In this document: positions 1 to 64,000 of the stretch, piece by piece | Layout: each line of letters starts with the position of its first letter | Numbering within the stretch: the stretch's first letter is position 1 | DNA from: an uncultured Methanosarcinaceae archaeon | GTDB taxonomy: Archaea; Halobacteriota; Methanosarcinia; Methanosarcinales; Methanosarcinaceae | Direction of reading: 5' to 3' | DNA length: 64,000 bases | Assembly: GCA_963833425.1 (NCBI GenBank) | Contig: CAWHXP010000005.1 | Span: 1 to 64,000 of the forward strand | The notes under the pieces: model-generated | What the model was told of the DNA's origin: nothing | The model's input: only the letters and a program-made list of their open reading frames with translations | Databases searched by the model: none | Position numbers and translations under genes: made by a program

Positions 1-123
1 GCAATTTGACACTATAATTTTCACCTTTGTGTGTCATTTTCGCCCGAATGAAAATGATCAAATTTCCGAATTGTGATGGTTTTAATTATTTTGAAGAAAG
101 CCAAATATTTTTGCAACGGAACC
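1..123. mobile_element. Right part of a ~150-bp MITE (family with GGTTCCGTTGCAAAA terminal inverted repeats)
   Basis: Ends in TTTTTGCAACGGAACC at 123. Internal similarity (ctataatt...ttgtgatg.ttt...agcca.a) to the complete copy at 14141-14289. Confidence 0.7.
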
Positions 124-1284
124 ATGATTTCATTTACTTACTATAATTATCAAGTAATAGGGACAGTGCAGTTAAACAAAGAACTGAATTATCTTGCATC
201 ACATCCTCAGGATGTTAAAGTTAATGTTGGAGCTTTCGTTGCCACTAAAATAAGGTTAAATGAATTTGGTATAAAATACGAGAATGTTCCAGTTCAAAAT
301 AATTTAAAACCCTGGTCTACACTGTTTCAATTGTATGTTAAAGTGTATTTACCTGACAAAACTGGATGAAAGAAAAATACTGTTATAAAAAAAATATCGA
401 ATGAATATAAATATAAAATAATCCTATACATTAAAGATAATAAATACGTTAAGAACTTAGTATAACTTACGTTCTCATCTGCTATTGCCTAGCAGCAATC
501 TATCCCAAAAAACCCACCTATCCAATACGTCACAAGAATTTACTCCATAGAATGACAAGATAAAATCATAAAATACAATTAGTGGTTCCAATATCAAATC
601 TCTTTGATCTCGGATTGTATATTTCTGAACTTCAATTATTTTTCAGATGAGAACGTAACTACTCGTGATAAAATAGGATTACCAATAGCCTATAATTTTT
701 GCTATTAAACTGTTCTTTCTTGGATCTATTGCCTATATAGATTCTTCTTATTCTCTAAAACAGTACATATTTGCCTTTTTCGTCAAAGTTAATTCTCAAA
801 TAAATACAAATTTTAGACATAAATTGACAAATAAATTCCAAAATTAATTCGATTTAAGCAGTAAAAAAGCCAACAAATGCCGAATTAAATCAATTAATTA
901 ACATAAAAAGGCTATAATTAACGGAAAATCATCAAATAAATTGCTGCGACCAACAAATCCATGGAAACCGTCATATTCTCTTTCAGGATCTATATCACGA
1001 CCGCTGCCATACTCACCACGGTCACTAAAATCCTTCGCCAACGAAGCCACGGAAACCAATTTAGCGACTCTAGAAATGATTTTGTGATGGGTAGCTATTC
1101 CCAGCCAACGAATGAGAACATTACCTTGAACCTATCAGTGGCTTATCACTTATTTATATTTACTATTATAATGTTTATGTACCTATCAATATTAACCCAT
1201 AATATGTAGAATAACTAACTAGATGATTTATGAGACGATTAGTTTCCTTATTTTGCTTACACTAGCTGAATAAGGTTCTATTTA

Positions 1285-1388
1285 TCTTTAAGAGCAAAAT
1301 CAGTAAGATTTTTCACGAGTAAAAATTATTCAAAGATATCTAAACTCTCCAATGGTCATAATGCATAAGAGTTTATCGAAATTATCTA
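1285..1388 (-). mobile_element. IS5-family left-end remnant
   Basis: taagagcaaaatcagtaaga...gagtttatcgaaatt matches the left end and transposase start of the IS5 copy at 12290-12392. Confidence 0.65.
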
Positions 1389-1437
1389 TAACTTATTTCC
1401 AGAGATCTTTTATTAAGTTGGGGGCTATAAGATCCAC

Positions 1438-2373
1438 TTACAACAAGCCTTCTGGATAAGGTTCAAAAAAAGTCTGCTGCAGAAGATATTGATCCTCAAA
1501 ACGTACTATCCATGATCTGATTGTGTTTATTGCTGGGCAAAGAGAGGTTTTTCTGTCCCTGTATTTTTGAATCCAGTCAAAAAAAAGGGTTTTTTCATCG
1601 TTTGAAAGATTCTCTGAAAAATGCCCGAAGGAATGCATGAGTACGTTAATACTCGAAGTATATCGAGGAGGTTTGGTTAAAGCATTGTAGAAGTGTCTTT
1701 CATAATCTGAAATTATTTCGTAAAAGGGTTTTTGTTCTTTATTTGCAACAATTGCCCCCATTTTCCGGAGTTCTGCCTGGCTATAAGCCATGAGAAGATA
1801 CTTATTTTCAGTATGAAACCTGATCAGATCCTTTATGTTCCCTTCGGATTTTACTTTCCGGAAAGCTGCAAATATAAATAGCTTTGTCAGGAAATGTTCT
1901 TTTATACGGGCGTTTCTGAGCCTTCCTTCATCCTCAATTGGAAGGAAAGGATATCTTTTCAGGACTGCTTCCCCAAAATATCCCGACGTTTTCCCAATTG
2001 CTCCTGACTTATTGACAGAAGGATAAACTTTTACATCTTTCAGCCCACAGGAAGGAGATCTGAATTTAAGAATAAAACCGTCAACATTTACTAGTGAATC
2101 AAGAAAATCAGTACAAAAGGCCTTCATATCTTCAGTTACATCCTTGCCGCTGGTAGGCTGTATAAGCCTGTGTTCTCCTTTTTCAAGAGTTATTCTCACT
2201 GGACTTCTTGGAATACCAAGCCCTATCTCCACTTCCGCACAAACAGGCAGAAAATCAACATATTCCTTCAGCTTTGCCACGATTAAGCTGCTTATCATAT
2301 CTCCATTATATCGGCAGTGATCGAACTCAAGGCATTTACTAACCACAACTCTCGGCTTAACAAATTCTCTCAT
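1438..2373 (-). CDS. DUF523/DUF1722 (YbgA, 2-thiouracil desulfurase-like) protein
   Basis: VVVSKCL..CRYNG, PVCAEVEIGLGIPR, KFRSPSCG, EDEGRL and FHTENKYLLMAYS motifs. Confidence 0.9.
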   Translation of the reverse strand: MREFVKPRVVVSKCLEFDHCRYNGDMISSLIVAKLKEYVDFLPVCAEVEIGLGIPRSPVRITLEKGEHRLIQPTSGKDVTEDMKAFCTDFLDSLVNVDGFILKFRSPSCGLKDVKVYPSVNKSGAIGKTSGYFGEAVLKRYPFLPIEDEGRLRNARIKEHFLTKLFIFAAFRKVKSEGNIKDLIRFHTENKYLLMAYSQAELRKMGAIVANKEQKPFYEIISDYERHFYNALTKPPRYTSSINVLMHSFGHFSENLSNDEKTLFFDWIQKYRDRKTSLCPAINTIRSWIVRFEDQYLLQQTFFEPYPEGLL

Positions 2374-3180
2374 TTAAACCCAAACAAAAAAGAATTACTA
2401 GCATAAATTACTTTTCAGAAAGGAAGGCTTAAAATCTTTTTTGTTCGGTAATAGGAAAACGATGAAAGATTTTTTTACCCATCTGCTCGATTTTTGTGGA
2501 GAATAAGTTTTGAGCAAAGCAGCGAATAATGGGTGAACTGTGACACGCATCATAAAACCAAGAAGTGTATGAGAACCTGCTTTCAACTGTCTCCAGCTTA
2601 ATCGATCTGCCCATGTTAATAACGGCTACCTACTAACTGGTCAAGAACCACAATAACAAAAACAAGGGTTACAACTCCCAAAATGATAGTTGTTAAATCT
2701 CCCTTATTTACCGTCTCCTTAAGGTTGCTGCCTAATCCTAGAAGTATGAAATCACGCTGACTTGTGGTGAATATCTCTACAGCCATCAAGAAAAATCATC
2801 CTCCTGTTCAACTCATCATATTATTCCAGATTAAGATTATGGAGGCAAAGGGTAGTTCCAGTGTCTTAACCCACATCCAGCCGTGGAAGCGGAAAATAGT
2901 GCTTGCTGCAAGTAGCTACATGGGTATATTCTTAAGTGATTGATACCAGGCAAATACAATATTCCATACTTGGGTTATGAAAATCAAAATAATTGATGCT
3001 AGTCTATTACAAATCTCTGCGGCAGAAAAAACTGAGGTTCAATAAGACGAATAGCAGAAACAAGAGAATCAGCACTTTGCAGTATATCAAGTAATGGTGA
3101 TGAATATACGCTATGCATTCAATTATAGGCGACTATATATCCAAAGACTACGGTAAAAAGCACAGGAAAGTATGTAAGCA

Positions 3181-3560
3181 ATAACCATTTAGCACAGGTC
3201 TATAGGTGATTTGGCGTTGAGTAGTTTTGTAACAAAATCAGAATATAAATCAGAATGGTCAGGAAAAACCATTTCTATGCTAGGTAAATTTGAACCATCA
3301 TCTAAGATCTGTCATTTTTGTGGATACCATAACTCTGAGCTAACACTAAAAGATAGAGAATGGAAATGTCCTGATTGCAAGACAAAAAATAATAGAGACT
3401 TTAATGCTGCAATTAACATCAAAAAATTTTTTCTCATTGATCAAAATCGAATTTGAATCTGATACCCGTGGAATGCGGGGAATGGGCTTGGGGACTTGTT
3501 CTCAAAAGAGAAAGGAATGAACCAAAAAAGCCACTTAGTCTTCAGTTGAGTGTAATTCAC
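3181..3560 (+). mobile_element. tnpB: IS605-family remnant: TnpB C-terminus plus right end
   Basis: PSSKICHFCG...REWKCPDCK...RDFNAAINI zinc ribbon/RuvC-III. It is followed by a ~100-nt structured tail ending TTCAC. The 5' part is deleted. Confidence 0.85.
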
Positions 3561-3615
3561 AAGAAAAATCTGTAGAAATGAATAAAGCTTGAAATTAGAT
3601 AATTATAAAATTTAG

Positions 3616-3700
3616 TGCGAGGGATGGGATTCGAACCCACGAACTCCTACGAGAATAGGCCCTCAACCTATCGCCTTTGACCTGGCTGGGCAACCCTCGC
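3616..3700 (-). tRNA. tRNA-Leu(GAG)
   Basis: Reverse complement folds as a cloverleaf: GCGAGGG acceptor stem, anticodon arm ATAGG-TTGAGGG-CCTAT, long variable arm, GTTCGAATC T-loop. Confidence 0.97.
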
Positions 3701-4082
3701 ACATAGAATGTTCATCTGTCTTAATATCAAGCATTTATCAATGTGTTATTTTTTTGTTAGCAAACGAAGTTTTACTCAAAAATATAAGAACTGTCCTCAG
3801 ACTACTTACTCTGCTTAGCTAGGCAACCCTTAAATCTCTTTTTATTTTGATATATATGCGTGCTTTGCACCCGGCAATTCCTCACAATATCATGGATAAT
3901 ATATAAACATTTCGAGACATAAAAGATCATTGCAATACTTTTTAAAGACCTGATAGAGCAAGACAATAGATAAAGTATTCAGTTATAAAAAAGTTCAGAG
4001 AAATATCTCCAATTGAAACTTTCAGAGTCAGAAGACTTGAATTATGACAAAAGTTGATTATGGACTGCATCTAAGCAGTCGC

Positions 4083-4883
4083 TTAGAGCTGGTCCAGTAT
4101 GTGTAATATTTCTTCAGCTTTACCTTTAATCACGTTTGCTGCATTTAGAGCAAGGTCTTTAGCTGTGTAAGAACCATCTGATTCCATGGTAAACACAAAA
4201 GCTTTTTCATTGAAGTTTATTTTAATTGCATGAATGTCACATACCTGCTCACAGAGCCTGCAGAGAAAACATTTAATGATATCATCCTCAGCAATTCTAG
4301 CTCCTGTTCCTTCGATTCGTATGATACCCTTTGGGCATTCTGCAGCACATTGGCCACATGCATCACAGTTTTCAATAATTATGATAGGTACGTTCTTGTA
4401 ACCGCAGGCTACACCAGCTTGCCATTTAACGCTATCTCTACCGTATCCCATATGGGCAATGGCCTCAAGCACGAGTTTTTGTCCCTTTTTTAGCTCAACA
4501 ATAGGTATGTTAGGATCAGCTGGCTGGATCTTTGGATCAGAAGAAATAAGATCCCGTGAATAAACAGTTGCTGGGCCTTCTGAGCTAAGGGTTAATGACA
4601 CCTCGCAGGCAGGACAGCCTTCTCCTCCGCAGACATCGCATTCTGCCTGTGGTACATAAGTCTCTATATCCGTTATGAGCGGTATTAAGGACAGACGGAG
4701 GGCTAGCTGCTCATCATAGAGTACCGAGGTATTGTCATAAAGGTTTACATACTCAATCGCAAGAGTTGGTACATCTGCGATCATGGCACGCCGAATGCTG
4801 TTGGCAAAAGATGTACTTACATTGGAAAGCACGAATTTTGCAGATCTTTCCGATAACTCCAGAATGTCTACTTCCATCGTCAT
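4083..4883 (-). CDS. rpoD: DNA-directed RNA polymerase subunit D (Rpo3) with ferredoxin-like Fe-S domain
   Basis: FANSIRRAMIADVPTLAI, NTSVLYDEQLALRLSLIP and CDACGQCAAECP motifs. Lies in the rps13-rps4-rps11-rpoD operon. Confidence 0.98.
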   Translation of the reverse strand: MTMEVDILELSERSAKFVLSNVSTSFANSIRRAMIADVPTLAIEYVNLYDNTSVLYDEQLALRLSLIPLITDIETYVPQAECDVCGGEGCPACEVSLTLSSEGPATVYSRDLISSDPKIQPADPNIPIVELKKGQKLVLEAIAHMGYGRDSVKWQAGVACGYKNVPIIIIENCDACGQCAAECPKGIIRIEGTGARIAEDDIIKCFLCRLCEQVCDIHAIKINFNEKAFVFTMESDGSYTAKDLALNAANVIKGKAEEILHILDQL

Positions 4884-4941
4884 ATACCCTAATTTCCCTT
4901 ATATTTTTATCAATTCAAAAAATAGAATTTTGAAAATTCTC

Positions 4942-5979
<1,038 letters not shown>

Positions 5980-6001
5980 GTAGAATCACCTAATCGAAAA
6001 A

Positions 6002-6535
<534 letters not shown>

Positions 6536-6756
6536 TCAGGAGCAGCTCTCTAAAGGAGCTTCTTTACAGCATATACTGATGAGTTCAGTTACATGAAACT
6601 ACCAGTATATAATTTTATCTTCACTGCTTTCTATTCAACACGAATTCCAGCAGGATTAAATGGAAAAATGATCGATGATCGAGTATTTGAGCAAAGTGCT
6701 GAAATATAGATGAAAATATTGAGAAACTTGCATTAAAAATTATGTAGGAAATACGA

Positions 6757-6839
6757 CGCCGAGAGGGAGATTCGAACTCCCGAGGGGCTAAGCCCCACAA
6801 GCTTTCCAGGCTTGCGCCTTACCACTAGACTACCTCGGC
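6757..6839 (-). tRNA. tRNA-Ser(GGA)
   Basis: Cloverleaf GCCGAGG...CTCGGCG, anticodon arm CAAGC-CTGGAAA-GCTTG, long variable arm. Confidence 0.97.
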
Positions 6840-8039
6840 ATAAAGCATATGGTCCGACCTATACCATAAAGGAATTGTGATATATATATTTTATTCTAAA
6901 GGTAGTATTTCAGATTTGCTGCAGTTCTGGATGAGAAAAATAGATGGCATTTTTGTGTATTAATTTTAGTTCAATAAAGAACATTTAAAATAGAACTAAC
7001 GTTTGACATTTACAGCTTCTATGCTAAGATTAATAGATAAATTATTTTTGTATGAAGCATTTGAAAGTTTAATAACCGTTTAATATTATTTATGTTTTCT
7101 AATAATTTTAAAGAATATCACAAATTATCAATAAATTCCATACTTACTAAAACAACAACCTTTGTCATAAAACATTTTTATTTTTTAGTTAAAGCAACCT
7201 TTTGTTTTTTGGCTGAACATCTCTTGACCCACCAACGATAAAGTTTCAATAATGTCATGAATCACGAAAATATGATAGTTTTAGAACATCGCCAGGATAT
7301 CGCGAATTGACAGTAAAAAATCATGCTGGGACCAAGCTCAACCATTCCTATTCAAACGCCTAGTACAGCAGATGGTACATGGAATATGAGACCATCTCAA
7401 CATTCTACAGATGCTGACACAATCTAACATTGAGATCATCTAAACTTTCTTCTCAATTATTGATTTTTATGGGATAAAAACAGATTTTACTCTAGAAGAA
7501 GATATTCTACTTAAGTCTCTGTAGTGAATTTTATCAAAAACTCTATTATGTACGCTCAGGTTATCATCATCTCACTTTCTGGAATGAGCATTTCATTTTC
7601 AGATTTTGTTGAATCTGGAGCTGACAGTAAACCGCAAAGTTTGACCTTTCAAATCTAGAGATGGAAAAGATATTGAGGTGAAAATTAAGGGACATTATTG
7701 TAAAAAAGCTAATATTTTTTTTTCGTTGTCATGAATGTAGATAGTTATGATGATCATGTTTTTGTCTTTGTTGTTTCATTGATGCAGAGGTTTTTGTTAA
7801 AGCCTTACATCAGTAAAAAAAGATAAGTGCTATTGTTGATGTCAAAAAAAAGATACTTAGTATTTCCTAATTTACAGAACTTTCGGCACGCTGCCGATCT
7901 GGTCAAAATACAAAACGTCAAACAGCGTCATTTTTATTTATATGTCTACAAATTATATTATATTTCTCTCTACATAGTATTCAAATCTGCACATAAAATA
8001 TATTTTCCGATGGCAAATGATAAGTTTAGTCTTATTATA

Positions 8040-8465
8040 ATTCTCTAAAAGATCTTTTAAAAAGCATTAATAAGTATTTTAGTCCAGTGTGATGCGGGTG
8101 TTTGCGGAACCGCCATCCTAGAAAAGGCCAAAATAAAGTTTGAGGCAGTGCCCACATCTGATCCTCCATGAGATGAAAAATAGAACCTGATGCAAGGGTT
8201 AGGACTTTGGTATCTCCTCTTTTATCGCATAGGTATAAACCTTCAGAAAGAGGGTAAAAGAAAATAGTAATGTATGAGCTATCGTTCGTCCGTTTGCAAT
8301 GGTAGAAGAATATATAATTATTCCTAGAGGTTTATCTATTAAGTCTGGAAGAAGTGATCCAATGACCAGATATGTTGGATCTATAATAGTCTGCAATTGT
8401 GGTATGAGAAATAAAAGTCCAAAGAATATTCCCAGCGTGACGTCAATATGTCCAAAAAGAAGCAT
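8040..8465 (-). pseudogene. Metal-dependent hydrolase (YdjM-like) pseudogene
   Basis: MLLFGH...GSLLPDLIDKPLG...GRTIAHTLLF. Frame breaks, then continues as TLASGSIFHLMEDQMW. Confidence 0.7.
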
Positions 8466-9342
8466 TGAAATTTAAAGATACTTTAGCTATATATAAATAT
8501 TATTTATTTATTAGAGAATGTCTTCAAATTAAATTTGATTCTACAGCAAGGATAAAGAACAATCCTATAAATTTAATTTGTAATTGAGTTTCATATGTTA
8601 TCAGTTAAGTGAGGAATCGTGCTAAATTACATCGATTTTCAGAATTTTTTAAATTATTTATAATATATATTTGTAATGTTATACCGATTTCACTTTAAAA
8701 TGATCAAGACTTGTAAATAATTTTTTTGTTGAAATCGAGACTATCAAGCAAGAAAATTGCTGAACCGATGACCAATGAATAATAGTAGTCAAATAAATAA
8801 AAAATTATACATTTATGTGCATATGTATTCATCTATGGGATGTGTGTTCCAATAGCATCAATCCTTATTATGGTTACTGAACCAAGTATACAAACAGGGA
8901 CATATTATTTTATGGTCCTTTTCATGCTATGCAGGGATATTCTATCTTCACTTGTATTCATAATCTTTATTTTTGTTCAATTAATTATAAAAGTGCATTT
9001 GCAATTAAGCTATAAGCTATAAAATAGTACAGAGATAATAATAAAATGTTACCACATAATCGATCGATGTTTTAATTTGATCTTAGTATAAAAATGACAA
9101 ATAAAACGAGCGAAATTCGGCGGTAAATTATAATTTTGAAATATGGAAAGCCTTTTATAACGAAATTTACCAGTATAAAAATAGCAAAAAAGTGCAACTG
9201 CGTAAATCGTAGGAGACTAATTATATATCTACTGTAGTTCGGCTTAGACAGTCAAGCATGTAAACCATATATATCGAATATTATCTGAGATTAAGAGCTT
9301 AATCTAAGAAATAGTTTTGAGACAAAATATAGAGGTAATTTT

Positions 9343-9741
9343 ATGACAGAGGATTCAGAGTCAAAAGAAAATATCGAAAACGCAGCTTCCAAAAATGATA
9401 AAAAGGGTATTATAATTGAATTTGTGAAAGCTGACTGTTTCAAGCAGATATATGCAATTGGAGCCGCAGGCGGGCATAGTCCATATGATTTCAGGATTGG
9501 TTTTTACAACGATACTCCAAAGATGTTCGGGGACGTTCCAGATTCTAGAATTGTTGAAAGGCGTATTGAAACTGAAGTAATTCTTTCTCCCGTCGCTGCT
9601 CTTGAACTTAACCGTTGGCTTACTCAGCATATAAATGAATACGAATCTGTCTTTGGACCCATCGCAAGAGCGATTCCGAGAGCGAATAAAGAATCTACAA
9701 AGCATGTTGATGAATGTACGGAAATTAAGGGTTATATCTGA
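9343..9741 (+). CDS. Conserved protein, DUF3467-like
   Basis: IYAIGAAGGHSPYDFRIGFY...EVILSP..A..L..WL..HI..YE..FGPI pattern. Confidence 0.75.
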   Translation: MTEDSESKENIENAASKNDKKGIIIEFVKADCFKQIYAIGAAGGHSPYDFRIGFYNDTPKMFGDVPDSRIVERRIETEVILSPVAALELNRWLTQHINEYESVFGPIARAIPRANKESTKHVDECTEIKGYI

Positions 9742-10072
9742 TCAAATAAAAGATACAATAGTTGCTTTTACGCCTGAAATGCTTTGAGATCTTATTTTTG
9801 AATAGAGCCGCTTGAACTGACACGTATTTAAAGAACTATGGATATCGATGGTTATATATCTCTGTAAGGGTATGTAATTTTTAGTTTTTCTCAAAGTCGG
9901 TGAAGTGAAGATTCAGAATAATTTTTCAGTTGCTTGCAGAACCTTTGATAAGGGCAACATGCTGACAATAGTGGATATTACTTTGACGATGTTTGCCCGC
10001 ACCGGCTTTGGAAAGTAAAAAGCAGGAACCCGAAAGTACGGGAACCAGGAATAACTAAGCGAGGGTTTAAAT

Positions 10073-10297
10073 TTGTTCCCAAATAAAAAAGTTCAGAAAA
10101 TTGTTGGATCCAGGATCCAGGTAGAAATGAAAGGCGATTTTAATCTGCTTGAAGGTACTCTTAAGAGTGTTGATGATTATATGAACCTGCATCTAGTGGA
10201 CACCATGGAAATTGTAAAAGGAGAAAAAGTTCGTTCCCTTGGTTCTGTAGTGCTTCGGGGCAATAACATCATACTGATTACTCCTGTCGAAGAATAA
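10073..10297 (+). CDS. Sm-like (LSm/SmAP2-type) RNA-binding protein
   Basis: Sm1 motif GTLKSVDDYMNLHL and Sm2 motif VVLRGNNIILI. Confidence 0.95.
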   Translation: MFPNKKVQKIVGSRIQVEMKGDFNLLEGTLKSVDDYMNLHLVDTMEIVKGEKVRSLGSVVLRGNNIILITPVEE

Positions 10298-10328
10298 AAC
10301 TTCATAAGGAATATATTAGTGTGGAATC

Positions 10329-10685
10329 ATGGATCTTGAAGAAGAAGCATACGATATCATAAAAAAACACACGGAAGGAGTTTTCCAGAATGTCATCTGG
10401 AAAGAGCTGCAAATAGACAGCAGAAAATGTTCCAGAATCATAAAGAAGCTTCTGGATAAAGACCTTATTATCCGTGAAGTTGGTGTCTCAAATGGGGCAA
10501 GAACATATCTCCTGAGAGCAAAAGAAGAGATTAAGGAGAAATATGACCTCCTACTTGCAGGGGAAATGTTTTCAGCTTGTACTGGCTGTACCTGTGACTG
10601 TGAGCCTGAATACTGCGGGAGGCTAAGCGAATGGATCGGAAAACTAATGGAAGAAGAAGCTAGAAAACTCGGAAGAACTCGATGA
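10329..10685 (+). CDS. Winged-helix plus Cys-cluster protein, RPC34/TFE-beta-like
   Basis: N-terminal wHTH (GVFQNVIWKELQIDSRKCSRIIKKL) and C-terminal CTGC..DCEPEYC..L..W. Adjacent to the Sm gene. Confidence 0.75.
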   Translation: MDLEEEAYDIIKKHTEGVFQNVIWKELQIDSRKCSRIIKKLLDKDLIIREVGVSNGARTYLLRAKEEIKEKYDLLLAGEMFSACTGCTCDCEPEYCGRLSEWIGKLMEEEARKLGRTR

Positions 10686-11062
10686 AATAGAAGAAAATTT
10701 TGAAAATATTGACGAAGCTGGAGAAAATATCTGAAAAGTTGTTGTAAATATTCAGCTTACAGAAAATCAGTTAAATGGTATTTTTAGATATAATTTAATG
10801 CTTCTGATTACTAAATGATGGATAACTACAAAACATGTTCAATAGCTACAGTTAAATAAAATACACCCTCATAAATTTGCTCAGCGAATCTTGGTAAAGA
10901 TGAATATTATGATATTATTTTTCACGGGCTTGATAGATACAAATAGTTGTAATTACAAGTCACGGTATGTAGTTGGAATATCGAAAGTTAATAATTTCTT
11001 TATAATTATATTCCTTGTTGAAGAATACTCTTAAAAAAGGTTAAAAAAATGCAAATACACAA

Positions 11063-11138
11063 AAAATTGTAGTGTAGTCCAACCCAATCATTCTAGCCTT
11101 TGAACAGAAAACTCAGATTTTTATCCTGGCCGAAACAT
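11063..11138 (+). pseudogene. Degenerate tRNA-Glu copy
   Basis: gtagtgtagtcc..ccaatcattc..gccttt.ga...gaa.actc.g.tt...atcc.ggccg aligns colinearly with the tRNA-Glu at 12474. Acceptor stem, anticodon and T-loop are mutated. Confidence 0.8.
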
Positions 11139-11256
11139 AGTGTTGAATTTTTATACGCCGTTGGCTTGAAATAGATTTCACTGATAAGTCAAATAAAACT
11201 ATGGAGTATAATAATTTAACTTGACTATTATTTGTAAATATTCTGTCTAAATGTAA

Positions 11257-12392
11257 AGAGGATTTCAATAAACTTCGGATTTTATTTCTTAGCAGGAATT
11301 TCTCATATCTTCCCCTCAATTTCTCTATTTAAGTCCTCTTTTTGGCTTTGCTCATTCTCAATTCTTTGATTTTAAAGATAGCTTCCGCCATCTTCATTAT
11401 ACTTTTTTTATTTTCAATGTCCTCAATTGATGGAGATTATAACAAAAAGCCGTACACAACATTTTTAGATTTACTCTTTTAACAATAGTAACAAAAACTC
11501 TTCCTGCTTTGAAAATTTCTTTCGTTACTGAATAAACTCTTTTCCCTTGTAATCTTTTTGAGCTAATTCTCTTATTTCTGAATATATCCTTTATTCCCAG
11601 CGTATGTCCTTTGACTGCTCTTTTCATTGTTGCATTATACCCTTTCATTTTTGATCCAAAGTATCCTCTGTCCCTATAAACCACTTCATTTTCCTCTGTC
11701 AAATCTACATACGAATCATGTACTTACGCAGTTGTTGTTTTGAATCTTCTGATCAGCTCAGAATCTCTGTCTATTATATTATGAAGCTTATATCCAAAGT
11801 GAGACTTACCTCCCTTCTTTGTCCATGTTCCGTCTCTGATTCTTCTTGTTTTTGCCTCATCTCTCTGCTTTTGCATGTCCTGGATCTGAATGGATAAAAG
11901 TAGCATCCTGAATCATTCCCTACTTTATCTGTAAACTCAGAGCATCAAGTTGGCTTTGCAACTTTCCCCATATTTTCTTTGAAATTCTCGATAATTCTCT
12001 CCCTAAATAGCTATACAGTAGTACTGTCAGGTATGTATTCCGGAAATCCAAGGAATTTCCTAAAAGAAATTCGATCTATACACTGTTTCTCAAGTTCAAA
12101 ATCAGAGAGCCCATGCCATTGTTGTAAAACAAGCATTTTGAACATCACAATGACATCAGTTTCAGGTCTCCCTCATGAAACGGTTTTGTTAATATACATA
12201 GACTAAAGAATAATACGAAAAGTTTTTCAATCAATTAAGGAATCAATTTCAGCAAGCTTATCTCCAACAGATTCAAAACTTTTATATTCTTATTTAAGAG
12301 CAAAATCAGTAAGAGTTTTCATGAATATACATAAATATTTACAAATTTAAAGCCAACCATTCTCAATAGCAGGGAGTTTATCGAAATTCTCT
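11257..12392 (-). mobile_element. IS5-family element, full length, transposase frameshifted
   Basis: Terminal inverted repeats AGAGGATTTCAATAAAC / GTTTATCGAAATTCTCT. Fragments LQQWHGLSD, DGTWTKKGGKSHFGYKLH and VYRDRGYFG. Confidence 0.92.
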
Positions 12393-12473
12393 AAAGTCAA
12401 TAAGAATAACTTTATGATGGATAGATTTATATATTTCAAACATATAATGGAAGTCTCGCTTAAGATGCAACGT

Positions 12474-12548
12474 GCTCCGGTAGTGTAGTCCGGCCAATCA
12501 TTCCGGCCTTTCGAGCCGAAGACTCGGGTTCGAATCCCGGCCGGAGCA
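12474..12548 (+). tRNA. tRNA-Glu(TTC)
   Basis: GCTCCGG acceptor stem, anticodon loop CTTTCGA, GGTTCGAATCC T-arm, encoded CCA at 12549-12551. Confidence 0.98.
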
Positions 12549-12721
12549 CCAAAATATTCTTTTTAAAGTTCTGTTGGATAAAAGTTTACACGAAAAAGGA
12601 TAAAGAACTCTTGGGCAGCGTTGCTATTGACAATGATCGTTATATGGGTACTTGATGATCTATTTCGTCCTCGATGTGATCCGTCAAACGCTTCTATCCA
12701 CCGTTTCTAGGATGTGTTCTT

Positions 12722-13637
12722 ATGACTACTTCATCTCCCTCCATTCGCTGCCCAGTTTCAGCTTCATCCTTTATTGTCGGGATTTGTGAGCTAGTCGCCT
12801 TTTTCGTCGCATTAATCACGGCCCAGCATATCGTCACTAATGTTAAACCTGACTGCGAAATTGCCTACCTTGGGCTGATGGTGATGATTGTTACGGCCCT
12901 TGGCGTATTTATCCCCGATATCTTGTGGAATAAAGTTCAAACGCGCCTACAGGGCGATGGATCTAGGTCACTTAATCCTTCTTTGGAACGCATACTGACC
13001 AAGAGCGTCGGCCTGGTTGGCAGCCTAGGTTTTGTGGGCTGATCTACTGGCTATTTCCGTTATATAGGGGCTCGTTCTACGATCAGTACTTCATACTGCT
13101 TTCAGTCATCGTCCCTGCTGGGTAGTTGCTGGCGATACCCTATATTTGGTGGGTAGATTCGCGCGTGGAGAAACCTGAGGATGGGCTGTGGTATATGGGA
13201 CGGCTGCTCACGCTGCAATGGCGAGATCTCGATGGGCCACTCATCATCCAACATCTGCTCGGTTGGCTCGTCAAAGGCTTTTTCCTTCCCATGATGTTTA
13301 CTTACTTATGCCAGGATCTGTCACAATTTGTCTATAATGGCATCAGTGACATGCACGAATTTCAAGATTATTACAACTACTTCTATGACTTTCTTTACTT
13401 CATCGATGTCGTATTTGCCGCATCCGGTTATCTTTTTGCTATGCGACTGACCGACACGCATATTCGTTCAACCGAACCCACGGTCTTAGGCTGGTTGGTC
13501 GCCCTTTCTTGTTACGCGTCCTTTAATGCTTTTTAGGTCACCAGTATTTTGCTTACGACTCTGATAAGGCATGGGGGAGCCTTTTCAGAGTTAATTATGT
13601 AGCATACGACGTACTGGGGGTAGCCATTCTGGCTCTG
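12722..13637 (+). pseudogene. Bacterial-type isoprenylcysteine carboxyl methyltransferase-family membrane protein, disrupted and 3'-truncated
   Basis: QHLLGWLVKGFFLPMM and GYLFAMRLTDTHIRSTEPTVLGWLVAL.CY motifs. Several frameshifts and stops. Visibly GC-richer than the flanks. Confidence 0.65.
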
Positions 13638-13983
13638 GGGCGGTAATGGCTCCGGCTCTAGCGGCGGTTCAAGCGGTTCTAGTGGATCATCTGGCCATAG
13701 TGGCTCTGGTGACCATCATAACTATTATGGTGGATCAGGCGACGAAGGTTGGGAAGGCGGCTACGGTTATCCCGTTGGCTATGTCGGCGACTACGGTCTT
13801 GCAGGCTACAGTTCTCCCGTTCTCGGCTATGGCGGCTAATATGGTCTTGAAGGCTACGGTTCCCCAGATATCGGCTATGGCGAAGAATACGGTTTAGGCG
13901 ACAAAGGTTCTCAGGGAGATAAAGGATACAAAAAATCATTAAAAGGCGGCAAAAAGGCGCATAAGGTTCGCAAAGCTTCTTAA
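13628..13983 (+). pseudogene. 3' fragment of a Gly/Ser/Tyr-rich low-complexity protein gene
   Basis: Frame not in the ORF track: GNGSGSSGGSSGSSGSSGHSGSGDHHNYYGGSGDEGWEGGYGY...GYGG*YGLEGYG...KKSLKGGKKAHKVRKAS*. Confidence 0.6.
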
Positions 13984-14010
13984 TTTTAGCTGATGCATAG
14001 TATTTAGCTT

Positions 14011-14091
14011 AAAATCTGTGCATTAATCCCTTTTTCAGCCTAAATTGCAGGATATTTTTTAGTTGAATTTAAGAATTAATGCACAGATTTT
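14011..14091. repeat. 17-bp perfect inverted repeat (REP-like palindromic family)
   Basis: AAAATCTGTGCATTAAT (14011-14027) and ATTAATGCACAGATTTT (14075-14091). Confidence 0.8.
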
Positions 14092-14140
14092 GCCAAAATA
14101 AATGTATTAATTACCTGTTTTCTACAGATACCCTTTTAAG

Positions 14141-14289
14141 GGTTCCGTTGCAAAAATAATTTTACTGCCTTTTTGGGCTATAATTATTGTTTTTTGTATC
14201 TTTATTGATCTATTTAGAGCATATAAATATCCTATTTGTGATGTTTTTCACTGGTTTTGTAAAATAGCCAGATTTTTTGCAACGGAACC
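14141..14289. mobile_element. 149-bp MITE
   Basis: Perfect terminal inverted repeats GGTTCCGTTGCAAAAA / TTTTTGCAACGGAACC, no coding capacity. Related copies at 1-123 and ~60679-60826. Confidence 0.85.
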
Positions 14290-14499
14290 GAAATTAATGA
14301 CCTAAGCTTAAATTCGATGATTAGATAATTAATTAGTGTTGATATCGGACTTTGGTTTCCGAGGATAAACATTTACATATGAGCAGGTATTTTTAAAGAG
14401 CAATTTTGCTGGAACGAATTTTATATCCTCAACTATGTTTAACAAGAGAAAGTCGCCTTGTGAAGGCATTTCACCAAAAAGGCAGCAATGAGGTATTTC

Positions 14500-15979
14500 A
14501 TGAATACTAAACTTGATCCGTGGAATTCAAGCGACATCACTGACTATTCCAAGTTATTCGAAGAATTCGGGATTTCTCCTTTTGAAAACCTGCTTCCAGA
14601 AATTCCTTGCCCGCACAAGTACATGAGTAGGAAAGTTATCTTCGGTCACCGTGATTACGAACAAATTGTAGAAGCAATGCGGACAGGTGCTCCATTTTCG
14701 GTCATGGACGGTTTTATGCCCTCAGGAAAAGTTCACTTGGGACACAAAATGGTTATGGACCAGATAATCTGGCACCAGGAAAGGGGAGCTAGTGCTTTTG
14801 TTGGAATTGCGGACAGGGAAGCATTTTCAGTGCGTGGTTTTTCCTGGCAGAAATGTAGAAAAATAGGGGTAGAAGAATATATATTAAGTCTTATTGCTTT
14901 CGGTTTCAAGCCAGATGGACTGATTTACTTCCAGTCAGGTTGCAATAGCGTTAAGGATTTGGCATTTGAACTCGGGGTCAAGGTTAATTTTTCGGAATTG
15001 GGGGCTATTTATGGTTTTTCAGGAGAAACTAACCTCTCTCACATGTTAAGTGTAACAACCCAGGCTGCAGATATTCTTCAGCCCCAGCTCGAAGAGTTCG
15101 GAGGGACAAAACCAGTTGTAATTCCTGTCGGGCCTGACCAGGATCCTCACATTAGGCTAACTAGAGGACTTGCAGGCAAGATGAATATGTTTAGAGTGGA
15201 AGAACGGGAAGATGCAAAGACAGGTAGAAAATATCTGAGTATCCGTGGAAAGAGTGCATCTAAAGAGGCTTTACAGGAGCTCAATAACTCGTATTCCGTG
15301 TAAAATAAAGCTATATGAAGAGCACTTAGATTTACTCGAGATCCCTGATTTCTCATTGCTAGAAAAATTTGGTTTAGAAATTAGTCAACGAGATAGGCGA
15401 AAGTATTATTTAAATAAAATTGAAGAAGTATCTGTCTTTATTAATGAAATTAGCCCTTATACATTCATTTACTACGAAAAACATTTAGTTCAAAAACAAA
15501 TATCGAAGCTTTTCAGAAGGCTGTTAAACGAAATTGTAAGCGAGGTGGCTACCGAATTTGGGGGCTATGCTTTCATTCCTCCTGCGTCTACCTACCACCT
15601 TTTCATGAGTGGTCTCCAGGGAGGTAAAATGTCTAGCAGCGTCTCAGACAGCTATATAGCTCTCACTGATGATCCCAAGGAAGGGGCAAAAAAAGTGAAG
15701 AAAGCAAAGACTGGAGGCTGTGTAACTCTCGAAGAACAGAAAAAAAAGGGCGGAGATCCTGAGGAATGCTCAGTTTTCGAACTCATGCTCTTTCATCTGC
15801 TTGAAGATGATAAAGAATTGCTGGAGGTCAAGCAGGAATGCATCTCAGGAACGAGGATGTGCGGCCCATGCAAACAGCTTGCAGCGGAAAAAATATATGA
15901 GCTATTAAAGGATCATTGGGAAAAACGGGAACTTGCGCGTGAACACCTCGATGAATATAATATCATATACAAAAACTGA
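14500..15979 (+). CDS. trpS: Tryptophan--tRNA ligase, with a +1 frameshift near 15285
   Basis: HIGH-like [27 protein letters not shown] and KMSSS motifs, split across ORFs 14488-15303 and 15245-15979. Confidence 0.95.
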
Positions 15980-16051
15980 ATATCTTAATTAAATATAATG
16001 CTTGTAATCTCAAAGTTTCAATATTTTTAGACTATAAGAATGTGATCACGA

Positions 16052-17532
16052 ATGAGTTTTCAGGAAAACCTCACAACTAACGAGAAAAAAGTCTTGCTTG
16101 CTCTTGAGGAACTAAGGTCTACAGCACCCGAAAGACTGGAGGAAAAATCAGGGCTTCAGGTAGATGCGGCAATGCAGGCAGCTTTCATGCTTGCAGAAAA
16201 GGGATTTGTTTCAGTTTCCGAAAAGGTGCTTGAAAGTTACTCCCTTACAAAAGAAGGAGAAGAATACACAAAAAATGGGCTTCCAGAGCGCCAGATTATT
16301 GACAGCCCTAAAAGCCCCTACTTCTCTTGAAGAACTAAAAAGCTATTTTTCTCCGCAGATGGTAGGTATTGCAGTCGGATGGGTCGTAAAAAAGGGCTGG
16401 GCAAAAGTTGAAAACGGATTAATGGTGCCATCTGGAAAAGCGGAGGTTGGAAAAGATGAAGAAGCCCTTGCAGCTTTTAAAGGCAAAGTAAAAATTATTG
16501 GAGAATTTGTGGACAATGAAGGAGCAGTAAAAGACCTTCTCAAGCGCAAACTTGTCACAAAGCACGAGGAAAAATTCAGGACTGTTTCCATAACGTCTAC
16601 AGGAAGTGCTCTCGCAGCTCAGGGTATTGTCCTTGAAGAGGAAATTGCCCAGATCACATCTGAATTACTTAAGAGCGGATCTTGGAAAGGAAAAAAATTC
16701 AAGTCCTATCGACTTGATATGACTCCTACTCCCTCTCTACGGGGCTAAGATACACCCTTACAGGCGCCTTATAGAAAAGATGCGCCAGATCTTCCTGGAA
16801 ATGGGCTTCACTGAGATCAAGGGCGAAATCATCCAAAGCTCTTTCTGGAACTTCGATGCCCTTTTCCAGCCCCAGGACCACCCAGCAAGAGACATGCAGG
16901 ATACTTTCCATCTGGATAGTACCTGTCAGCTCCCAGCTGAGTATTCAGAAAAAGTAGCTGCAATGCATGAGTGCGGAGGAGATATTGATTCATGTGGGTG
17001 GGATGGGATCTGGGATAGGGATCTTGCCAGGCGCAATGTGCTGAGGACCCATACAACTGCAGTCACTATAAAGTATCTTGCTGACAATCCAGAACCTCCC
17101 GTAAAGGCCTTCTGCATTGACAGAGCTTACCGCAGGGAAACAATTGACCCTACTCATACTCCTGAATTCGAGCAGCTTGAAGGAGTTGTTATGGATAAAG
17201 AAATGTCCTTTGCAGACTTGCTCGGGCTGCTGACAGAGTTCTACCATAGGATGGGATTCGAGGATGTTCGCTTCCGTCCTGGATATTTCCCGTATACTGA
17301 ACCGAGTGTGGAACCAGAGGTTTATGTAGACGGCCTCGGCTGGGTTGAACTTGGAGGCGCAGGGGTTTTCAGAAAAGAGGTTACTGAACCTTTCAGGATC
17401 AAAGAACCAGTTCTTGCCTGGGGACTAGGGGTCAGCAGACTCGCCATGCTTAAACTCGGGCTTAAAGACCTGAGGCTTCTTTACCAGTCCGATATTGACT
17501 GGCTCAAAAAGAGCGAAATATGCAGAATATAA
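16052..17532 (+). CDS. pheS: Phenylalanine--tRNA ligase alpha subunit, with +1 frameshifts near 16307 and 16732
   Basis: [40 protein letters not shown] and [10 protein letters not shown] motifs. Three consecutive ORFs join on removing one C from each of two C-runs. Confidence 0.96.
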
Positions 17533-18009
17533 ATAACTGAAAGCCAGAAGATTTGAAATACTTGCTACCCGCGTAAAGGCTGAAACCTGCCTGTTGTAGA
17601 TCTAGCAGTTCTTCTCTTATTTTAATCAATCTTATTTAACGTAAAAAGGACATAATTATTCAGCCTAGTAAAAATCAGTTTAATGCTATATATTTCCTGC
17701 AATCGTTCCAACATTCTGCAGGTGCACACAGATGTAAAATTTGTTTACCTATTTGCCAATCATAATTCATTGAAAGTTATGTTAATTTTTAAGTTTTTGT
17801 CATCTTGGAAAAATGGATGATATTCTTGTGTACGTCTGTGGGAATATGAGGATACTTCTGCTTTTTGACTGATGGGAAAATGATAAACTAACAAATAGCT
17901 AACAGTTGCATAAAAGAAGCCATCCAATATTTTGCTCAGCGAATTTTAGTAAAGATCGCTATTGCAATTTGTTTTGTCAGATTGATAGTTACTAAAAAAT
18001 AATTATAAT

Positions 18010-18172
18010 CGATTAAGGATCCAATTTCAGTAGGTTTGTCTCCAACTTACTGGAGACTTTTGTATTCTTCTTTAATCGCAAAATCAGCAAAAATTTTTAT
18101 GAGCATAAGTTAATAGTAAATGAAATTTAAACTTACAAATTCTCAAATGGATAGAGGTTCTCTAACTTCTCT
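18010..18172 (-). mobile_element. IS5-family left-end remnant
   Basis: tcgattaaggatccaatttcag...tctccaac...gcaaaatcagcaaaa is similar to 12230-12330. Confidence 0.55.
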
Positions 18173-18310
18173 GAAATTTAAAAAAATTAACTCCAAAAAT
18201 GTGGCCATTGAATCTTGAAAAATTGTTGTTGGTGTTTTTTATCTTGATTGAATAGTTACAGATAAGGTTTGGTATTTCAAAAAATTGTCTACAAAGAAGT
18301 TTATTGTTTT

Positions 18311-20792
18311 TCAACCCTGGATTTTCTTTTTAAGCTTCTTTGCTTCTTCTGCAACTCTCTTTTTTGAGTACACTTTTGCTATCAGTTCCACAGCATCAAG
18401 GTTACGCACTGCATTGTCAAGATATCCGAAAACATCACCCTGGTATGCGGAAATCCCGTAATTATCTTCAAGTTTTTTTATGATTTGTGCCGGATCCAGT
18501 TCTTCAGTACGCAGCTGGATTATTTTTTCCGAAAATTTCTGTTCTGCGCAACCGCAGTAAGGGGAGTCCTTGCATGTGCATGTTAAAAAGTCCGAAGCAA
18601 AGTTCAACATGAGCTCCCTGATTTTTGTGTCAAGCAGATCGAGAGATTCTCCATCAAAGATTATGTCAAGGGTAGCTCCCTGGAAAATTCTTGAAGGCAT
18701 ATTCACATGCAATGAGTTTCCTATATGTTTTGCATGCTTAAAATATGCAGCATCGAAAAATTCCAGGTTTGTTGCAATCTTTAGAGGATCATTGTCTTCA
18801 AGCACAGAATCCCGAATAAGGAAAGCTTTGGATATAGGTAGAAAATGAGATGCAATAACTTTTCCTAGTTGCGTAAGAGTTATCCGGTTTCCCTTTCTTT
18901 CTAAAAATCGGTAGCTTTGCAGGCGCAAGATCAGTTTATCCAGATCGAAGCTTCCGAACATAAGGCCGTGTATTTTTTTGAGATCCTGGATAGATGAGGT
19001 GACTGCAATAGATGCAAGAACTTCTTCAAGTTGTTCAGCTTCTCCATATTCAACCCCCATGGACAGCATTTCTCCTTGCAGCAACTTAATTGCGATTTCT
19101 TCTTCTGTATCGGGTTGGGAACTTGAATATGATTTTCCTGGCACTGGTATAAGCACAACAATTCCCCTGTCATGGTAATCCGGCCTTCCTGCCCTCCCGC
19201 TCATTTGCAGGAAGTCCTGGACCGAAATCCATTCTATTCCCATTGCTAGTGTATCAAATATAACCTGAGAAGCCGGAAAGTCAACGCCTGCAGCGAGGGC
19301 AGCAGTTGTCACAACTACAGGGAGTTGTCCTTTTGAAAAGAGAGTTTCAACCTTGTTCCTTTCATATTGGGAAAGTCCTGCGTGATAGGGAGCCGCTTGG
19401 ATTGAAAGAGCTCCTGCAAGCCTGTGACAGTTTCTACGTGAATTTGTAAAGACAATCGTCTGTCCCCTGTGATTTTTGGAAGAGAACATCGAATATTCTT
19501 CTTTTGCAAGCTGGGAAATCAACTTTGCTTTTTCAGTCTCCTGGCAGAAAAGTAGATGCCTGTCGATAGGGACCGGTCTGTGTTCATAGAGAACAAGTTG
19601 AGCTCCAAGTTTTTTTGAATATGCTGCAGGGTTCGCAACAGTTGCGGAAAGGTAGATAAATTGAGCTGTGGGTGCCGCATAAAGTAATCTTCCTATTAGC
19701 CCGTCCAGTCTGTGCCCTCTTTCCTGATCTTCGAGCATATGGACTTCATCCACAACTACAGTTCCTATTTTACCCAAAAAATCGGCGTTTCCTGATCGAA
19801 GCATGTGGTCTATACCTTCGTAAGTCCCTACGATTATATCTGCATTCGGACTGGTCTGCATTTTCAAGCGCTTAGATGTCTTTATAAGGGTTGCACCAAT
19901 TTTTATGGAAGTAGTCAGCCCAAGCTTTAAATAACGTTCTTTGAATTGCTCGTATTTCTGATTTGCAAGAGCTACTAGTGGAACCAGATAGATCATCTTT
20001 CCTTTTTTGTCTAAAAGATTTTGTACTCCAGCCATCTCTCCAATTAGGGTTTTCCCGGTTGCAGTTGCTGAGACAACAAATTGGTTTTTTCCTTTCAAAA
20101 GCCCGGCTTCTACAGACAGTGCCTGGACTGGGAGTAGAGTATCTGATTTCTGGTTCAAAATATTCTTGAAATTTTTTTCGAGAGGGAGCTCGTCAACTTT
20201 TAATGTAATAGTTGAAGGAATTGTCCTGATAGTGTCATACTTCGTGAATTCGGGATCTAGCTTTTCAGGGTTCAGCATTCTTATGGTTCTATCCAGATCC
20301 TTTGTTTTAAGGAGAACTTTCTCCAGAAAACTTACTGATTTTTCTCCATACTGTAAATCTGCTGAGCTAACTACTCGCATAAGTTCTTCTTTCGCGCATC
20401 TCCAACATATGAGTTCATTATGGAACTTAATCGACTTGCTATTTGTAAAATTGAAACGTTTATTGATCCAGCAGTGTTTGCAGATTTTAACTCGGTCTGC
20501 TTCGAGTTGAAAACCTTTAAGCATTTCTAGAAAATGAGCCTCATTTGCAGAATTTCCCTCCTTCTGCGAGCATGATTCTATTTGCACTGCGTAAAAGCTC
20601 TACAAACTTCTGTGGGGGGATGAATTCTTCTTTTTTCTTGTCGGTTAGGAGCCTAATTTTGTGAGGTCTCGGTCCTTTATGACTATTATTTACATGGAGT
20701 TCGGCCAAATAAAGTGGTTGTTTCATCCGGTCCTTTATGGCCATTATTATTATTTTCGATTTTTCAGCGTAGACTAGGACCCAGAGAGTCAT
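18311..20792 (-). CDS. Archaeal DEAD/DEAH-box helicase (Ski2-like, DUF5814-type C-terminus), frameshift near 20555
   Basis: SATATGKT, DEVH, LSATV and QMSGRAGRP motifs, C-terminal CTCKDSPYCGC. The N-terminus is in ORF 20541-20792. Confidence 0.9.
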
Positions 20793-21335
20793 TGTTTATC
20801 CTGATATCTGAATGGTATAAGTAAACTTCCGTTTGGATTTTAAAATATGTATTTTGCTGCCGTCTTATTTTTCAGGGAATCTTTTTCTGTTGTTAGAGGT
20901 TATATTTATGACGTCCACTTCAAGTATTATTCACATGCACACTTTTTTATTTTACACTTTTTCGTGTATCTGTCCTTTATTCACTTTTTTCCTGAGAACC
21001 TCATCAATAGAGCGGTGTGATATAAGTGAAAAATTGCTCTAAATAGATCTCAATGTATATATATAATTTTATCTGTATTTATTTGTCCATGCCATATACT
21101 GTACTTTCAATATTCTTTTTATCCCCGGACTGCTTTATTCATGGAAAATTATAGAAATATTTGATAAATCTCTGATTTTCGAGAGTTATTTCTACTCCAT
21201 TTATATGCACATGAAAATATTTGGTCGTGCCAAATTATTTGGTTAATTACGTTTCCAGTAATAATATGAATTCCATTTCTCAGTCTGTAACAAATCAACA
21301 GAGAAACAAATAAACCTTAGAAAGGAGAACATTAA

Positions 21336-22037
21336 ATGAAACTTTTACTGATTGCTGACATCCACGCAAACTATCGACGCTCTCAGGACTATTCTTGAAG
21401 TCCCTCACGATAGGGTCATCTGCCTTGGAGATATTGTGGACTATGGGCCGGAGTCTGACAAATGTATCGATCTATTGCGAGAGAAAGTAATTCCGACAAT
21501 AAGGGGGAACCATGACAATGCAGTCGCTTTTAAGATAGACTGCCAATGTGGATACAATTATAAGTATCTATCAATTGCGACTAGGGAATATACATGGAAA
21601 GTTCTTGATAAATCTAGAATAGAATATCTGCAGAAACTCCCTCTTTGATTAAAGAAATAATCGATGGTAAGAGATTTTATCTGATCCATGGAAGTCCTAG
21701 GTCTGTGTTTGAATATATTAAACCAGAAACCCCGGATGAAGTAATTATAAATATGATCGATGAAGCAATGGAACCTGTAGATGCGGATTTCCTAGTAATC
21801 GGACATTCCCACATTCCCATGTATAGGAAACTCGGAAATCTGACAATTTTAAACACGGGTTCAGTAGGTCAGCCGAGAGACGGAGATCCCAAGTCAAGTT
21901 GTGTATCATTTGATACATAATGCGAAAAAGCTGAATTTCTCCGACTTGATTACGATATCAATGCAGTCTGCACAAAAATCAGGGACAGAATGCCCCATGT
22001 AGATGAACTGATAGGTATTCTCAGACGGGGGTACTGA
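21336..22037 (+). pseudogene. Metallophosphoesterase (YfcE-like), disrupted
   Basis: ADIHAN, LGDIVDYG, RGNHD, HGSP, GHSH and NTGSVGQPRDGD motifs. Two frameshifts and an in-frame TAA at ~21918. Confidence 0.85.
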
Positions 22038-22268
22038 TATTAATAAAATATGTGGCAAATTGGACTCAGGTTTCTCTGATCGCATTTATTGTTATTTCTA
22101 TATGTTCGGGCTTTATATCTAAATGCATGTTTTATACAATTGGATACTGGGCGATTTATATATTTTTTTTAATAGGGAAGTTTACTTTGTAGATTGAAGT
22201 ATTATTCATTTGTATTTTTGTAGTTATTTTTAATCATTAATGTCTAAACAAACTTCAAAAGGCTGAAA

Positions 22269-22529
22269 ATGAAAAAAACGATATATGGTAACGCGAGCAG
22301 AGGGTATGTCCTCGTAACGGCTTTAGGAAGCACCATGCTGGTTATTTTAATCCTAGTGAGTTTCGCAGGTGCATGGCTATTTGCAGATATCTCGAAATCC
22401 GGCAGCAACAATGTCTCTAATTTAAACAAGTCTGATGATGCAATAAGAGCATATGACAATGCAATTGAAATCAGACGTTGGTCCAATAAAATAGATGTTC
22501 TAAATAAATTAAATAAATCCGATTTGTAG
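22269..22529 (+). pseudogene. Short membrane-anchored TPR protein remnant
   Basis: Hydrophobic N-terminal segment followed by a single TPR-like LNKSDDAIRAYDNAIEI. Confidence 0.45.
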
Positions 22530-22741
22530 GTTGAATAGCTATTTAATTCTTATTTATTTTTATTCTTTGAGAGCGGAACATAGTAATTCTTTTGCTCGTT
22601 ACTGTAACATATATTTTAATAAAAACGGTGCATTTAATACACAATAAGGTAAAAATATTCTATAATTTCGGTTGAAAAAGGAGAAAAAATATAGATTTTG
22701 ACACAAAAAAATATACGCAACAACGAAGAAGAAAAAGATTT

Positions 22742-25700
22742 CTATTGTTTTGGATAATTTGAACTTTTTCCTGTGCTTTGATGAAGTTTGAGTGCTTTTT
22801 CGTGATCTCCCATCTGGTGATAGAGTCCAACGAGATTGTTTATGGTTTTTGCAACAGATGGGTGTTGAGGACCCAGGACCTTTTCACGAATCTCAAGTGC
22901 CTTTTGAAAAAGTGGGATTGCTTTTTCGTAATCTCCCATCTGGCGATAGAGTTCGGCTAGATTGTTTATGGTTGTTGCAACAGACGGGTGTTGGGGACCC
23001 ATGACATTTTCATAGATTTCAAGTGCCCTTTGATAAAGTGGGAGTGCTTTTTCGTAATCTTCCCTCTGATGATATAGCAATGCGAGATTATTTTGGGATG
23101 TTGCAACAGACGGGTGTTGGGGACCCATGACATTTTCATAGATTTTAAGTGCTCTTTGAAAAAGTGGGAGTGCTTTTTCACAATCTCCCATCTGACGATA
23201 GAGTTCTGCGAGATTGTTTAAGGTTGTTGCAACATATGGGTTTTGGGGACCCAGGACCTTTTCACGAATGTCAAGTGCCTTTTGATGAAGTTTGAGTGCT
23301 TTTTCATGATTTCCCATACTTTCGTAGAGTTCTGCAAGATTGTTTAGTGTTGTTGCAACAGATGGGTTTTGTGAACCCAGAACCTTTTCACTGATTTCAA
23401 GTGACTTTTGAAAAAGTGGGAGTGCTTTTTCGTAATCTCCCATCTGACGATAGAGTTCAGCTAGATTGTTTAGTGTTGTTGCAACAGATGGGTGTTGTGA
23501 ATCTAGGACCTTTTCGCTGATTTCAAGCGCCCTTTGAAAAAGTGGGAGTGCTTTTTCGTAATCTCCCATCTGACAATAGAGTTCTGCGAGATTGTTTAGT
23601 GTTGTTGCAACAGATGGGTTTTGTGAACCCAGAACCTTTTCGTAGACTTCAAGTGCCCTTTGATACAGTTTGAGTGCTTTTTCGTGATCTCCCATCTGAC
23701 GATAAAGTCCGGCTAGATTGTTTATGGTTGTTGCAACAGACGGGTTTTGGGGACCTTGGACCTTTTCACGAATGTCAAGTGCCCTTTGATACTGTTTGAG
23801 TGCTTTTTCGTGATCTCCCATCTGACGATAAAGTCCGGCTAGATTGTTTAGTATTGTTGCAACAGGTGGATTTTGTGAACCCGGAATTTTTTCATAGACT
23901 TCAAGTGCCCTTTGATACAGTTTGAGTGCTGTTTCGTAATCTCCCATCTGACGATAGATTTCGGCTAGATCGTTTAGTGTTGTTGCAACAGATGGGTTTT
24001 GTGAATCTAGGACCTTTTCACTGATTTCAAGTGCCCTTTGATACAGTTTTAGTGCTTTTTCACAATCTCCCATCTGACGATAAAGTCCGGCGAGATTGTT
24101 TAGGGTAATTGCAACAGATGGATTTTGAGGACCCAGAACCTTTTCACTGATTCCAAGTGCTCTTTGATACAGTTTGAGTGCTTTTTCGTGATCTTCCATC
24201 TGACGATAAAGTCCGGCTAGAATGTTTAGGGTTGTTGCTACATCTTGATGTTCAGCTCCAAGTTTCGCTTCCAAAATTTGCAGTGTTTCTTCATACATAG
24301 GGGCAGTCAATTGCCAAAATGCTGCACTGTTGAACGGATCTGAAGCAGCAATAAACCAATTGAGCAAATCTTTTGTTTCAAGTGTTTTTTTTGCGTGATA
24401 AAAGGCTTCTTTCAGGTATTTTTCGTGTTCTGGAGTGATTGATTTAATATCCATCTTTTTTAGTTTGTTTTCGTAGTACTCAAACATGAATTTATGGACA
24501 TTTTTTCTTTCAACAGGATCTTGATATTCTCTAAGGCTTTTTCTCATCAATTGATGAATTAAATATTTTCCATTGGTATCTGTTTTGATAAATGAAGACT
24601 TGATCAAATCTGAAAAGGCACAAACTTGGAGTCTTGGATCAAACTTTGCCATTAATATCTCGAACAGGTCTCGATCCCAAAAATTAGTTGTTGAGAGCAC
24701 TTCGAGAGTGCGTATTTCATCTTTATCCAGGTATTCCATAAATTTTTTGAAGATCTCTGGTTGTGTTTTTCCGAAGTCTTCCGAAGTTGGCTGTCTATTT
24801 TTGTAGATTTTTATCTTTTCAAAAATATCTACAGATAGGTTTAGGTAGTAAGGAACTCGTTCACTAGCTTCGATTATTATATCGCGGATATCTTTATTTT
24901 CAATACAGCAATCTTCTAAAAATTTGATACAGTCATTCTCTGGAAGCTTTTCGACTTGGTGTTGTTCCAGAAACATTCCCCAGTCTGGATCACATGTATA
25001 TGCCCATAGTAATTCTTCTCTCCCAGAAATTATCCAAGAAACTCCCGGCATGTTTGAGATAAGGTCATCCCTTATCCATTTATCATTTTGATGTAAAGCA
25101 TCTTTATCCTTTAGATCTTCCCAGAGAGCTTCGTAAGTATCGATAAAAATGTATACTTTCGAATTTTCATATAAGTATTCAGAAAAATCAGCGATAAAAA
25201 TAACTGATAGTAATTCTTTGATCAGATTCGGCTCAAATAATTCAACTTTGGAAATGTCAATATGGTGTAGATGAAGCCATCTTCTGAAGCTTTCTGAAGC
25301 TCTGTTTAGTGTTTCCCAAGCTAATATAATTTGTCCAGAGTTCTCAAGAACGTCTATTATCTTTTCTAAAAATCCCCCTTTCTCAATCGAGGAATAATTT
25401 TGTTTTTGGAGTGGAATTTCTGGATGAGCTTTTTTCCAGTATATCGCATGAATAGCATTAAAAAGACAAAATTCTGCATCACATTTTTCCTGGATTTTGT
25501 TCCGTAAAGTTATGAGAAATGCACTTATGTCCCGATAAGTGCTTACGTCGAAATCGATAGAAACCCAAAATATATAGGGATATTCTTCATCCAGTATTTT
25601 TTGAAACTCTTTTTGTAATTTGCTTTTCCCGATTCCAGCGATACCATGGTAATATAAAATATTGTATTTTCGAGTTCCTGAATTCTGGAGATTCTCTTTG

Positions 25701-25774
25701 AAAGCCTGAATACAGAATTCCCTATCAACAAATACTCTTTCTTTTCCAAAGTAAATTGTAGGAACAATTGTCAT
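22742..25774 (-). CDS. STAND-like P-loop ATPase with 12 tandem 42-aa TPR repeats
   Basis: FVDRE, Walker A GIAGIGKS, Walker B IFIDTYE, ISGRE. C-terminal kinesin-light-chain-type repeats (PSVATTLNNLAxLYxQMGDxEKAL). Confidence 0.9.
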   Translation of the reverse strand: MTIVPTIYFGKERVFVDREFCIQAFKENLQNSGTRKYNILYYHGIAGIGKSKLQKEFQKILDEEYPYIFWVSIDFDVSTYRDISAFLITLRNKIQEKCDAEFCLFNAIHAIYWKKAHPEIPLQKQNYSSIEKGGFLEKIIDVLENSGQIILAWETLNRASESFRRWLHLHHIDISKVELFEPNLIKELLSVIFIADFSEYLYENSKVYIFIDTYEALWEDLKDKDALHQNDKWIRDDLISNMPGVSWIISGREELLWAYTCDPDWGMFLEQHQVEKLPENDCIKFLEDCCIENKDIRDIIIEASERVPYYLNLSVDIFEKIKIYKNRQPTSEDFGKTQPEIFKKFMEYLDKDEIRTLEVLSTTNFWDRDLFEILMAKFDPRLQVCAFSDLIKSSFIKTDTNGKYLIHQLMRKSLREYQDPVERKNVHKFMFEYYENKLKKMDIKSITPEHEKYLKEAFYHAKKTLETKDLLNWFIAASDPFNSAAFWQLTAPMYEETLQILEAKLGAEHQDVATTLNILAGLYRQMEDHEKALKLYQRALGISEKVLGPQNPSVAITLNNLAGLYRQMGDCEKALKLYQRALEISEKVLDSQNPSVATTLNDLAEIYRQMGDYETALKLYQRALEVYEKIPGSQNPPVATILNNLAGLYRQMGDHEKALKQYQRALDIREKVQGPQNPSVATTINNLAGLYRQMGDHEKALKLYQRALEVYEKVLGSQNPSVATTLNNLAELYCQMGDYEKALPLFQRALEISEKVLDSQHPSVATTLNNLAELYRQMGDYEKALPLFQKSLEISEKVLGSQNPSVATTLNNLAELYESMGNHEKALKLHQKALDIREKVLGPQNPYVATTLNNLAELYRQMGDCEKALPLFQRALKIYENVMGPQHPSVATSQNNLALLYHQREDYEKALPLYQRALEIYENVMGPQHPSVATTINNLAELYRQMGDYEKAIPLFQKALEIREKVLGPQHPSVAKTINNLVGLYHQMGDHEKALKLHQSTGKSSNYPKQ
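22775..24262 (-). repeat. 126-bp tandem repeat array encoding TPRs
   Basis: Twelve 42-codon units with high nucleotide similarity. Confidence 0.9.
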
Positions 25775-26454
25775 ATATATCTCCATAGACCAAGTTCTGA
25801 TAAGCCAGGACTCCGACAATTGACGCAACTTTAACTTGCACTATATACAACTGTTTTAATATTTAAATATAGCAATCGGATGAAAAGTTAATGTTATTGA
25901 TAAAATTTCTGTTTTTCTTGTTTCATCGATGCACAGATTTTCAAGTAAAAAGTATGTATATTCTCAACGTAAGCTTTCCACTTGTATTTTTTTTTTCGGA
26001 CTATTACTCAGCATAACAAGTGTGATTTAATTTTCTTTTTTATTACGGTTAAAGGCTTAATGCTATTGATTTTCAAGTTTAACTATTTAGTCATAGATTA
26101 GTTTGTAGGCTTTATATTGAACGTTTAAGATTTGGCTAGACTAATGTAGAGTTAAGTCATTAATTAATGATATTTTTAAAAATCAATTATAGCTACAAAC
26201 ATAATTATTGGCGCTTAAGTTACTCTAAATTCTATAACCACGGAAATAAAGATGGGTAATATACAAAAAAAGGTACCCTTGATCCTCTTCCTGTCTTATT
26301 TACCGTGTTTTCCGTAGTTCAACTTTGCATTTAAATTTAGTAGATTAAAATATGTACTTGACGATAAATCCATTTTTGCTCTTTACCGGGGAGTTTTTAT
26401 AGATGAACTCCCAAAGTAGCCTCCCCAAAAGTGCGTAGATGTAACAATAACTCC

Positions 26455-26610
26455 CTCAGTAAATCTGCTCCGCCAGATAGTTTCCGAACTCGTCTGTTTG
26501 ATCTGATCAAGTCGGGTTTCGATCCAGTTGATGTGTTCCTCCTCTTCCTTCAGGATCGATTCGAGAAGCACTTTTGTATCATTATTTCCAATCTCCCCGC
26601 TAAATGGATA
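26455..26610 (-). pseudogene. Bacterioferritin C-terminal fragment
   Basis: GNNDTKVLLESILKEEEEHINWIETRLDQIKQ (EExH ferroxidase helix). Confidence 0.7.
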
Positions 26611-26782
26611 CCTTCGTCGTAACATCAAATAAGCGATTTTTCGGCTATAACGGTCAGTTCGTGGGTAAATGAATGTTTAGGTGTTCAATAATTTTCTAAT
26701 TTCCTTTCATAAATAAACTTCTATTGAATTGAAAAGGGCGCTTCTATGAGGACCATTCTCGTAATGGTTTTGCTTTTAGCGT

Positions 26783-28423
26783 TTACAAGTTTCTATGAAT
26801 TTCCTCCATAAGCGGGGGTGCTGACATTTCTGGCGTAACTATCTCGATATATGCACCGTTTTTATTATTCTCCAGCTCTGTCATAATCTTATCCAGTTCA
26901 CTACAAGTGATGGCCTTTCTCGTCAGCCAGTCCTCGCAGCCAAGCACCTCTGGCAATTTATGATATTGCCACTGAGCAAGATCGTTGTAGCAATAATCTA
27001 ATTTCTTAGACAGCATTTTTTCTACCAGGTAACCGTTATTATTCAAAACGAAAATGATAGGCTTTAGACCATAGCGGTAAAACTGGCTAACCTCTTGGGC
27101 AGTCATCTGGTGTGCCCCTTCGCCTGTTATGAGAATTACCCGTTGATTCGGTGCAGCCAGTGAGGCTCCAAATGAAGCCGGAGTAGCCCAACCTATCGCC
27201 CCCCATAGCGTCTGGCTATGGAATTTAGACCCTTTAGGTAAAAATATTGGCAATAATCCGTAGAAGGATGTACCTAAATCTACTATGATGATATCATCTG
27301 GCTTAAAAAAATTCGCGTAGCTTGCATATAAATAATCTGCCGTTATTAGGTTGCCAGCGTCCACCTTAGGCATTTTAGGATGTTTGGCTACAGGACCTTT
27401 GATATCAGTACGTTTATGAAGTCTCTTGCAGAGCTCACCCAGTACATCATACATTTTTAGATTAAGATAATCAGCATGCCCGATATGTACCTCAGAAGGC
27501 ATGATACTGATTATACGGGATTTATCCAGCCTTGCCGCGAATTTACCTACTCCTCCCAAATTTATGTCAGACAAGATAGTGCCTATGGCAAGTATACAGT
27601 CGCAGGATTCCACAAAATCCCTAATTTCAGGATTCACAAGATGTCCGCTGTATAATCCCAGATAAGATGGATTAGTTTCGTCGAGCACTGACTTATCCAT
27701 TGCCATGGTCACATAAGGTAAGCCTGTAGCATTAACCACGGCAGTGGTCAAGTCCTTAAGTCCGAAACGGTCAACGAAAATGCCGGGCATAATACAGGCT
27801 TTCGTTGAATTTGATAATTTATTTGTAATGATCGAGACCACTTCTTCCAGCACTTCAGGATCACTTTTTACAGGCACTTTTGCTAATGCAGGGCTAAATG
27901 AGACATTCTCATTGACATAGTCTTTAGGTATGGCAATGTAGACTGGACGACGATACTCCATGGCTGTCGCGATGACGCGCTCGACTTCGTGAATGCAGTT
28001 TTCTGGGGTAAGTACTGTTTTAGCACATACGATAGGTGTAGCCATTTTCATAAAGAGGTCGAACTCTCCGTTGCCAAGTGCATGATGTACTATGGCATGT
28101 TTCTCCTGAATTTGCATATTTGGCATTCCGACAATGTGAAATACCACTGTATGCTCCCCATAAGAGCCTGCTATTCCGCATAATGCTGACAGCTCACCCA
28201 CTCCAAAGGTAGTAGACAATGCTGACATGCCAGTGATGCGAGCATAGCCGTCAGCAGCATAAGCGGCATTCAGCTCATTGCAGCAACCGATCCAGCGTAG
28301 CTCTTTGTCGTCGCATATGGCATTGTTGATAGGAAATGCGTAGTCTCCTGGCACGCCGAAAATATCCCTAATGCCCAGCTGTTTTAATCGATTCAGAAGA
28401 TATTGAATAACTGTCTTAGGCAT
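26783..28423 (-). CDS. TPP-dependent alpha-keto acid (indolepyruvate/pyruvate) decarboxylase
   Basis: IFGVPGDY, CCNELNAAYAADGYAR, TFGVGELS, HHALG and GEGAHQMT...LNNNGY motifs. Confidence 0.95.
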   Translation of the reverse strand: MPKTVIQYLLNRLKQLGIRDIFGVPGDYAFPINNAICDDKELRWIGCCNELNAAYAADGYARITGMSALSTTFGVGELSALCGIAGSYGEHTVVFHIVGMPNMQIQEKHAIVHHALGNGEFDLFMKMATPIVCAKTVLTPENCIHEVERVIATAMEYRRPVYIAIPKDYVNENVSFSPALAKVPVKSDPEVLEEVVSIITNKLSNSTKACIMPGIFVDRFGLKDLTTAVVNATGLPYVTMAMDKSVLDETNPSYLGLYSGHLVNPEIRDFVESCDCILAIGTILSDINLGGVGKFAARLDKSRIISIMPSEVHIGHADYLNLKMYDVLGELCKRLHKRTDIKGPVAKHPKMPKVDAGNLITADYLYASYANFFKPDDIIIVDLGTSFYGLLPIFLPKGSKFHSQTLWGAIGWATPASFGASLAAPNQRVILITGEGAHQMTAQEVSQFYRYGLKPIIFVLNNNGYLVEKMLSKKLDYCYNDLAQWQYHKLPEVLGCEDWLTRKAITCSELDKIMTELENNKNGAYIEIVTPEMSAPPLMEEIHRNL

Positions 28424-28844
28424 GATAACACCCCTTGTTTATGTTTGCCTGTCTCATAGTTTAGGGCAAAGCTCATTATTATATCAATTAACAAATATGT
28501 GATCCCTACGTAAAAGGTTGCTGTCCTTAAAGTCATGCAACTACTTGATTTATCAAAATTGGCTTAAGGACCAGGATAAAATTTATTTCGGTTATTGTTT
28601 TAACAGGGATATTTTGAGTGATACCATATTTTATTTTTTGTTCAACATTCTTCCCCGATTGAGAAAGTTTTCCCAAGGTTACACACAATATCATAATATC
28701 TGCTATTTCAGTCTCATTTCTTCTTTTCTTTGCCCATTAATTTTCATTCTTTTGGGGATCTACACTTATAACATAACTGTCGCTAATGTTACAAAAAAGA
28801 CAAACATTAAAATGCACACTATCTTTTTTATTCTGTCAAATTTT

Positions 28845-29180
28845 TAACCTATAAAGCTGAATTTATTGGCAAAAGTGTAATGAAAATCGACGAACACAAT
28901 ACGTCTAAGAGTTGTTGTTCCGGTAAAAAGTCTGGTCTGCTAAATTGGAATATACTATGAAATATGATTTTGGAACGTAATTGATATAGATCGTAGCGGT
29001 GCTATTTATTATAATAAGTTGCCACTCGTAAAATGCCTTGTGAACATGCTACTAGCTTTTTGCTGATATCTTATGAAAATCAGGTATTATTAATGGCCAT
29101 GATACTTAGGTTATACTCGCGAGATAGTTTTACTTGTAAACGAAGCCCTTTAGTCTTTATCTCAGGTGCGGTTCGCTGTA
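28845..29180 (+). mobile_element. Highly decayed IS605/TnpB 3' remnant
   Basis: YKAEFIGKSVMKIDEHNTSKSCC and DIDRSGAI remnants, followed by a gaagccc...ggttc right-end-like tail. Confidence 0.5.
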
Positions 29181-29246
29181 AAAAAGTCTGAAAATGAATT
29201 TGTAGCGATATAAAATGGCGTTAAAAGATTTCAGAGGGACCTAAAA

Positions 29247-30023
29247 ATGGAAGAAACAGTTGATAAAGTTGAAATTGTAGTTTTAGGTGGCGTAGGTTTC
29301 AATTCATACAGGAATTTTAAGGTTCTGACAGTACAGACCCCTTATGGAGAAGTCATAGCCTATCACAACACTATTAGGGGAAAAAGAATTGCGATCATTC
29401 CAAGGCACTCAGGAAAAAATCATATACCCCCCCATAAGATCAATTACAGAGCGAATATATGGGCCATAAATGTCCTTGGGGCAAAACGTGTAATCTCCAC
29501 AAATTCTGTTGGATCAATGCGTGAGCACCCAGTGGGAAGTTTTGTGGTACTGGATGATTTTATAGATTTTACTCGGAACAGACCTTCAACCTTTTATGAT
29601 GACACCACTGTGCATATTGACGTCTCTGAGCCATATTGCGCGGAAATTAGGAAAGTGCTCATAACGGCCCTTGAAAAGCAGCTATTTCTCTACACAGAGG
29701 GCATTTATGCGTGCACAGAAGGCCCACGCTTTGAAACGAGGGCAGAAATTCACATGTTGAGCAAGTTTGCAGATGTTGTAGGCATGACTGGTGTGCCAGA
29801 GGTAACCCTAGCAAAAGAACTCAGTCTTTGTTATGCTTCTCTTGCCGTTGTCACAAACCAGGCATGTGGAATGACAACTCATAAATTAACAGCAGACGAA
29901 GTAACTATGGTAGTGGGAAAAACTCAGGATGCAATCTTTGAGATCATCTCTGATGTGATCGAAAATATTCCAGAAGTACGGAACTGTAAATGTAGGCTTA
30001 CAAGGGAAGGGGCTTACCTTTAA
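29247..30023 (+). CDS. MTAP-family purine nucleoside phosphorylase (methylthioinosine/methylthioadenosine)
   Basis: TPYG, PRH..H..PPHKINYRANIWA, EGPRFETRAE and VVGMTGVPE motifs. Confidence 0.93.
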   Translation: MEETVDKVEIVVLGGVGFNSYRNFKVLTVQTPYGEVIAYHNTIRGKRIAIIPRHSGKNHIPPHKINYRANIWAINVLGAKRVISTNSVGSMREHPVGSFVVLDDFIDFTRNRPSTFYDDTTVHIDVSEPYCAEIRKVLITALEKQLFLYTEGIYACTEGPRFETRAEIHMLSKFADVVGMTGVPEVTLAKELSLCYASLAVVTNQACGMTTHKLTADEVTMVVGKTQDAIFEIISDVIENIPEVRNCKCRLTREGAYL

Positions 30024-30248
30024 AAATTCTATTTGTGAGGCTAAGAAAATATATTATGTTCAACTCTTTTTACAAATATATTGCTCATAAATATAAAAAT
30101 TTAAAAATTTGAATTATAGTATCATACCTTTTATCGCACAGATGTCTGTACATCTATTGAAAATTTAGATAAAATAAAATTTTGGACTGATTGTTTATAG
30201 AGTTTATATAAGCAATTTGTTGAAGTCGAAGTTTTAAGCAATTCTCTA

Positions 30249-30675
30249 TAGAGGTTCCGATTTACTTTGAATTTTTTCCCGCTAGAATCCTGTCCAAAAT
30301 TTTTCTCGCTAATTTTTGTATTTAGCCCATTTTTTGGTCCATTATTCTTTGATTTTAAATATAGTTTCAGCTATTCTAAAAATGTTTGTTTTATTTTTCA
30401 ATGCCATCAATTGATAGAGATTATAACAAAATGTTATACAGACCATCTTTGGGTTTACTCTTTTAAAATAGTTACAATTATTTTTATCACCTTAAGTATC
30501 TTTTTTAGTTATTGTATAAACTAGTTTCTCTGTAGCTCTTTTTGAACTGATTTTCTTGATTGTTACTATATCACTAACTCTCGAAAGATATATTTACTAT
30601 TCTTTTCATTGTTGCTTCATGACCTTTTTATTTTGCATAAAAGTATCTTCAATCTCTGTAAACCACTTCATTTTG
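30249..30675 (-). mobile_element. IS5-family right-end remnant
   Basis: caattgatagagattataacaaaa...tttactctttt...aaagtatc...taaaccacttcatttt matches the transposase 3' end at 11400-11700. Confidence 0.6.
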
Positions 30676-30723
30676 AAACAATTATGTGCATTCCGAAGTT
30701 CAATTTTATAGCACAAAGGTAGC

Positions 30724-30776
30724 TAAAAATATAACTCCGTTAAAAATATAACTTCGTTAAAAATATAACTTCGTTA
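30724..30776. repeat. 17-bp tandem repeat, 3 copies
   Basis: TAAAAATATAACT(C/T)CGT three times with no spacers. Confidence 0.9.
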
Positions 30777-31066
30777 GTTAATAAAGGTTTTATGGGAATT
30801 TACTATATCCGCAGTTTGCAGCGTGGTATTGGACAGAAATAGTTTACCCTTTGGGAATAGCACTTACTTCCTAAACTTGGAATTAATTATCAGTTCTTAA
30901 TAATATTCTTTGAGATAAATCGTCCGAAATATACGAGTTGAAGAGACAAGCACCGTGCAAGAAATCTTGAAAATGGTTTATAAGTTATGTAACCATATAT
31001 AGGCTCATGAATCATTCTATTCGCAGTTACAAATTATTCAACTTCTAAGGATTAAGAGGTGTTCTT

Positions 31067-31720
31067 ATGATTGAAATAAAATTACATGGTACATACAATA
31101 TTTATTATGCAATTCTTGGGATGAGGAACCCTATGAATTCCTGGCACCTTATGGATAGCAGTGAACTTGATCAGGCAGGGAACTGCAAACTAGGCGAAAA
31201 AGATCTGAATCTAGCTCAGAGGTTGATTCTTGCAGGGAGTGAGCACGGCAAATTTTTAAGGTTCATTTCAGTTTGTTTTGACCTCACAGCTCCTCTATAT
31301 TGGTGGAAAGAGTTTGACACTTACAAGTTCACAGAAAAGAACTCCTGCTCTACAATGCATAAGCTGACTAGCAAGGATCTGGGTCCTCATGACTTTTCTT
31401 TTGACAAACTGACGGATATCAGGAATGCCCAGATCCAGCATCTTAATGATCTCATAAAAGCCTACCGATCCCGAGAAGGGGCTAGTGAGGAAGATAATGA
31501 ATTCCGAAAAATCGTGTTCAGAGAGCTTATTCAGGATCTTCCAAGTGCTTACATGCAGAAACGCACTGTAATAACCAATTATGCTGAACTCCGAAATATC
31601 TACTTCCAACGCCGTAATCACAAGCTTGATGAGTGGAGGAAATTCTGCGCTTGGGTGGAGGAGGCACTGCCATACTCAGAAGAGCTAATTTGCTTGGGAA
31701 AAAGTGAAATTAAAAATTAA
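31067..31720 (+). CDS. Divergent ThyX-like (FAD-dependent thymidylate synthase fold) protein
   Basis: EHGKFLR, APLYWWKEFDTYK, NSCSTMHK, LP.AY.Q.R, NYAELRNIY.QR..HKL.EW motifs. Confidence 0.65.
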   Translation: MIEIKLHGTYNIYYAILGMRNPMNSWHLMDSSELDQAGNCKLGEKDLNLAQRLILAGSEHGKFLRFISVCFDLTAPLYWWKEFDTYKFTEKNSCSTMHKLTSKDLGPHDFSFDKLTDIRNAQIQHLNDLIKAYRSREGASEEDNEFRKIVFRELIQDLPSAYMQKRTVITNYAELRNIYFQRRNHKLDEWRKFCAWVEEALPYSEELICLGKSEIKN

Positions 31721-32538
31721 AAACGAATTGGTTAAAAAGTACTTTTTAAAGAGGCCATGTATCGAAGCATGAAGCATGTAATGATCCACAAGTCTGTAGG
31801 TGAATGACCAGATTCCAGAATAGCTTTACAGATTAACAAAGGGATGAAAATAACAGAATTCATAAAAACATAGGAGTTATGCAGTTAAACTGAATTATCA
31901 ATAGAATTAAGATTTTAATTGTCAATATGGAACTCTGAACAACAGTGCTTATATTTTTTAACAGAATAACATAAGCAAAGGACTCATTTTTATTCAAATT
32001 TATAATAGATAATCTATATTCCTTCAAAATTTTTTACTCCATACAATTTAAAGTTATATATTATTTTTTTGTTTTTGAAATATTTAGTTTTGAAAAACGC
32101 ACCACATTTATGAAATGTTGTGTCAGTTTGAGGGATCTATTAAATTTATGTTCTAGCTAAATTTCCCAACTGAAGCTAAGGCGTTCAAAATAAATTCTTC
32201 AGGCTCGATGTTTTAAAAAAATTGTTAGCGGAAGTCTTTTTCCTAGAAGGAAAACATTTATACATTTATAGGTGAAGCTATGCTTAATTTTGAAAGGATG
32301 CAACATTTCTGAATTTGAAGGACATCCAAATTTTGATTTATTATCATTAAGCTTCTAGAGGATTTCGATAAACCTCTGATTTTCATGGGTTATTTATATA
32401 TTAATTATAAGTAAATAATGGAATTTATGTGGTTATCAAAATAATTTCCAATTTATTTTTTGCAGCTTATCGATCTATATATCATTAAAAAAATGGTCAC
32501 AATAACTCAAAGGATAGAAATCACAGGAAACAGTAACA

Positions 32539-33783
32539 ATGTCTGAGAGTGAGCAGTATTCGAGAAATACTTTAATGGATTTTATCGAACATCAACCCAT
32601 TGATATAGAAATATGTGACGTAACACTCCGAGATGGGGAACAGACACCTGGTGTTGTATTCACGAAAGAGCAGAAACTGGCAGTTGCCATTGAGCTTGAT
32701 TCCATGGGTGTCGAGGTTATAGAAGCCGGATTCCCAGTAGTTTCTGCAAAAGAAAAGGAGATCGTGAAGGAAATTGCAAATCAGGGCTTAAATTCAAGGA
32801 TATGTTGTCTATCAAGAGCAGTGAAAGGAGACGTTGATGCTGCCCTTGAGTGTGATGTTGACATCGTGAGTATTTTTATTGCAATGTCTGAAATGCATCT
32901 CAAATACAAGTACCATAGGAGTCTTGAAGAAATGCTCAGCTGTGCCAAGGAAGTCATTGAATATGCAACTGATCATGGGTTAAAAGTACGTTTTGCAGCT
33001 GAGGATTCGAGCAGAACTCCGATAGATCGCCTAAAAAAGGCTTTCAAAGAGGTTGAAACTGAGTATAAGGTACAATATATAAGCCTTGCGGATACCATCG
33101 GCATCCTTAATCCGACCACAACTTACTACCTTGTTAGCGAGATTTACAAATCAGTTAATACTTCCATTTGCATTCACTGCCACGACGATCTTGGGATGGC
33201 CACAGCAAATACTATTGTGGCGGCAGAAGCTGGGGCAAAGCAGCTCCACACAACAGTCAACGCAATTGGGGAAAGGGCAGGGAATGCCTCACTTGAGGAA
33301 GTAATTGTGGCTCTCAGAGTGCAGTATGGAATTGACCGTTACGATACAACAAAACTAACCACACTTTCTAAAATGGTATCCAAATATTCAGGCATCACAC
33401 CCTCACCAAATAAAGCTATTGTCGGGGAAAATGCTTTCACCCACGAATCTGGAATTCATGTTGCTGCAATCTTGGAAGAGCCGCGAACTTATGAACTCTT
33501 TCTTCCAAGTATGGTTGGTGGGAAACGTAATTTAATTGTTGGAAAGCATACCGGCACAAAGGCCCTTAAAGGCATTATCAATAGCATCGGCTTCTGTCTT
33601 GAACGAGAAGAACTATGTGCTCTTATTGAAAAGGTCAAGGTATGCACAGAAGAGAAGCACAAAAGCATCTCACGTGAGCAGCTCGAAAAGTTAATCACTC
33701 AGGTAAGACAGGAAAAAAACATTGTAGGAAATCCAGAAAAGGATTTTTTAGCTGAAAATATTGGGGAACAGAACGTTTCATAA
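32539..33783 (+). CDS. aksA: Homocitrate synthase family (AksA-like, DRE-TIM metallolyase)
   Basis: [36 protein letters not shown] and GKHTG motifs. No LeuA regulatory domain. Confidence 0.85.
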
Positions 33784-34469
33784 GCTTCTTTACGTCTCTA
33801 AAACGCTATTTTCTAAAAAAATTATAAAACTTTTAATTTTTTTATTCGTTTTGAAATAGTTCCTCCAATATAAACATCAGTCACTGTAAAATTATTTGGT
33901 TTTTATTTCGTTGTGGGATTCAACATGGATACCAAAAGTGGAATTATTCAATGATTAGTTATAGTTTTATTATTCCATATCTTGCACAAGCTATTTTTTG
34001 AGTCAAATATTACAGTTGTATTCTATATTTTTTAATAGTTTATATATATTCACTCTATTATATGATTAATGGAAACTCTTCAGCTAGATAAAAAAAATAT
34101 CGGTAGCTATTTTCTTTGCGATCGAATGAATAACTCTAAGTGTGTAGATTTCATTTAACTGTTGTCTATTGATTATGTTTTTTTATATGATTCAGAAATT
34201 CGAACTATCTATTGCATCAAAAGAGATACTGATCAATAAATTTTTGGTAGGCCGAATAGTTAAGATTGGCGTGTTAAAAGATCTTAATTTTAGTAGATCC
34301 ACTTAATTTTCACTTTGAATCCGTAATTCCACATTCTCTGATGGGTTTATTTTTGTATTTAATCTTTTCCTTCCTCGCATACACATTCGCTTAGCTCTAT
34401 ACAACAATTAAAATGTTGCAGTAGAGCATTATTTGACTTATCAACAATTAATTTTCTTCGAAAAGCGGT

Positions 34470-35530
34470 ACGATCTACATCGCAAGAATGTGATGTTTTG
34501 AATGTGAATCAACAACTGACTTTGAGTTCTAGTTATGATTCATTGAGAAAGATCTGCCTGTTATATTTGGAAATGCGCGAGATATGAAGGCATTACGCAC
34601 AAAAGAACTACAAATAAGATCGATTCAGAATTAATTGAAAAAATTGCATTGAATAGCATGATTTAGCTATCAGAGTTTTTCCAAAAGATTATAGAGAATT
34701 TTGTTCATACATTCGGCTTCGTCATAATTTGCGCAAGAAAGAATGGATAAAAAAATTAAGTTAAAGCTATTCCTGCATCTGAAATGTTCAATCTAAATGA
34801 TGTAATTGCATACATTTTTGATAAGAATTGTAGAAAAATTCTATCATAAATTTCTTTAGGTAAGATAGTAGATCAGATATTAGATAATCTCCAGCCAAAT
34901 GTTCTTATAATGAGCGTTCAAATATTGAAGCTCTGGCCTTATAAATTTCTCACAGATCTATTTAAGCTACAGGAATGCCCAAAATTTATAGAGCATTTTG
35001 ACAATGAAATCAAAACTTTATGGAGAATAATTTTCAAGTATGCTTATAGGAAGCATTAAAGTGTGATAAAATTTTTAATGCCAGTTTTGTTATTGGGTAA
35101 ATTGGTGCAGCAATTTTAATTGCTGAAACTGGTAACTTAAAAGATTTTCTTCGGTGTATAAACTTCTTTTCATATCTTTGAGTTGTTCCAAGAGTATAAC
35201 AAATGCCGATTAATTCTCCAACGGAAGAATCATAGAAAGAGGATCAAAGGTAACAAAGTGAATTCTATTGCAGATTACTCATTAAGCAATAAGAAAGAGA
35301 AATAGTGGGGTAATAGAATTATTTAACCGGAAAAAGAAATAAATTGGAACTGCAAAGGCAATCATTGCTCTAGCAAGAAAAATTTGAACAATAATATGGT
35401 ATTTTATTACAAATGATGAAATGTATGAGGATGAAAATGGGAAATTTGAAGGAGAGTGATTTTTATGGCTGAAAAATTTTCGGTTGATGAGTGTATAAAA
35501 ATAATTGATGGAATAATGCAATTATGAAAA
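34470..35530 (+). mobile_element. IS110-family transposase, heavily decayed
   Basis: Remnants CDV..CESTTDF, LPVIFGNARDMKA, KIDSE, GKIGAAILIAETGN.KDF and GTAKAIIALARKI...ITNDEMYEDE, with many stops and frameshifts. Confidence 0.75.
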
Positions 35531-36156
35531 AATGAAGGTGAGAGCACATTGAGAATCTTTACTCATATCAAATGACCAAGTAATATATACAATTTGCGGT
35601 TTGTTATTATTGTTTCTGCGAAGTTAAGAGGGGCTGAGATGCGTTGAAATTGGTGTGAAGATTTGTGAGTTAAAATTCAATTTTTGAGACTTTTGATTGA
35701 ATTCTGGTTTTTAGAATTTCTTTATAAAATTGTGCAAAATAACAAATTTTTAATCATATTCATTGGTTGTTAAAAATTATAGGGAATTTCTATAAATCTT
35801 CAATTTCAACAATTGTTTATATTAGGCTTATATAATAAACCAGCTCAAAATTGAGGTTTATCGAAATCTTCCTTAAACCCGAGACTCTCTTTAAATTTTT
35901 CCGAAAGCAAAAGATATATAGTTTTTCAGATTTCATCGATACCATACGGAGATTACCAAAATTTTAATTACACTTAAATTAATGTTCTATTAAATGATAT
36001 AGATTCCATAAAGTTTTCTGCATGAAGAGATTAAACAGCATCATACTGCATTTGAGCTTGTACGTATTCTGGCTGAATATGCTCAAATTGTTGAATTTAT
36101 TTGTAATTAGATTTTTTTGAGTTACAAGTCATGTTCTGTGTTATGGAGGAAGATGT

Positions 36157-36510
36157 ATGGTACGTTCTGATGAAGGTAATAGAAGATATAAAAAATTCAA
36201 GGAAAGCAATGAAAGATTTCTTGACGCTCTTGGTCATATATTCGATGAATGGCTTATGAGTAAGAATGAGAATACTTTTTTGAGGGTGAGGGGTCAGAGT
36301 GGTGGCTCTAGGATATCTGTGCTTGATGATGTATATGAAGCAATTACTGAATATATAGAAGGTAATGATGATTTCGTAAAGGATGATTTTGTGCTTGAAT
36401 TTTGTGAGCTTATCAAAAATGAAAATATAGATCTTTATGAGCGTTTGATAAGCAAAATTATTGGTGATTTTGTGTTCGATGTGGTAAATGCATATTCTGT
36501 GAGTAAGTGA
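36157..36510 (+). CDS. Hypothetical protein
   Basis: 117-aa ORF with a GGAGG ribosome-binding site. No recognised motif. Confidence 0.6.
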   Translation: MVRSDEGNRRYKKFKESNERFLDALGHIFDEWLMSKNENTFLRVRGQSGGSRISVLDDVYEAITEYIEGNDDFVKDDFVLEFCELIKNENIDLYERLISKIIGDFVFDVVNAYSVSK

Positions 36511-37009
36511 GATTATGTCTAATGGGTATTGTTATATCACTTCTGTCTTTCAGAGCCATTTTGAAAATTGTTGAAGTTATGCATTGAGTGTTGAATTTTT
36601 TTAAGCTATTTTCTATTCAATGGATACCGACAGTTCAATTTCGTTCTTGGCCTTCAGCTGCAGTACCCAACTACTTAACTTTGCCAGTTGAGTAAAAATA
36701 AGTACTTTTGTTTGTGCTATTCGGTCCGTTGAAAACTACCATAAATATTATGCTGTTTACATCTATAATTTGCCATTACTTTGAAATTAATTAATAGTTC
36801 TTTCGTAAAATAATAAATATTTCATTCTTTCTTTAACTCTGCAAGATGTCACAGCATTTAAACTGTATATTATTGGAGTCAAATTGATTTAATTCAGATG
36901 GTAAATTAACAAATTCAAGCCAGATAAATTATGTTCTCATTTATTAGATTTCTTTAATCGACAAATTTCGATAAAAGTTTGGAAGTATCGTTCTTATATA
37001 TTAGGACTC

Positions 37010-38246
37010 AGTTTTTGAACTTCTACGGGATTTATTGACAAAGTGAAATAAAAAGTTGAACCTTTACCCAGTTCAGATTCTACCCATATACGTCCACCAA
37101 GACTTTCCACAATTTTTTTTACAGATTGCAAGCCCTATTCCTGTTCCAGAATATTTTTCCCTGGAATGCAATCTTTTAAAAACTTCAAAGATTCTTTCCG
37201 AATATTGGGATCAATCCCAATTCCGTTATCCTGAACTGAAAATATCCATTCATTCGTTTTTTTCTCTGCAGAAATATGAATTTTTGGTGCTTCTTCACTG
37301 TGGAATTTTATTCCATTCATAATTATATTCTGAAATATTTGAACTAGCTGAGTAGAATCTGCCATTACATCAGGTAAAGGATCATGAGACACAATAGCTT
37401 TCTTTTATAACAACTTTTAAATTGGTTATACCTGATTCAAAATGAATTCACAATCAGTTGGTTCAGGTTCTTTAATACTTCTAGTCACTCGGGAGTAGCT
37501 TAAAAGATAATTTATCAGATTTTGCATCCGAGAAGCTCCATCAACAGCAAACTGGATGTACTTATCAGCCTTATCATCAAGATTACCATGATATCTCCTT
37601 TATAAAAGCTGCAAATAACTTGTTATCATCTTCAAAGATTCTTGTAAGTCATGAGATGAAACTTAAGCGAATTGTTCTAATTCTGCATTTGAACGAGCAA
37701 GTTCTTCTAATTTCAATTTCAAAATTTCTTCAGCTTTTTTTGCTCTGTAATATCTTGTATCGTTCCTTTCATTTGAATATGGATATTTTTCTCACCGAAA
37801 ATCACTTTAGATTCTATGTGGACTGCTCGTTCGTTTCCATTGGATAAGATGATTCGAGAGTCAATACTTAAGGGCTCTCCGTTCAAAGCTTTTTTAAAGC
37901 TTCATCCACATAATCTCGTTAGTCTGGGTATACATGACTTAAAAATGTATTATAAGTTGCACTGAATTCTTGAGGGCCATGCCCAAAAATACTATACATC
38001 TCATCAGACCAGAATACTTCGTCGGCCACAATATTACAATACCAACTTCCAACGTGAGATATTCTTTGAGCTTCAGCAAGACATTTTTCGTTATCCTTCA
38101 ACAAATTAAAAGCCTTTTTAAGTTCATCTGTACGTTCTTTAATTACGTTTTCTAAATTGTCTAGCGTATCTTTCAATTTAACTTCTGAATTTTTTCAGTT
38201 CAGTTACGTCGGTATTTGTCCCAAACCACTGAGTGACATTTCCTTT
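37010..38246 (-). pseudogene. PAS-domain sensor histidine kinase pseudogene, 5' end removed at an IS5
   Basis: LAEAQRISHVGSW (PAS), SHDLQE-like H-box, QIFQNIIMNGIKF, VQDNGIGI and GKGSTFYF motifs. Many disruptions. Confidence 0.85.
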
Positions 38247-39331
38247 TCTTCCCCTCAATTTCTCTATTTAATTCCTCTTTTTGGCTTTACTTTATTCTCA
38301 ATTCTTTGATTTTAAAGATAGCTTCCGCTATCTTCAATATACTTTTTTTATTTTCAATTTCCTCAATTGATAGAGATTATAACAAAAAGCCGTACACAAC
38401 ATTTTTAGATTTACTCTTTTAACAGTAGTAACAAAAACTCTTCCTGCTTTGAAAATTTCTTTCGTTACTGAATAAACTCCTTCTACTGGGACTCTTTTTG
38501 AGCTAATTCTCTTATTTCTTAATATATCCTTTATTCCCAGAGTATGTCCTTTGACCGCTCTTTTCATTGTTGCATTATACCCTTTCGTTTTTGCTCCAAA
38601 GTATCCTCTATCCTATAAACCACTTCATTTTCCTCTGTCAAATCTACATACGAATCATGTACTGACGCAGTTGTTGTTTGAATCTTCTGATCAGCTCATA
38701 ATCTCTGTCTATTATATTATGAAGCTTATATCCAAAGTGAGACTTATCTTCCTTCTTTGTCCATGTTCCGTCCCTGCTTCTTCTTGTTTTTGCCTCATCT
38801 CTCTGCTTTTGCATGTCCTGAATCTGAATGGATAAAAGTAACATCCTGAATCATTCCCTGCTTTATCTGTAAACCCAGAGCACCAAGTTGGCTTTGCAAC
38901 TTTCCCTATATTTTCTTTGAAATGCTCGATAATTCTCTCCCTAAATAGCCATACAATAGTACTGCCAGATATGTATTCAGGAAATCCAAGGAATTTCCTA
39001 AAAGAAATTCGATCTATACAATGTTTCTCAAGTTCAAAATCAGAGAGCCCATGCCATTGTTGTAAAACAAGCATTTTGAACATCACAATGACACCAGTTT
39101 CAGATCTGCCTCCTGAAATGGTTTTGTTAATATACATAGACTCAAGAATAATATGAAATGTTTTCCAATCAATTCAGGAATAAATTTCAGCAAGCTTATC
39201 TCCAACAGATTCAAGACGTTTATACTCTTATTTAAGAGCAAAATCAGTAAGAGTTTTCATGAATATACATAAATATTGACAAATTTAAAGCAAACCATGC
39301 TCAAGAGCATGGAGGTTATCGAAAATCTCTA
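38247..39331 (-). mobile_element. IS5-family element, frameshifted, right inverted repeat missing
   Basis: Near-identical to 11310-12392. Left end GGTTATCGAAAATCTCTA. The ORF-track entry 38712..39137 lies on this strand. Confidence 0.92.
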
Positions 39332-40079
39332 TAATTTTTTTTACAACATGCCATTATTGAATCTCAGATAGCTCTAAATCAAAAATGATTGATTATAGAG
39401 TGGTTTAAAATATTTTCTTAAGTTGGTGGAATTATACTAGGCGCAATATAAAACTTACTGTAAGATCTAAGAATGCGTTTAGTTAATGGCTAGCAGGAAA
39501 AAGTGCTCAACGCGCATGATTTATGAGATCAGAACCATGTAATTCACGTACTATTATAGTTAAGTTAGTTCGGATTATAATATATTTAAGAAATATATGA
39601 CAAATAAAATTTAACTATTATTAATAGTATTCCAGCATCTTGCAGTAACTTCCCGGTAGGTTGCAGACAGTTCACAACCTACAGCTCACAAGATTGACTT
39701 TGTGACATCTTAGATCAGCCAGATATCCTAAGCTAATAAAATAAATCTCATTTTTGAATTTGAGCATATAATCAACCATTGTTTATCTTTATTTTAATAA
39801 GCCCGTCAAAGTTTGTTGTGGGTGCTGCTGTAAAAGCATAAAGTAGATCAAGCGCTACACATCATCTTTGCACTTTCATTCCATCTACATGATCGAAATT
39901 TAAAGTGGTATACCCTTTATAATAAATGTCACCAGTTACTTATAAAAATAACAACCTGATTCTTGAAGTAAACTCTGTAGTGGTGTTTTTGAAGGGGCGC
40001 TTAAAGAAGGCGGTAAAATTATCAAAGGGAAATGGAAACAGGCCAGGTCAATTTTTCCACTCGTTCTCAACCGTATTAA

Positions 40080-40770
40080 TAAAGTGCCCGATCTACGCAG
40101 TGAGCAGGATCCTGTGAAACCTTATCTTTATGATGAAGAAGAAGTTGTTTATGGAAATAAAGAAACAGGAGTCAAACTGTCAGGGACTTTAACCCTTCCC
40201 AGATAAGAGGGGCCGTTTCCTGCTGTAGTGCTCATATCTGTTCTGGCCAGCAAAATCGTATGAAGAGATATTCGGTCACCGTTCATTCCTTGTACTTTCG
40301 GATTATTTGACACGCAGGGGACTATTGCTGTTCTCAGGGTCGATAACCGTGGTGTAGGAGGATCGACTGGAAACTTCTCACAGGCCACAACCGAAGATTT
40401 TGCAGAGGACGTACTCAAAGACATTGAATACCTGAAAAGTCGCAAGGAGATAAACCAAAACCAACATTGATGAAAGTGAAATGCCCTATACTAGCGATAA
40501 ATGGAGAAAAAGACCTTCAAGTTCCGCCTAAAGAAAATCTCCGTGTTATCGAGGAACTCTCAAGGCAGAAGGCAATAAGGACTATACAGTAAAAGAGATA
40601 GAAGGGGTCAATCACTTATTCCAGACCGCTCAAACCGGATTCCCCACGGAGTACTCAAAGATTAAAGAAACCATTTCTCAGTTCACTTTGGAACTGATAG
40701 GGAACTGGATTTTGTAGCATACGCAAAAGGATGAAAAATTAGATGAAACTGAGAAAATACATTAGATTTT
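40080..40770 (+). pseudogene. Alpha/beta hydrolase pseudogene with internal deletion
   Basis: VKLSGTLTLP, FPAVVLIS, AVLRVDNRGVGGSTG, TTEDFAED, DLQVPPKEN and GVNHLFQ remnants. Confidence 0.8.
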
Positions 40771-41567
40771 CAGATTAAACGCACGTACATTCTCAACGTA
40801 AACTCTCCATTACTATCTTATTCGCTATTATCCTCCATTCGCACATTTAAAATTATAGGAAAACATATGTCGAGGTAATATCAAATAAATATTATTATTT
40901 ACAGTTCAATTTGCTTTATGTTTATAAGTTTGATACTAACTATTGTCTCATTTTTAACGGTTATAATGTGGGTGCCACTGCTTCAGATGCGAGTCCTCCA
41001 CCTTGTAATCGTAATAAAATAGATATCAAATAAATTTATTAATTTTCCCAATTTCTTTCTAATATTTTTTGCATTTATTGGAATATAATCGGTAGAAATT
41101 TGTACGTTCTAATAAGTTATAGAATCATCGAGTTATCAAAAACATCGGCAAAAATCTTGCTTTTCTCTGTTTTTCATGGGTTGAAATAATTATCTAGTTG
41201 AAAAGTGACTACCTAAAGAGAAGCTATCAATTTTTATATTTTTGTTAAAATTGGAGAAGAACCAGAAAAAATTAAAAAAATCTAACTTATAGACATTCAG
41301 ATATCAACTAATTAATGAGAGACACCAATTTACATCAATCAATCAAAAAAACCAGAAAATAATAAAAAATTTCTTATTAATGCTCCATATTATATGTGTG
41401 AAAATGATGATTTAGTTATAAAGTTGCTATTGGAAGGGTTTATTGGACCTGTTATAGGTCCTGTATTCCATGAAACGTATTAGTTTTGTAAATATTAGAA
41501 ATATCTCTGACAATATTATTATGCATCCATGTGATAAAACAACTACATTATAAGGAGAAATGGCTTA

Positions 41568-42119
41568 ATGTCTTCGATATTTAATTTCTTTCTGGCACTT
41601 GGAGTTGCGATGGATGCATTTGCAGTTTCTATATCATGTGGCAAGAAAATTAGTCCCATTCGACGAACTGATGCCTTAAAACTTGCTTCCTTCTTTGGGG
41701 GATGTGAAGCTTTTATGTTAGTAATTGGATGGCTTGGTGGAAACACGATAAGTGATTTTGTTTCGGAATATGCCATATGGTTTGCCTTTTTGATTTTGGG
41801 TTTTATCGGAAGTAAAATGATTTATGAAACTTTGTATGGAAACAGGGAAAGAAAGATAAATTCCTTTAGTTATCCTGTGCTTCTTGCACTTGCAGTTGCA
41901 ATAAGTATAGATTCGCTTTTTGTGGGAATGAGCTTTGCATTTCTCAAGACAACTATTATTGAGCCTGCGATTATTATAGGCTTTGTAACCTTTTTGATGT
42001 CTTTTTGTGGTGTAATCTTAGGGTCTAAAGTTGGTCATTTATTCGAGCGGGAAGTCAATTTTATTGGTGGCTTGATAATGATTTGTATTGGAGTTAGTTT
42101 GCTGATATTTAATCATTAA
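41568..42119 (+). CDS. mntP: Manganese efflux pump MntP family
   Basis: ALGVAMDAFAVSI and LAVAISIDSL motifs, about six transmembrane segments. Confidence 0.9.
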   Translation: MSSIFNFFLALGVAMDAFAVSISCGKKISPIRRTDALKLASFFGGCEAFMLVIGWLGGNTISDFVSEYAIWFAFLILGFIGSKMIYETLYGNRERKINSFSYPVLLALAVAISIDSLFVGMSFAFLKTTIIEPAIIIGFVTFLMSFCGVILGSKVGHLFEREVNFIGGLIMICIGVSLLIFNH

Positions 42120-43042
42120 TTCAAATTTCTCTCAACACTATACTCTTTTTTAGGTTTGCTCAGTGACTCATGGAGCTTATGGAACATATAGTGCATATGG
42201 AGCTCATGGTACATTTGGAACTAATTAGCCTAAACCATAGTCATAAATAAAATTCTGACTTAAAATGAGATAAGTAATACAATTTTTAAATGTTATATCA
42301 TAAAATATGAAAAAATTAAAGAAAAATATTAAAAATGAAGTTGTCATAAAGTTATATGTAGATCCGAAAAAGATTCAGGAACATCAACAGCTGCAGCGAC
42401 ATCGGCAAATTCTTCAGGTAACTATTTGAATCAATGTCAATAATATTCTCTTTAGTCATCTATAGGATTTCGATAAACAAAGCATGAAAATTATGTGAGA
42501 TGAACTCATTTGAAATTTGAAGCTTTTGTAGTAACTATTAAATTAGTTTAAGCGATATGTAGATGCTAATTCAAATTCGACTTTTTACATATATTTATTC
42601 ATTTATTTTTATTTATTTCTTGGCTCAATTTCAAAATCCAGTGATGAAATATATTCTTAAATTTCATCGCAGATCTATTTTTTCGTCTTGGTGTGGCAAG
42701 AGAATCTGCTTTAATGCATGAAAATGCAAGTGTTCATTGCACTGAAAAACTTCTCATGAAAATATCAACCATGTAACTTGGATGGCATTTTTGAGAGTTT
42801 GATGCATAAAAGTTCAGTAATTTGTTAAACTTTCTTCTCAACTTTTTATCCTATCCATTTACATCAACTACCCATTATATCTTAACCTTTGTCTTTTCAG
42901 TACATGCAGAGTTTTTTTGTGGCAAAATAGATGTATTTTCTCATTTTTCTCCCGAAATTATAGGACATTTTCACCTGATTGTGTAGAAAACGAACAGTTT
43001 TTATTAAAATATATGTTGTGATGGGAAGCGAAAAAGTTACTA

Positions 43043-43508
43043 TAGAGATTTTCGATAACCTCCATGCTCTTGAGCATGGTTTGCTTTAAATTTGTCAATA
43101 TTTATGTATATTCATGAAAACTCTTACTGATTTTGCTCTTAAATAAGAGTATAAACGTCTTGAATCTGTTGGAGATAAGCTTGCTGAAATTGCTTCCTTA
43201 ATTGATTGGAAAGCGTTTCGTATTATTCTTGAGTCTATGTATATCAACAAAACCGTTTCAAGAGGGAGACCTGAAACTGGTGTCATTGTGATGTTCAAAA
43301 TGCTTGTTTTACAACAATGGCATGGGCTCTCTGATTTTGAACTTGAGAAACATTGTATAGATCGAATTTCTTTTAGGAAATTCCTTGGATTTCCTGAATA
43401 CATATCTGGCAGTACTATTGTATGGCTATTTAGGGAGAGAATTATCGAGCATTTCAAAGAAAATATAGGGAAAGTTGCAAAGCCAACTTGGTGCTCTGGG
43501 TTTACAGA
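43043..43508 (+). mobile_element. IS5-family 5' fragment
   Basis: Near-perfect inverted copy of 38866-39331, beginning TAGAGATTTTCGATAACC. Confidence 0.92.
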
Positions 43509-43860
43509 TTTTCGATCATAATCTTTACTGGGTCAAGTGATGAAAAAGTTGGGAGTGATGCTGTAAAGAAAGGTGCTCAGGACTATTTAGTCAAAGGACA
43601 AATAGATAGTAGATTATTGAAACGTTCTATCCAATATTCTATTGAGACAAAAAAAAGTAAGAAGTACTAGCAAAATCAGATCGCTCTTAAAACGGAAATT
43701 CATTACAGGATTAAGAACAATTTACAAGTAATATTTCCACTTATCGACTTTCAAGCTGATAAATTCAAAGGCCGAAAGGGTATAACGGATTCAGAAGTCA
43801 TTGATGCTTTCAAGGAAAGTCAGCATAGAGTAATATCTATGCCCTTATCCATGAAGAATG
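43509..43860 (+). pseudogene. Receiver domain / HisKA_2 histidine kinase fragment
   Basis: [25 protein letters not shown] then EIHYRIKNNLQVI and ESQHRVISM.LIHEE. Confidence 0.75.
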
Positions 43861-44167
43861 CTCCAATTTCAGAGAAGGCTGCGACGCTTTCCACATGCTT
43901 TTACTGGTATTGTCTCTCTTCAAATATACAAAAAAAATCATAATAAATATATAGAAGAAAAACTATTATCTATTTTACCACTATATACAATGTGTATTTG
44001 AATTTACTATATATTTTATATTAATGCTCAAGTTCTTATATTTTTTGTGCACCTATCATTAATTATCTCATATAGTCGAATAAATAAATTAACTAGTTTA
44101 TAGAAGGAATAGTTTCCTTATTTGGTTCACAGTATACCAAATAATGTACACAATTGGGGTTGATTAA

Positions 44168-44551
44168 GTGCGTATGGATGACGATGCAATCAAAGCAATT
44201 TTTGACTACATTACAACTAATGGTGAAGTACCAGGAGTACTAACGTATACAAGTGTTGATGAGTGGTTAAAATATGGCGGCATAACATTTCGTGAGATTG
44301 ACAAGGAACCATATTGGTCAAAAGCCTGCACAGACGGATCTATTATTTTTCATACAGACAGAGGAAATAGACAAACATACATAAAAGTGTGGACTGAAAA
44401 AGCCGGTAAACTTATAGGTTTCGAATTGAATCACAACATTGGGGGCGTTTTAATGATGGATGTAGAACATCAAAAAAATATATCTAATAACATCAGGGAT
44501 AAACAAGACACGCAAATGAGACAAGCAGAAAGTAATAAAAATAATAAATGA
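44168..44551 (+). CDS. Hypothetical protein
   Basis: 127-aa ORF with a plausible ribosome-binding site. No recognised motif. Confidence 0.5.
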   Translation: MRMDDDAIKAIFDYITTNGEVPGVLTYTSVDEWLKYGGITFREIDKEPYWSKACTDGSIIFHTDRGNRQTYIKVWTEKAGKLIGFELNHNIGGVLMMDVEHQKNISNNIRDKQDTQMRQAESNKNNK

Positions 44552-44624
44552 TCTAAAACAACTTAAGTCATCATTTTTAATAATGTGACATTTTATGTGT
44601 AAATTTATGTTTGTCCCAAAATCA

Positions 44625-44866
44625 GGCAATGTACGGAAAATTTTATAAAATCTAATTGTCTTTGTATTCTGTTATTGTCACTGCAAAAAAGCAGGATGTT
44701 GAGCTAATAGTTATGCTAACAAAGTTATGTTTCTATTGTTTCATTGATGCATAGGTTTTATGACAAAAAAAACTGTGCATCAATAAAAACTACAAATCTT
44801 ATTTTGATGTGGTTAAGACAAAGGACACAAAGTCGATAGAAATTTACAAAACTTTTGTACACTGCC
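44625..44866. mobile_element. ~240-bp MITE-like element
   Basis: Imperfect terminal inverted repeats GGCAATGTACGGAAAATTTT / AAAACTTTTGTACACTGCC and an internal gatgcatag...ctgtgcatc hairpin. Related sequence at ~7690-7895. Confidence 0.6.
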
Positions 44867-45113
44867 ACAGAGTAGAATAGGTGATCTCAAAACTCAGATC
44901 CAAGCATTTAATGATCAACTACAAGTCAAGGATGAATAGTTACATAGTAAAGATGAACAAATCAAGGATCAAAGGATGAGAATATGCATAAACAGGCAGC
45001 CAACATTCAAAATTTAATCAAAGATAATCGCAGTCGAACACAAAATTACTGCCTGAATAAACTGAAAAAAGAGTCATTGGTGGCGATTTTAGTAACTTCG
45101 ACTATACTTATAC

Positions 45114-45584
45114 CTAGAGAGCCGATACATCTTTACTACAAACGATAGGGATAAATTCTTGTTTAGGTGGATATTTTATAGCTAGAGCCTTTATTATACC
45201 CAATATCAACAATAACGTCGAGAGACCTAAAATAAATTGGAAATCATATCTTTGAGCATATAGCCCAGCTGCAATTTCACGCAGGACTATTAAAATAGTA
45301 GCATCGGTTACATATGTAATTCTTATTTCTTCATGCTCGCGAAAATCAACAAAGATCTTGAAAAGGTCTATAAGAACGAAAATCGTTAGGATGCCAGCTA
45401 CTATCTGACCAAAACCGCCACCTAGAGTACCCAATAAAATTGATTTGATATTTAGCAGGATATTTATAACCCCCACAAGTAGCGCCAGTATCAGTATATA
45501 AAGGATAATAATAGTAATTGAATCAATAATAGTTTTAAATATTTTATAATGATTTGTCCTAAATGCGTTATACTTAGTTATCAC
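45114..45584 (-). CDS. Phosphate-starvation-inducible PsiE-family membrane protein
   Basis: Four hydrophobic segments, ILTIFVLIDLFK and VTDATILIVLREI. Confidence 0.8.
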   Translation of the reverse strand: MITKYNAFRTNHYKIFKTIIDSITIIILYILILALLVGVINILLNIKSILLGTLGGGFGQIVAGILTIFVLIDLFKIFVDFREHEEIRITYVTDATILIVLREIAAGLYAQRYDFQFILGLSTLLLILGIIKALAIKYPPKQEFIPIVCSKDVSAL

Positions 45585-47061
45585 TTAATTCCCCTCCATA
45601 AAATAGACTAGCTTTTCTCAAATCTCAAATATGTATAATTTTAATCAATGTGTATAAAAATTAATAATTTTTTATATATATTATTTTTTTTGTCCAAATC
45701 AATAGAAGAAGGCTGTAACAAAATATGTAAGTTTTGTCACTAAATTTGAGTGAGAATCGGAAACGATGAGAAAAGTAAGAGTTATCAAAAGAAAAAAAGT
45801 AATGAATGTTTTATTTAAATAGCCTTGGATGCAGAATCTGTTTTTATGACCGTTTTAGCTGTTTTTTCTGCATTAACGTCATATACTTTATATAAAAATT
45901 TCTAATCTTACTTTTCCATAATATATAGCTACTTGGATTTGATGATATTTAATGCATGTTGTTTGTAGTAATTGCCTATACAATATAGATTGGTTGCAAC
46001 ATATAAGTACTAATGCATTTTTTAATTTTTTATAAATGTCTATTGTCACAATATAACTCCTTATACTTCATTTTATTTAATACAGGTTTGTCTATAGTAA
46101 TCGTCTGCTCTATACTTGTTAATTGCAACTTATAAGTACTAATGTATTTTTTAATTTTTGTATAAAGTATTGATACCAAATTCAAAAATAAGATCCGAAC
46201 TATTTGGAAGTTTTAATTATATATATTAAAGGTCTATGAAGTCTACGATATTTAATTAATCTACAAAAACTATATATTCATTTTAAGTATACCATTTCTG
46301 TTTATCAGTAAAGAAAAAAAATTCTTTCGAAATCTATTTACTGCATTCAAAAATTAAGTTTTTGACATCCTTTTTTTCATATTTTTAGTTTTGTTCAGTG
46401 GACTGTATAATTATTTTTCCCATAAAGTCCCTATTTATGATTGTACTTTGGTTTAATTCTTTTCAAGTGTCCCGAATGTTCCACGAGCTCCAGATGCTCA
46501 ATGAATCCCATAAGCTCCATTAGTAATAGATCAGAAATGTTTTCTTATTCTGGATGGAATTTAGGAAATTCAGAGATTTTAGCATAAAACATGTACATTA
46601 ATTGAGTTTAAGTCAATACATCCTTAGCTGTCCTGGTGAATTACAGTTGATTGGTTTCTTTGGGGCCTGTTTAAGATCCAAGAAGAACTCAAGCTGGGAA
46701 TAAGAATAACGCTTTACTTGTGAATAAAATTAAAATTTGTCCAAAAAAACAATATAAATTTTGTATATGTAATACTTGACAATCTGGATTTATAAGAACA
46801 TTCTAGGACTTACGCAGTTGAACAAAAAAATATAGAATTTAAGATTTAACTGTCTAAAAGCAAAGTTTAAGCTACAAAGATATAAAGCAGCCTAAGCGCT
46901 ACATCATCACTTATTCACTGTTAAGTCCATCCACCGATTATAATTTTATGTGGGCTTTATAATCCCAAACTATAAATAGACACAATTTTAAAAACTAAAT
47001 CCTGAAGAACAGAAGATCTCTTCCTAGTATAGTAATGTTTATTTTAGTTCAAAGCTGATAA

Positions 47062-48198
47062 TTGAAAATGGATGTTTCAGAGAAAAAAAATCTTCAAGGA
47101 GCTAATCTTCAGGGAGCTGATCTTATAGAGGCTAACCTTCAAGAGGCTAACCTTGAAGGAGCTAACCTTGAAGAAGCTAACCTTCGAGGAGCTAACCTTG
47201 AAGAGGCTAACCTTCGAGGAGCTAATCTTTTTTATGCTGATCTCACAGAGGCTAACCTTCAAGGGGCTAACCTTATAGAAGCCAACATTGAAATGGCTAC
47301 ACTACAATTGGCTAAACTTCATTTAGCTAACTTTAAAGGAGCTGATCTTCAAGGAGCTAACCTTCAAGGGGCTGATCTTTATGGAGCTGATCTTCAAGGA
47401 GCTAACCTTCAGGGAGCTAACCTTTATGGAGCTGACCTTCAAGAAGCTAACCTTGGAGGAGCTAAACTTGAAGGAGCCAAACTTGGAGGTGTTAAACTTG
47501 AACGGGCTTACCTTATAGAAGCTAACCTTGAAGGAGCTAACCTTGAAGGGGCTAAACTTGGTGGAGCTAAACTTGAAAGGGCTAAACTTGAAAGAGCTTA
47601 CCTTATAGAAGCTAACCTTCAAGGAGCTGATCTTCAAGGAGCTAGCCTTCAGGAAGCTATCCTTTATGGAGCTGACCTTCAAGAAGCTAACCTTCGAGGA
47701 GCTAACCTTGAAGGAGCCAAACTTAGAGGAGTTAAACTTGAACGGGCTTACCTTATAGAGGCTAACCTTGAAGGAGCTAACCTTGAAGGAGCTAACCTTG
47801 AAGGAGCTAAACTTGGTGGAGCTAAACTTGGTAGAGCTAAACTTGAAAGGGCTAAACTTGAAAGGGCTTATCTTATAGAAGCTAACCTTGAAGGAGCTTA
47901 CCTTATAGAGGCTAACTTTCAATGGGCTAATCTTCAAGGGGCTAACCTTAAAGGGACTTACCTTTTAGGAGCTAACTTTAAAGAAGCTAATCTTGAAGGA
48001 GCTAACCTTGAAGGAGCTAATCTTGAAGGGGCTCATCTTGTAGGAACCAACCTTGAAGGAGCTGACCTTGAAGGAGCTAAGAATTTATCGCTTTTCCAAC
48101 TTTCTAAAGTGAAAACACTTTATAATACAAAACTAGATGAAGATCTTCTCATGCTATTAAAAGAAGAATATCCTGCACTTTTTGAAGAACCTGAATGA
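47062..48198 (+). CDS. Pentapeptide repeat protein
   Basis: More than 60 A(N/D/K/Y)Lxx units encoded by a 15-bp tandem repeat, with a C-terminal cap QLSKVKTLYNTKLD. Confidence 0.95.
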   Translation: MKMDVSEKKNLQGANLQGADLIEANLQEANLEGANLEEANLRGANLEEANLRGANLFYADLTEANLQGANLIEANIEMATLQLAKLHLANFKGADLQGANLQGADLYGADLQGANLQGANLYGADLQEANLGGAKLEGAKLGGVKLERAYLIEANLEGANLEGAKLGGAKLERAKLERAYLIEANLQGADLQGASLQEAILYGADLQEANLRGANLEGAKLRGVKLERAYLIEANLEGANLEGANLEGAKLGGAKLGRAKLERAKLERAYLIEANLEGAYLIEANFQWANLQGANLKGTYLLGANFKEANLEGANLEGANLEGAHLVGTNLEGADLEGAKNLSLFQLSKVKTLYNTKLDEDLLMLLKEEYPALFEEPE

Positions 48199-49395
48199 AT
48201 TCTTATTATAACCATACAATTATTGATAGATCCAGCTCTCATAAATACAGAGATATTATAGCAAAATCTATGCATTAACGAAAAACAAGATGTTTCTATT
48301 GGGTTGAATTCCTACTCCTAAGTAACTGGAAGGAAGAAGGAAAATGGCACATCTAATAGGGCAACTGTTTAAAAAAATTGGAGTTTTTTGCTTGACTTTT
48401 ACAATATAACTATAACCAAAGTCCTAAATAGTAAAGGATCTATAGAGCGTAATAGTTTAATTAGTCCCTATAGTGGAAGTCTACTGACATTCTAATTTAT
48501 TCTATACTTCTCAAGTTTGTATTTTGGTTCGGTTGCACTCCGTAATGACATTTTTGCAAAAAATATCATAACTCTCTTTAAAAATAGAATTTGCGTTCTC
48601 ATTATTCATTTCTTAATGATTAAGACTAAATTGAGAAGCAGGCAAGGATCAAATATCTTTACTGTAACAGAAATTATAGATAATATATTTTTATCAACCC
48701 ATATATAGCAAATTACAAGGTAAATCGGAATTCTCTTTAATTATTAGTAAGTTTGAAAATTGTTTTCATGATCCGGAATTTGATCAATTATTCATAAATT
48801 CTCCCCGACTGCCAATAGAAAACCCAACAATCAAGCAGAAGCCCATCAGAGTATAGCGAAGGAAGTCAAAATAAGAATACTCAAACTCAGACTACTATCA
48901 CCACCAAAAACCTATAACAACTGGTGGCATCATCATCAACACCATGAAGCCAAGCAGATACCATCGCCAACAACACTGCTTAAAAAGATTAATCAAAAAT
49001 CTCTATAATATTTTTGGGGATATTCATTGGTACTTAAATATATCTGAATAGGTATTAAATTTTAGAACGTAAATCCTTCTTATCTAATTTAAAATATATC
49101 TATACTGGACTATCGGATCGCCTTCTTTGCAAACTTTAGAGCAACTTATCCAAAAATATTTTTGATAGTCCTAAGCAAATACTGAGTTCAAACTAATGTT
49201 AATATCGCTTCACAAATTGTTAGTTGAAGCAAAAAGATGGGTTTTGTACAAAAATGATTTAATTTAATACAAATAATGCTTAAAAATGCTTAAACAATGA
49301 TCAAAACTTTTTATAGTTACTACATGGTGCAGATATATCAGAAAATAAAAAATCAAGCTCCAAAATATGTACACTATCATACACAACATTAATTT

Positions 49396-49885
49396 TTATG
49401 CTCCATTAACGGTGAAAGCTGCCCAATAGTAAGGATGCTCAAAAGGCTTATCTTCTGGAGATTCTTTGGCCATTTCAACGTAGTGTTTTCTGTACTGTTC
49501 TATTTTCTTCTTGCTTTCGTCTTCCCATTCTCTCGAGCAGTGACATTTTTCTACATGATCAGCTACTTGATTAACAGTAAGGTCTTTAATATAGAGTTGG
49601 GTTTTCTACAAAGCCGTTGGAATATCCGTTTCCTTAGCAATATGATTAGAGTAGAACCGTTCCATTAGTATAGCTGTCGAAATATCTGGGACAGACCATA
49701 GACTGCTTACCACGCATGGAATACCCGCAAGCATAAAACCTGCAGGTAATCCAACGAACTCATCGGCACTACCTTTAACAATATCGGTGATACCTGTCTC
49801 ACAGGCAGAAAGTGTTACCAATCTTGCTGAAGAAATGTCCACAACGTCATTTTGGAGATCTGCCAAACTCAGTGTTCTTCTCCCA
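49396..49885 (-). pseudogene. CHAT (caspase-like) protease C-terminal fragment
   Basis: LVTLSACETG, GLPAGFMLAG, VVSSLWSVPD, LMERFY, then an in-frame TAG (49606-49608), then PFEHPYYWAAFTVNGA*. Confidence 0.9.
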
Positions 49886-50070
49886 AACAAGTACAATCAA
49901 AAGTATGTGGATTGTCCTAGTTATGTCTGCAATGGCGGGAGAAATGGAGATATTAGTGTAAGCCAGATAAGGGAACTAATCAGCTCATAAACCTCCTAAC
50001 TTAGTTATATCAGAAGAAAGTGATTTATATCGTTGGATTAAGAAATATAAGGCTCTTTGGTGAGCTCATT

Positions 50071-53000
50071 TTAGTCTGATTTCTCAAATGAAAAAAAATG
50101 CATTTTACCAAGAGAATCACCTGCAACAATAGACTCACCATTCGGTGAAATGCAGCAGGCTAGAAACGGACTATCCCCTGTAAAATTAGAGATGATTATC
50201 CCTTGTTCCAGATCCCATACCTTGAGTGTTTTATCGCTGGAAGCTGAAATTGCATACCTTCCATCACGTGTGATTGCAACCGCATTCACCCAATTATCAT
50301 GTCCCTTTAGTGTTGTTTTTTCTTCTCCCCTTTCCAAATTCCATATCTTGAGTGTTTTATCATCGGAAGCTGAAACTGCATACCTTCCATCACACGTGAT
50401 TGCAACTGCATTCACCCGATAATCGTGTCCCTTTAGTGTTGTTTTTTTCTCTTCTCTGTTCCGATCCCATATCTTGAGTGTTTTATCGTCGGAAGCTAAA
50501 ACTGCATATCTTCCATCATGCGTGATTGCAACTGCATTCATCTTAGAAGAATATCCCTTTAGTGTTGCTTTTTCTTCTCCCCTTTCCAGATTCCATACCT
50601 TGAGTGTTCTATCGTAGGAAACTGAAACTGCATACTTTCCATCAGGTGTGATTGCAACTCCACGCACCCGACCATCATGTCCCCTTAGCGTTGTTTTTTC
50701 CTCTCCCTTTTCCAGATCCCATACCTTGAGTGTTTTATCTCCGGAAGCTGAAATCGCATACTTTCCATCACGTGTGATTGCAACTGCATTCACCCAATCA
50801 TCATGTCCCTTTAGTGTTGTTTTTTCCTCTCCCCTTTCCAGATTCCATACCTTGAGTGTTTTATCGCTGGAAGCTGAAACTGCATACTTTCCGTCAGGTG
50901 TGATTGCAACTGCATTCACCCGATAATCATGTCCCTTTAGTGTTATTTTTTCCTCTTCCTTTTCCAGATCCCATACCTTGAGTGTTTTATCGCCGGAAGC
51001 TGAAACTGCACACCTTCCATCACGTGTGATTGCAACTGCATTCACCCGATAATCATGTCCCTTTAGTGTTGTTTTTTCCTTTCCCCTTTCCAAATTCCAT
51101 ACCTTGAGTGTTTTATCTCCGGAAGCTGAAATCGCATACTTTCCATCACGTGTGATTGCAACTGCATTCACCCAATCATCATGTCCCTTTAGTGTTGTTT
51201 TTTCCTCTCCCTTTTCCAGATCCCATACCTTGAGTGTTTTATCTCCGGAAGCTGAAATCGCATACTTTCCATCACGTGTGATTGCAACTGCATTCACCCA
51301 ATCATCATGTCCCTTTAGTGTTGTTTTTTCCTCTCCCTTTTCCAGATCCCATACCTTGAGTGTTTTATCTCCGGAAGCTGAAATCGCATACTTTCCATCA
51401 CGTGTGATTGCAACTGCATTCACCCAATCATCATGTCCCTTTAGTGTTGTTTTTTCCTCTCCCCTTTCCAGATTCCATACCTTGAGTGTTTTATCGCTGG
51501 AAGCTGAAATCGCATACTTTCCATCACGTGTGATTGCAACTGCATTCACCCAATCATCATGTCCCTTTAGTGTTGTTTTTTCCTCTCCCTTTTCCAGATC
51601 CCATACCTTGAGTGTTTTATCATCGGAAGCTGAAATCGCATACTTTCCATCACGTGTGATTGCAACTGCATTCACCCAATCATCATGTCCCTTTAGTGTT
51701 GTTTTTTCCTCTCCCATTTGCAAATTCCATATCTTGAGTGTTTTATCGCTGGAAGCTGAAATCGCATACTTTCCATCACGTGTGATTGCAACTGCATTCA
51801 CCCAATCATCATGTCCGTCAAGAGTTCTAATCAACGATCCTCCTGGTGATTTCAAGGAACAAGTTCTTGGAAGTAATCTGATACCATCTTGACATTCACA
51901 TGCTTGACCTAGTAATGTTTGTATCCCCTCTTCGTGAAAACTAAGGAGACGTCCTAGAAGTTGTCCTGCAAGCTGAGTTTCATTTTTTATTAAAGCATTA
52001 TATGAAAGTTTAATTGCACTTTGTACAAGCCTTATTTCAGTATCATCGAGTAGGTAATCGTAATCATGGATAAGAGAATTTATGTTAGGTATTTTGATAC
52101 CCGTTTTGTCATTTCTAACGGTCACATGCTCCAATTTGGTGTGCATCCATTCAAAGTTTAAAAGAAGCATATGAAGTTCTTCTTTTCTTCCAGCTTCTTT
52201 CATGTGGTATGCAAGATGCTCGAAGAAGTACCCATCATTAGGGCCCGTACTCCACTTATTTTTACAATCTTTAGGATATGCTTCTAGCAACTGATTGTGA
52301 AGGCTTGTTAAATCACGTGTTGTAGCTCTCAGGTAATCAAGTTGCAGGTCATGAAGAGATATAAAGCGATGAGGTGCTTCACCATCTAGTCGCAGAAGAG
52401 ACATCTCTTTCAATTTAGATATCAATTTCCCAGAATTGCGCTTTTTTAAATTTCCAGTATGTGCCCAAAAAATCGCAATTGTAGCTTCAGGTACAGGTTC
52501 ATCTGTAGGAAAAATCGCCAGTTCCTGATAACGCTTTACTGCATCTGAATCTTCACTTGAAAGAAAGTCGAGACTGACTTTAAATGCTTTCATCACATTG
52601 GAATTTGGATAGTTTGGCAATTGAGCTTCAATAAATTCAAGATCAGCTTCTTGTAAAGCCTCCAAAATATCTAACCATGATATTCCACTTTTAGCCATCG
52701 CTCCACACATGGATAGAGCGAGTGGCAGGTATCCACATTCCCTTGCCACTCCTTTTGCTTCCGATGGCAATAAGTTTACATCCTTATCATACCAATTTGC
52801 TAGAAGCTTCAAAGCTTCAAGTTCGCTGAATGTTTTAATCTTGTGTTCCTGAGCTCCAAGTGAGGTAACAACATTATTGTTTCTTGTGGTAATAAGCAGT
52901 TTACACATTTTACCTAAAGCATTAACAAAAGGCACTGCATCTTGAACTTTCCAAACGTCGTCAAGTATAATGAGGCATGTTTTATTAGAAAGTACCTTTG

Positions 53001-53973
53001 AAAGACTCGCTTCAGCTTCCTTTTGGCTGCTGTAATTTGCAGGATCATCGCCAAATTCTCTACCGACTAACTTCAAGCCCCCTATAAGATCAGGATTCTC
53101 TAAACCTACAGTAACCCAGAATATCCCATCATGAAAAGCGTCGCGAGCTTCTCTACTTTGGGCAAGGGCTGTGGATAATACGGATTTTCCCATTCCTCCC
53201 ATACCTTGAAGTGAGTTTATCTGCTTTGCAGATGTGATTGCTGCAGATTTTGTGAAATCAGCCAGCATCAACTCTTTTATTTTCTTAAGATCTTCTGTTC
53301 GAGATAAATAATGAGGAGGTAGTGTAGGTACTCCAACAATTGGAGCAAGATGCTCAGATAGAAACTCAAAAATACTGAGGTCAAATGAATGCTCTTTGCA
53401 AACATTTAATATCGAATCAATAGGACTAAAGCCACCTGACAATATGCCTGTAGCTGTCTCCTTATAAACAACTATTCCTACGATATCGTTTAGTTTAGCG
53501 TCGAAAACCGGAGTACCGCTAAATCCTCCTTCAATATTATACCCGATAAACTTAGAAACGTCAATCTGAACGAAGTCAGGATAAGCCCTCCCTCTCCCTA
53601 ATACTGAGACCCACTCTGCTTTATCTCCATATGGAAAACCGCATACTTTGAGTTCTCGATCCCAGAAATCATCTGTGAGCATAAGCTTTCCTATACTGGC
53701 ACATGAAGGAGCTTCATCTTCAAGCTTAAGAATAGCAAAGCCATATTCTGTGTTTTGCGACCAAAAGAAAATGTGAGATTTTAGAACTTTATTTGGCTCA
53801 TCAAGATAAAAAGTCAGATATATCTCATCGCCTATTTTAGCATTTGGCGAAACATCATTGACTACGTGCCTGCAAGTAAGTATCCACCTTTTCCCAATTA
53901 GAAATCCAGCACCTTGTGCGTCCCTGTTCTTATCTAGAACTTTGACTATTGAGGACTCTGGTAAATGATTCAT
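50071..53973 (-). CDS. Apaf-1-like NLR: trypsin-like protease, NB-ARC, helical domain, 14 WD40 repeats
   Basis: GAGFLIG..WILTCRHVV and GGFSGTPV (trypsin). GMGGMGKS, LIILDDVW, LLITTRN, CGYLPLAL and LHDLQLDYL (NB-ARC with MHD-like motif). Thirteen near-identical WD repeats plus one divergent. Confidence 0.95.
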   Translation of the reverse strand: MNHLPESSIVKVLDKNRDAQGAGFLIGKRWILTCRHVVNDVSPNAKIGDEIYLTFYLDEPNKVLKSHIFFWSQNTEYGFAILKLEDEAPSCASIGKLMLTDDFWDRELKVCGFPYGDKAEWVSVLGRGRAYPDFVQIDVSKFIGYNIEGGFSGTPVFDAKLNDIVGIVVYKETATGILSGGFSPIDSILNVCKEHSFDLSIFEFLSEHLAPIVGVPTLPPHYLSRTEDLKKIKELMLADFTKSAAITSAKQINSLQGMGGMGKSVLSTALAQSREARDAFHDGIFWVTVGLENPDLIGGLKLVGREFGDDPANYSSQKEAEASLSKVLSNKTCLIILDDVWKVQDAVPFVNALGKMCKLLITTRNNNVVTSLGAQEHKIKTFSELEALKLLANWYDKDVNLLPSEAKGVARECGYLPLALSMCGAMAKSGISWLDILEALQEADLEFIEAQLPNYPNSNVMKAFKVSLDFLSSEDSDAVKRYQELAIFPTDEPVPEATIAIFWAHTGNLKKRNSGKLISKLKEMSLLRLDGEAPHRFISLHDLQLDYLRATTRDLTSLHNQLLEAYPKDCKNKWSTGPNDGYFFEHLAYHMKEAGRKEELHMLLLNFEWMHTKLEHVTVRNDKTGIKIPNINSLIHDYDYLLDDTEIRLVQSAIKLSYNALIKNETQLAGQLLGRLLSFHEEGIQTLLGQACECQDGIRLLPRTCSLKSPGGSLIRTLDGHDDWVNAVAITRDGKYAISASSDKTLKIWNLQMGEEKTTLKGHDDWVNAVAITRDGKYAISASDDKTLKVWDLEKGEEKTTLKGHDDWVNAVAITRDGKYAISASSDKTLKVWNLERGEEKTTLKGHDDWVNAVAITRDGKYAISASGDKTLKVWDLEKGEEKTTLKGHDDWVNAVAITRDGKYAISASGDKTLKVWDLEKGEEKTTLKGHDDWVNAVAITRDGKYAISASGDKTLKVWNLERGKEKTTLKGHDYRVNAVAITRDGRCAVSASGDKTLKVWDLEKEEEKITLKGHDYRVNAVAITPDGKYAVSASSDKTLKVWNLERGEEKTTLKGHDDWVNAVAITRDGKYAISASGDKTLKVWDLEKGEEKTTLRGHDGRVRGVAITPDGKYAVSVSYDRTLKVWNLERGEEKATLKGYSSKMNAVAITHDGRYAVLASDDKTLKIWDRNREEKKTTLKGHDYRVNAVAITCDGRYAVSASDDKTLKIWNLERGEEKTTLKGHDNWVNAVAITRDGRYAISASSDKTLKVWDLEQGIIISNFTGDSPFLACCISPNGESIVAGDSLGKMHFFSFEKSD
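50205..51835 (-). repeat. 126-bp highly conserved tandem repeats encoding WD40 blades
   Basis: Thirteen units, several identical at nucleotide level (e.g. 51104-51480). Confidence 0.95.
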
Positions 53974-53982
53974 TCAAAAGCC

Positions 53983-54309
53983 TCATGCCGTTTTCCAAGA
54001 AAGAGTGACCTTAAAATTTGCCTCAACGCTTGTAGTTGCAATAAAGGCTCCAGCTTGCGCATTCATTATGATCCCAAACTCAACCCCTATACAATCAGGC
54101 TTACTGCTTAGACTCTTTAGTCTCTGTACAATAACGTCTGCAGCAGGCCTGATGACATCCAGAGCTTTTTCAAATTCTTTTGTTGCTTCTTCAGGCACTC
54201 CTGACGGTCTAGAAACAGGAGTCCGACCTCTTTCGGATTCTGTTTCCTCTACTTCAATTAAAACAGCTCCACCCTCTTCAAGGTTATATTTCACAAGTTT
54301 CTTAGTCAC
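53983..54309 (-). CDS. Trypsin-co-occurring domain protein Trypco1 (CU044_2847-like)
   Basis: GGAVLIEV...FEKALDVIRPAA...PD.I.VEFGI...A.AGAFIA....EANFKVTLSW. Lies 9 bp upstream of the trypsin-NLR gene. Confidence 0.88.
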   Translation of the reverse strand: MTKKLVKYNLEEGGAVLIEVEETESERGRTPVSRPSGVPEEATKEFEKALDVIRPAADVIVQRLKSLSSKPDCIGVEFGIIMNAQAGAFIATTSVEANFKVTLSWKTA

Positions 54310-55773
54310 TATGCTTTCCTCCTACAAAAAATTAGTAATGAAGATTCGATTCATATCGTCCACAATGTAAGTAATTTGCATATTGTTACTTTTAAATAAG
54401 TCACTTATTTTTGTTTTTTAGCCTATTTATAATAATTTCTTGAAATAAACTATTTTTTAAGAGTTAGGGTCTCTAAACATTTAAATTGCAGAAAATTTCA
54501 GATGAAGATTTGTGATAAAAAGGGCCTGTTAAAGATTTGGAGGACAAAGATTGGAAGAGGGGTAAAAACTGGAATTTAGAGTAAAAGACTTAAAAGCTCA
54601 GCATTCGGCGGCTCAGGTGACTCTAGCTCCTAACTGATATTATATCAGTTGGAACAGGCATAACTAAGAAACTTCAAACGGGGGAGGTAGAAAAATGAAT
54701 TGACATCTCGCCCATAACTTTAGTTTAGGAATTATGTGCTTGAAGTTTAAAATTAAAATTATTATATGGTGCAATTGACAAATTTTATTCAGACCGTTCA
54801 AGTTTTAATTCTATTGATTTCAGTTCAACCATTTAAGTCATAATTAAAAAATAGCAGGGAAAGATAAAATATATTGGCACCCCGCGCAATGAGAACTTGA
54901 AAATATAACAAACATGCATAGTAATTGATGATACAAATGCGGAATCTTATCAATCAAAAAGCTATAGAATCACCAGGAGCAAAGGAGCCTGGTTAATGTT
55001 TTGAACTTTTTCTATGCGTGCATCACCAAGATTTCATTAAGTTATTTATTAATCATGCGTACACAATCTCCTTTTTAGCTCAAATTTAATTGAATGGATC
55101 ACTATTTAATAGGTAATTATGTTCATTTAAGTTTGATATAACAAACAGTAACTAACGGAGTTATTGGGTATTTATTTGAAGCTTTTTCGCTAATTACAGT
55201 CTTTTTATGCGAATTAATCAATTTAATTCGACATTATTCAGCATTTTAATGAATAAATTGAATTAATTTTTGGGATTTATTTCCACTTTAATCTAAAATT
55301 GTTATTTATTTGATCATTATTTATGCCGAAATTATAGAGTTACAAGAGACTATTTAAGCTTCAAATCCTAAAAAAAACAAGTTTAATAGTAAGAATTATA
55401 GCTTAATTGTAGTAAGGAAAGGTAAATATTTATTGCGTAAGTTATTTACACCCAGTTTACCCATCACTAATTATCCACAGAGTAAAATTCTTTTGTGAGT
55501 TCGCCGTTTGATGTCCTATAATCATAGAGATATGGTCCGTAAGTTCTAATTGATTTTGTATTTCAAGATCATAATCAAGAGCACACTGCTTTAGGTATAG
55601 TTGCTCTAAAGTGTAATAATGATGCACAATATAGCCAATCTTCCCATATCAATTTTATGAAATTTTCAAACTTTAATATTTGTATCGGACATAGGGTTAT
55701 TTATCAATTTACAGAAAATGACACAAAAAGATTAAACACCTACTCATTAACTAAACTATAAAGAATCTTTTAA

Positions 55774-56142
55774 TTAAATAAATGATTCAGTGTGGCTATC
55801 TCTAATTCTAATCTTTTCTAAAATTTTCATTCTAATCTTTTCTGCTTCATTTTCAGTTATACATGGGATATTCTGCTCCACTACTCGAGATTGCCCTTCT
55901 GCAGATAAATACAGGAACTCTCGAGCATGTGAGCTTAAACTTCTCTGATCTTCAATAACAAGCCTATAAACTGGCCGACTGGTATATTGCACCTTAGGAT
56001 TAAAAAAATATTCAAAATGTGCGTGTAGATCCCCTTCCCGGTAAAGAGAGAACAGATTTTTGCAATCCCAAGGTAACTCCTTGCCTATTTTTTGCCTTGC
56101 TTCAAGAGCTTGTAATCTTTTTTTCATTGATACTGTTACCAT
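55774..56142 (-). CDS. Hypothetical protein (mobile-element-like)
   Basis: 122-aa ORF starting MKKRLQALEARQ, GTGAAG ribosome-binding site, co-oriented with neighbours. Confidence 0.55.
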   Translation of the reverse strand: MVTVSMKKRLQALEARQKIGKELPWDCKNLFSLYREGDLHAHFEYFFNPKVQYTSRPVYRLVIEDQRSLSSHAREFLYLSAEGQSRVVEQNIPCITENEAEKIRMKILEKIRIRDSHTESFI

Positions 56143-56299
56143 ATCTTCACTTCACATTTTCAATATTGTATTTTTCCCTAATCTGGCTATAATTCCATTA
56201 TACTTACCAGAATATTAATGGAATCTTGGCATAAATGGTAATTAAACTTCCATATTATACAGCATACGACTCTCCGATCGAGCTTCCAGAATAATAATT

Positions 56300-56611
56300 T
56301 CATTCTACTCTTGTAAATAACGGAGTGTCCGAAAGAGCATAACCATTCTGTGCCTGATAATTTTCCAGAGCTTCAAGTCTCTTCTGAAAATCACCAATAT
56401 CCAAATCTTTCATTATCGCATTTTGGACCTGTAAAGCCTGAATGAAAACTCTGATATAGGCCAGCTTTAAGCTATCTCCTTCCTGAACTCTGAAACGTTT
56501 TGCCTTCAATCTCTTTTGAAGCTGTTCAATTAATTCTGAATTTGCACTTAACAGTGACTCTCGTGTTAGTAATTTAAGAGTAGCTATTGGGGTACTAACA
56601 GTGTTCTTCAT
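56300..56611 (-). CDS. Hypothetical helical protein (mobile-element-like)
   Basis: 103-aa ORF ending in coiled-coil DFQKRLEALE. Confidence 0.6.
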   Translation of the reverse strand: MKNTVSTPIATLKLLTRESLLSANSELIEQLQKRLKAKRFRVQEGDSLKLAYIRVFIQALQVQNAIMKDLDIGDFQKRLEALENYQAQNGYALSDTPLFTRVE

Positions 56612-57354
56612 TAAATCCCTTTATAACGTTTTGTCGGTTAATTGTCAAGAATTTATAGTAATATATTGTATTTATAAATATATACATTTTAGTGCATGTA
56701 TCGTAAATAAATGTTATACTACTGTTTCATCTTCTAATCACATCTTTGATCTTCTGAATATACATTAATATGTAGACCTAAATTATAAAAACAAATTCTT
56801 ATAATTAGTCTAAAGTATAATTTTTAATGAGTTAATGATAAACTATTACTTATGCGATTTAAACTTCACCACTGGCTTCTAATGCATTCTTATGACACTT
56901 AATCATTTACAATCCCCCTTAGACACAAATTATGAAGTTTTGTAAAATTTCCCCAAAAATTATTATAGAAAATCCACTTATCATGCAATTTACCGGTTAG
57001 CTTACTATTTACGAAAATTATAAACTGAAACAGATAAGTAAGCTCTTGAATCTAAAAAGATCACTACTAAACTATTTATTAGTCCAAATTTTAATAATCC
57101 TAATGAAATCGCTTATACTTGAGTTTGTACTCTAAGTGAGTAAGTCATATTAAAGAAAAGTCAGTCTACACTTGCTGATATAGAAGATTGGGACTTGATA
57201 AGAGATTCGATCGGGCTAAAAGGAGTTACTTATAAAAATTGGTTTAAATATCTAATTACAGTTTCACACATTCTTCCGGTCAAATAGCAATAAATGCAAC
57301 CTAACACTTCGTCCCCCTGCAACAGTAATAGTATTATTTGGGGAACTCTCTTGC

Positions 57355-57696
57355 TTAGGAGTGCATTTTTAAGGTGGGGTATCCTTCATAACAGTTATTG
57401 CATAACACAGTCACAGTAGGACTTTTACCCTTTTGTCGGATCGTTTTTATCATTCCACATTTTTCTAACTCGTTCAATGCTGTCGGAAAAGCCCAATCAG
57501 GGATAGGTAAAAGGGAATTTATACCTTTCAAGGTGACTACTAAATTTGTAGATTTTTTAATACCTTTTAAGTGCCAAATGTACATAGCCACCCTATAAGT
57601 ATGCCCAACTGAATTTGAAGGTAGCTTCACAATCCATTCTAAAGGCAATTGGGGTATGAAGTATCCTTTTATTTTATCTCTAGAATTTACTAACAT
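57355..57696 (-). CDS. Small winged-helix DNA-binding protein, putative replication or regulatory protein
   Basis: LPLEWI...VAMYIWHL.GIKKS...ALNELEKCGMIKTIRQKGKSPTVTV, a wHTH recognition helix plus wing. Confidence 0.6.
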   Translation of the reverse strand: MLVNSRDKIKGYFIPQLPLEWIVKLPSNSVGHTYRVAMYIWHLKGIKKSTNLVVTLKGINSLLPIPDWAFPTALNELEKCGMIKTIRQKGKSPTVTVLCNNCYEGYPTLKMHS

Positions 57697-57795
57697 GATT
57701 TTACCCCATCTAATATTATTTCTAAATGATAAGAGTAAATAAATAAGAAATATAAAGAAATATAAGTAGTAAAAACATTATCCGAAGGCTTTAGA

Positions 57796-57881
57796 ATTTA
57801 GCTGTGTAGCTAATTAATTTTAGCTGTAGAGCGAAATATATTTTGCTGTGCAGCTAATTAATATTGCTCTGTAGCTAAATT
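57796..57881. repeat. Four phased palindromic repeats (iteron/operator-like)
   Basis: GCT-N4-AGC cores at 57801, 57823, 57845 and 57866 (spacing 22, 22, 21 bp), consensus TT(A/T)GCT-N4-AGCTAA. Confidence 0.8.
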
Positions 57882-59542
57882 CAAAGTGTAGACAAAACAG
57901 ATTATTGGAACTATTCTGCTTTCAGCTTCCTTCTTCTTTAATTTCTCCTAAAATCTCCATAATCAAATGCCACTTTTCTGCACCCTTCTCATCTATATAC
58001 CTATCAGGATAAAGATCGTATTAAAAATACCTTTGATAATTACATGAACAAGTTCAAACCTTATTTATCAAAAACCATTTGAAGCATCTAGAGCAAAAAA
58101 GCCCTGGTGGGGATTTTGGTGATGATAGCTACCTTAAGACGCTGAATATATCAATAGTGGATTTTTATTCTATTAAAATTTGATTGAGTTTAGAAAGTCA
58201 AGATTAACGAATTAATGACTCATTAGATTCTCGATTCACAGCAAACTTCGTTAGAATTTGTTGTCTTATTTCATTTATTTCTGCCATAAAGTCTTACAGA
58301 CTGAAGCCAGATATACTCAGGACTGTCTAATACCTTCAGGCAAAATATATTGCAAATCCAGGTTTATGAAACCGATCTCTGAACTCACAAATGAAATGTA
58401 CCTGGATTATGTAGGCTCATGATAATTAATAAAATGACATTTTTCCGCTTCAGGAAAGCTCTGGCTCAAATATGAACGAGTATAGGGCGATTCGAGGCAT
58501 TTTCTTGAGAAGTTAATTAAAACTATTAACTAGATGGAAAAAAACCCCATGATAGGGCTTAAAATAAGCCAGTTTTTGTCAATCCGTTAGCAAAACATGG
58601 GACAAAGTCAGCAATTTAGTCCAAACTAATCAAAAAGTAAATGAAATCTCATGTTGATTTAGAGAATCTGGAGAAGCCTGTTAGTCAACCATCACCTATT
58701 TGCTCTCGTAAACCCTAAGTAAGTCCAAGATATAGCTAATAATAATTTTTATTACTTTATTAATATAATAGGATATTGAACGCATTTAGTTTAAATTGTA
58801 TTAGATATACTTCTTTATCTGAAATAAAGATGATCCATTTATATAAAAACTAAACTATAACTCCAGATTAAAAAGTGGTTATTACAGATTTTTCATCCCT
58901 GTGACTACTAATCAGGTCCAAAATTAACATTTTATGCAACTATATTTCAAAAATTAAGATCAAACATAATCAAGGACCGTTATTTTCGGTTCGGTCAATG
59001 GGATGCGGTGACAAAAAACAAATTAGTTCATTACTTCCAGTTTTGGATAATAAGCCTAATAACAAAAATAAGTGGAGCGGAAGGATCAAAAACTTTATTT
59101 GCTCAATGTTGTGACAATACTTCTCATTGAATTTAGCTATTATCATAGACATCCCAATACCTTGCAGTAGACTTCGTACCTTTAAATCATAAATTTTAAT
59201 AAATGGTAGTAAAGTCTTCCTTATAAAAAATAAATATAATTTATAAAAATCAGATAAAATAAATATTGAATTTGTTCTATTGCCTGAAAATAAGGCAATC
59301 ACATAGTCAATAAAATATATTTTAAAGTTGTAAAATAAATTTTTGACTTTCTAAAATTTAGTATCTATTCAGATAAATTTATGTATTTACTTGATTATGT
59401 ACTCAAAATTCCAAAATGGAAATCTTTATTTTATTAGCTAGGGATATCTCATTTATCTTTTATCTCAAAATTTTGATCTTAGAGCTAAAATGGTGAACTG
59501 TTGTGATAAAACCCAACTTTTGTACCAGAAAGCCGGAGAAGT

Positions 59543-59900
59543 TTATTTATTCGAATTTTTTAATTCTTCAAGATTTCTCTCACAAAAATCAATTCGTCTA
59601 AGATCTTCAATTTTTCTATCCATTTTTATTGCCTGTTCATAATACTCAATTGCTTTTATTGTCTCTCCCAAATCTCTATACGCGTTTCCCAGATTACCAA
59701 GGTGAATTCCTTCTGCGTCCCTATTTCCAATTTCTTTAGCAATTTTGAGTGCTTGTTCATAATACCCAATTTCTTTTTTCGTCTCTCTCAGAGCACTGTA
59801 TGCATTCCCTAGATTTCAAAGTTGATTTCCTTCATTAAGTCTATCACCTATTTATCTTGCAATTTTTAGTGACTGTTCAAGATAATTTATTGCTTTCCTC
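59543..59900 (-). pseudogene. C-terminal TPR fragment of an NLR-type gene
   Basis: YYEQALKIAKEIGNRDAEGIHLGNLGNAYRDLGETIKAIEYYEQA...IDFCERNLEELKNSNK*. Confidence 0.8.
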
Positions 59901-60678
59901 CCTACTTATGCTGCTCGGAGTGTTTCTCATCTTTATGTTCTTCACCGGATTTTTTGCTGTCGTTTTGTTGCTCATCTGAGTGTTTCTTCTTAGGAGCCGT
60001 GTAAATACATCCAATTCCCAGAACAACGCGTCCAATCGCCAGTAATATTAAGATTATATAGTTTGGAAACTTTGTCTTCATATTATGCACCTATTTTTAT
60101 ATTTTATAATGCATTATTAATTTATAGATAATTGACTTATTGACTTATTATCTATAATGATTATAGCAAAATGCAAATATTATATAAATACTGCCTATAT
60201 ATACTATATATATTTATATATGAATAAAGTGTTTAGCAAAGGAAAAAATATAAATCCAATAACTCCAAAGATAATTTTACGCATGTAAATAATAAAATAA
60301 GATCTTTTTAATATAAGACTTATGAAGGCTCAACTGCAAAATCTCCTTTAAGTATTTATCGCGTAAATAATGAATAAAAAAGTTGGGAATGATTTTTTTC
60401 TTATTTGTAAGTGGAAAAAATCTGTCTCAGGATGAACTTTAAGAAAAAAATGTGCCAACCTATAGCTAAAAGCAGAATACAAGTTGATTGTCTCTTGATG
60501 ACGTCTGATGTCCTCACGGTTCTAATTTTGTCTTTTGATGCAATTGTAACCAGTGGTGAACAAAAACCCATTAATAATCAAAGTTTAGCTTCGGTAGTAA
60601 AAAGATGGGGGATGGAAGTAATGATCTTACTTAAGACTAACCTTTTCCTTTTTGTTCAGTCTAAGTTGTAATATGATC

Positions 60679-60826
60679 GGTTTTGTTGCAAAAATAATAT
60701 CTCTGCAGTTTACTCATTAATTTTTACCTTTATGTACTATTTTTCTCGGTTATGAGACTAATTAATTTTCAAATTGTGATAAACATATTGATTTTGTAAC
60801 AAAGCCAAATTTTTTGCACCAAAAAT
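60679..60826. mobile_element. Degenerate copy of the 149-bp MITE
   Basis: GGTTTTGTTGCAAAAATAAT start and AAAGCCAAATTTTTTGCACC end, similar length to 14141-14289. Confidence 0.6.
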
Positions 60827-60833
60827 CAGCAAG

Positions 60834-61070
60834 TTTATTTTTTCTAAATTTTTAATTTCTCAAGATTTCTCTCGCAAAAATCAATTAGTCGGGAATCTTC
60901 AATTTCTTTAGCAATTTTGAGTGCCAGTTTATAATATCCAATTGCTTTCTTTGTCCTTCCAAGATCATTGTATATTATTCCCAGATTTCCAAGGCATTTC
61001 CCTTCTCCTTTCTTACCCCCAATTTCTTTAGCAATTTTGAGTGACTGTTCATAATACTCAATTGCTTTTA
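60834..61070 (-). pseudogene. Second C-terminal TPR fragment, paralogous to 59543-59900
   Basis: KAIEYYEQSLKIAKEIGGKKGEGKCLGNLGIIYNDLGRTKKAIGYYKLALKIAKEIED...IDFCERNLEKLKNLEKNK. Confidence 0.8.
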
Positions 61071-61104
61071 TAAGATAGCATCATTATTTTGTAGGAGATA
61101 AACT

Positions 61105-61410
61105 ATGGAGAAAATTGGATTGGTAGAGACGATAGAAGCCTTGCGGTCAGAGTTATCTGCGGCGGTAAAGAAAGCCCAAGGACAAGAGATTCAGTTTCCG
61201 ATAGGTTCAGTACAACTGGAGTTCCAGGTAGGAGTGACATGGGACGCAGAGACTAAGGGTAAAGTCAAGTTCTGGGTATTGGAGTTAGGAGCGAGCGGCA
61301 AATATGCAAACGAATCGGTCCAGAAGGTCACTCTTAATCTTGAAGCCCCAGTGAACACTGAGGGAAATATAGTGAAAGTGACAGAACATTCGCGACAGAG
61401 ACCGAGTTAG
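61105..61410 (+). CDS. Trypsin-co-occurring domain protein Trypco2
   Basis: IGLVETIEALRSEL..A...IQF.IGSVQLEFQV...GKVKFWVLELGASG....VQKVTLNL. Directly upstream of a trypsin gene. Confidence 0.9.
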   Translation: MEKIGLVETIEALRSELSAAVKKAQGQEIQFPIGSVQLEFQVGVTWDAETKGKVKFWVLELGASGKYANESVQKVTLNLEAPVNTEGNIVKVTEHSRQRPS

Positions 61411-61422
61411 GGAGGGTAGATA

Positions 61423-62823
61423 GTGTTAGCAGGGCTGAACAGTCGAGCCGTTGAAGTTATCTATGAAGGGTGTGACGAAAACGGACATTTCTGGGAGGTA
61501 GGTTCTGGGTCCTTCGTTCGCCCTAATCTGGTGCTTACTGCCTCGCACTGTATTCCCGGCCCGGGCAAATTAAGAGTGCGTCTTCTCTACGACGGAAAAA
61601 AGTACCCTGCGACAGTGCGCCTGCAAGCTGACAAAGACAACGCAGATTTAGCAGTACTCGAAGTTTCTAATGTACCAGTGGAAGTCCCTGTTCTACGATT
61701 TGGAGAGGTAAATCGGAATATATCAGGGAAAGTGAAGGAATGTATAGCAATTGGCTTCCCCAGGTTCAAAGATATCGAAGATAAATCTAAGGTACTGCGT
61801 TGCAGTGCCCAAGTCGAGGGGGAGATCCCAACCGGAGAAAATTTTCGCCAGCCCATTCTTACGCTACAGATAACAAACAAGAATCCACGATCACTACCTG
61901 ATAACAAATCGGAATGGGCAGGGATATCTGGGGCAGTAGTATACTCGAGCAATGATACTATCATAGGTGTGATAACTGAGCATCATCTCCCGGAGGGTGA
62001 GAGTGCGTTAAACGTTGTGCCAATTACGGCCATCGATGGTCTAGATGAAGCGGGGAAATGGTGGCAGTTACTAGGTGTGAACCGTCAAGCACTCGTAAGT
62101 CTGCCGAAAATTATAGGCAATGTTACAGGCAAGCTAGCTACTGGGAAATATATCAATCAAATTGTGATAAAAGAGCCATCAGTAGAGGCATTAGTTAAAC
62201 AGATGGACTTTTTAGAACAAAAAGAAGAAAGTTTTGATTTATTTTTAAGCTATTTACACTTAGATGATGAGTTTGTTGACAAATTGTCCTGGTTGCTCGA
62301 AAATATTGCCTACTTAAGGGTATTGCATGACAGATGGATTATTTTGCCTGAAAAATGGCAGCAAGAAATACCTCGTGGATTCGAACTCACAAAATCTTGT
62401 GCAATATGTATCGGAGGGGAAACCCCCGAAGGTTGGTTTAGAGACGAGATTGAACTGGCTATCAGTCACCAAAGTGAAGATAAAGCATTCAGAGTTATTC
62501 CAGTGTTATTGCCCAATGCTCAAGAAATAAGTCTTGATGATTTCCCTGAGTTAAGAACTTTGGTGGACTTTAGGAATGGTTTGGAAGATACTAAAGAATT
62601 GCATCGTCTAGTTTCCGGGATACGCGGTGTGCCGCCAGGAAGAAAGCCTTCGGAAATTGTGATACAAGAACCTGATATTGAACCTGATATTAATAGAGCT
62701 CGTAAGCAATTAAGGATAATTGAACAACTGAGCTTTGAATTTAAGGCTATTTTCTCTCAAAAGCTAGTGGATGAGAGTGTTCGTAAGATAGTAAAAGTAA
62801 ATGTGTTAATGAAAAATAGGTGA
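61423..62823 (+). CDS. Trypsin-like serine protease fused to a TIR domain
   Basis: Intact triad: LVLTASHC, ADLAVL, WAGISGA. TIR motifs FDLFLSY, DRWIILP..W, WFRDEIE and VIPVLLP. Confidence 0.92.
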   Translation: MLAGLNSRAVEVIYEGCDENGHFWEVGSGSFVRPNLVLTASHCIPGPGKLRVRLLYDGKKYPATVRLQADKDNADLAVLEVSNVPVEVPVLRFGEVNRNISGKVKECIAIGFPRFKDIEDKSKVLRCSAQVEGEIPTGENFRQPILTLQITNKNPRSLPDNKSEWAGISGAVVYSSNDTIIGVITEHHLPEGESALNVVPITAIDGLDEAGKWWQLLGVNRQALVSLPKIIGNVTGKLATGKYINQIVIKEPSVEALVKQMDFLEQKEESFDLFLSYLHLDDEFVDKLSWLLENIAYLRVLHDRWIILPEKWQQEIPRGFELTKSCAICIGGETPEGWFRDEIELAISHQSEDKAFRVIPVLLPNAQEISLDDFPELRTLVDFRNGLEDTKELHRLVSGIRGVPPGRKPSEIVIQEPDIEPDINRARKQLRIIEQLSFEFKAIFSQKLVDESVRKIVKVNVLMKNR

Positions 62824-62827
62824 CTCA

Positions 62828-64000
62828 ATGGCAGACACCAAGTACAAGTATGATGTATTTCTGAGCTATTCAAGATCTGATGTGAATTCAGTTGAAAAAG
62901 TTGCGAGCTATCTCAGTGATGCAGGACTGAACGTCTGGTTTGATGAATGGTCACTGGTTCCAGGTCAGCAATGGGAGGCATCTTTAGAGGAAGCTTTTGA
63001 TAGTTCGCTTACAATCGCTGTTTTTGTAGGTCCTTCATCGTTAAGTAATCAGCAACAACTGGAGTTGAAAGAAGTCCTTAATAAGCAGATGAACGGTGCA
63101 GTTCATAGGGTCATACCTATCCTACTTCCTGGATCCAGTATAGATTTTATCCCTTTACCCCTTCGCAAAATATGCGCTTTAGACCTTCGTAAAGGTCTTG
63201 AGACAAAACGCGAGCTAAATGAACTTGTTAAAATGATTACCGAATATAAAACCGTAACCTATGGCACTGGACTAACAACAGGTCGCGATGTTTCCATAGG
63301 TGATGTTACCGGCCAGCTAGCTATTGGGAAATATATCAATCAAATTACTATAAAAGAGCCTTCTGGAAAGGCGTTAGTTGAATTAATAGCTTATCTGGAA
63401 CAAGAGAGAAATAAAGAAGAAAATCTTAAAATTTTAAACAGCTATAATCCTTCTGTCCTTCCTTATTTTGACCCTAGACTAAAAGAATTTGTTACCACAA
63501 ACAGAGTGGAAGAATTAAGCCAAGCTCTCGTATATCTTCAGGATCACAGGCTTTTACTTTTTACTGGATTAGGTGGAGTTGGAAAGACTACTCTTGCAAG
63601 AGCCATTATTGATATAAGACCAGCTAATGTACCTATTCCTTTCTGGTTTGATTTCAGTCAAAATCAGAGTGCCAAACTAGGGGATATTCTCGAAAAACTC
63701 GCAGCATATATGAATTCTCGAGATTTAGTAGGATTCAAAGAGGAAAAACGAGAGCCAGAAAAAAAGGATATTGATAAACTCATAGACAAATTAAATGTAG
63801 GAAACCCAGTATGGCTTATTTTCGACAACTTGGAAACTATAATGGATGACATTTATTTCCAAGATGAATATATAGATCTATTTTTTACTTGTTTGTTTAC
63901 CAACACTTACCAGATAAAGATCATTATAACGAGTAGAACTGTTCCAATGTTAAAAAATGAAGAATGCTTAATTAACGTAATAGAAGGAGATAAACAGAAT
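62828..64000 (+). CDS. TIR plus NB-ARC/STAND NTPase protein, partial (runs off the window; absent from the ORF track)
   Basis: Manual translation is open to the window end: MADTKYKYDVFLSYSRSD...VWFDEWSLVPGQQW...RVIPILLPG (TIR), GLGGVGKTTLA (Walker A), LIFDNLE (Walker B), IIITSR. Confidence 0.93.
   Translation, partial: MADTKYKYDVFLSYSRSDVNSVEKVASYLSDAGLNVWFDEWSLVPGQQWEASLEEAFDSSLTIAVFVGPSSLSNQQQLELKEVLNKQMNGAVHRVIPILLPGSSIDFIPLPLRKICALDLRKGLETKRELNELVKMITEYKTVTYGTGLTTGRDVSIGDVTGQLAIGKYINQITIKEPSGKALVELIAYLEQERNKEENLKILNSYNPSVLPYFDPRLKEFVTTNRVEELSQALVYLQDHRLLLFTGLGGVGKTTLARAIIDIRPANVPIPFWFDFSQNQSAKLGDILEKLAAYMNSRDLVGFKEEKREPEKKDIDKLIDKLNVGNPVWLIFDNLETIMDDIYFQDEYIDLFFTCLFTNTYQIKIIITSRTVPMLKNEECLINVIEGDKQN

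Follow-up and report, generated by a model that had tools for sequence, protein, structure and literature searches.

A gene cluster at the end of the window (the whole stretch of 64,000 nucleotides analysed here, part of a 4.07-Mb draft genome of an uncultured Methanosarcinaceae archaeon) is probably a defence island with two cell-suicide systems of the Pepco type, both NLR-like and protease-gated, together with the debris of earlier ones; the probability of this reading was put at roughly two in three. What the DNA itself shows is the domain content, the spacing within the operons, the majority of the catalytic residues, a recurring pair of TIR domains (TIR-A and TIR-B) and the signs of turnover. 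A Methanosarcina origin would accord with the named nearest homologues and with a homocitrate synthase cluster of methanogens. Bacteria are so far the only hosts in which pore toxins gated by a protease and coupled to NLR-like sensors have been demonstrated, and the locus offers two full-length archaeal versions in a genus with genetic tools and cultured viruses.

The Trypco families were named as trypsin neighbours in conflict systems in the accessible part of an earlier survey (Kaur et al., 2020; PMC7159879). In the accessible part of a preprint on bacteria, the Pepco protein encoded upstream of trypsin-Avs4 is described as a beta-barrel pore toxin that is activated when its C-terminal tail is removed, a step that depends on the protease serine, and Pepco is equated with both Trypco1 and Trypco2 (Evans et al., bioRxiv 10.1101/2025.11.14.688446). 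By analogy, protease-activated pore toxicity of the Pepco type is the most likely mechanism of the archaeal operons, and the bacterial experiments on the same module type would suggest an immune role for both.

Two outward-facing operons and their relatives

All eight domain calls made in a sequence-only reading of this DNA proved right in position and kind, every element being confirmed by Pfam. That reading had also placed Trypco1 and Trypco2 back-to-back around a remnant, and two tight operons do point outward with the remnant of a mobile element between them. System A, on the minus strand, consists of Trypco1 followed by a 1300-aa trypsin-NB-ARC-WD40 protein; system B, on the plus strand, consists of Trypco2, a trypsin-TIR protein and a 1354-aa TIR-NTPase-TPR protein, the last of which continues beyond the window. 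The gaps between genes are 9 nt between Trypco1 and the system A protease, 12 nt between Trypco2 and the system B protease, and 4 nt between that protease and sensor B.

The sensor-protease of system A (50071-53973, minus strand) carries Trypsin_2 (E = 3.1e-8), NB-ARC (E = 3.8e-25), APAF1_C (E = 7.6e-13) and WD40 matches in Pfam, arranged in a single chain as a trypsin-like domain (aa 1-200), NB-ARC, a winged helix, the APAF1_C helical domain and WD40 repeats. Protease and sensor are thus fused, and the P-loop, winged helix/helical domain and C-terminal repeats place the protein among the STAND/NLR family. Reading the translations by eye revealed Walker A and Walker B motifs in the STAND NTPases of both systems. 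The WD40 part (DNA 50080-51891) comprises 13 tandem units of 42 aa (126 nt) each, which are nearly identical and vary chiefly at positions 4, 5, 13, 16, 19, 23, 31 and 34. Near-identical WD40 units with focused variation are a pattern familiar from fungal incompatibility NLRs. The order from NB-ARC to the WD40 propellers is that of Apaf-1 and the AP-ATPases, with which system A would also share an N-terminal death-execution module dependent on oligomerization. In contrast to Apaf-1, the N-terminus is itself a protease and not a caspase-recruiting CARD, and the WD40 region is built of near-identical tandem copies.

The protease domain of system A retains His36 and Ser152 but has Gly78 (codon GGC) at the column of the catalytic Asp, a residue that is present in a 62%-identical relative and in the family of the system B protease. 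Owing to this replacement, protease A may be weak or dead. The preceding Trypco1 gene (53983-54309, minus strand; PF19493, E = 1.1e-25) has 48 relatives at E <= 1e-8, and in the family alignment its chain stops two residues past the conserved core, so the published cleavage of a C-terminal tail cannot apply to it as such; a cut in the loop at residues 21-38 is predicted instead.

Trypco2 (61105-61410, plus strand; PF19631, E = 1.5e-26) has 1141 relatives at E <= 1e-3. Its alignment and a low-confidence model predict a helix at the N-terminus, beta strands and, at the C-terminus, a polar tail: a conserved aliphatic stretch from Ile88 to Val91 is followed by ten polar residues ending in a conserved Pro. 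This predicted layout fits the published description of Pepco, with its helix, strands and polar, proline-ended tail. The monomer models of Trypco1 and Trypco2 are both of low confidence (pLDDT 57.7 and 62.3, respectively), no sequence relationship between the two was detectable with hhalign (probability 1.1%), and neither had any match in PHROGs.

In both systems a Trypco gene lies directly upstream of the protease gene, and in the available text of the preprint the Pepco-protease-Avs4 system has the same arrangement, the same coupling of a protease to a STAND sensor with C-terminal repeats and a layout that matches the predicted helix, strands and polar tail of Trypco2 (10.1101/2025.11.14.688446). 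The differences are that the host is an archaeon, that the sensors are NB-ARC-WD40 and nSTAND6-TPR proteins rather than Avs4, that the protease and sensor of system B are separate proteins with a TIR domain each, and that in system A Trypco1 lacks the C-terminal tail and the protease lacks the catalytic Asp. No PADLOC model, those for Avs1-4 included, named either NTPase; the only Avs matches were weak ones to Avs1b, of 14 and 24.5 bits, both in the protease domains. The MoxR-vWA-VMAP systems, as presented in the accessible text of the survey, likewise have Trypco1 or Trypco2 beside trypsin-like peptidases, the two being mutually exclusive within a system (PMC7159879), and each of the present systems likewise has only one of them. 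The NTPase of the present locus is instead of the STAND class, and a scan of the ORFs between 47 kb and contig base 82 kb found no MoxR, vWA or VMAP.

The split protease and sensor of system B

The system B protease (61423-62823, plus strand; 466 aa) consists of a trypsin-like domain (Trypsin_2, E = 8.7e-11), a 36-aa linker motif and a TIR domain, here TIR-A (TIR_2, E = 1.6e-13). Its triad His42/Asp75/Ser169 is invariant in the family alignment, and Glu342 is invariant in the alignment of TIR-A. The TIR domain is the protease's only fusion partner; the gene that follows (62828-64000, continuing to contig base 66892, plus strand; 1354 aa) encodes the sensor, with a second type of TIR domain, TIR-B (TIR_2, E = 5e-22), the linker motif, an nSTAND6/NB-ARC NTPase and TPR repeats. 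The NB-ARC matches (E = 1.5e-6 and 2.8e-7) pass the cut-off and that of nSTAND6 lies just below its own; an NTPase with Walker motifs and C-terminal TPRs assigns this protein, too, to the STAND/NLR group. The distribution of protease and sensor over two proteins, each with one member of the TIR pair, is new here.

Both TIR domains belong to TIR_2, as do those of the TIR NADases compared (AbTIR, Thoeris ThsB and TIR-STAND proteins), and Glu79 of TIR-B aligns with the Glu of the 'YEL' motif of AbTIR. We take this Glu to be the catalytic residue of TIR NADases and apply the assignment to both Glu79 of TIR-B and Glu342 of TIR-A, so that a conserved putative catalytic Glu is present in both TIR domains; in TIR-B it is retained in 44 of 60 distinct segments. 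A purely adaptor role without catalysis was rejected for both TIR domains because this Glu is kept in each of them. System B differs from the known TIR NADases in that two distinct TIR types occur in neighbouring genes, one of them fused to a protease, as predicted from sequence, and from Thoeris in that a ThsA-like partner is absent.

The combination recurs in metagenomes. Among 74 distinct instances of TIR-A, 65 were informative, with at least 600 nt of downstream sequence, and in 52 of these a TIR-B-type domain follows on the same strand within 350 nt; a TPR match comes after TIR-B in 34 of the 52 pairs. The same pair was found at two named loci of metagenome-assembled genomes. At another locus, L046, a 200-aa TIR-A protein precedes a TIR-B fused to the same NTPase as that of sensor B. 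A tentative possibility, at odds well below even, is that the two TIR types form a heterotypic pair dedicated to docking, through which the NLR-like sensor recruits and switches on, in trans, the protease that opens the Pepco pore. System B would then suggest a wiring of sensor to effector by a cognate TIR pair, without fusion. Such a pair would correspond, in a prokaryote, to the recruitment of caspases by adaptors, and NAD cleavage might be its second arm. Furthermore, the simple two-gene form (a TIR-A protein of about 195 aa followed by TIR-B-TPR), a gene pair to which system B points and which is widespread in metagenomes, would be an undescribed defence system. As both TIR domains contain the putative catalytic Glu, they may act simply as NADases and not as docking devices. 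In the literature searched, no description of the TIR-A/TIR-B-TPR pair was found, nor any paper on such a Methanosarcina locus; the supplementary tables of Evans and Kaur may list archaeal members.

We infer every mechanistic step in this archaeon, including the triggers, the docking of TIR to TIR and the cleavage sites. In system A, the WD40 propellers would bind a viral or other foreign protein, and the NB-ARC NTPase would oligomerize in the manner of an apoptosome, bringing the N-terminal trypsin-like domains together; these would cut Trypco1, and the cut protein would permeabilize the membrane. System B would follow the same logic over three genes, with TIR-B in the TPR-NTPase sensor and TIR-A in the protease. 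On activation the two TIR domains would co-assemble, creating NAD-cleaving sites and clustering the protease, which would trim the C-terminal tail of Trypco2 so that the pore opens.

Stubs, cassette exchange and possible decay

Four gene stubs surround the operons. The first is a remnant of a CHAT (caspase-like) gene (49399-49896, minus strand; CHAT, E = 1.1e-21), of which only the C-terminal 166 residues are left: the ORF at 49606-49896 matches positions 175-252 of 289 of the Pfam profile, and the remnant extends to 49399 if one in-frame TAG (49606-49608) is read through. Over residues 229-394, an intact 394-aa CHAT ORF on contig C6 (27251-28435) is 76.5% identical to it. A short dispersed repeat (55171-55412; no strand assigned) lies 5.3 kb from this remnant with the Trypco1 operon in between; on contig C8, the distance from the repeat to a different CHAT 3' remnant is 175 bp. 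Two small ORFs of 122 and 103 aa on the minus strand (55774-56611), which had no Pfam, PADLOC or PHROG match, are part of a block paralogous to C6:30274-31618 (86-87% nucleotide identity). At the place taken by the Trypco1 operon in the window, the paralogous block on C6 carries an intact TPR/CHAT gene set.

Two further stubs are orphan 3' ends of TPR-NLR genes on the minus strand, each containing the last TPR repeats and the 3' flank. The first (59530-59899, with its ORF at 59570-59899) shows 79% nucleotide identity to contig positions 66698-67061, the end of the 1354-aa gene with its 3' flank, and in blastx it reaches 67% identity to the protein's TPR repeats. The second (60729-61074, with its ORF at 60856-61074) is 82% identical over 345 nt to contig positions 66818-67154 and 78% identical to the first.

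Within system B, a sharp break in base composition was found, and the linker motif occurs twice, at 62113-62220 (plus strand) and at 63296-63403, with 79% nucleotide identity between the copies. The motif is N-terminal in 55 of the 86 family members that have it. In a single-gene trypsin-linker-NTPase-TPR relative (P0014), identity is 48% with the protease half and 68% with the NTPase half. The data support turnover of the island by cassette replacement and apparent domain swapping beside a multi-copy integrative element, and the locus is a worked example of rebuilding in which the sensor chassis stays constant and the effector domains at its N-terminus are exchanged. The claim that intact and dead modules stand side by side in an island under active turnover is supported: two full-length operons accompany the four stubs and an element remnant beside an intact copy, and a cassette swap relative to the paralogous block, a mosaic composition and the absence of the operons from the relatives searched attest to the turnover.

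The same debris could mean that the operons arrived recently as passengers, are in decay and, like their neighbours, have lost their function. Besides the stubs and Gly78 in protease A, the genome's other Trypco1/SIR2/nSTAND1 set, on contig C3, is broken, most of its CHAT copies contain stops, and both large proteins (the 1300-aa sensor-protease and the 1354-aa sensor) are singleton clusters at 90% identity. However, frames of 1300, 466 and 1354 codons have stayed open in an AT-rich genome, the triad of protease B is complete, both TIR domains have their Glu, the Walker motifs are intact and the operons are tightly spaced; decay of this kind is considered unlikely.

Distribution and the neighbouring mobile element

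The locus accounts for two of the four TIR_2 matches and two of the four NB-ARC matches in the draft genome, as well as for its only Trypco2 match and its only unbroken Trypco1 match, and owing to these shares the clustering is not a matter of chance. Defence-type genes are thus clustered above the genome average, beside mobile elements and variably between relatives, as in a defence island. The sequence-only reading had proposed a comparison with related genomes; among 19 genomes of the same genus, one per species, neither whole operon had a match at the DNA level, the only pieces being short NTPase stretches and one NB-ARC/WD40 relative at 66-72%. The flanking genes are scattered hundreds of kilobases apart in five complete relatives, and hence no empty site is definable. 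Trypco1 occurs in 25 of 34 genomes of the same genus and in five of six genomes of one sister genus, and in none of 110 genomes from 14 other genera of the family. For the aggregate lifestyle to which the sequence-only reading tentatively linked the island, this spread would offer no more than two independent lineages, with genome size as a confounder.

This distribution bears on a reading in which the systems serve self/non-self recognition or developmental cell death within aggregates and not antiviral defence. On that reading the cell would be killed when its NLR-like sensors pick up signals from kin or from damaged neighbours, much as in allorecognition by fungal WD40 NLRs. Within the family, Trypco1 was found in 30 of 40 genomes when the window's genus is taken together with one sister genus, and in 0 of 110 others; this and the focused variation of the WD40 units accord with such a role, and a link to multicellularity is argued, with Methanosarcina mazei cited, in the part of the survey available (PMC7159879). 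However, the lineages concerned are at most two, related, and confounded with genome size; the sole experiments on this module type, as given in the accessible preprint text, show activation by phage proteins (10.1101/2025.11.14.688446); the locus lies among mobile-element debris, as defence islands do; and nothing in it speaks to kin signals. Such a role in place of antiviral defence is improbable, and defence remains the preferred reading.

The 'plasmid-like remnant' of the sequence-only reading is real, and belongs to an integrase/DNA polymerase A element. It comprises a 113-aa ORF (57355-57696) with 93.6% amino-acid identity to the end gene (contig 67770-68135) of an intact element at contig 67770-74126, and the last 27 polymerase codons (57931-58011; 74% identity to polymerase residues 563-589), the whole spanning 57355-58011 on the minus strand. 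The intact element begins about 0.9 kb downstream of sensor B, and further copies are present on contigs C18, C1 and C21. Its polymerase is only 20-28% identical to those of catalogued plasmids and phages.

The operons might be cargo of this or another mobile element, serving the element by exclusion or addiction, as the intact copy close to sensor B, the remnant between the operons and a third remnant adjoining the broken Trypco1 locus on C3 could suggest. However, the C18 copy, the only other one with annotated surroundings, has no such defence genes alongside; no attachment-site repeats were found around the downstream element or enclosing the operons, and no tRNA gene was found in the region. 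Moreover, the core of sensor B belongs to a family that is common in Methanosarcina chromosomes, and the element was found in only four of 150 other genomes of the family, compared with 30 of 150 for Trypco1. A cargo role is very unlikely, and a defence island is still preferred. Among sequencing runs, no RNA run was found, and four DNA runs of one study contain small shares (0.05-0.12); in two of these four, short contigs show no difference at all and probably represent the same population.

Extent and setting of the island

The sequence-only reading had placed an NLR/protease immunity island in turnover at 49396..64000, and its domain calls across this interval were confirmed by Pfam matches and paralogue comparisons. 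The window is the initial 64 kb of a 251,901 bp contig (C5) in a draft genome of 4.07 Mb (21 contigs, 36% G+C, completeness score 80%), and a flanking gene is assigned to a methanogen homocitrate synthase cluster. Two divergently oriented operons, system A (minus strand) and system B (plus strand), are accompanied by the remains of other genes: a CHAT remnant (49399-49896; 166 C-terminal residues, interrupted by one TAG and sharing 76.5% identity with an intact paralogue of 394 aa on contig C6), two small ORFs without a family (55774-56611), a mobile-element remnant (57355-58011) and two minus-strand stubs that match the last TPR repeats and 3' flank of the 1354-aa sensor gene of system B at 79% and 82%. 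Since an intact element and a third TPR stub of 114 aa lie past the window end, the island spans about 49.4 kb to 74.1 kb.

The clustering of defence-type domains at the island is real. TIR_2 and NB-ARC are each found at four places in the whole draft, two of which are at the island in both cases (the remaining two NB-ARC places are weak). Trypco2 has its single match here, Trypco1 has two matches, the second of which, on contig C3, has a stop, and CHAT has ten matches in about seven places, among which only the C6 gene is full-length and stop-free.

The intact integrative element of ∼6.4 kb (C5:67770-74126; L004:5768-12127) encodes a 122-aa ORF, a 589-aa family A DNA polymerase, three unknown ORFs and a 443-aa tyrosine integrase. 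Its polymerase shares only 20-28% identity with those of catalogued phages and plasmids, and it had eight matches in the same genome; tblastn with the polymerase and the end gene located further places on contigs C1, C3, C7, C8, C13, C15, C18 and C21. Of 150 other genomes in the family, only four contained the element.

Left of the island, two DUF772 transposase fragments (38712-39137 and 43237-43521) lie in a gene-poor stretch at 34-47 kb, so that the variable region may start earlier than 49396. A 378-aa pentapeptide-repeat protein (47062-48198) has several paralogues in the same genome, 67-83% DNA matches in most same-genus genomes and numerous internal repeat-length variants on metagenome contigs. 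An inverted repeat (49031-49147/59269-59385; 43 nt at 86%, about 76-78% over ∼100-117 nt), with only these two copies in the genome, encloses the CHAT stub, system A and the element remnant.

Two Trypco operons and their known counterpart

Kaur et al. (2020; PMC7159879) defined Trypco1 and Trypco2, which neighbour trypsin-like peptidases in conflict systems and are mutually exclusive, and Evans et al. (bioRxiv 10.1101/2025.11.14.688446) call both of them Pepco. As described in the latter preprint, Streptomyces Pepco, encoded upstream of trypsin-Avs4, forms stable 9- to 10-mer beta-barrels and is activated when the protease cuts behind a conserved Ile and so strips off a charged, proline-rich C-terminal tail of 2 kDa; trimmed Pepco is lethal to E. 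coli, and killing requires the protease serine and a phage portal trigger. This kind of system is already known from bacteria, and Pepco-trypsin-Avs4 is the closest known system, from which the mechanism proposed for systems A and B is adopted by analogy.

In system A, Trypco1 (53983-54309, minus strand; Pfam E = 1.1e-25) lies 9 nt before a 1300-aa ORF (50071-53973, minus strand) with Trypsin_2, NB-ARC (3.8e-25), a weak Apaf-1-type winged helix, APAF1_C (7.6e-13) and WD40 matches. The protease retains His36 and Ser152, and its Asp column is occupied by Gly78 (codon GGC); an Asp stands in this column in a 62%-identical relative (genome G134) and in the system B family. System A fits the Pepco model less cleanly than system B. 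Whereas the Streptomyces protein is cut at a C-terminal tail, Trypco1 of system A stops two residues beyond the core conserved among its relatives, and a tail cut thus cannot apply. The low-confidence model of Trypco1 begins with a hairpin and continues through a disordered acidic/Arg loop (residues 21-37) and a long helix to a second hairpin. This layout is unlike that predicted for Trypco2, and a profile comparison of the two families found no relationship (probability 1.1%). If Trypco1 is a protease-gated pore former, loop 21-37 would be the likeliest cut site. The 1300-aa protein carries 13 tandem WD40 units of 126 nt each (50080-51891), which are mutually 76-91% identical apart from a divergent first copy. 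Variation among the units centres on eight positions (702 non-synonymous versus 178 synonymous pairwise codon differences), a pattern typical of rapidly diversifying NLR repeats.

System B consists of Trypco2 (61105-61410, plus strand; Pfam E = 1.5e-26), a 466-aa trypsin-TIR protein starting 12 nt later (61423-62823, plus strand) and, after a further 4 nt, a 1354-aa TIR-NTPase-TPR sensor gene with a long TPR array, which crosses the window end on the plus strand and stops at contig base 66892. It is a new, three-gene variant of the known protease-sensor system. Among 50%-identity clusters, 1141 relatives of Trypco2 were found at E ≤ 1e-3; at 90% identity, both Trypco2 and the 1300-aa protein of system A are singleton clusters among ∼15 billion proteins. 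Only three of 34 same-genus genomes contain Trypco2, at 39-40 bits compared with 92.7 here. Its alignment of 41 sequences shows conserved strands behind an N-terminal helix, and then a tail of conserved aliphatic residues followed by about ten polar residues up to a conserved Pro, and a low-confidence model places the helix at 6-24 and strands at 36-47, 53-59 and 71-79 ahead of the tail.

The protease triad His42/Asp75/Ser169 is invariant in the alignment of its family. Relatives of the trypsin domain (54-76% identical) are fused to STAND, NACHT, FHA and FGE domains, and the trypsin-TIR layout is common to only two clusters, P0005 and P0013, which have a different trypsin domain and a TIR and tail ∼60-66% identical to those of system B. 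The NTPase-TPR core of the sensor belongs to the nSTAND6 family; its relatives are 52-72% identical, many of them from Methanosarcina, and the named nearest homologues are from Methanosarcina species and Methanolobus. The genome itself is likely to be Methanosarcina. An N-terminal TIR is found in the relatives P0061, P0118, P0145 and P0169 and an N-terminal trypsin domain in P0014, while in most the N-terminus is a 36-aa motif alone. Of the 86 members having this motif, 55 carry it within residues 1-45. It occurs twice at system B (79% identical DNA), at the trypsin/TIR-A and TIR-B/NTPase junctions, TIR-A and TIR-B being the TIR domains of the protease and the sensor, respectively. P0014 (trypsin-motif-NTPase-TPR), which shares 48% identity with the protease half and 68% with the NTPase half, represents the unsplit form of system B. 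Third-position G+C falls from 0.49 in Trypco2 and 0.44 in trypsin to 0.25-0.34 in everything downstream. Trypco2-trypsin thus resembles an import that was joined to parts of more native appearance.

A frameshifted, TIR-less paralogue of the sensor (59-75% amino-acid identity) is located at C12:13113-14885 (L025:7123-8739). It is preceded by overlapping long ORFs with peptidase S9, amidase and glycosyl hydrolase 3 fragments, a stretch that looks compositionally foreign.

The TIR-A/TIR-B pair

A search of the genome collection with a TIR-A alignment yielded two loci, in an Acidobacteriota MAG and an Oceanospirillaceae MAG (L031:7980-9947 and L032:7998-10063). Both contain a 195-aa TIR-A relative (45% identity in the Oceanospirillaceae MAG) with a TIR-TPR gene directly after it, the TIR of which is 35-44% identical to TIR-B. 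Searching the metagenome collection with TIR-A patterns gave 79 loci (L042-L120), to which the two MAG loci were added for the counts, and merging at 97% nucleotide identity left 74 distinct TIR-A instances, 65 with at least 600 nt downstream. In 52 of these 65 informative instances, a TIR-B-type domain, defined by a better score against TIR-B than against TIR-A of the window, was present no more than 350 nt further along the same strand, with a TPR match after it in 34 of the 52. The putative catalytic Glu is retained by TIR-B in 44 of 60 distinct segments and is present in all TIR-A domains, although the search pattern itself included this residue. Neither the trypsin domain nor Trypco2 was found in any of the metagenome and MAG TIR-A loci. 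TIR-B is fused to the NTPase family of the system B sensor at one locus (L046), and TIR-A is fused straight to this NTPase at another (L111).

The two TIR types thus appear to be a conserved working pair, and each half of what was probably a single-chain protease-sensor bears one member in system B. In the likeliest reading, activation would drive co-assembly of TIR-A and TIR-B and so cluster the protease; the co-assembled TIRs may additionally cleave NAD. The pair merits testing in its own right.

The conserved two-gene module comprises a ∼195-aa TIR protein and a TIR-TPR protein directly 3' of it, and literature searches found no paper naming it. On the metagenome contig of L046 (L046:642-7085), an effector-less nSTAND6-TPR gene precedes genes for a 200-aa TIR-A and a TIR-B-nSTAND6 protein; this is the nearest relative of the system B layout, without protease and Trypco2.

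Turnover of the locus

That the locus is a defence island in turnover, as the sequence-only reading proposed, is supported by a cassette swap, serial stubs, effector swapping, the absence of the operons from relatives, the singleton status of Trypco2 and the 1300-aa protein, and the variation among the WD40 units. On C6, the small ORFs have homologues (86-87% nucleotide identity) with TPR genes and the intact CHAT gene behind them. A 2.5-kb stretch of TPR and CHAT N-terminus there has given way in the window to 5.7 kb with Trypco1 and the 1300-aa gene. The paralogous block at C6:27251-31618 (L026:7252-11619), in which the CHAT gene is intact and the TPR ORFs are split and which also holds the small-ORF homologues, shows the state before the swap. 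A further CHAT stub is separated from a short repeat by 175 bp on C8; the corresponding stub and repeat of the window flank the system A operon at a distance of 5.3 kb. The three TPR stubs are the serially retained 3' ends of lost sensor genes.

Neither whole operon had a DNA match in the genomes of 18 same-genus species or in G169, whose element copies are the most similar among relatives; the exceptions were five genomes with short NTPase stretches (68-71% identity) and a relative in G006, in which a TIR-NB-ARC and WD40 set has 66-72% DNA identity to the system A sensor. In G134, Trypco1 accompanies a trypsin-ARM protein. Four of the nine relatives' loci examined have Trypco1 directly upstream of a ∼510-aa SIR2_2 protein, with a CHAT domain seen in this protein in three of the four, and an nSTAND1 protein nearby, with which WD40 was seen in two. 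Effector domains thus appear to be swapped on a constant sensor chassis.

Trypco1 occurs in 30 of 40 genomes of two genera versus none of 110 from 14 other genera of the same family, a distribution that fits the idea of Kaur et al. on aggregate growth but, in related lineages with large genomes, is not a test of it. The link of the island to an aggregate lifestyle, which had been considered plausible, is unproven.

At C3:169601-173666 (L027:6602-10666), Trypco1 with a TAA is found with SIR2_2 and nSTAND1 fragments. This is a broken copy of the Trypco1/SIR2_2/nSTAND1 set usual in relatives, and it adjoins a remnant of the polymerase element.

What the first reader, a model, noticed from the sequence alone, without database searches (positions are those of the whole stretch)
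50071..54309. Apaf-1-like receptor in an archaeon with a trypsin domain in place of CARD, plus Trypco1 partner
Seen: a 1300-aa intact ORF with trypsin, NB-ARC, an Apaf-1-like helical linker (YFFEHLAYHM...LLLNFEWMHTKL) and 14 WD40 blades, preceded by Trypco1. The protease keeps its His (TCRH) and Ser (GFSG), but the usual catalytic Asp position reads YGFAIL instead of xDFAIL. It may therefore be attenuated, use the nearby Glu, or carry a sequencing error. Inference: an apoptosome-like sensor-protease, with Trypco1 as substrate, inhibitor or cofactor.
Basis: partly seen in the sequence, partly recalled or inferred. Interest (0 to 1): 0.75.

Follow-up and report, generated by a model that had tools for sequence, protein, structure and literature searches.

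The report
Archaeal Apaf-1-like protease sensor, disarmed
A methane-producing archaeon carries a two-gene, suicide-type immune module whose sensor is built like the human apoptosis protein Apaf-1 but fused to a protease; this kind of system is already described in bacteria, and this copy has lost one of the protease's three catalytic residues.

Summary
An intact 1300-aa ORF (50071..53973, minus strand) encodes a trypsin-like peptidase, an NB-ARC, an Apaf-1-type winged helix and helical domain 2, and 13 regular plus 1 degenerate WD40 blades. Nine bases upstream lies a 108-aa Trypco1 gene (53983..54309).

The genome is archaeal and methanogenic (SSU rRNA, McrA), probably Methanosarcina.

The catalytic Asp really is Gly (G78, codon GGC). 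Asp is kept in 19 of 19 homologues, in 4 of 4 same-genus relatives, and in 39 of 39 Trypco1-linked trypsins from other genomes and metagenomes.

The kind of system is known:
- Trypco/"Pepco" plus protease-STAND modules (Kaur et al. 2020).
- A Nov 2025 preprint showing that a trypsin-Avs4 cleaves a Pepco pore protein.
- A Jan 2026 preprint describing bacterial Apaf-1 orthologues with a protease in place of CARD.

New points here:
- An archaeal trypsin version sits on a chassis whose closest relatives carry TIR.
- The Asp loss is unique to this copy, so the protease is probably crippled.
- Trypco1 is not detectably homologous to the characterised Trypco2-type Pepco and lacks its cleavable C-terminal tail.
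- Three of the WD repeats are identical at DNA level.

Structure prediction of the sensor and co-folding were not available.

Verdict: new member of a known kind, modest interest.

The parts
53983..54309 (-). Trypco1 gene (108 aa, GTG start; GGAGG at 54322..54318). Predicted protomer: N-terminal beta-hairpin, disordered charged/Pro loop (aa 23-37), long helix (38-65), long amphipathic beta-hairpin (73-104). Only 3 residues follow the invariant Trp105.
50071..53973 (-). Trypsin-NB-ARC-WHD-HD2-WD40 STAND gene, 1300 aa, intact, 9 nt after the Trypco1 stop codon
53359..53973 (-). Trypsin-like (S1/PA clan) peptidase domain, aa 1-205: His36 (TCRH) and Ser152 (GFSG) present
53740..53742 (-). Codon 78, GGC = Gly, at the position of the catalytic Asp (a single A-to-G change from GAC)
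   Evidence: same letters in a contig of run X2
52570..53223 (-). NB-ARC (NBD + HD1), aa 251-468. Walker A GMGGMGKS, Walker B LIILDDVW and sensor TTR all align with the same motifs of Apaf-1.
52330..52533 (-). Apaf-1-like winged-helix domain, aa 481-548, with LHD (His541) aligned to the LHD of Apaf-1
   Evidence: below Pfam cut-off; inside the Apaf-1 alignment; H541 and D542 invariant
52114..52311 (-). Apaf-1 helical domain 2 (APAF1_C), aa 555-620
50197..51834 (-). 13 tandem 42-aa WD40 repeats (aa 714-1259). Pairwise nucleotide identity is 71-100%, three repeats are identical, and the longest exact repeat is 241 nt. Variation is concentrated at repeat columns 10, 11, 19, 29, 37 and 40.
50074..50196 (-). 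Degenerate 14th blade (aa 1260-1300), matching the TEP-1 C-terminal propeller profile

Best explanation
This is a two-gene conflict (immune or programmed-death) module of a methanogenic archaeon, probably Methanosarcina. It belongs to the known class 'small Trypco/Pepco effector + protease-armed STAND sensor'.

Proposed working, with each step marked:
1. The 14-blade WD40 part senses a foreign, most likely viral, protein (inferred).
2. Binding releases the Apaf-1-type NOD, which exchanges nucleotide and forms a ring (inferred from family membership; the motifs are shown to be intact).
3. The N-terminal trypsin domains, which sit where Apaf-1 has CARD, are brought together and switched on (inferred).
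4. They cut the co-transcribed Trypco1 protein, which then damages the membrane and kills or arrests the cell (by analogy with SsPepco).

In this genome step 4 is probably crippled, because the catalytic Asp is Gly. The module is most likely a recently disarmed allele.

It arose by module shuffling. A Trypco1+trypsin cassette sits on an NB-ARC-WD40 chassis whose nearest relatives carry TIR.
For: Domain calls.

Apaf-1 likeness. The window's NOD matches Apaf-1 residues 151-517 at E 6e-27, with Walker A, Walker B, TTR and LHD aligned. The family profile matches Apaf-1 residues 118-1235 in one stretch at E 2.5e-166.

Operon. The genes are 9 nt apart on the same strand, with Shine-Dalgarno-like motifs.

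Trypco1-peptidase linkage. 19 of 35 genome loci have a peptidase directly downstream. 39 of the 91 loci with room have a trypsin-family ORF there.

Full-size equivalents elsewhere. P0048, P0071, P0092 and P0107 are 35-40% identical over 78-98% of the first 700 aa. Locus L046, a Phycisphaerae MAG, has Trypco1 followed by trypsin-NB-ARC-WHD-APAF1_C-WD40.

Mechanism precedent. SsAvs4's trypsin domain cleaves SsPepco, a beta-barrel oligomer. Toxicity is lost on S151A or on deleting Pepco (preprint 10.1101/2025.11.14.688446, section 8 read). Kaur et al. 2020 named Trypco1 and Trypco2 as neighbours of trypsin peptidases (PMC7159879, passages).

The Trypco1 model shows a long amphipathic hairpin plus a helix.

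Asp loss is unique to this copy:
- D in 19 of 19 homologues.
- D in 4 of 4 same-genus relatives.
- D in 39 of 39 Trypco1-linked trypsins that cover the column.
- The window agrees with 18 of 21 columns that are at least 85% conserved in the domain. Of the three misses, F157 is shared with P0011 and A119, by my eye, with the closest relative L036, so only G78 is unique to the window.

Shuffling. The NOD nests in a 22-row set of 20 TIR-bearing and 2 trypsin-bearing proteins, SH-aLRT 98. The closest trypsin domain (63% identical) is fused to ARM repeats in another genome of the genus.
Against: - No structure of the sensor and no co-fold could be made, so ring assembly, protease activation and Trypco1 binding are all inferred.
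- Trypco1 is not detectably homologous to Trypco2 (hhalign probability 0.4%). By eye, the characterised SsPepco resembles the window's Trypco2 rather than its Trypco1.
- Trypco1 proteins have almost no C-terminal tail: median 2 residues and maximum 9 in 37 trypsin-linked cases. SsPepco is activated by removal of a 20-residue tail, so the cleavage site, and even the effector role, are not shown for Trypco1.
- With Gly at the Asp position, the proposed chemistry cannot run at a normal rate.
- The PADLOC models match only the protease part, so defence is inferred from context and literature.
- The trigger is unknown.
- The surroundings are decayed, with CHAT, TPR, transposase and kinase fragments. 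The module may be on its way to loss.
Confidence: 0.6

Rival explanations
1. The module is fully working. The protease acts with a Ser-His dyad, or Glu76 takes the place of the missing Asp, so Gly78 is a tolerated variant.
For: His36, Ser152 and the GFSGTPV oxyanion region are intact, and the 1300-aa frame and Trypco1 are undamaged. Glu76 lies two residues before position 78.
Against: Asp is invariant in all 62 other family members examined (19 + 4 + 39). That argues the family needs it. Glu at -2 is also present in the closest relatives, which still keep Asp (SEPD in P0011, KEPD in L036), so it is not a compensating change. From general knowledge of serine proteases (recalled, not tested here), replacing the triad Asp lowers the rate by orders of magnitude.
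Confidence: 0.17
2. Gly78 is a sequencing or assembly error and the real gene has Asp.
For: It is a single-base difference (GGC against GAC). The genome is a draft of 21 contigs, 80% complete.
Against: A 170-nt contig of run X2 (depth 4.3) covers 53579..53748 with no difference. However, the codon lies 6-8 nt from that contig's end, and the run may be the source sample or from the same study, so this is weak independent support.
Confidence: 0.06
3. Trypco1 is not the death effector. It is an inhibitor, chaperone or adaptor of the protease, and the real target is some other host or viral protein.
For: There is no detectable homology between Trypco1 and Trypco2. Trypco1 has no C-terminal tail of the kind cut in SsPepco. 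The Trypco1 fold search found nothing. In the same genus, Trypco1-family genes also sit beside SIR2-like or Lon-like genes, so the partner is not always a trypsin.
Against: The gene has the same place, size and strand as Pepco in characterised modules, and the preprint treats Trypco1 and Trypco2 as one 'Pepco' class. The long amphipathic beta-hairpin plus helix fits a barrel-forming protomer. Co-occurrence with three unrelated peptidase families (trypsin, CHAT, papain) fits a common substrate better than a specific inhibitor.
Confidence: 0.15
4. The module serves self/non-self recognition or developmental cell death in aggregate-forming Methanosarcina, as fungal NWD/HET NLRs do, rather than antiviral defence.
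For: The WD repeats are near-identical, with variation focused on a few columns: 293 non-synonymous against 11 synonymous pair differences at six columns. From memory, this resembles fungal NLR WD repeats. NLR-like proteins are reported as abundant in Methanosarcina and are tied to multicellular habit (Dyrka et al. preprint 10.1101/2020.01.06.895854, passages; Kaur et al.).
Against: Experimentally tested relatives of the class respond to phage proteins. The mechanism downstream of sensing would be the same, so this rival changes only the trigger. The pair counts among repeats are not independent events.
Confidence: 0.12

Closest known systems
Pepco-protease-Avs modules (SsPepco + trypsin-Avs4 of Streptomyces subrutilus; preprint 10.1101/2025.11.14.688446; abstract, passages and section 8 read, Table S1 searched)
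   Same: A small gene lies immediately upstream of a STAND protein with an N-terminal trypsin-like domain, on the same strand. The proposed logic is sensor, then oligomerisation, then protease, then cleavage of the small protein, then membrane damage.
   Different: The sensor chassis is an Apaf-1-type NB-ARC with WD40 repeats, not Avs4. The host is an archaeon; 'archaea' and 'Methanosarcina' have 0 occurrences in the preprint's main text, and 'Methanosarcina' has 0 in its two readable supplements. The small protein is Trypco1, which is not detectably homologous to Trypco2 and lacks the C-terminal tail. The protease here lacks its Asp.
[quoted passage not shown]
   Same: Apaf-1-like NOD plus WD40 propellers, with a protease fused where CARD would be.
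   Different: There the protease is caspase-like and the hosts are bacteria, closest in cyanobacteria. Here it is trypsin-like, comes with a Trypco1 partner, and is in an archaeon.
Apaf-1 (apoptosome; PDB 3SFZ, 1Z6T)
   Same: Collinear NBD-HD1-WHD-HD2 followed by WD40 repeats. Walker A, Walker B, TTR and LHD align.
   Different: No CARD. There are 14 blades, against 15 in Apaf-1 (blade number of Apaf-1 recalled). The protease is fused rather than recruited. The ligand is unknown. Identity is low (97 bits over 364 residues).
Trypco1/Trypco2-trypsin pairings of NTP-dependent conflict systems (Kaur, Burroughs, Iyer, Aravind, eLife 2020, PMC7159879, passages read)
   Same: This paper defined Trypco1 as a neighbour of trypsin-like peptidases in conflict systems of multicellular prokaryotes. 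It mentions Methanosarcina mazei among the few archaeal occurrences and notes that inactive trypsin domains exist in some contexts.
   Different: That paper describes the pairing mainly in vWA-MoxR (VMAP) ternary systems. No vWA or MoxR gene was seen beside this pair.
TIR-NB-ARC-WD40 proteins of Methanosarcina (for example P0005, P0014 and P0018, named by NCBI as Methanosarcina sp., M. mazei and M. barkeri)
   Same: 65-74% identity from residue 208 onward, with the same linker, NOD and WD40 repeats.
   Different: Their N-terminus is TIR, not trypsin. Whether a small gene precedes them was not looked at.
Fungal NWD/HET-E type NLRs with highly identical WD repeats (recalled, not read here)
   Same: Tandem 42-aa WD repeats that are nearly identical at DNA level, with variation at a few positions.
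   Different: As recalled, the fungal proteins use NACHT and other N-terminal domains. Whether the same repeat positions vary was not checked against a paper.

Membership tests
AP-ATPase / NB-ARC STAND (Apaf-1-like NOD) | P-loop NTPase with Walker A, Walker B and the sensor Arg (TTR) | tested here: met
   GMGGMGKS, LIILDDVW and LITTRN align with the same motifs of Apaf-1. NB-ARC matches at E 4e-25.
AP-ATPase / NB-ARC STAND (Apaf-1-like NOD) | Winged-helix domain with the conserved His (LHD/MHD) | tested here: met
   LHDLQLDYL aligns with LHDLQVDFL of Apaf-1. H541 and D542 are invariant in 29 sequences. The Pfam WHD hit alone is below the cut-off.
AP-ATPase / NB-ARC STAND (Apaf-1-like NOD) | Helical domain 2 after the WHD (Apaf-1/Dark type) | tested here: met
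   APAF1_C at E 8e-13. The alignment runs to Apaf-1 residue 517.
Apaf-1 proper (apoptosome scaffold) | N-terminal CARD that recruits a caspase | tested here: not met
   Residues 1-205 are a trypsin-like domain. The family profile matches Apaf-1 only from residue 118 on.
Apaf-1 proper (apoptosome scaffold) | C-terminal WD40 propellers collinear with the NOD | tested here: met
   14 blades. The family profile aligns in one stretch to Apaf-1 residues 118-1235.
Apaf-1 proper (apoptosome scaffold) | Ligand- and nucleotide-driven assembly into a ring | not testable with these tools
S1/PA-clan trypsin-like serine peptidase | His-Asp-Ser catalytic triad | tested here: not met
   His36 and Ser152 are present, and Gly78 replaces Asp. 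Asp is present in 62 of 62 other members examined.
S1/PA-clan trypsin-like serine peptidase | Sequence match to the family profile | tested here: met
   Trypsin_2 scores 34.9 bits against a cut-off of 27.6, and Trypsin 21.9 against 20.6. There are weak matches to SplB and glutamyl endopeptidases in the PDB.
Pepco/Trypco + protease effector module | Small Trypco gene adjacent to a peptidase gene on the same strand | tested here: met
   The gap is 9 nt. Linkage is seen in 19 of 35 loci and in 39 of 91 loci.
Pepco/Trypco + protease effector module | Homology of the small protein to the experimentally characterised Pepco | tested here: inconclusive
   Trypco1 against Trypco2 profiles gives probability 0.4%. 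SsPepco itself was compared by eye only, and it resembles the window's Trypco2. One Atlas cluster carries both Trypco1 (89% of members) and Pepco PF24393 (11%) labels.
Pepco/Trypco + protease effector module | Cleavable C-terminal tail after a conserved Ile | tested here: not met
   Three residues follow Trp105 here. Tails have a median of 2 and a maximum of 9 residues in 37 trypsin-linked Trypco1 proteins.
Pepco/Trypco + protease effector module | Stable beta-barrel oligomer that is toxic after cleavage | not testable with these tools
The monomer model has pLDDT 65.7 and shows a long hairpin plus a helix.
Avs / known defence systems in PADLOC 2.0 | Match of the sensor to a system model | tested here: not met
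   Only the protease part matches, and to LmuA, RT-Protease_XI, PDC-M35A, HamA and, weakly, Avs1b. The WD40 part matches HEAT-ARM_XIII.

The most novel reading that the evidence does not exclude
Trypco1 is a protease-licensed effector family of independent origin from Trypco2/Pepco. It would be activated by a cut in its internal disordered loop (aa 23-37), which would release the N-terminal hairpin, rather than by removal of a C-terminal tail. On this reading the Gly78 allele is not mere decay. It would be a selected, naturally disarmed or slow-firing version of an archaeal apoptosome-like death machine, kept because its rapidly varying WD40 sensor would otherwise cause autoimmunity.
Probability: 0.12. 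Interest if true: 0.6.

Novelty: new member of a known kind. Interest (0 to 1): 0.35.

Why it matters
It places a complete Apaf-1-type sensor (NOD with helical domain 2 and a double-propeller-sized WD40 array), armed directly with a protease and a small partner protein, in a methanogenic archaeon. This extends to archaea a design so far described and tested in bacteria.

It offers three testable points:
- Whether Trypco1 works like the characterised Pepco, despite no detectable homology and no tail.
- A natural Asp-to-Gly allele that can be compared with an Asp version to ask how much the triad Asp matters in these immune proteases.
- A clear case of effector swapping (TIR against Trypco1+trypsin) on one chassis within one genus.

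None of this overturns current views.

Tried and rejected
- **Structure prediction of residues 1-710 (alignment A3).** There is therefore no superposition on Apaf-1 or on a trypsin triad, and no Glu76-His36 distance.
- **Co-folding of the protease domain with Trypco1.** The job was never queued (queue full from then on) and the tool was declared unavailable. Binding is untested.
- **Sequencing runs.** No RNA holder is listed. Three DNA runs of one study hold 6-7% of the sampled words, and six short contigs are all 100% identical. No part without cover is used as evidence.
- **Metagenome scan with the window's protease domain.** 60 pattern matches, none a relative.
- **Viral contigs with the Trypco1 alignment.** One marginal 17-residue match.
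- **Foldseek of the Trypco1 model against the PDB.** Nothing at E <= 0.001. Low-probability matches to hairpins of pore-forming toxins were not used, because the model's pLDDT is 65.7.
- **Pfam at E up to 10 for Trypco1.** No second family.
- **Cluster look-up of 10 homologues.** No organism names.
- **Sigma-70 promoter and terminator scan.** Not meaningful for an archaeon, and fewer sites than in shuffles.
- **Earlier notes of this scan.** None for this genome.
- **Formal alignment of SsPepco with the window's Trypco proteins.** Left out, because that sequence came from a paper's table and not from a stored record.
- **Rejected reading: a paralogue family in this genome.** The 710-aa query finds only itself. 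NB-ARC matches number 4, two of them in the window.

Full report
**What is there**

On the minus strand, an ATG-started ORF of 1300 aa runs 53973..50071. Nine bases upstream, a GTG-started ORF of 108 aa runs 54309..53983. A GGAGG lies eight bases before the GTG, and a GAGG lies before the ATG of the large gene. The two read as one operon; no RNA data exist to show it.

The small protein is Trypco1 (PF19493, E 1e-25; NCBIfam CU044_2847).

In the whole-protein Pfam scan WD40 hits fill the table. Scanned alone, residues 1-710 give four domains:
- Trypsin_2 at 21-167.
- NB-ARC at 251-468, E 4e-25.
- An Apaf-1-like winged helix at 481-548, below the Pfam cut-off.
- APAF1_C, helical domain 2, at 555-620, E 8e-13.

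From residue 714 there are 13 regular 42-residue WD40 repeats, then a degenerate last blade, 14 in all.

**Organism**

The window is part of a 4.07-Mb draft of 21 contigs, 80% complete. The draft holds a full-length match to the archaeal SSU rRNA model (1554.9 bits) and an McrA match. The closest named relatives of the NOD are Methanosarcina proteins. Methanosarcina acetivorans is the only one of 14 control genomes with a Trypco1 match. 'Methanosarcina' is therefore an inference; 'methanogenic archaeon' is shown.

**Apaf-1 likeness**

By plain sequence search of the PDB, residues 254-617 align with Apaf-1 residues 151-517 (E 6e-27). Walker A, Walker B, the TTR sensor and the LHD histidine all fall in register.

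A profile of the window's N-terminal part with 28 full-length homologues matches full-length Apaf-1 in a single stretch. Profile positions 218-1272 align to Apaf-1 residues 118-1235 (E 2.5e-166). The same profile matches the WD-less Apaf-1 fragment at E 5e-84. The family is thus collinear with Apaf-1 except for CARD, whose place is taken by the N-terminal effector domain.

**The missing Asp**

Codon 78 is GGC.
- In a MAFFT alignment with 19 protease-bearing homologues, His is kept in 20 of 20 and Ser in 20 of 20. Asp is kept in 19 of 19 homologues, and only the window has Gly.
- Four same-genus relatives keep Asp (EPDIAIL, EEDVAFL, TADFAVL, KEDLSVI).
- I fetched 108 Trypco1 loci (35 from species genomes, 73 from metagenomes). 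Of these, 91 have at least 500 nt downstream, and 39 of those have a same-strand trypsin-family ORF right after Trypco1. In those ORFs His is 39 of 39, Asp 39 of 39 and Ser 37 of 37 among the pieces that cover each column.
- Of 21 columns at least 85% conserved among the 19 homologues, the window agrees at 18. The three misses are G78, A119 and F157. F157 is shared with P0011, and by my eye A119 is shared with the closest relative L036. That leaves only Gly78 unique to the window.
- A 170-nt contig from another run of a metagenome study covers the codon with no difference. The codon is near that contig's end, and the run may not be independent of the assembly.

I read Gly78 as a real, recent, single-base loss of the triad Asp in an otherwise intact domain. 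How far it lowers activity is not measured. General knowledge of serine proteases (recalled) says by orders of magnitude.

**Is Trypco1 linked, and to what?**

In 35 Trypco1 loci from named species genomes, the gene directly downstream is as follows:

| Downstream gene | Loci |
|---|---|
| Trypsin_2 protein | 11 |
| CHAT (caspase-like) protein | 7 |
| Papain-like peptidase | 1 |
| GntR regulator | 4 |
| PLD-like | 1 |
| FtsX/MacB | 1 |
| ORF without a Pfam hit | 8 |
| No downstream ORF | 2 |

My family HMM adds two of the 'no hit' ORFs to the trypsins. The sensors fused to these trypsins vary: NB-ARC-TPR, NACHT or none. One Phycisphaerae MAG (L046) has the window's domain order as far as its first WD40 repeat, within a 795-aa frame. 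Metagenome proteins P0048, P0071, P0092 and P0107 are full-size equivalents.

Within the window's own family, Trypco1-family matches occur in 31 of 150 other genomes. All are in two of 16 genera: 26 of 34 in the window's genus and 5 of 6 in a second genus. The partners in the 29 loci fetched are:
- A Lon-like protease, next to a partial Trypco1-like domain: 15.
- A SIR2-like protein: 7.
- A trypsin fragment plus SIR2: 1.
- Trypsin-ARM: 1.
- Trypsin-NACHT: 1.
- Metallophosphoesterase nearby: 2.
- No call: 2.

Only 3 of 150 other genomes hold any relative of the window's protease domain. Only 8 of 40 genomes of the genus hold a relative of its NOD, one of them a pseudogene with four stops. The module is a patchy accessory element.

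**Module shuffling**

Homology to the closest relatives (65-74% identity, TIR-bearing, several named Methanosarcina) begins at residue 208, right after the protease.

In an IQ-TREE 'quick' tree of 67 NOD regions, the window sits in a 22-row set (SH-aLRT 98) of 20 TIR-bearing proteins and 2 trypsin-bearing ones (itself and P0011). It is sister (support 84) to 16 TIR-bearing rows. The trypsin label needs at least 4 changes even counting only well-supported branches. A 236-row FastTree agrees. The rows were all proteins in hand with a near-complete NOD match. The 67 were the 22-row set, all 25 trypsin-bearing rows and every ninth of the rest.

The nearest protease domain (63% identical, with its own Trypco1) is fused to ARM-type repeats in another genome of the genus. 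So a Trypco1+trypsin cassette and an NB-ARC-WD40 chassis have been joined here.

**WD40 array**

Pairwise nucleotide identity among the 13 repeats is 71-100%. Three repeats are identical, and the longest exact repeat is 241 nt, so the repeat number in a short-read assembly is uncertain. Differences are mostly non-synonymous (678 against 202 pair differences). They pile up at columns 10, 11, 19, 29, 37 and 40 (293 against 11). Columns 37 and 40 alternate, as if a two-repeat unit had been copied.

From memory of WD40 structure surveys, the residue before the conserved Asp (column 29) and those just after GH (columns 10-11) face the top, ligand-binding side. I did not check this against a paper. 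The pair counts are not independent events. I treat this as a description that fits a fast-changing sensor.

**What is known**

- Kaur et al. (eLife 2020, PMC7159879, passages read) named Trypco1 and Trypco2 as mutually exclusive neighbours of trypsin-like peptidases in NTP-dependent conflict systems. They noted rare archaeal cases such as Methanosarcina mazei.
- Dyrka et al. (preprint 10.1101/2020.01.06.895854, passages) report that NLR-like architectures are abundant in Methanosarcina.
- A preprint of November 2025 (10.1101/2025.11.14.688446; abstract, passages and section 8 read) lumps Trypco1 and Trypco2 as 'Pepco'. It shows that Streptomyces SsPepco forms 9-10-mer beta-barrels, that the trypsin domain of the adjacent Avs4 cuts it after Ile97 and removes a 2-kDa tail, and that toxicity needs the catalytic Ser.

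A search for 'Trypco1' finds 5 papers. 'Pepco' with 'protease' and 'defense' finds only the 2025 preprint. 'Methanosarcina' with 'NB-ARC' and 'WD40' finds only Dyrka et al.. I found no description of this archaeal trypsin version. The large PDF supplement of the 2025 preprint could not be read, and it may list such cases.

**Where this one departs from the characterised case**

SsPepco, seen in Table S1 of the preprint, starts with the helix and has a 20-residue tail. By eye it resembles the window's second small protein, a Trypco2 at 61105..61410, not Trypco1.

Profile-profile comparison of 33 Trypco1 with 29 Trypco2 sequences gives no signal (probability 0.4%; 1.6% with the single sequence).

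Trypco1 has an extra N-terminal hairpin and a disordered, charged, Pro-containing loop (aa 23-37) before the helix and the long amphipathic hairpin (model pLDDT 65.7). Its C-terminus ends 0-9 residues after the last strand in 37 trypsin-linked members.

Transfer of the pore mechanism to Trypco1 therefore rests on gene context, size and predicted shape. The cut site, if there is one, must lie elsewhere. The loop is my guess.

**Surroundings**

Seven kilobases away on the other strand lies a second system. It consists of Trypco2, a trypsin-TIR protein with an intact triad, and a TIR-STAND protein that runs off the window. Right after the WD40 gene is a 96-aa CHAT fragment. Further on are TPR fragments, two DUF772 and one DDE transposase fragment, and histidine-kinase fragments. 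The genome also holds a second, broken Trypco1 with trypsin and WD40 fragments next to a SIR2-like gene. This is a decaying island of conflict genes.

**Verdict**

This is a new archaeal member of protease-armed, Apaf-1-like STAND modules with a Trypco partner, and it probably carries a disabled protease. The steps from sensing to killing are inferred.

Noticed in passing
window 61105..64000 (+): A second protease-effector system lies 7 kb from the first. It consists of Trypco2 (61105..61410, PF19631, E 1.5e-26), a 466-aa Trypsin_2+TIR_2 protein (61423..62823) with His, Asp (NADLAVL) and Ser intact, and a TIR_2 + NB-ARC/STAND protein (62828 onward) that runs off the window; one search gives it a 1359-aa frame in the genome.
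   Followed up: partly
window 49606..49896 (-): A 96-aa ORF matches only positions 175-252 of the CHAT (caspase-like) profile (E 1e-21). It looks like a remnant of a caspase-like gene right downstream of the WD40 gene.
   Followed up: partly
G000 contig C3:169410-172616 (locus L002): A second, broken copy lies elsewhere in the same genome. It has a Trypco1 with an in-frame TAA on one strand and, on the other strand, fragments of a trypsin domain (which keeps Asp), a WD40 repeat and a SIR2-like gene. Divergent Trypco1/trypsin orientation also occurs intact in two other genomes of the genus (L037, L154).
   Followed up: partly
loci L017, L019-L023, L025-L033 (same genus): In 15 of the 29 Trypco1-family loci fetched from the archaeal family (all 15 in the window's genus), a partial Trypco1-like domain (profile positions about 24-98) sits inside a 130-200-aa ORF. 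Directly after it comes a ~315-aa protein with a Lon-type (S16) protease domain. This pairing is not mentioned in the passages I read.
   Followed up: no
window 22742..25828 (-): A 1028-aa protein with 12 TPR_12 repeats and weak NB-ARC/AAA_16 matches at its N-terminus (E 1.5e-3). It may be a further STAND-TPR sensor in the same window.
   Followed up: partly
window 33800..47000 and 54400..61100: Coding density is low here and gene fragments are common: DUF772 transposase pieces (38715..39173, 43147..43518), a DDE transposase piece, histidine-kinase pieces (HATPase_c, PAS, HisKA_2, receiver), and TPR pieces (59546..59815, 60847..61080). Several 100-140-aa ORFs at 55.7-59.4 kb match no Pfam or PADLOC family.
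   Followed up: partly
alignment A4 (Trypco2 family): Trypco2 proteins share a conserved C-terminal G-x-P-[IV]-[KR]-[VI] motif followed by about 8 residues ending in K-P. By eye this lines up with the reported cleavage site of SsPepco (..PARI|RR..).
   Followed up: no
window 18311..20587 (-): A 758-aa DEAD/DEAH helicase with a C-terminal DUF5814 gives strong PADLOC matches to BrxH- and HamB-type helicases (E 3e-33). No partner genes were examined.
   Followed up: no

What the first reader, a model, noticed from the sequence alone, without database searches (positions are those of the whole stretch)
61105..64000. Trypco2 / trypsin-TIR / TIR-NB-ARC operon: candidate archaeal NLR signalling system coupling a sensor to a protease
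Seen: three tightly packed co-directional genes (gaps of 12 and 4 bp). They encode Trypco2, a trypsin with an intact His-Asp-Ser triad fused to a TIR domain (WFRDEIE keeps the Glu used by NADase TIRs), and a TIR-NB-ARC protein. Known: Trypco domains co-occur with trypsins in prokaryotic conflict systems, and TIR-STAND proteins are antiviral or cell-death sensors. Inference: the oligomerised NLR recruits the separate protease through TIR-TIR contacts and the shared module in the next finding, like an inflammasome recruiting its effector protease. I do not recall this three-gene arrangement being characterised in archaea.
Basis: partly seen in the sequence, partly recalled or inferred. Interest (0 to 1): 0.88.

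Follow-up and report, generated by a model that had tools for sequence, protein, structure and literature searches.

The report
Split protease–TIR–STAND defence operon, archaeal
An archaeon carries a three-gene immune-type operon in which a small pore-toxin precursor, a protease fused to a TIR domain, and a TIR-bearing sensor ATPase appear to form a split version of a bacterial cell-suicide system whose fused form was characterised in 2025.

Summary
Three co-directional ORFs with gaps of 12 and 4 bp encode Trypco2 (g1), a trypsin–TIR protein (g2) and a TIR–STAND protein cut by the window end (g3). The catalytic His/Asp/Ser and both TIR glutamates are present.

The kind is known. Trypco2 ("Pepco") is a published pore-forming pro-toxin that the trypsin domain of an adjacent STAND sensor cleaves (Evans 2025 preprint). 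All 12 related bacterial loci have Trypco2 directly upstream, and 9 of them show the trypsin fused to a STAND NTPase.

The new part is the split. The protease sits on its own protein, and both partners carry a TIR plus a roughly 45-aa module. That module is the conserved N-terminus of an nSTAND6–TPR family found in named Methanosarcinales; 60 of 120 relatives start with it. One relative (P0016) is the fused form, trypsin–module–STAND. One (P0195) is a stand-alone module–TIR protein.

The module copies share codons far beyond chance (17 of 22, p = 8e-5). The module matches no Pfam family. Its glycine-rich half is conserved yet modelled as disordered.

Recruitment of g2 by g3 remains inferred, because the complex predictor was unavailable. 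Verdict: a new variant of a known kind, of moderate interest.

The parts
61090..61104 (+). SD-like motif (AGGAG) 7 nt before the g1 ATG. Further upstream lie minus-strand TPR remnants, not an obvious promoter.
   Evidence: Sequence read. The sigma-70-type scan is not informative for an archaeon: 7 sites found against 9.8 expected.
61105..61410 (+). g1: Trypco2/Pepco-family small protein (101 aa). It has an N-terminal conserved helix region, the Trypco2 domain at aa 4-80, and a 21-aa C-terminal tail (aa 81-101).
   Evidence: Pfam PF19631, E 1.5e-26. It is 81% identical to the Trypco2 of Ktedonobacteraceae locus L001. L6, R14, A20, F31, E39, E60, Q73 and L79 are invariant across 13 sequences.
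61423..62109 (+). g2 aa 1-229: HtrA/DegP-like S1 serine protease domain with H42, D75 and S169.
   Evidence: Trypsin_2, E 8.7e-11. The triad columns are invariant. AF2 pLDDT is 85-97. Foldseek top hits are DegQ, DegP, HtrA1 and DegS, E about 1e-11. GC is 0.48.
62110..62232 (+). g2 aa 230-270: shared module, copy 1. It has a Gly/Asn/Gln/Ile-rich stretch followed by a helix.
   Evidence: 60% identical to the g3 copy. 17 of 22 identical residues use identical codons against 8.1 expected, p = 8e-5. No Pfam hit. pLDDT is below 50. GC drops to 0.33 at this junction.
62233..62637 (+). g2 aa 271-405: TIR domain ('type A') with W338 and E342.
   Evidence: TIR_2, E 1.6e-13. The same TIR plus linker motif recurs in P0007, P0015, P0025, P0028, P0030 and P0034. 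It is also fused directly to this STAND family in P0131, P0136 and P0151.
62638..62823 (+). g2 aa 406-466: two-helix C-terminal tail, then the stop codon.
   Evidence: Helices at 423-440 and 446-465. No Pfam hit. The homologues P0007, P0015 and P0025 end at the same point, so this is a natural terminus.
62828..63247 (+). g3 aa 1-140: TIR domain ('type B') with E79. The Trp of the W-x-x-x-E motif is replaced by Gln.
   Evidence: TIR_2, E 5.1e-22. phmmer hit to AbTIR 8g83, E 2.3e-6, with the Glu aligned. Foldseek hits include AbTir, BtTir and the MAL filament.
63248..63442 (+). g3 aa 141-205: shared module, copy 2, in full-length form. The core is aa 156-199.
   Evidence: 77% identical to the N-terminal module of P0179. 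Residues 145-174 have pLDDT below 50, while helix 180-194 has pLDDT 86-90.
63443..64000 (+). g3 aa 206-391: N-terminal half of a STAND NTPase (Walker A GGVGKT, K253). The gene runs off the window.
   Evidence: NB-ARC, NPHP3_N and nSTAND6 hits. 76% identical to P0059 and 68% to P0016. Full-length relatives continue into TPR repeats. Foldseek top hit is the plant TIR-NLR RPP1.

Best explanation
This is a three-gene abortive-infection-type operon. It is a split variant of the Pepco(Trypco2)-trypsin-STAND systems.

Proposed mechanism:
1. g3 is the sensor. It is a TIR-module-nSTAND6 NTPase, and its relatives end in TPR repeats. On binding an invader-derived ligand it oligomerises. This step is inferred from the family.
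2. Oligomerisation clusters g3's N-terminal TIR and module. These capture g2 (protease-module-TIR) through module-module and/or TIR-TIR contacts. This step is inferred and untested.
3. The HtrA-like protease domains of g2 are activated by being brought together. They remove the C-terminal tail of g1. [quoted passage not shown] This step rests on homology to SsPepco/SsAvs4.
4. The clustered TIR domains both keep the catalytic-type Glu. They probably add NAD+ hydrolysis as a second effector. This step is inferred.

Evolutionary origin: g2 is a mosaic. A Ktedonobacteria/Actinobacteria-type trypsin that travels with Trypco2 is joined to a module-TIR unit drawn from the host lineage's own STAND family.
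For: One system, intact genes:
- Domain calls and catalytic residues are confirmed.
- The genes are tightly coupled, with SD motifs, different reading frames and natural termini.

Conserved linkage in relatives:
- Trypco2 lies directly upstream of the trypsin gene in 12 of 12 related loci.
- The trypsin is fused to a NACHT, NB-ARC or NPHP3_N NTPase in 9 of 12.
- P0016 is the fused form: trypsin-module-STAND-TPR.

Published function of the Trypco2 family:
- Evans et al. 2025 (sections read) show that Pepco (= Trypco1/2) is a nonameric or decameric beta-barrel.
- The trypsin domain of SsAvs4 cleaves it on sensing a phage portal. Toxicity needs the catalytic Ser.

The module behaves like an adaptor:
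- 60 of 120 g3 relatives start with it and have no enzymatic N-domain. Another 24 carry it behind a different N-terminal region.
- P0195 is a stand-alone module-TIR protein. It is colinear with g2 aa 231-363 (E 9e-14).
- The two window copies share identical codons at 17 of 22 identical residues, against 8.1 expected (p = 8e-5).
- The Gly-rich half is conserved yet modelled as disordered in both proteins.

Other support:
- The g2-type TIR also occurs fused directly to this STAND family, in P0131, P0136 and P0151.
- The protease is HtrA-like, a class I recall as activated by oligomerisation (fold match).
- g3's best structural match is the TIR-NLR RPP1 resistosome.
Against: - No physical or predicted g2-g3 interaction was obtained.
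- No second example of the full trypsin-module-TIR protein was found. Only g2 itself covers 100% of the query among 56 hits. g2 is the only hit with an internal module among 19 hits in 1.84 billion representatives.
- At protein level, g3's module ranks about 4th among the 72 non-self hits to g2's module (61% over 46 aa, against 64% over 39 aa for three others). There is no exclusive pairing signal.
- Only one stand-alone module-bearing effector (P0195) was found. That is few if the module is a general adaptor.
- The Pepco cleavage site (Ile97|Arg98 in SsPepco) cannot be placed. Neither g1 nor the 12 related Trypco2 proteins has an 'IR' in the tail, and g1's I88 is not conserved.
- PADLOC and NCBIfam recognise no named defence system here.
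- The sensor end of g3 is not in the window and was not recovered.
- Whether a Pepco pore works in an archaeal membrane is unknown.
Confidence: 0.55

Rival explanations
1. Two independent systems lie side by side. System (a) is Trypco2 plus trypsin-TIR, a self-contained two-gene module in which g2's TIR and tail act as its own regulator or sensor. System (b) is a separate TIR-STAND-TPR NADase sensor. On this view the shared module in g2 is a relic of the recombination that built g2 and has no adaptor role.
For: - Independent trypsin-TIR fusions without any module exist. P0007 and P0015 use a different trypsin with the same TIR and tail.
- g3-like TIR-STAND proteins occur as single proteins, for example P0060.
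- g2's module lacks the N-terminal third of the family module and shows no exclusive similarity to g3's copy at protein level.
- There is a sharp GC break at the trypsin/module junction, 0.48 to 0.33, which marks a recombination joint.
Against: - The 4-bp spacing with an SD motif overlapping the g2 stop implies co-translation.
- In 9 of 12 relatives the trypsin needs a STAND in cis, and g2 has no sensor domain of its own.
- The excess of identical codons between the two module copies (p = 8e-5) points to recent copying or concerted evolution, not to an old decaying relic.
- The module is kept as an intact open segment.
Confidence: 0.2
2. Coupling is by a small molecule. Activated g3 TIR makes an NAD-derived signal, which switches on the g2 protease. 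This would resemble the reported Thoeris type in which TIR signalling activates a caspase-like protease.
For: - Both TIRs keep the catalytic-type Glu.
- A precedent for TIR signalling to a protease exists in print (Rousset et al. 2025). I saw it only as a reference-list entry and one sentence in PMC13581612.
Against: - g2 has no recognised nucleotide-sensor domain such as SLOG, SAVED or Macro. Pfam finds only Trypsin_2 and TIR_2, and nothing for the module or the tail.
- The fused relatives (P0016 and 9 of 12 loci) need no diffusible signal.
Confidence: 0.08
3. The locus is a non-functional or decaying mosaic in a region rich in pseudogenes and STAND paralogues. It would be a one-off product of recombination among paralogues that selection has not maintained.
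For: - The architecture is a singleton in the searches made.
- Decayed TPR-coding fragments abut g1 on the opposite strand.
- The 54-61 kb region is ORF-poor with GC 0.31.
- Other genes in the window appear split, namely trpS and pheS.
Against: - All three ORFs are intact, with natural termini, intact catalytic residues and SD motifs.
- g1 is 81% identical to a bacterial orthologue across its full length.
Confidence: 0.1

Closest known systems
SsPepco-SsAvs4 of Streptomyces subrutilus (Evans et al. 2025, bioRxiv 10.1101/2025.11.14.688446; abstract, introduction passages and the Pepco section read)
   Same: - A small Trypco-family gene lies immediately upstream of a trypsin-like protease that works with a STAND sensor.
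- The catalytic Ser is present.
- A short C-terminal tail follows the Trypco domain.
- The bacterial relatives fetched here have the same two-gene layout.
   Different: - Here the protease is on a separate protein rather than being the N-terminal domain of the STAND.
- Both proteins carry a TIR domain and a shared module.
- The host is an archaeon, and the paper's main text never mentions archaea or TIR.
- The I97|R98 cleavage site has no recognisable counterpart.
- No Avs4 model matches g3 or its relatives.
EAD-coupled conflict systems (Kaur, Burroughs, Iyer, Aravind 2020 eLife PMC7159879, section 30 read; Kaur et al. 2021 PMC8195603, passages; Dore et al. 2024 PMC10907252, passages)
   Same: - A small non-enzymatic domain sits on the core NTPase, with a second copy on a trypsin-bearing protein encoded next door.
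- The same effector is directly fused to the NTPase in other genomes.
- The predicted logic is homotypic recruitment, as with Death and CARD domains.
   Different: - The module matches no Pfam family at E <= 10 when each copy is scanned on its own, and no EAD model appears among the whole-protein hits at E <= 0.1.
- It lies internally in both proteins.
- Half of it is a Gly/Asn/Gln-rich segment predicted to be disordered.
- Both partners also carry TIR domains.
NLR-associated bacterial amyloid signalling motifs, BASS (Dyrka et al. 2020, bioRxiv 10.1101/2020.01.06.895854; passages read)
   Same: - A short G/N/Q- and hydrophobic-rich motif is shared between an effector protein and the NOD-proximal N-terminus of the adjacent collinear NLR gene.
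- 'All-in-one' fusions exist as counterparts.
- TIR2 is listed among the alternative effectors.
- Two motif pairs are reported from Methanosarcinales.
   Different: - BASS motifs sit at the effector C-terminus and the NLR N-terminus. Here the motif is internal in g2, and a TIR precedes it in g3.
- A helical half is attached to the motif here.
- No amyloid propensity or match to BASS1-10 could be computed here, because the motif logos are figures I could not see.
TIR-NLR receptors such as plant RPP1, and bacterial NADase TIRs such as AbTir
   Same: - g3 has TIR followed by an NB-ARC-type NTPase.
- Foldseek's top hit is the RPP1 tetramer (E 4.5e-7), followed by AbTir, BtTir and MAL TIRs.
- The catalytic-type Glu is retained.
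   Different: - The sensor repeats are expected to be TPR, not LRR (relatives).
- An extra module lies between the TIR and the NTPase.
- The Trp of W-x-x-x-E is Gln in g3.
- A protease partner is present.

Membership tests
Trypco2 / Pepco (g1) | Match to Pfam PF19631 above the gathering score | tested here: met
   92.9 bits against a cutoff of 24.2, E 1.5e-26, covering profile positions 1-77 of 78.
Trypco2 / Pepco (g1) | Encoded immediately next to a trypsin-like peptidase gene on the same strand | tested here: met
   A 12-bp gap to g2. The same layout is seen in 12 of 12 related loci.
Trypco2 / Pepco (g1) | Conserved Ile immediately before the protease cleavage site in a charged, Pro-containing C-terminal tail (I97|R98 in SsPepco) | tested here: inconclusive
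   A 21-aa tail is present (aa 81-101). No 'IR' is found, and g1's I88 is not conserved. An I/V column lies at g1 V75.
Trypco2 / Pepco (g1) | SDS-resistant nonameric or decameric beta-barrel that becomes a pore after cleavage | not testable with these tools
   No solved relative was found by sequence (best E 0.13). No oligomer prediction was available.
S1 (chymotrypsin-fold) serine protease, HtrA-like (g2 N-domain) | His-Asp-Ser triad in order, and the fold | tested here: met
   H42, D75 and S169 are invariant in 10 sequences. Trypsin_2 scores 43.2 bits against a cutoff of 27.6. Foldseek hits to DegQ, DegP, HtrA1 and DegS have E about 1e-11.
NADase-type TIR domain (g2 and g3) | TIR fold plus the conserved catalytic Glu (W-x-x-x-E context in AbTir; residue role recalled) | tested here: met
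   TIR_2 scores are above cutoff in both proteins. g3 E79 aligns with the AbTIR Glu. g2 has W338 and E342 at the same columns. g3 has Gln in place of the Trp. Enzyme activity was not tested.
STAND NTPase, nSTAND6/NB-ARC type (g3) | Family HMM match with Walker A, and C-terminal sensor repeats | tested here: inconclusive
   NB-ARC scores 28.1 (cutoff 23.5), NPHP3_N 32.0 (cutoff 24.8) and nSTAND6 26.7 (cutoff 27.7). Walker A GGVGKT is present. The repeats are not in the window; relatives at 51-76% identity carry TPRs.
Named antiviral STANDs Avs1-4 (PADLOC, NCBIfam) | Whole-protein match to an Avs model | tested here: not met
   Only the protease part of g2 touches Avs1b: PADLOC 24.5 bits, and NCBIfam 12.3 bits against a cutoff of 1500. 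The full-length relatives P0060, P0059, P0070 and P0016 match no Avs model as whole proteins.
Effector-associated domain (EAD) coupling (Kaur 2020) | The same small non-enzymatic domain on the core NTPase and on an effector encoded in the adjacent gene | tested here: met
   60% identity over 50 aa between g2 and g3. These are the only two copies in the window.
Effector-associated domain (EAD) coupling (Kaur 2020) | Adjacent copies are closer to each other than to copies elsewhere | tested here: inconclusive
   At protein level, g3 ranks about 4th among the 72 non-self hits. At DNA level, 17 of 22 identical residues use identical codons against 8.1 expected, p = 8e-5. DNA of other family members was not available for comparison.
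Effector-associated domain (EAD) coupling (Kaur 2020) | Match to one of the catalogued EAD families | tested here: not met
   Scanned on its own at E <= 10, each module copy matches no Pfam family, apart from a DUF7149 hit at chance level, E 0.11. The whole-protein scans at E <= 0.1 list no EAD model. That the EAD families are held in Pfam is recalled.
Amyloid signalling motif pair (BASS, Dyrka 2020) | A motif of about 25 aa at the effector C-terminus and the NLR N-terminus in adjacent collinear genes | tested here: not met
   The genes are collinear and 4 bp apart, but the motif is internal in g2 (aa 230-270) and preceded by a TIR in g3. It is N-terminal in 60 of 120 relatives.
Amyloid signalling motif pair (BASS, Dyrka 2020) | Amyloid or prion-like templating | not testable with these tools
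   The only indirect sign is a conserved Gly/Asn/Gln/Ile-rich segment with pLDDT below 50 in both models.

The most novel reading that the evidence does not exclude
The conserved module at the N-terminus of this nSTAND6-TPR family is an uncatalogued assembly or templating adaptor. It could work like an EAD or like an amyloid signalling motif. Archaeal NLR-like sensors would use it to recruit separately encoded effectors. g2 would then be a case in which one adaptor recruits a protease (releasing a Pepco pore) and a TIR at once. That would make this an archaeal 'inflammasome' with two death effectors.
Probability: 0.2. Interest if true: 0.75.

Novelty: new variant of a known kind. Interest (0 to 1): 0.55.

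Why it matters
Protease-activated pore toxins under STAND control have so far been shown only in bacteria and only with the protease fused to the sensor. This locus offers three things:

1. An archaeal example.
2. A natural split of sensor and protease. It makes the recruitment step testable by ordinary genetics (module deletion, TIR surface mutants, Walker A mutant).
3. A conserved but unannotated N-terminal module on a STAND family that includes named Methanosarcinales members.

If the module proves to be an adaptor, it would explain how the 60 of 120 relatives that start with the module and show no enzymatic N-terminal domain signal. It would also extend the adaptor logic of animal apoptosomes and inflammasomes, and of fungal and bacterial NLR motif pairs, to archaea. 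If it does not, the locus is still a useful record of how defence genes are rebuilt by domain shuffling.

Tried and rejected
1. Genome scan with the 21-sequence alignment A1 failed because it had no conserved stretch. I repeated it with the 10-sequence trypsin alignment A2.
2. The window's own genome is not in genome contigs. No archaeal locus was returned, so archaeal synteny could not be surveyed.
3. Full-length g3 was not recovered by the 'longer' search. The best hit is 76% identical over 64% of the query.
4. The module gave nothing against Pfam or the protein atlas.
5. The word-indexed module search at 215-685 aa gave only 3 STAND fragments among 24 candidates.
6. The exhaustive phmmer search gave 19 hits. 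Six are giant repeat proteins (Big_13, DUF11, YDG, cadherin-like, HA repeats). I treat these as beta-strand-repeat look-alikes, not relatives.
7. I first read the GC fall from g1 (0.47) to g3 (0.37) as a sign of foreign origin. I rejected this because housekeeping genes in the window have GC 0.41-0.49. What remains is a sharp break inside g2.
8. Exclusive protein-level pairing of the two module copies was rejected.
9. Placing the Pepco cleavage site by homology was not possible.
10. No solved Pepco structure was found by sequence. The g2 TIR has no PDB hit by phmmer.
11. The plasmid search found only distant Streptomyces trypsin genes (27-33% identity) and one Caballeronia TIR (35%). No transfer vehicle was identified.
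12. Complex prediction (g3 aa 1-215 with g2 aa 225-466) found the queue full. It was not sent on, and was declared unavailable. There is no verdict.
14. The 'broken single gene' reading of g2/g3 was rejected. The frames differ, the termini are natural, and an SD motif precedes g3.

Full report
**1. Observation**

g1 is 61105-61410 (101 aa), g2 is 61423-62823 (466 aa, GTG start) and g3 is 62828-64000 (391 aa, open at the window end). The gaps are 12 and 4 bp.
- Pfam confirms Trypco2 for g1 (E 1.5e-26). It confirms Trypsin_2 plus TIR_2 for g2, and TIR_2 plus a STAND NTPase for g3. For the NTPase, NB-ARC and NPHP3_N score above their cutoffs and nSTAND6 falls one bit below.
- H42, D75 and S169 of g2 are invariant among 10 trypsin relatives.
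- g3's E79 aligns with the Glu of the AbTIR NADase motif, and g2's W338...E342 falls on the same columns. That this Glu is catalytic is recalled, not taken from a tool.
- Each gene is preceded by an SD-like motif. The g2 stop overlaps AGGTGA five bases before the g3 ATG.
- g2 ends where its TIR homologues end, and g2 and g3 are in different frames. So these are intact, coupled genes, not one broken gene.
- The window is archaeal: archaeal RpoD, TrpRS and PheRS-alpha, and a Hel308-like helicase.
- The named relatives of g3 come from Methanolobus, Methanosarcina and a Halobacteriota MAG. This makes Methanosarcinales plausible but not shown.

**2. What the parts are**

*Trypsin and Trypco2 relatives*
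- The near-length search with g2 gave 56 hits. Only g2 itself covers the whole query.
- The trypsin half recurs fused to NACHT, NB-ARC or AAA_16 NTPases, and to FHA, TPR and FGE-sulfatase domains.
- The TIR half, with its conserved linker and two-helix tail, recurs behind another trypsin (P0007, P0015) and in other contexts.
- The single genome scan returned 12 loci, all bacterial: one Ktedonobacteraceae and eleven Actinomycetota.
- In 12 of 12 loci a Trypco2 gene lies directly upstream on the same strand.
- In 9 of 12 the trypsin ORF also has a STAND NTPase domain, followed by TPR or WD40 repeats in seven of the nine. In L006 the WD40 repeats lie in a separate overlapping ORF, and for L012 no repeat domain was listed.
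- The other three are less clear. L002's hit list is filled with WD40 models. L011 shows only Trypsin_2. L010 is fragmented. None of the lists shown includes a TIR.
- g1 is 81% identical to the Ktedonobacteraceae Trypco2.

*The shared module*
- The stretch shared by g2 and g3 is 60% identical over 50 aa, against 32% for the two TIRs.
- It is the conserved N-terminal signature of g3's STAND family. Of the 120 relatives listed, 60 begin with it and have Walker A near residue 110-117.
- Another 24 carry it behind a different N-terminal region, and 36 lack it.
- P0016 is trypsin-module-STAND-TPR in one chain. It aligns with g2 aa 1-277 (48%) and g3 aa 148-391 (68%).
- P0131, P0136 and P0151 carry the g2-type TIR fused directly to this STAND.
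- An exhaustive phmmer search with the 56-aa module found 19 hits in 1.84 billion representatives. Eleven are short or partial proteins carrying the module at their N-terminus; six of the seven scanned show STAND NTPase domains. One is g2, the only hit with the module internal.
- Six are giant repeat proteins that I regard as look-alikes.
- One is P0195, a 270-aa protein made of the module followed by a ThsB-like TIR with no NTPase. P0195 is colinear with g2 aa 231-363 (E 9e-14).
- g2 therefore reads as trypsin + [module-TIR].
- The composition changes abruptly at that joint, from GC 0.48 (GC3 0.44) to GC 0.33 (GC3 0.27).
- The two module copies use identical codons at 17 of 22 identical residues, against 8.1 expected from the window's codon usage (p = 8e-5). 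This indicates recent copying or concerted evolution.
- At protein level, however, g3's copy is only about the 4th closest among the 72 non-self hits to g2's module.

*Structure models*
- The protease of g2 has pLDDT 85-97. The TIR and NTPase of g3 are also confident.
- The Gly/Asn/Gln/Ile-rich half of the module is below pLDDT 50 in both proteins.
- Its helical half is confident in g3 (aa 180-194) and runs on into the NTPase's N-terminal helices.
- Foldseek places the protease with HtrA, DegP and DegS.
- It places g3 with the plant TIR-NLR RPP1 and with bacterial NADase TIRs.

**3. How it most likely works**

- Evans et al. 2025 show that Pepco, their name for Trypco1/2, is a pre-assembled nonameric or decameric beta-barrel.
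- The trypsin domain of the adjacent SsAvs4 removes its C-terminal tail after Ile97 once a phage portal is sensed. This turns the barrel into a lethal pore, and the catalytic Ser is required.
- By homology, g1 is the terminal effector and g2's protease is its activator.
- In relatives the protease is covalently part of the STAND. Here it is not, so it must be brought to the sensor.
- The module on both proteins, the TIR on both proteins and the 4-bp coupling make recruitment of g2 by oligomerised g3 the simplest reading.
- Clustered TIRs with the Glu retained may add NAD+ depletion.
- What is shown: gene order, domains, catalytic residues, the fused and stand-alone counterparts, and the module's distribution.
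- What rests on a published homologue: Pepco cleavage and pore formation.
- What is only inferred: g2-g3 binding, the trigger, and NADase activity.
- The complex predictor never accepted the job, so there is no verdict on binding.

**4. Comparison with what is known**

- The logic is that of Pepco-trypsin-STAND systems and of the 'EAD principle'. It also resembles NLR/effector pairs that share a short amyloid-type motif. Those include TIR2 effectors and two Methanosarcinales pairs.
- On membership, g1 is a Trypco2 family member.
- g3 is a STAND of the nSTAND6/NB-ARC type, but no named Avs model matches it or its full-length relatives.
- The module meets the architectural EAD criteria but matches no Pfam family: nothing at E <= 10 when scanned alone and no EAD model among the whole-protein hits at E <= 0.1.
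- The module fails the positional criterion of BASS pairs.
- The Pepco cleavage site cannot be mapped.

**5. Novelty**

- I found nothing in print on a Trypco2 / trypsin-TIR / TIR-STAND operon or on Pepco in archaea.
- 'Trypco2' occurs in 8 held papers, 4 distinct works.
- The search 'Pepco' + pore-forming + protease + Avs returns only the Evans preprint.
- The search 'Methanosarcina' + TIR domain + STAND + defense returns 5 papers, none of which I opened for this beyond Kaur 2020.
- The Evans main text has no mention of archaea or TIR. Kaur 2020 notes only a few archaeal occurrences of these systems.
- Supplementary tables of these papers were not seen and could list such loci.
- I rate the locus a new variant of a known kind.

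**6. Context**

- Seven kilobases away, on the other strand, the window holds a canonical system. It consists of Trypco1 (53983-54309, E 1.1e-25) and, 9 nt downstream, a 1300-aa protein.
- That protein is Trypsin_2 - NB-ARC - Apaf-1-like WHD/helical - 13 x WD40. Its trypsin is unrelated in sequence to g2's.
- A further TPR protein with weak, sub-cutoff NTPase hits lies at 22742-25828.
- Decayed TPR-coding fragments of the g3 family abut g1 on the minus strand.
- The region is thus a STAND-rich, recombining neighbourhood. This fits both the mosaic origin of g2 and the residual possibility that the arrangement is a recent one-off.

**7. Verdict**

- The best explanation has confidence 0.55.
- Interest is 0.55.

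Noticed in passing
window 50071-54309 (-): A second, canonical system. Trypco1 (53983-54309, PF19493, E 1.1e-25) lies 9 nt upstream of a 1300-aa all-in-one protein made of Trypsin_2, NB-ARC, Apaf-1-like WHD/helical region and 13 WD40 repeats. Its trypsin shows no BLAST similarity to g2's (E 0.44). So this archaeon carries both Trypco1 and Trypco2 systems within 10 kb.
   Followed up: yes
window 59594-59899 and 60889-61068 (-): TPR-coding remnants, 52-64% identical to the TPR units of g3's relatives P0059 and P0060, with no intact ORF. This looks like a decayed STAND-TPR paralogue on the opposite strand, ending 37 nt before the g1 start. The 50-nt direct repeat at 60900 and 61020 corresponds to two successive TPR units.
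   Followed up: partly
window 22742-25828 (-): A further TPR-rich gene (1028 aa). It has only weak N-terminal NTPase hits, all below cutoff (NB-ARC 18.3 bits, cutoff 23.5), and twelve TPR_12 units. It scores E 2.3e-99 against the FxSxx_TPR model, over the TPR region only. It carries no copy of the module.
   Followed up: partly
window 14488-15979 and 16164-17532 (+): The tryptophan-tRNA ligase gene appears as two overlapping ORFs (14488-15303 and 15245-15979). The PheRS-alpha gene appears as two ORFs (16164-16748 and 16780-17532). These could be frameshifts, assembly errors or in-frame stops. Only 32 ORFs of 120 aa or more occur in 64 kb.
   Followed up: no
window 54400-61000: A low-GC (0.31), ORF-poor stretch between the two Trypco systems. 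Its small minus-strand ORFs (55774-56142, 56300-56611, 57355-57696) match no NCBIfam or Pfam family.
   Followed up: partly
g2 aa 271-295 vs g3 aa 8-32 (window 62233-62307 vs 62849-62923): The first 25 codons of the two TIR domains share identical codons at 8 of 9 identical residues, against 3.7 expected (p = 0.002). A later TIR block shows none (1 of 10). This may be a local gene-conversion tract. It is unexplained.
   Followed up: no
relatives P0059 and P0195 (not in the window): P0059 is the closest relative of g3's NTPase (76% identity). It starts with the module and ends in a ThsA-like SIR2 region (aa 767-1016, E 1.5e-18), so effectors in this family can also be C-terminal. P0195 is a stand-alone module plus ThsB-like TIR protein.
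   Followed up: partly
window 38712-39137 (-) and 47062-48198 (+): A DUF772 transposase fragment (E 6e-14) and a 378-aa pentapeptide-repeat protein.
   Followed up: no

What the first reader, a model, noticed from the sequence alone, without database searches (positions are those of the whole stretch)
62113..63403. Adjacent effector and NLR share a duplicated 36-aa module with an amyloid-signalling (RHIM/BASS-like) appearance
Seen: 62113-62220 encodes IGNVTGKLATGKYINQIVIKEPSVEALVKQMDFLEQ, between trypsin and TIR. 63296-63403 encodes IGDVTGQLAIGKYINQITIKEPSGKALVELIAYLEQ, between TIR and NB-ARC, preceded by GTGLTTGRDVS. They are 25/36 identical with no gaps, far closer than the two TIR domains are to each other. 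Known: fungal and bacterial NLRs activate neighbouring effectors through short shared G/N/Q- and beta-branched-rich amyloid motifs (HET-s, RHIM, BASS) placed N-terminal to the NTPase. Inference: this is a homotypic, possibly prion-like coupling motif in an archaeon, unusually placed internally in both partners and followed by a conserved helix.
Basis: partly seen in the sequence, partly recalled or inferred. Interest (0 to 1): 0.9.

Follow-up and report, generated by a model that had tools for sequence, protein, structure and literature searches.

The report
Shared docking tag in archaeal NLRs
The stretch repeated in two neighbouring archaeal immune genes is the conserved N-terminal tag of a family of NLR-like sensors, which their small partner proteins also carry. 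It probably docks effectors onto the activated sensor, but the copy in the protease gene is a shortened, one-off recombinant.

Summary
In detail: both peptides translate as written, are 25/36 identical with no gaps, and the two TIRs are only 32% identical. The module is not a private duplication. It is a conserved element in front of the NTPase of Methanosarcinales/ANME STAND(nSTAND6-like)-TPR proteins. It was found in 114 of 177 stored proteins: 78 at the N-terminus and 36 behind a fused N-domain. It has two parts. The first is a G/I/N/T/V/A/Q-rich beta-motif that AlphaFold leaves unmodelled. The second is the first confident helix of the NTPase arm. In 7 of 7 fetched loci the beta-motif also heads a small protein next to the NLR, modelled as four helices. 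It also heads other cargo, including one module-TIR protein. This fits a homotypic docking tag, like BASS motifs or EADs. ORF3 carries the full tag. ORF2 carries only the second half, has five residues rare in the family, and its architecture was found in no other protein. Whether ORF2's copy works or is a recombination relic is open, and the amyloid idea is untested. The operon starts with Trypco2 (Pepco), a pore-former activated by proteases.

The parts
61105..61410 (+). ORF1, 101 aa: Trypco2 (also called Pepco), first gene of the operon. It ends 12 nt before ORF2.
   Evidence: Pfam PF19631 Trypco2, E 1.5e-26, 92.9 bits, cut-off 24.2; ORF coordinates. The function (protease-activated beta-barrel pore) comes from the Evans et al. 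2025 preprint, abstract and passages.
61423..62823 (+). ORF2, 466 aa: trypsin-like protease, then half tag plus helix, then TIR, then a C-terminal tail. It is a chimeric, so far unique architecture.
   Evidence: The cluster of this protein has 1 member on 1 contig.
61501..61971 (+). ORF2 trypsin-like peptidase domain (aa 27-183). His42 and Asp75 columns are invariant and the Ser169 column nearly invariant among 18 aligned relatives.
   Evidence: Pfam Trypsin_2, E 8.7e-11; alignment A1; nearest relative P0005 at 76% identity over 49% of the query.
62113..62220 (+). ORF2 copy of the module (aa 231-266): second half of the beta-tag (62113-62175) plus an NLR-type helix (62176-62220). It lacks family positions 1-11.
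   Evidence: Module HMM 54.8 bits over positions 12-48. Partner-motif HMM only 7.2 bits. Five of 37 columns carry residues rare in the family.
62242..62610 (+). ORF2 TIR domain (aa 274-396). It is followed by a C-terminal tail (62611-62820) that is homologous to the tail of the trypsin-TIR proteins P0007 and P0015.
   Evidence: Pfam TIR_2, E 1.6e-13; P0007 66% and P0015 60% identical over 44% of the query; alignment.
62828..64000 (+). ORF3 (at least 391 aa, cut by the window end): TIR, then full tag, then STAND NTPase. Relatives continue into TPR repeats.
   Evidence: It starts 4 nt after the ORF2 stop.
62855..63226 (+). ORF3 TIR domain (aa 10-133).
   Evidence: Pfam TIR_2, E 5e-22; aligns to the NAD+ hydrolase AbTIR, E 2.2e-6.
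63263..63295 (+). First 11 positions of the family tag in ORF3 (GTGLTTGRDVS, aa 146-156). ORF2 has no counterpart.
   Evidence: Module HMM positions 1-11; partner-motif HMM 41.8 bits over aa 146-170.
63296..63403 (+). ORF3 copy of the module (aa 157-192): the rest of the beta-tag, then the start of helix 180-194.
   Evidence: Module HMM 92.9 bits. In the AlphaFold2 model aa 141-172 have pLDDT below 50 with no secondary structure, and helix 180-194 has pLDDT about 90.
63503..64000 (+). ORF3 STAND NTPase domain (aa 226-391; P-loop GLGGVGKT), truncated by the window end.
   Evidence: Pfam NB-ARC 28.1 bits, NPHP3_N 32 bits, nSTAND6 26.7 bits; up to 77-78% identity to nSTAND6+TPR proteins; pLDDT 87-96.

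Best explanation
The 36-aa module belongs to the conserved region in front of the NTPase of a family of Methanosarcinales/ANME NLR-like proteins (STAND/nSTAND6-like NTPase plus TPR). The region has two parts. The first is a roughly 30-aa glycine-punctuated beta-motif (GxGITAGGDVxIGDVSGQxAIGxYINQ) that has no structure on its own. The second is the first helix of the structured NTPase arm (PSGEALVKLIxYLDQKR). The beta-motif acts as a homotypic docking tag. The same tag heads small proteins (four helices in the model) and other cargo proteins encoded next to these NLRs. When the sensor oligomerises, its clustered tags capture the tagged proteins (inferred). ORF3 carries the full tag natively, behind a cis-fused TIR. 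ORF2 is a recombinant built from three sources: a trypsin domain of the kind normally fused directly to STAND sensors, an NLR-type module truncated at its 5' end, and a TIR plus tail taken from a trypsin-TIR family. The mechanism I commit to is that activated ORF3 recruits ORF2 through the half tag and/or TIR-TIR contacts. Clustering then switches on the protease, which cleaves the Trypco2/Pepco pore-former (ORF1), while the TIRs consume NAD+, and the cell dies or arrests. What is shown: the motif's distribution, its presence in neighbouring genes, its lack of predicted structure, and the chimeric make-up of ORF2. What is inferred: binding, recruitment, protease activation and the outcome.
For: The module is family-wide. 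A search with ORF3's module plus NTPase gave 152 relatives, and 114 of the 177 proteins then stored carry the module, 78 at the N-terminus and 36 internally. The tag is shared with neighbours. In 7 of 7 genome loci (6 contigs), a 135-150 aa ORF that abuts or lies near an NLR on the same strand starts with the beta-motif (E 1e-14 to 2e-8). These ORFs are homologous to each other along their whole length. The tag is modular. A profile of the beta-part found 74 proteins at E<=1e-3 among 1.84 billion. By my rough sorting these are 19 with the helical partner domain, about 15 with an NLR-type module (this group includes ORF2 itself, the module-TIR protein P0211 and three proteins with other cargo), 4 of a second NB-ARC/TPR clade, 10 with other cargo (Roc-COR, TPR, predicted transmembrane), 22 fragments under 100 aa and 4 unrelated repeat proteins. 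A model built only from the partners' motif scores N-terminally tagged NLRs at a median of 35.9 bits (n=77) and ORF3 at 41.8. Most NLRs with a fused helical N-domain score about -3 (27 scored of 38), and the other TIR-fused NLR, P0127, scores -3.4. So ORF3 keeps a partner-grade tag even though it has a cis TIR. In AlphaFold2 the tag is unmodelled (pLDDT about 30) both in ORF3 (65-sequence alignment) and in the partner (22 sequences), next to confident domains. This is what a segment that folds only on binding would look like. The three genes are 12 and 4 nt apart. Trypco2/Pepco is a pore-former activated by a trypsin-like protease that is normally fused to the STAND sensor (Evans 2025 preprint). 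Here the protease sits on a separate protein, so some form of coupling to the sensor is needed. ORF2's copy keeps the near-invariant G, A and G and the YINQ core.
Against: ORF2's copy lacks tag positions 1-11 and scores 7.2 bits on the partner-motif model. It has 5 residues rare in the family in 37 columns, including Q to K at a column that is 84% Q and L to Q at a column that is 75% L. The family median is 1, and only 13 of 133 members have 5 or more. Its architecture occurs in 1 of 56 proteins found (itself), and the homologous trypsin-TIR proteins P0007 and P0015 lack the module. Stand-alone module-TIR proteins are rare: a single cluster of 2 members. Adjacent copies are no more alike than non-adjacent ones (mean identity 0.60 against 0.60; 345 of 720 permutations reach the observed value), and ORF2's copy is no closer to ORF3's than to other NLR copies. 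The module also persists where the effector is already fused in cis (36 of 114), so recruiting partners in trans cannot be its only role. ORF3's true tagged partner may lie downstream, outside the window, as it does in L002. No binding prediction or experiment was obtained.
Confidence: 0.45

Rival explanations
1. Recombination relic. ORF3's tag is functional but serves another partner, possibly one encoded beyond the window end, or serves the NLR itself. ORF2's copy is a passenger left by the domain shuffling that joined a trypsin domain to a TIR effector, with the breakpoint inside or beside an NLR module. Any coupling between ORF2 and ORF3 then runs through TIR-TIR contacts or a TIR-made nucleotide, or ORF2 acts independently.
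For: The ORF2 architecture is unique (1 of 56). Its three parts have different nearest relatives: trypsin to P0005 (76%), module to NLR-type copies (P0180, 28/37), and TIR plus tail to P0007 (66%). The copy starts at family position 12, directly after the end of the trypsin domain, at the same junction as in the fused trypsin-NLR P0016. Its helix part belongs to the NTPase arm in NLRs and has no NTPase to pack against in ORF2. It carries 5 rare residues and scores 7.2 bits on the partner model. NLR debris (TPR C-terminal fragments at 59546-59815 and 60847-61080, minus strand) lies just upstream, which shows that the locus has been rearranged.
Against: The near-invariant positions are kept. Identical residues share codons more often than expected (19/25 against 9.4 expected), and only 11 of 36 codons differ at the protein level. 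A second, independent module-then-TIR protein exists (P0211, whose TIR is only 28% identical to ORF2's). A protease cut off from its sensor needs some form of coupling.
Confidence: 0.35
2. Amyloid or prion-like signalling. The beta-motif forms a beta-arch amyloid fold on the oligomerised NLR and templates the same fold in tagged effectors, as in HET-s/NWD2, BASS or Bab/Agp.
For: The composition matches the reported bias of BASS motifs (enriched in G, N, Q, V, I; depleted in K, P, L) (Dyrka 2020 section 9). Short hydrophobic runs are broken by conserved glycines, as described for the AlphaFold model of BASS11 (Ibarlosa 2024 preprint, section 4). The motif occurs on NLR N-termini and on adjacent helical-bundle proteins in tight collinear gene pairs. 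It is unstructured in monomer models. Dyrka 2020 reports two unclassified Methanosarcinales Bell/NLR motif pairs.
Against: There is no fibril, seeding or amyloid-propensity result of any kind. Pfam's RHIM or HET-s type models give no hit, and the PDB sequences give none. The partners carry the motif at the N-terminus, not the C-terminus. The motif is kept between cis-fused effectors and the NTPase, whereas Dyrka 2020 (section 9) describes all-in-one architectures as having the effector attached directly to the NOD. ORF2 has only half of the motif.
Confidence: 0.2
3. NLR-intrinsic element. The segment is mainly a linker, an autoinhibitory piece or a ring-forming piece of the NLR itself. The tagged small proteins would then be regulators (competitive inhibitors or chaperones) rather than recruited effectors, and ORF2's copy would interfere with ORF3 or tune it.
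For: The module is present in every architecture, including cis-fused ones (36 of 114). Its helix is part of the structured NTPase arm. The tag is generic rather than pair-specific.
Against: NLRs with a fused helical N-domain replace the partner-type motif with an N-rich variant (median -3.3 bits). That argues the canonical motif goes together with having trans partners. The tag also heads enzymatic and membrane cargo, which fits delivery of effectors better than regulation.
Confidence: 0.12

Closest known systems
Amyloid signalling motifs of NLR/effector gene pairs (fungal HET-s/HRAM, PP/RHIM; bacterial BASS1-11: Dyrka et al. 2020 preprint, Ibarlosa et al. 2024 preprint)
   Same: Both are short motifs rich in G/N/Q/I/V and poor in K/P/L. 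Both sit at the N-terminus of NB-ARC/TPR-type NLRs and on a small helical-bundle protein encoded by an abutting collinear gene. Both are also attached to TIR and other immune cargo and are unstructured in the monomer.
   Different: The partners carry the tag at their N-terminus, not the C-terminus. The tag is kept between cis-fused effectors and the NTPase. It is followed by a helix that belongs to the NTPase arm. Pfam's RHIM or HET-s type models give no match. Adjacent copies show no special similarity. Nothing here shows amyloid formation. The BASS profile HMMs were not available.
Effector-associated domains (EAD1-10; the Pfam numbering up to EAD11 is my recollection) of NTP-dependent conflict systems (Kaur, Burroughs, Iyer, Aravind 2020, eLife; passages read)
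   Same: The logic is the same: one copy on the core NTPase, further copies on effector proteins often encoded by the adjacent gene, and a proposed homotypic interaction. The paper places such systems mostly in multicellular prokaryotes; the relatives found here are from Methanosarcinales and ANME archaea.
   Different: EADs are described as small folded domains, mostly alpha-helical. Here the shared part is about 27-30 aa for which AlphaFold predicts no fold. ORF2 and ORF3 hit no EAD model in Pfam at E<=1. EAD copies in adjacent genes are reported to be closest to each other, which is not the case here.
Pepco (Trypco1/2) plus trypsin-like protease plus Avs/STAND defence modules (Evans et al. 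2025 preprint; abstract and passages)
   Same: A Trypco2 gene lies directly upstream of a trypsin-like protease with conserved triad columns, in an operon with a STAND NTPase. A canonical all-in-one example lies in the same window: Trypco1 at 53983-54309 plus Trypsin-NB-ARC-WD40 at 50071-53973.
   Different: Here the protease is not fused to the sensor. It sits on its own protein with a half tag and a TIR, and the sensor carries a second TIR plus the full tag. No such split form was found among the 56 trypsin relatives.

Membership tests
BASS / fungal amyloid signalling motifs | The same short motif on an NLR and on the product of an adjacent (mostly collinear, abutting) gene | tested here: met
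   In 7 of 7 loci a small ORF with the motif lies next to an NLR with the motif. For example, in L002 the NLR is at 2475-4874 and the partner at 4874-5323. In the window ORF2 and ORF3 are 4 nt apart.
BASS / fungal amyloid signalling motifs | Motif at the N-terminus of the NLR and the C-terminus of the effector | tested here: not met
   In the window the motif is internal in both proteins. In the family it is N-terminal in 78 of 114 NLR-family copies, but the partners carry it at their own N-terminus (aa about 9-50).
BASS / fungal amyloid signalling motifs | Composition enriched in G, N, Q, V, I and depleted in K, P, L | tested here: met
   Beta-part over 191 aligned copies: G 16.5%, I 14.7%, N 8.3%, V 7.5%, Q 7.1%; K 3.3%, L 2.8%, P 0.2%. 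The criterion comes from Dyrka 2020 section 9.
BASS / fungal amyloid signalling motifs | Match to a described motif profile (RHIM, HET-s, BASS1-11) | tested here: inconclusive
   Neither the two 36-aa peptides nor the whole proteins hit any Pfam model over this stretch at E<=1. That Pfam holds RHIM and HET-s type models is my recollection. The BASS1-11 HMMs, ASMscan and ArchCandy were not available.
BASS / fungal amyloid signalling motifs | Forms amyloid fibrils and templates (cross-seeds) the partner's motif | not testable with these tools
   No experiment was possible. Monomer AlphaFold2 models leave the motif unmodelled.
Effector-associated domains (EADs, Kaur et al. 2020) | A small non-enzymatic module with one copy on the core NTPase and further copies on effectors, often in the adjacent gene | tested here: met
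   NLRs, small helical partners, and TIR, Roc-COR, TPR and predicted transmembrane cargo all carry it.
Effector-associated domains (EADs, Kaur et al. 2020) | [quoted passage not shown] | tested here: not met
   Six NLR/partner pairs: adjacent 0.60, non-adjacent 0.60, and 345 of 720 permutations reach the observed value. ORF2's copy is 25/37 identical to ORF3's, tied with five others, and one other copy is closer.
Effector-associated domains (EADs, Kaur et al. 2020) | Sequence membership in a described EAD family | tested here: not met
   ORF2, ORF3 and the two peptides hit no EAD model in Pfam at E<=1. That Pfam contains EAD models is my recollection.
Pepco/Trypco-protease-STAND defence module | A Trypco gene directly next to a trypsin-like protease with an intact catalytic triad | tested here: met
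   Trypco2 E 1.5e-26 and Trypsin_2 E 8.7e-11. His42 and Asp75 columns are invariant and Ser169 nearly invariant. The gap between the genes is 12 nt.
Pepco/Trypco-protease-STAND defence module | Protease fused to the sensor (STAND or other) in one polypeptide | tested here: not met
   ORF2 ends after its TIR and tail, and the NTPase is in ORF3. Fused forms are the rule among the relatives (P0005, P0006, P0008, P0012, P0016 and others).
STAND (nSTAND6-like) NTPase + TPR NLR family of Methanosarcinales | P-loop STAND NTPase of this clade followed by TPR repeats | tested here: inconclusive
   The NTPase criterion is met: NB-ARC 28.1 bits above its cut-off, nSTAND6 26.7 against a 27.7 cut-off, and up to 77-78% identity to nSTAND6+TPR proteins. 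The TPR part would lie beyond base 64000 and cannot be seen.

The most novel reading that the evidence does not exclude
The tag is an archaeal amyloid-type signalling motif with an unusual geometry, sitting at the N-terminus of both sensor and executioner. On the oligomerised NLR it folds into a beta-arch seed that templates the same fold in small helical-bundle executioners and in enzyme cargo. In this locus a half motif is enough to pull a protease-TIR protein into the seed, which links amyloid signalling to proteolytic activation of a Pepco pore. That would be the first defined amyloid-signalling family in Archaea and the first link between amyloid signalling and protease-gated pore formers.
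Probability: 0.2. Interest if true: 0.8.

Novelty: new variant of a known kind. Interest (0 to 1): 0.55.

Why it matters
Coupling NLRs to their effectors through short shared motifs (amyloid signalling motifs) or small adaptor domains (EADs, Death-fold) is a theme that links prokaryotic defence to eukaryotic innate immunity. In Archaea it has only been touched on: Dyrka et al. 2020 mention two unclassified Methanosarcinales pairs. This finding gives a concrete, testable archaeal case with four elements. There is a sharply conserved tag of about 30 aa on two NLR clades. There is a dedicated small partner protein, modelled as four helices, that matches a PADLOC candidate defence model (PDC-M14B). 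There is a set of other tagged cargo proteins. And there is one natural recombinant in which a Pepco-activating protease has been separated from its sensor and carries half a tag. If the tag docks effectors, it explains how these archaeal NLRs without effector domains signal, and it offers a portable recruitment handle. If it is amyloid-like, it extends prion-type signalling to the third domain of life. If ORF2's copy is only a relic, the locus still shows how defence genes are rebuilt at module borders.

Tried and rejected
1. Complex prediction of ORF3 aa 143-205 with ORF2 aa 217-272 was never run. The tool was then declared unavailable.
2. The first genome scan, using a 17-sequence module alignment, failed because no stretch was conserved enough. 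The window's own genome was not among them.
3. Chance or low-complexity similarity is rejected (E 8e-13; family-wide conservation).
4. A private recent duplication or gene conversion between ORF2 and ORF3 is not supported. Other family members are equally close or closer, and the copy of another MAG is as similar to ORF3's at DNA level. The excess of shared codons points only to shared ancestry within one subfamily.
5. Pair-specific co-variation of adjacent copies was tested and was negative.
6. The fold of the small partner gave 0 PDB matches at E<=0.001, only generic four-helix bundles. The Atlas gave only unnamed clusters, with TCAD2 at 0.90 as a weak lead. The Atlas gave no usable hit for the module. 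The module profile against PDB sequences gave 3 chance hits at E 0.39-0.64.
7. A search for more module-TIR proteins (P0211 residues 1-60) found only P0211's own cluster (2 members) and one NLR fragment among 6 candidates.
Their identity stays untested. The earlier whole-protein scan listed only the 25 best families, nearly all TPR repeat or NTPase models and none for the N-terminal domain.
9. Literature searches on nSTAND6 and PDC-M14 found nothing. A search on the motif strings GQVAIG, GITAGG and SGQVAIGE found 3 unrelated papers. I saw no description of this tag, but Table S2 of Dyrka 2020 (the two Methanosarcinales pairs) and the source data of Kaur 2020 were not seen and may bear on novelty.


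Full report
OBSERVATION
They are 25/36 identical without gaps. In a BLASTP comparison of the two whole proteins the stretch forms its own local hit (30/50 identical, E 8e-13), while the TIR domains align at 43/134 (32%). Pfam confirms the setting. ORF2 (61423-62823, 466 aa) is Trypsin_2 (aa 27-183), module (aa 231-266), TIR_2 (aa 274-396) and a tail. ORF3 (62828 to the window end, at least 391 aa) is TIR_2 (aa 10-133), module (aa 157-192) and a STAND NTPase (NB-ARC and NPHP3_N above their cut-offs, nSTAND6 at 26.7 against 27.7). A 101-aa Trypco2 gene (61105-61410) precedes them. The three genes are 12 and 4 nt apart on the same strand.

THE MODULE IS FAMILY-WIDE
A search with ORF3's module plus NTPase gave 152 relatives, with the best 120 listed. 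These are STAND (nSTAND6) + TPR proteins. The named ones come from Methanosarcina, Methanolobus, ANME-2 and other Euryarchaeota or Halobacteriota MAGs, at 50-78% identity. Of the 177 proteins then stored, 114 contain the module. In 78 it starts within the first 45 residues. In 36 it is internal: about 30 lie behind a helical domain of about 120 aa, 3 behind another helical domain, 1 behind a TIR (P0127) and 2 behind trypsin (ORF2 itself and P0016, a trypsin-module-NTPase-TPR protein from an Ignavibacteriales MAG). The consensus is GxGITAGGDVsIGDvsGQlAIGeYINQFkIekPSGEaLvKLidYLdQKR. Internal placement is therefore common in this family.

TWO PARTS
AlphaFold2 of ORF3 aa 1-390 with a 65-sequence alignment gives pLDDT below 50 and no secondary structure for aa 141-172, which is the beta-part. 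A helix at aa 180-194 has pLDDT about 90 and runs on into the confidently modelled NTPase (87-96). So the second half of the '36-aa module' is the first helix of the NLR's structured arm. The first half is strongly conserved (G162, A165 and G167 are near-invariant) yet has no structure on its own.

THE BETA-PART IS SHARED WITH NEIGHBOURING GENES
A scan of one genome per species returned only 7 loci on 6 contigs, from Methanosarcinales MAGs, Methanoperedens, ANME-1 and ANME-2. In all 7, an ORF of about 135-150 aa on the same strand starts with the beta-motif (E 1e-14 to 2e-8). It mostly abuts or overlaps an NLR gene; in L003 it lies 2.5 kb away. In L002 the NLR is at 2475-4874 and the partner at 4874-5323. 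These small proteins align along their whole length. AlphaFold2 models them as an unmodelled N-terminal 45 residues followed by four helices with pLDDT 81-92. No PDB match reached significance (0 at E<=0.001) and no Pfam family matched. However, 4 of 5 of these proteins scanned hit the PADLOC candidate model PDC-M14B (E 5e-9 to 6e-6).

A 36-position profile of the beta-part found 74 proteins at E<=1e-3 among 1.84 billion representatives, 16 of them at E<=1e-10. My rough sorting of these is as follows.
- 19 have the partner's helical domain. Some carry an extra N-terminal domain, and one (P0219) has HEAT repeats in front.
- About 15 have an NLR-type module. These are NLRs or NLR fragments, ORF2 itself, P0211 and three proteins with other cargo.
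- 4 belong to a second NB-ARC/TPR clade.
- 10 carry other cargo: P0234 has Roc COR-A/COR-B plus a hydrophobic tail, two have TPRs, and P0242 has a predicted transmembrane region.
- 22 are fragments under 100 aa.
- 4 are unrelated repeat proteins.

P0211 (270 aa) is module then TIR_2, the same order as the C-terminal half of ORF2. Its TIR is only 28% identical to ORF2's.

WHICH NLRs KEEP A PARTNER-GRADE TAG
An HMM built only from the 27-aa motif of 22 partner proteins was scored against the NLR family.
- N-terminally tagged NLRs: median 35.9 bits (n=77).
- Second helical N-domain type: 38.9 bits (n=3).
- NLRs with the common fused helical N-domain: median -3.3 bits (27 scored of 38). These carry an N-rich variant instead.
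- P0127, the other TIR-fused NLR: -3.4 bits.
- ORF3: 41.8 bits.
- ORF2: 7.2 bits.
- P0016: 6.7 bits.

ORF3 therefore keeps a full tag of partner type although a TIR is fused in cis. ORF2 has only the second half.

WHAT ORF2'S COPY IS
It is of NLR type: 10-19 of 25 positions match the NLR copies, against 7-11 of 25 for the partner copies. It begins at family position 12, directly after the end of the trypsin domain (..QALVSLPK|IIGNVTG), at the same junction as in P0016. It ends where the TIR unit of the trypsin-TIR proteins P0007 and P0015 begins (KEES[F/Y]DLFLSY), and those proteins lack the module. The nearest relatives differ by segment: trypsin to P0005 (76%), module to P0180 (28/37), and TIR plus tail to P0007 (66%). 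None of the other 55 relatives has ORF2's architecture, and its cluster has one member. The copy has 5 residues that are rare in the family in 37 columns, against a family median of 1 (13 of 133 members have 5 or more), but it keeps the near-invariant G, A, G and YINQ. It is no closer to ORF3's copy than to other family members. The excess of shared codons (19/25 against 9.4 expected) shows common DNA ancestry within a subfamily, but ORF3's copy is equally similar to that of another MAG (85/108). Two TPR C-terminal remnants lie on the opposite strand just upstream (59546-59815 and 60847-61080), showing that NLR genes have been broken up here. ORF2 is best read as a recent, one-off recombinant.

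MECHANISM
According to the Evans et al. [quoted passage not shown] It is activated when an associated trypsin-like protease, typically fused to an Avs/STAND sensor, removes its C-terminal tail. The window itself holds a canonical case: Trypco1 (53983-54309) plus Trypsin-NB-ARC-APAF1_C-WD40 (50071-53973), both on the minus strand. In the locus under study the protease is detached from the sensor.

My preferred reading has four steps, all inferred. The TPR sensor of ORF3 binds a trigger. The NTPase oligomerises and clusters TIRs and tags. ORF2 is captured through its half tag and/or its TIR. The clustered protease then cleaves Trypco2 while the TIRs hydrolyse NAD+. ORF3's TIR aligns to the NADase AbTIR with a Glu at the aligned ..ELx.. 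position. That this is the catalytic Glu is my recollection.

At the family level I put docking by the tag at about 0.7. For ORF2's half tag specifically I put it at about 0.4-0.45, against about 0.35 for a relic. An amyloid mechanism is possible but untested (about 0.2).

EVIDENCE AGAINST DOCKING
- Adjacent NLR/partner copies are no more alike than non-adjacent ones (0.60 against 0.60; 345 of 720 permutations reach the observed value).
- The module persists in architectures with the effector fused in cis (36 of 114).
- No binding test could be run.
- ORF3's real partner may lie beyond the window end.

COMPARISON WITH KNOWN SYSTEMS
The tag works like BASS and fungal amyloid signalling motifs and like EADs. 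Membership in either is not established.
- No Pfam model matches it, and the BASS HMMs were not at hand.
- The partner carries the tag at the N-terminus rather than the C-terminus.
- EADs are described as folded domains whose adjacent copies are each other's closest relatives (Kaur 2020, passages). Neither holds here.
- Dyrka et al. 2020 (abstract, passages, sections 7 and 9) report Bell domains and NLRs in Methanosarcinales and two unclassified Bell C-terminus/NLR N-terminus pairs in Table S2, which I could not see. This tag may overlap with those pairs.

Searches for nSTAND6 and PDC-M14 found nothing, and the motif strings found only unrelated papers. I rate the finding a new variant of a known kind.

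LIMITS
- ORF3 is truncated by the window end.

Noticed in passing
window 50071-54309, minus strand: This is a second, canonical protease-gated system. Trypco1 (53983-54309, PF19493, E 1.1e-25) lies directly upstream of a 1300-aa Trypsin_2-NB-ARC-APAF1_C-WD40 protein (50071-53973). Its WD40 repeats are nearly identical to one another (GHDDWVNAVAITRDGKYAISASxDKTLKVW...).
   Followed up: partly
window 59546-59815 and 60847-61080, minus strand: Two short open frames encode C-terminal TPR repeats of NLR type (..KAIEYYEQALKIAKEIG..DFCERNLE..) with no upstream NTPase. They look like debris of broken NLR genes and lie just upstream of the Trypco2 operon.
   Followed up: partly
window 14488-15303 and 15245-15979, plus strand: A class I tRNA synthetase (W/Y type, PF00579) is split over two overlapping ORFs that cover profile positions 4-176 and 168-291. 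This could be a frameshift, a sequencing error or a pseudogene.
   Followed up: no
window 22742-25828, minus strand: A 1028-aa protein has a very strong TPR_12/NPHP3-type TPR array, but Pfam recognises no domain in its first 500 residues (only Imm12 at E 7e-4). It may be another sensor with an unknown N-terminal module.
   Followed up: partly
window 47062-48198, plus strand: A 378-aa pentapeptide-repeat protein (PF00805, E 5e-113) lies between the housekeeping genes and the NLR region.
   Followed up: no
window 6500-14400, 33800-41500 and 54300-61100: These are long stretches without any ORF of 150 aa or more. The last one holds only small unannotated ORFs and the TPR remnants.
   Followed up: no
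L004 3672-10231: This locus holds a tandem array in one Methanoperedens contig: tagged small partner, tagged nSTAND6-type NLR, tagged NLR of a second NB-ARC/TPR clade, a second tagged small partner, and the start of a further NLR with a weaker tag.
   Followed up: partly
P0204, P0203, P0209 and L002 4901-5320 (small partner proteins): The helical partner domain matches the C-terminal part (positions about 152-263 of 267) of the PADLOC candidate defence model PDC-M14B (E 5e-9 to 6e-6). I found no paper that mentions that name.
   Followed up: partly
P0059 (closest listed full-length relative of ORF3's NTPase, 77% identity): This 1069-aa protein has the tag at its N-terminus and a C-terminal ThsA-like/SIR2-type region (PADLOC ThsA1, E 1.5e-18, aa 767-1016). 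So some family members carry an effector-like domain at the C-terminus as well.
   Followed up: no
P0130, P0135, P0144 and about 30 other NLRs (N-terminal 120 aa): Many Methanosarcina NLRs of this family start with a helical domain (MDPAALAQ..ILVPALP..). It has a hydrophobic first helix and an acidic residue at position 2, the features Dyrka 2020 gives for Bell domains. It is followed by an N-rich variant of the module. Whether it is a Bell domain was not tested.
   Followed up: no
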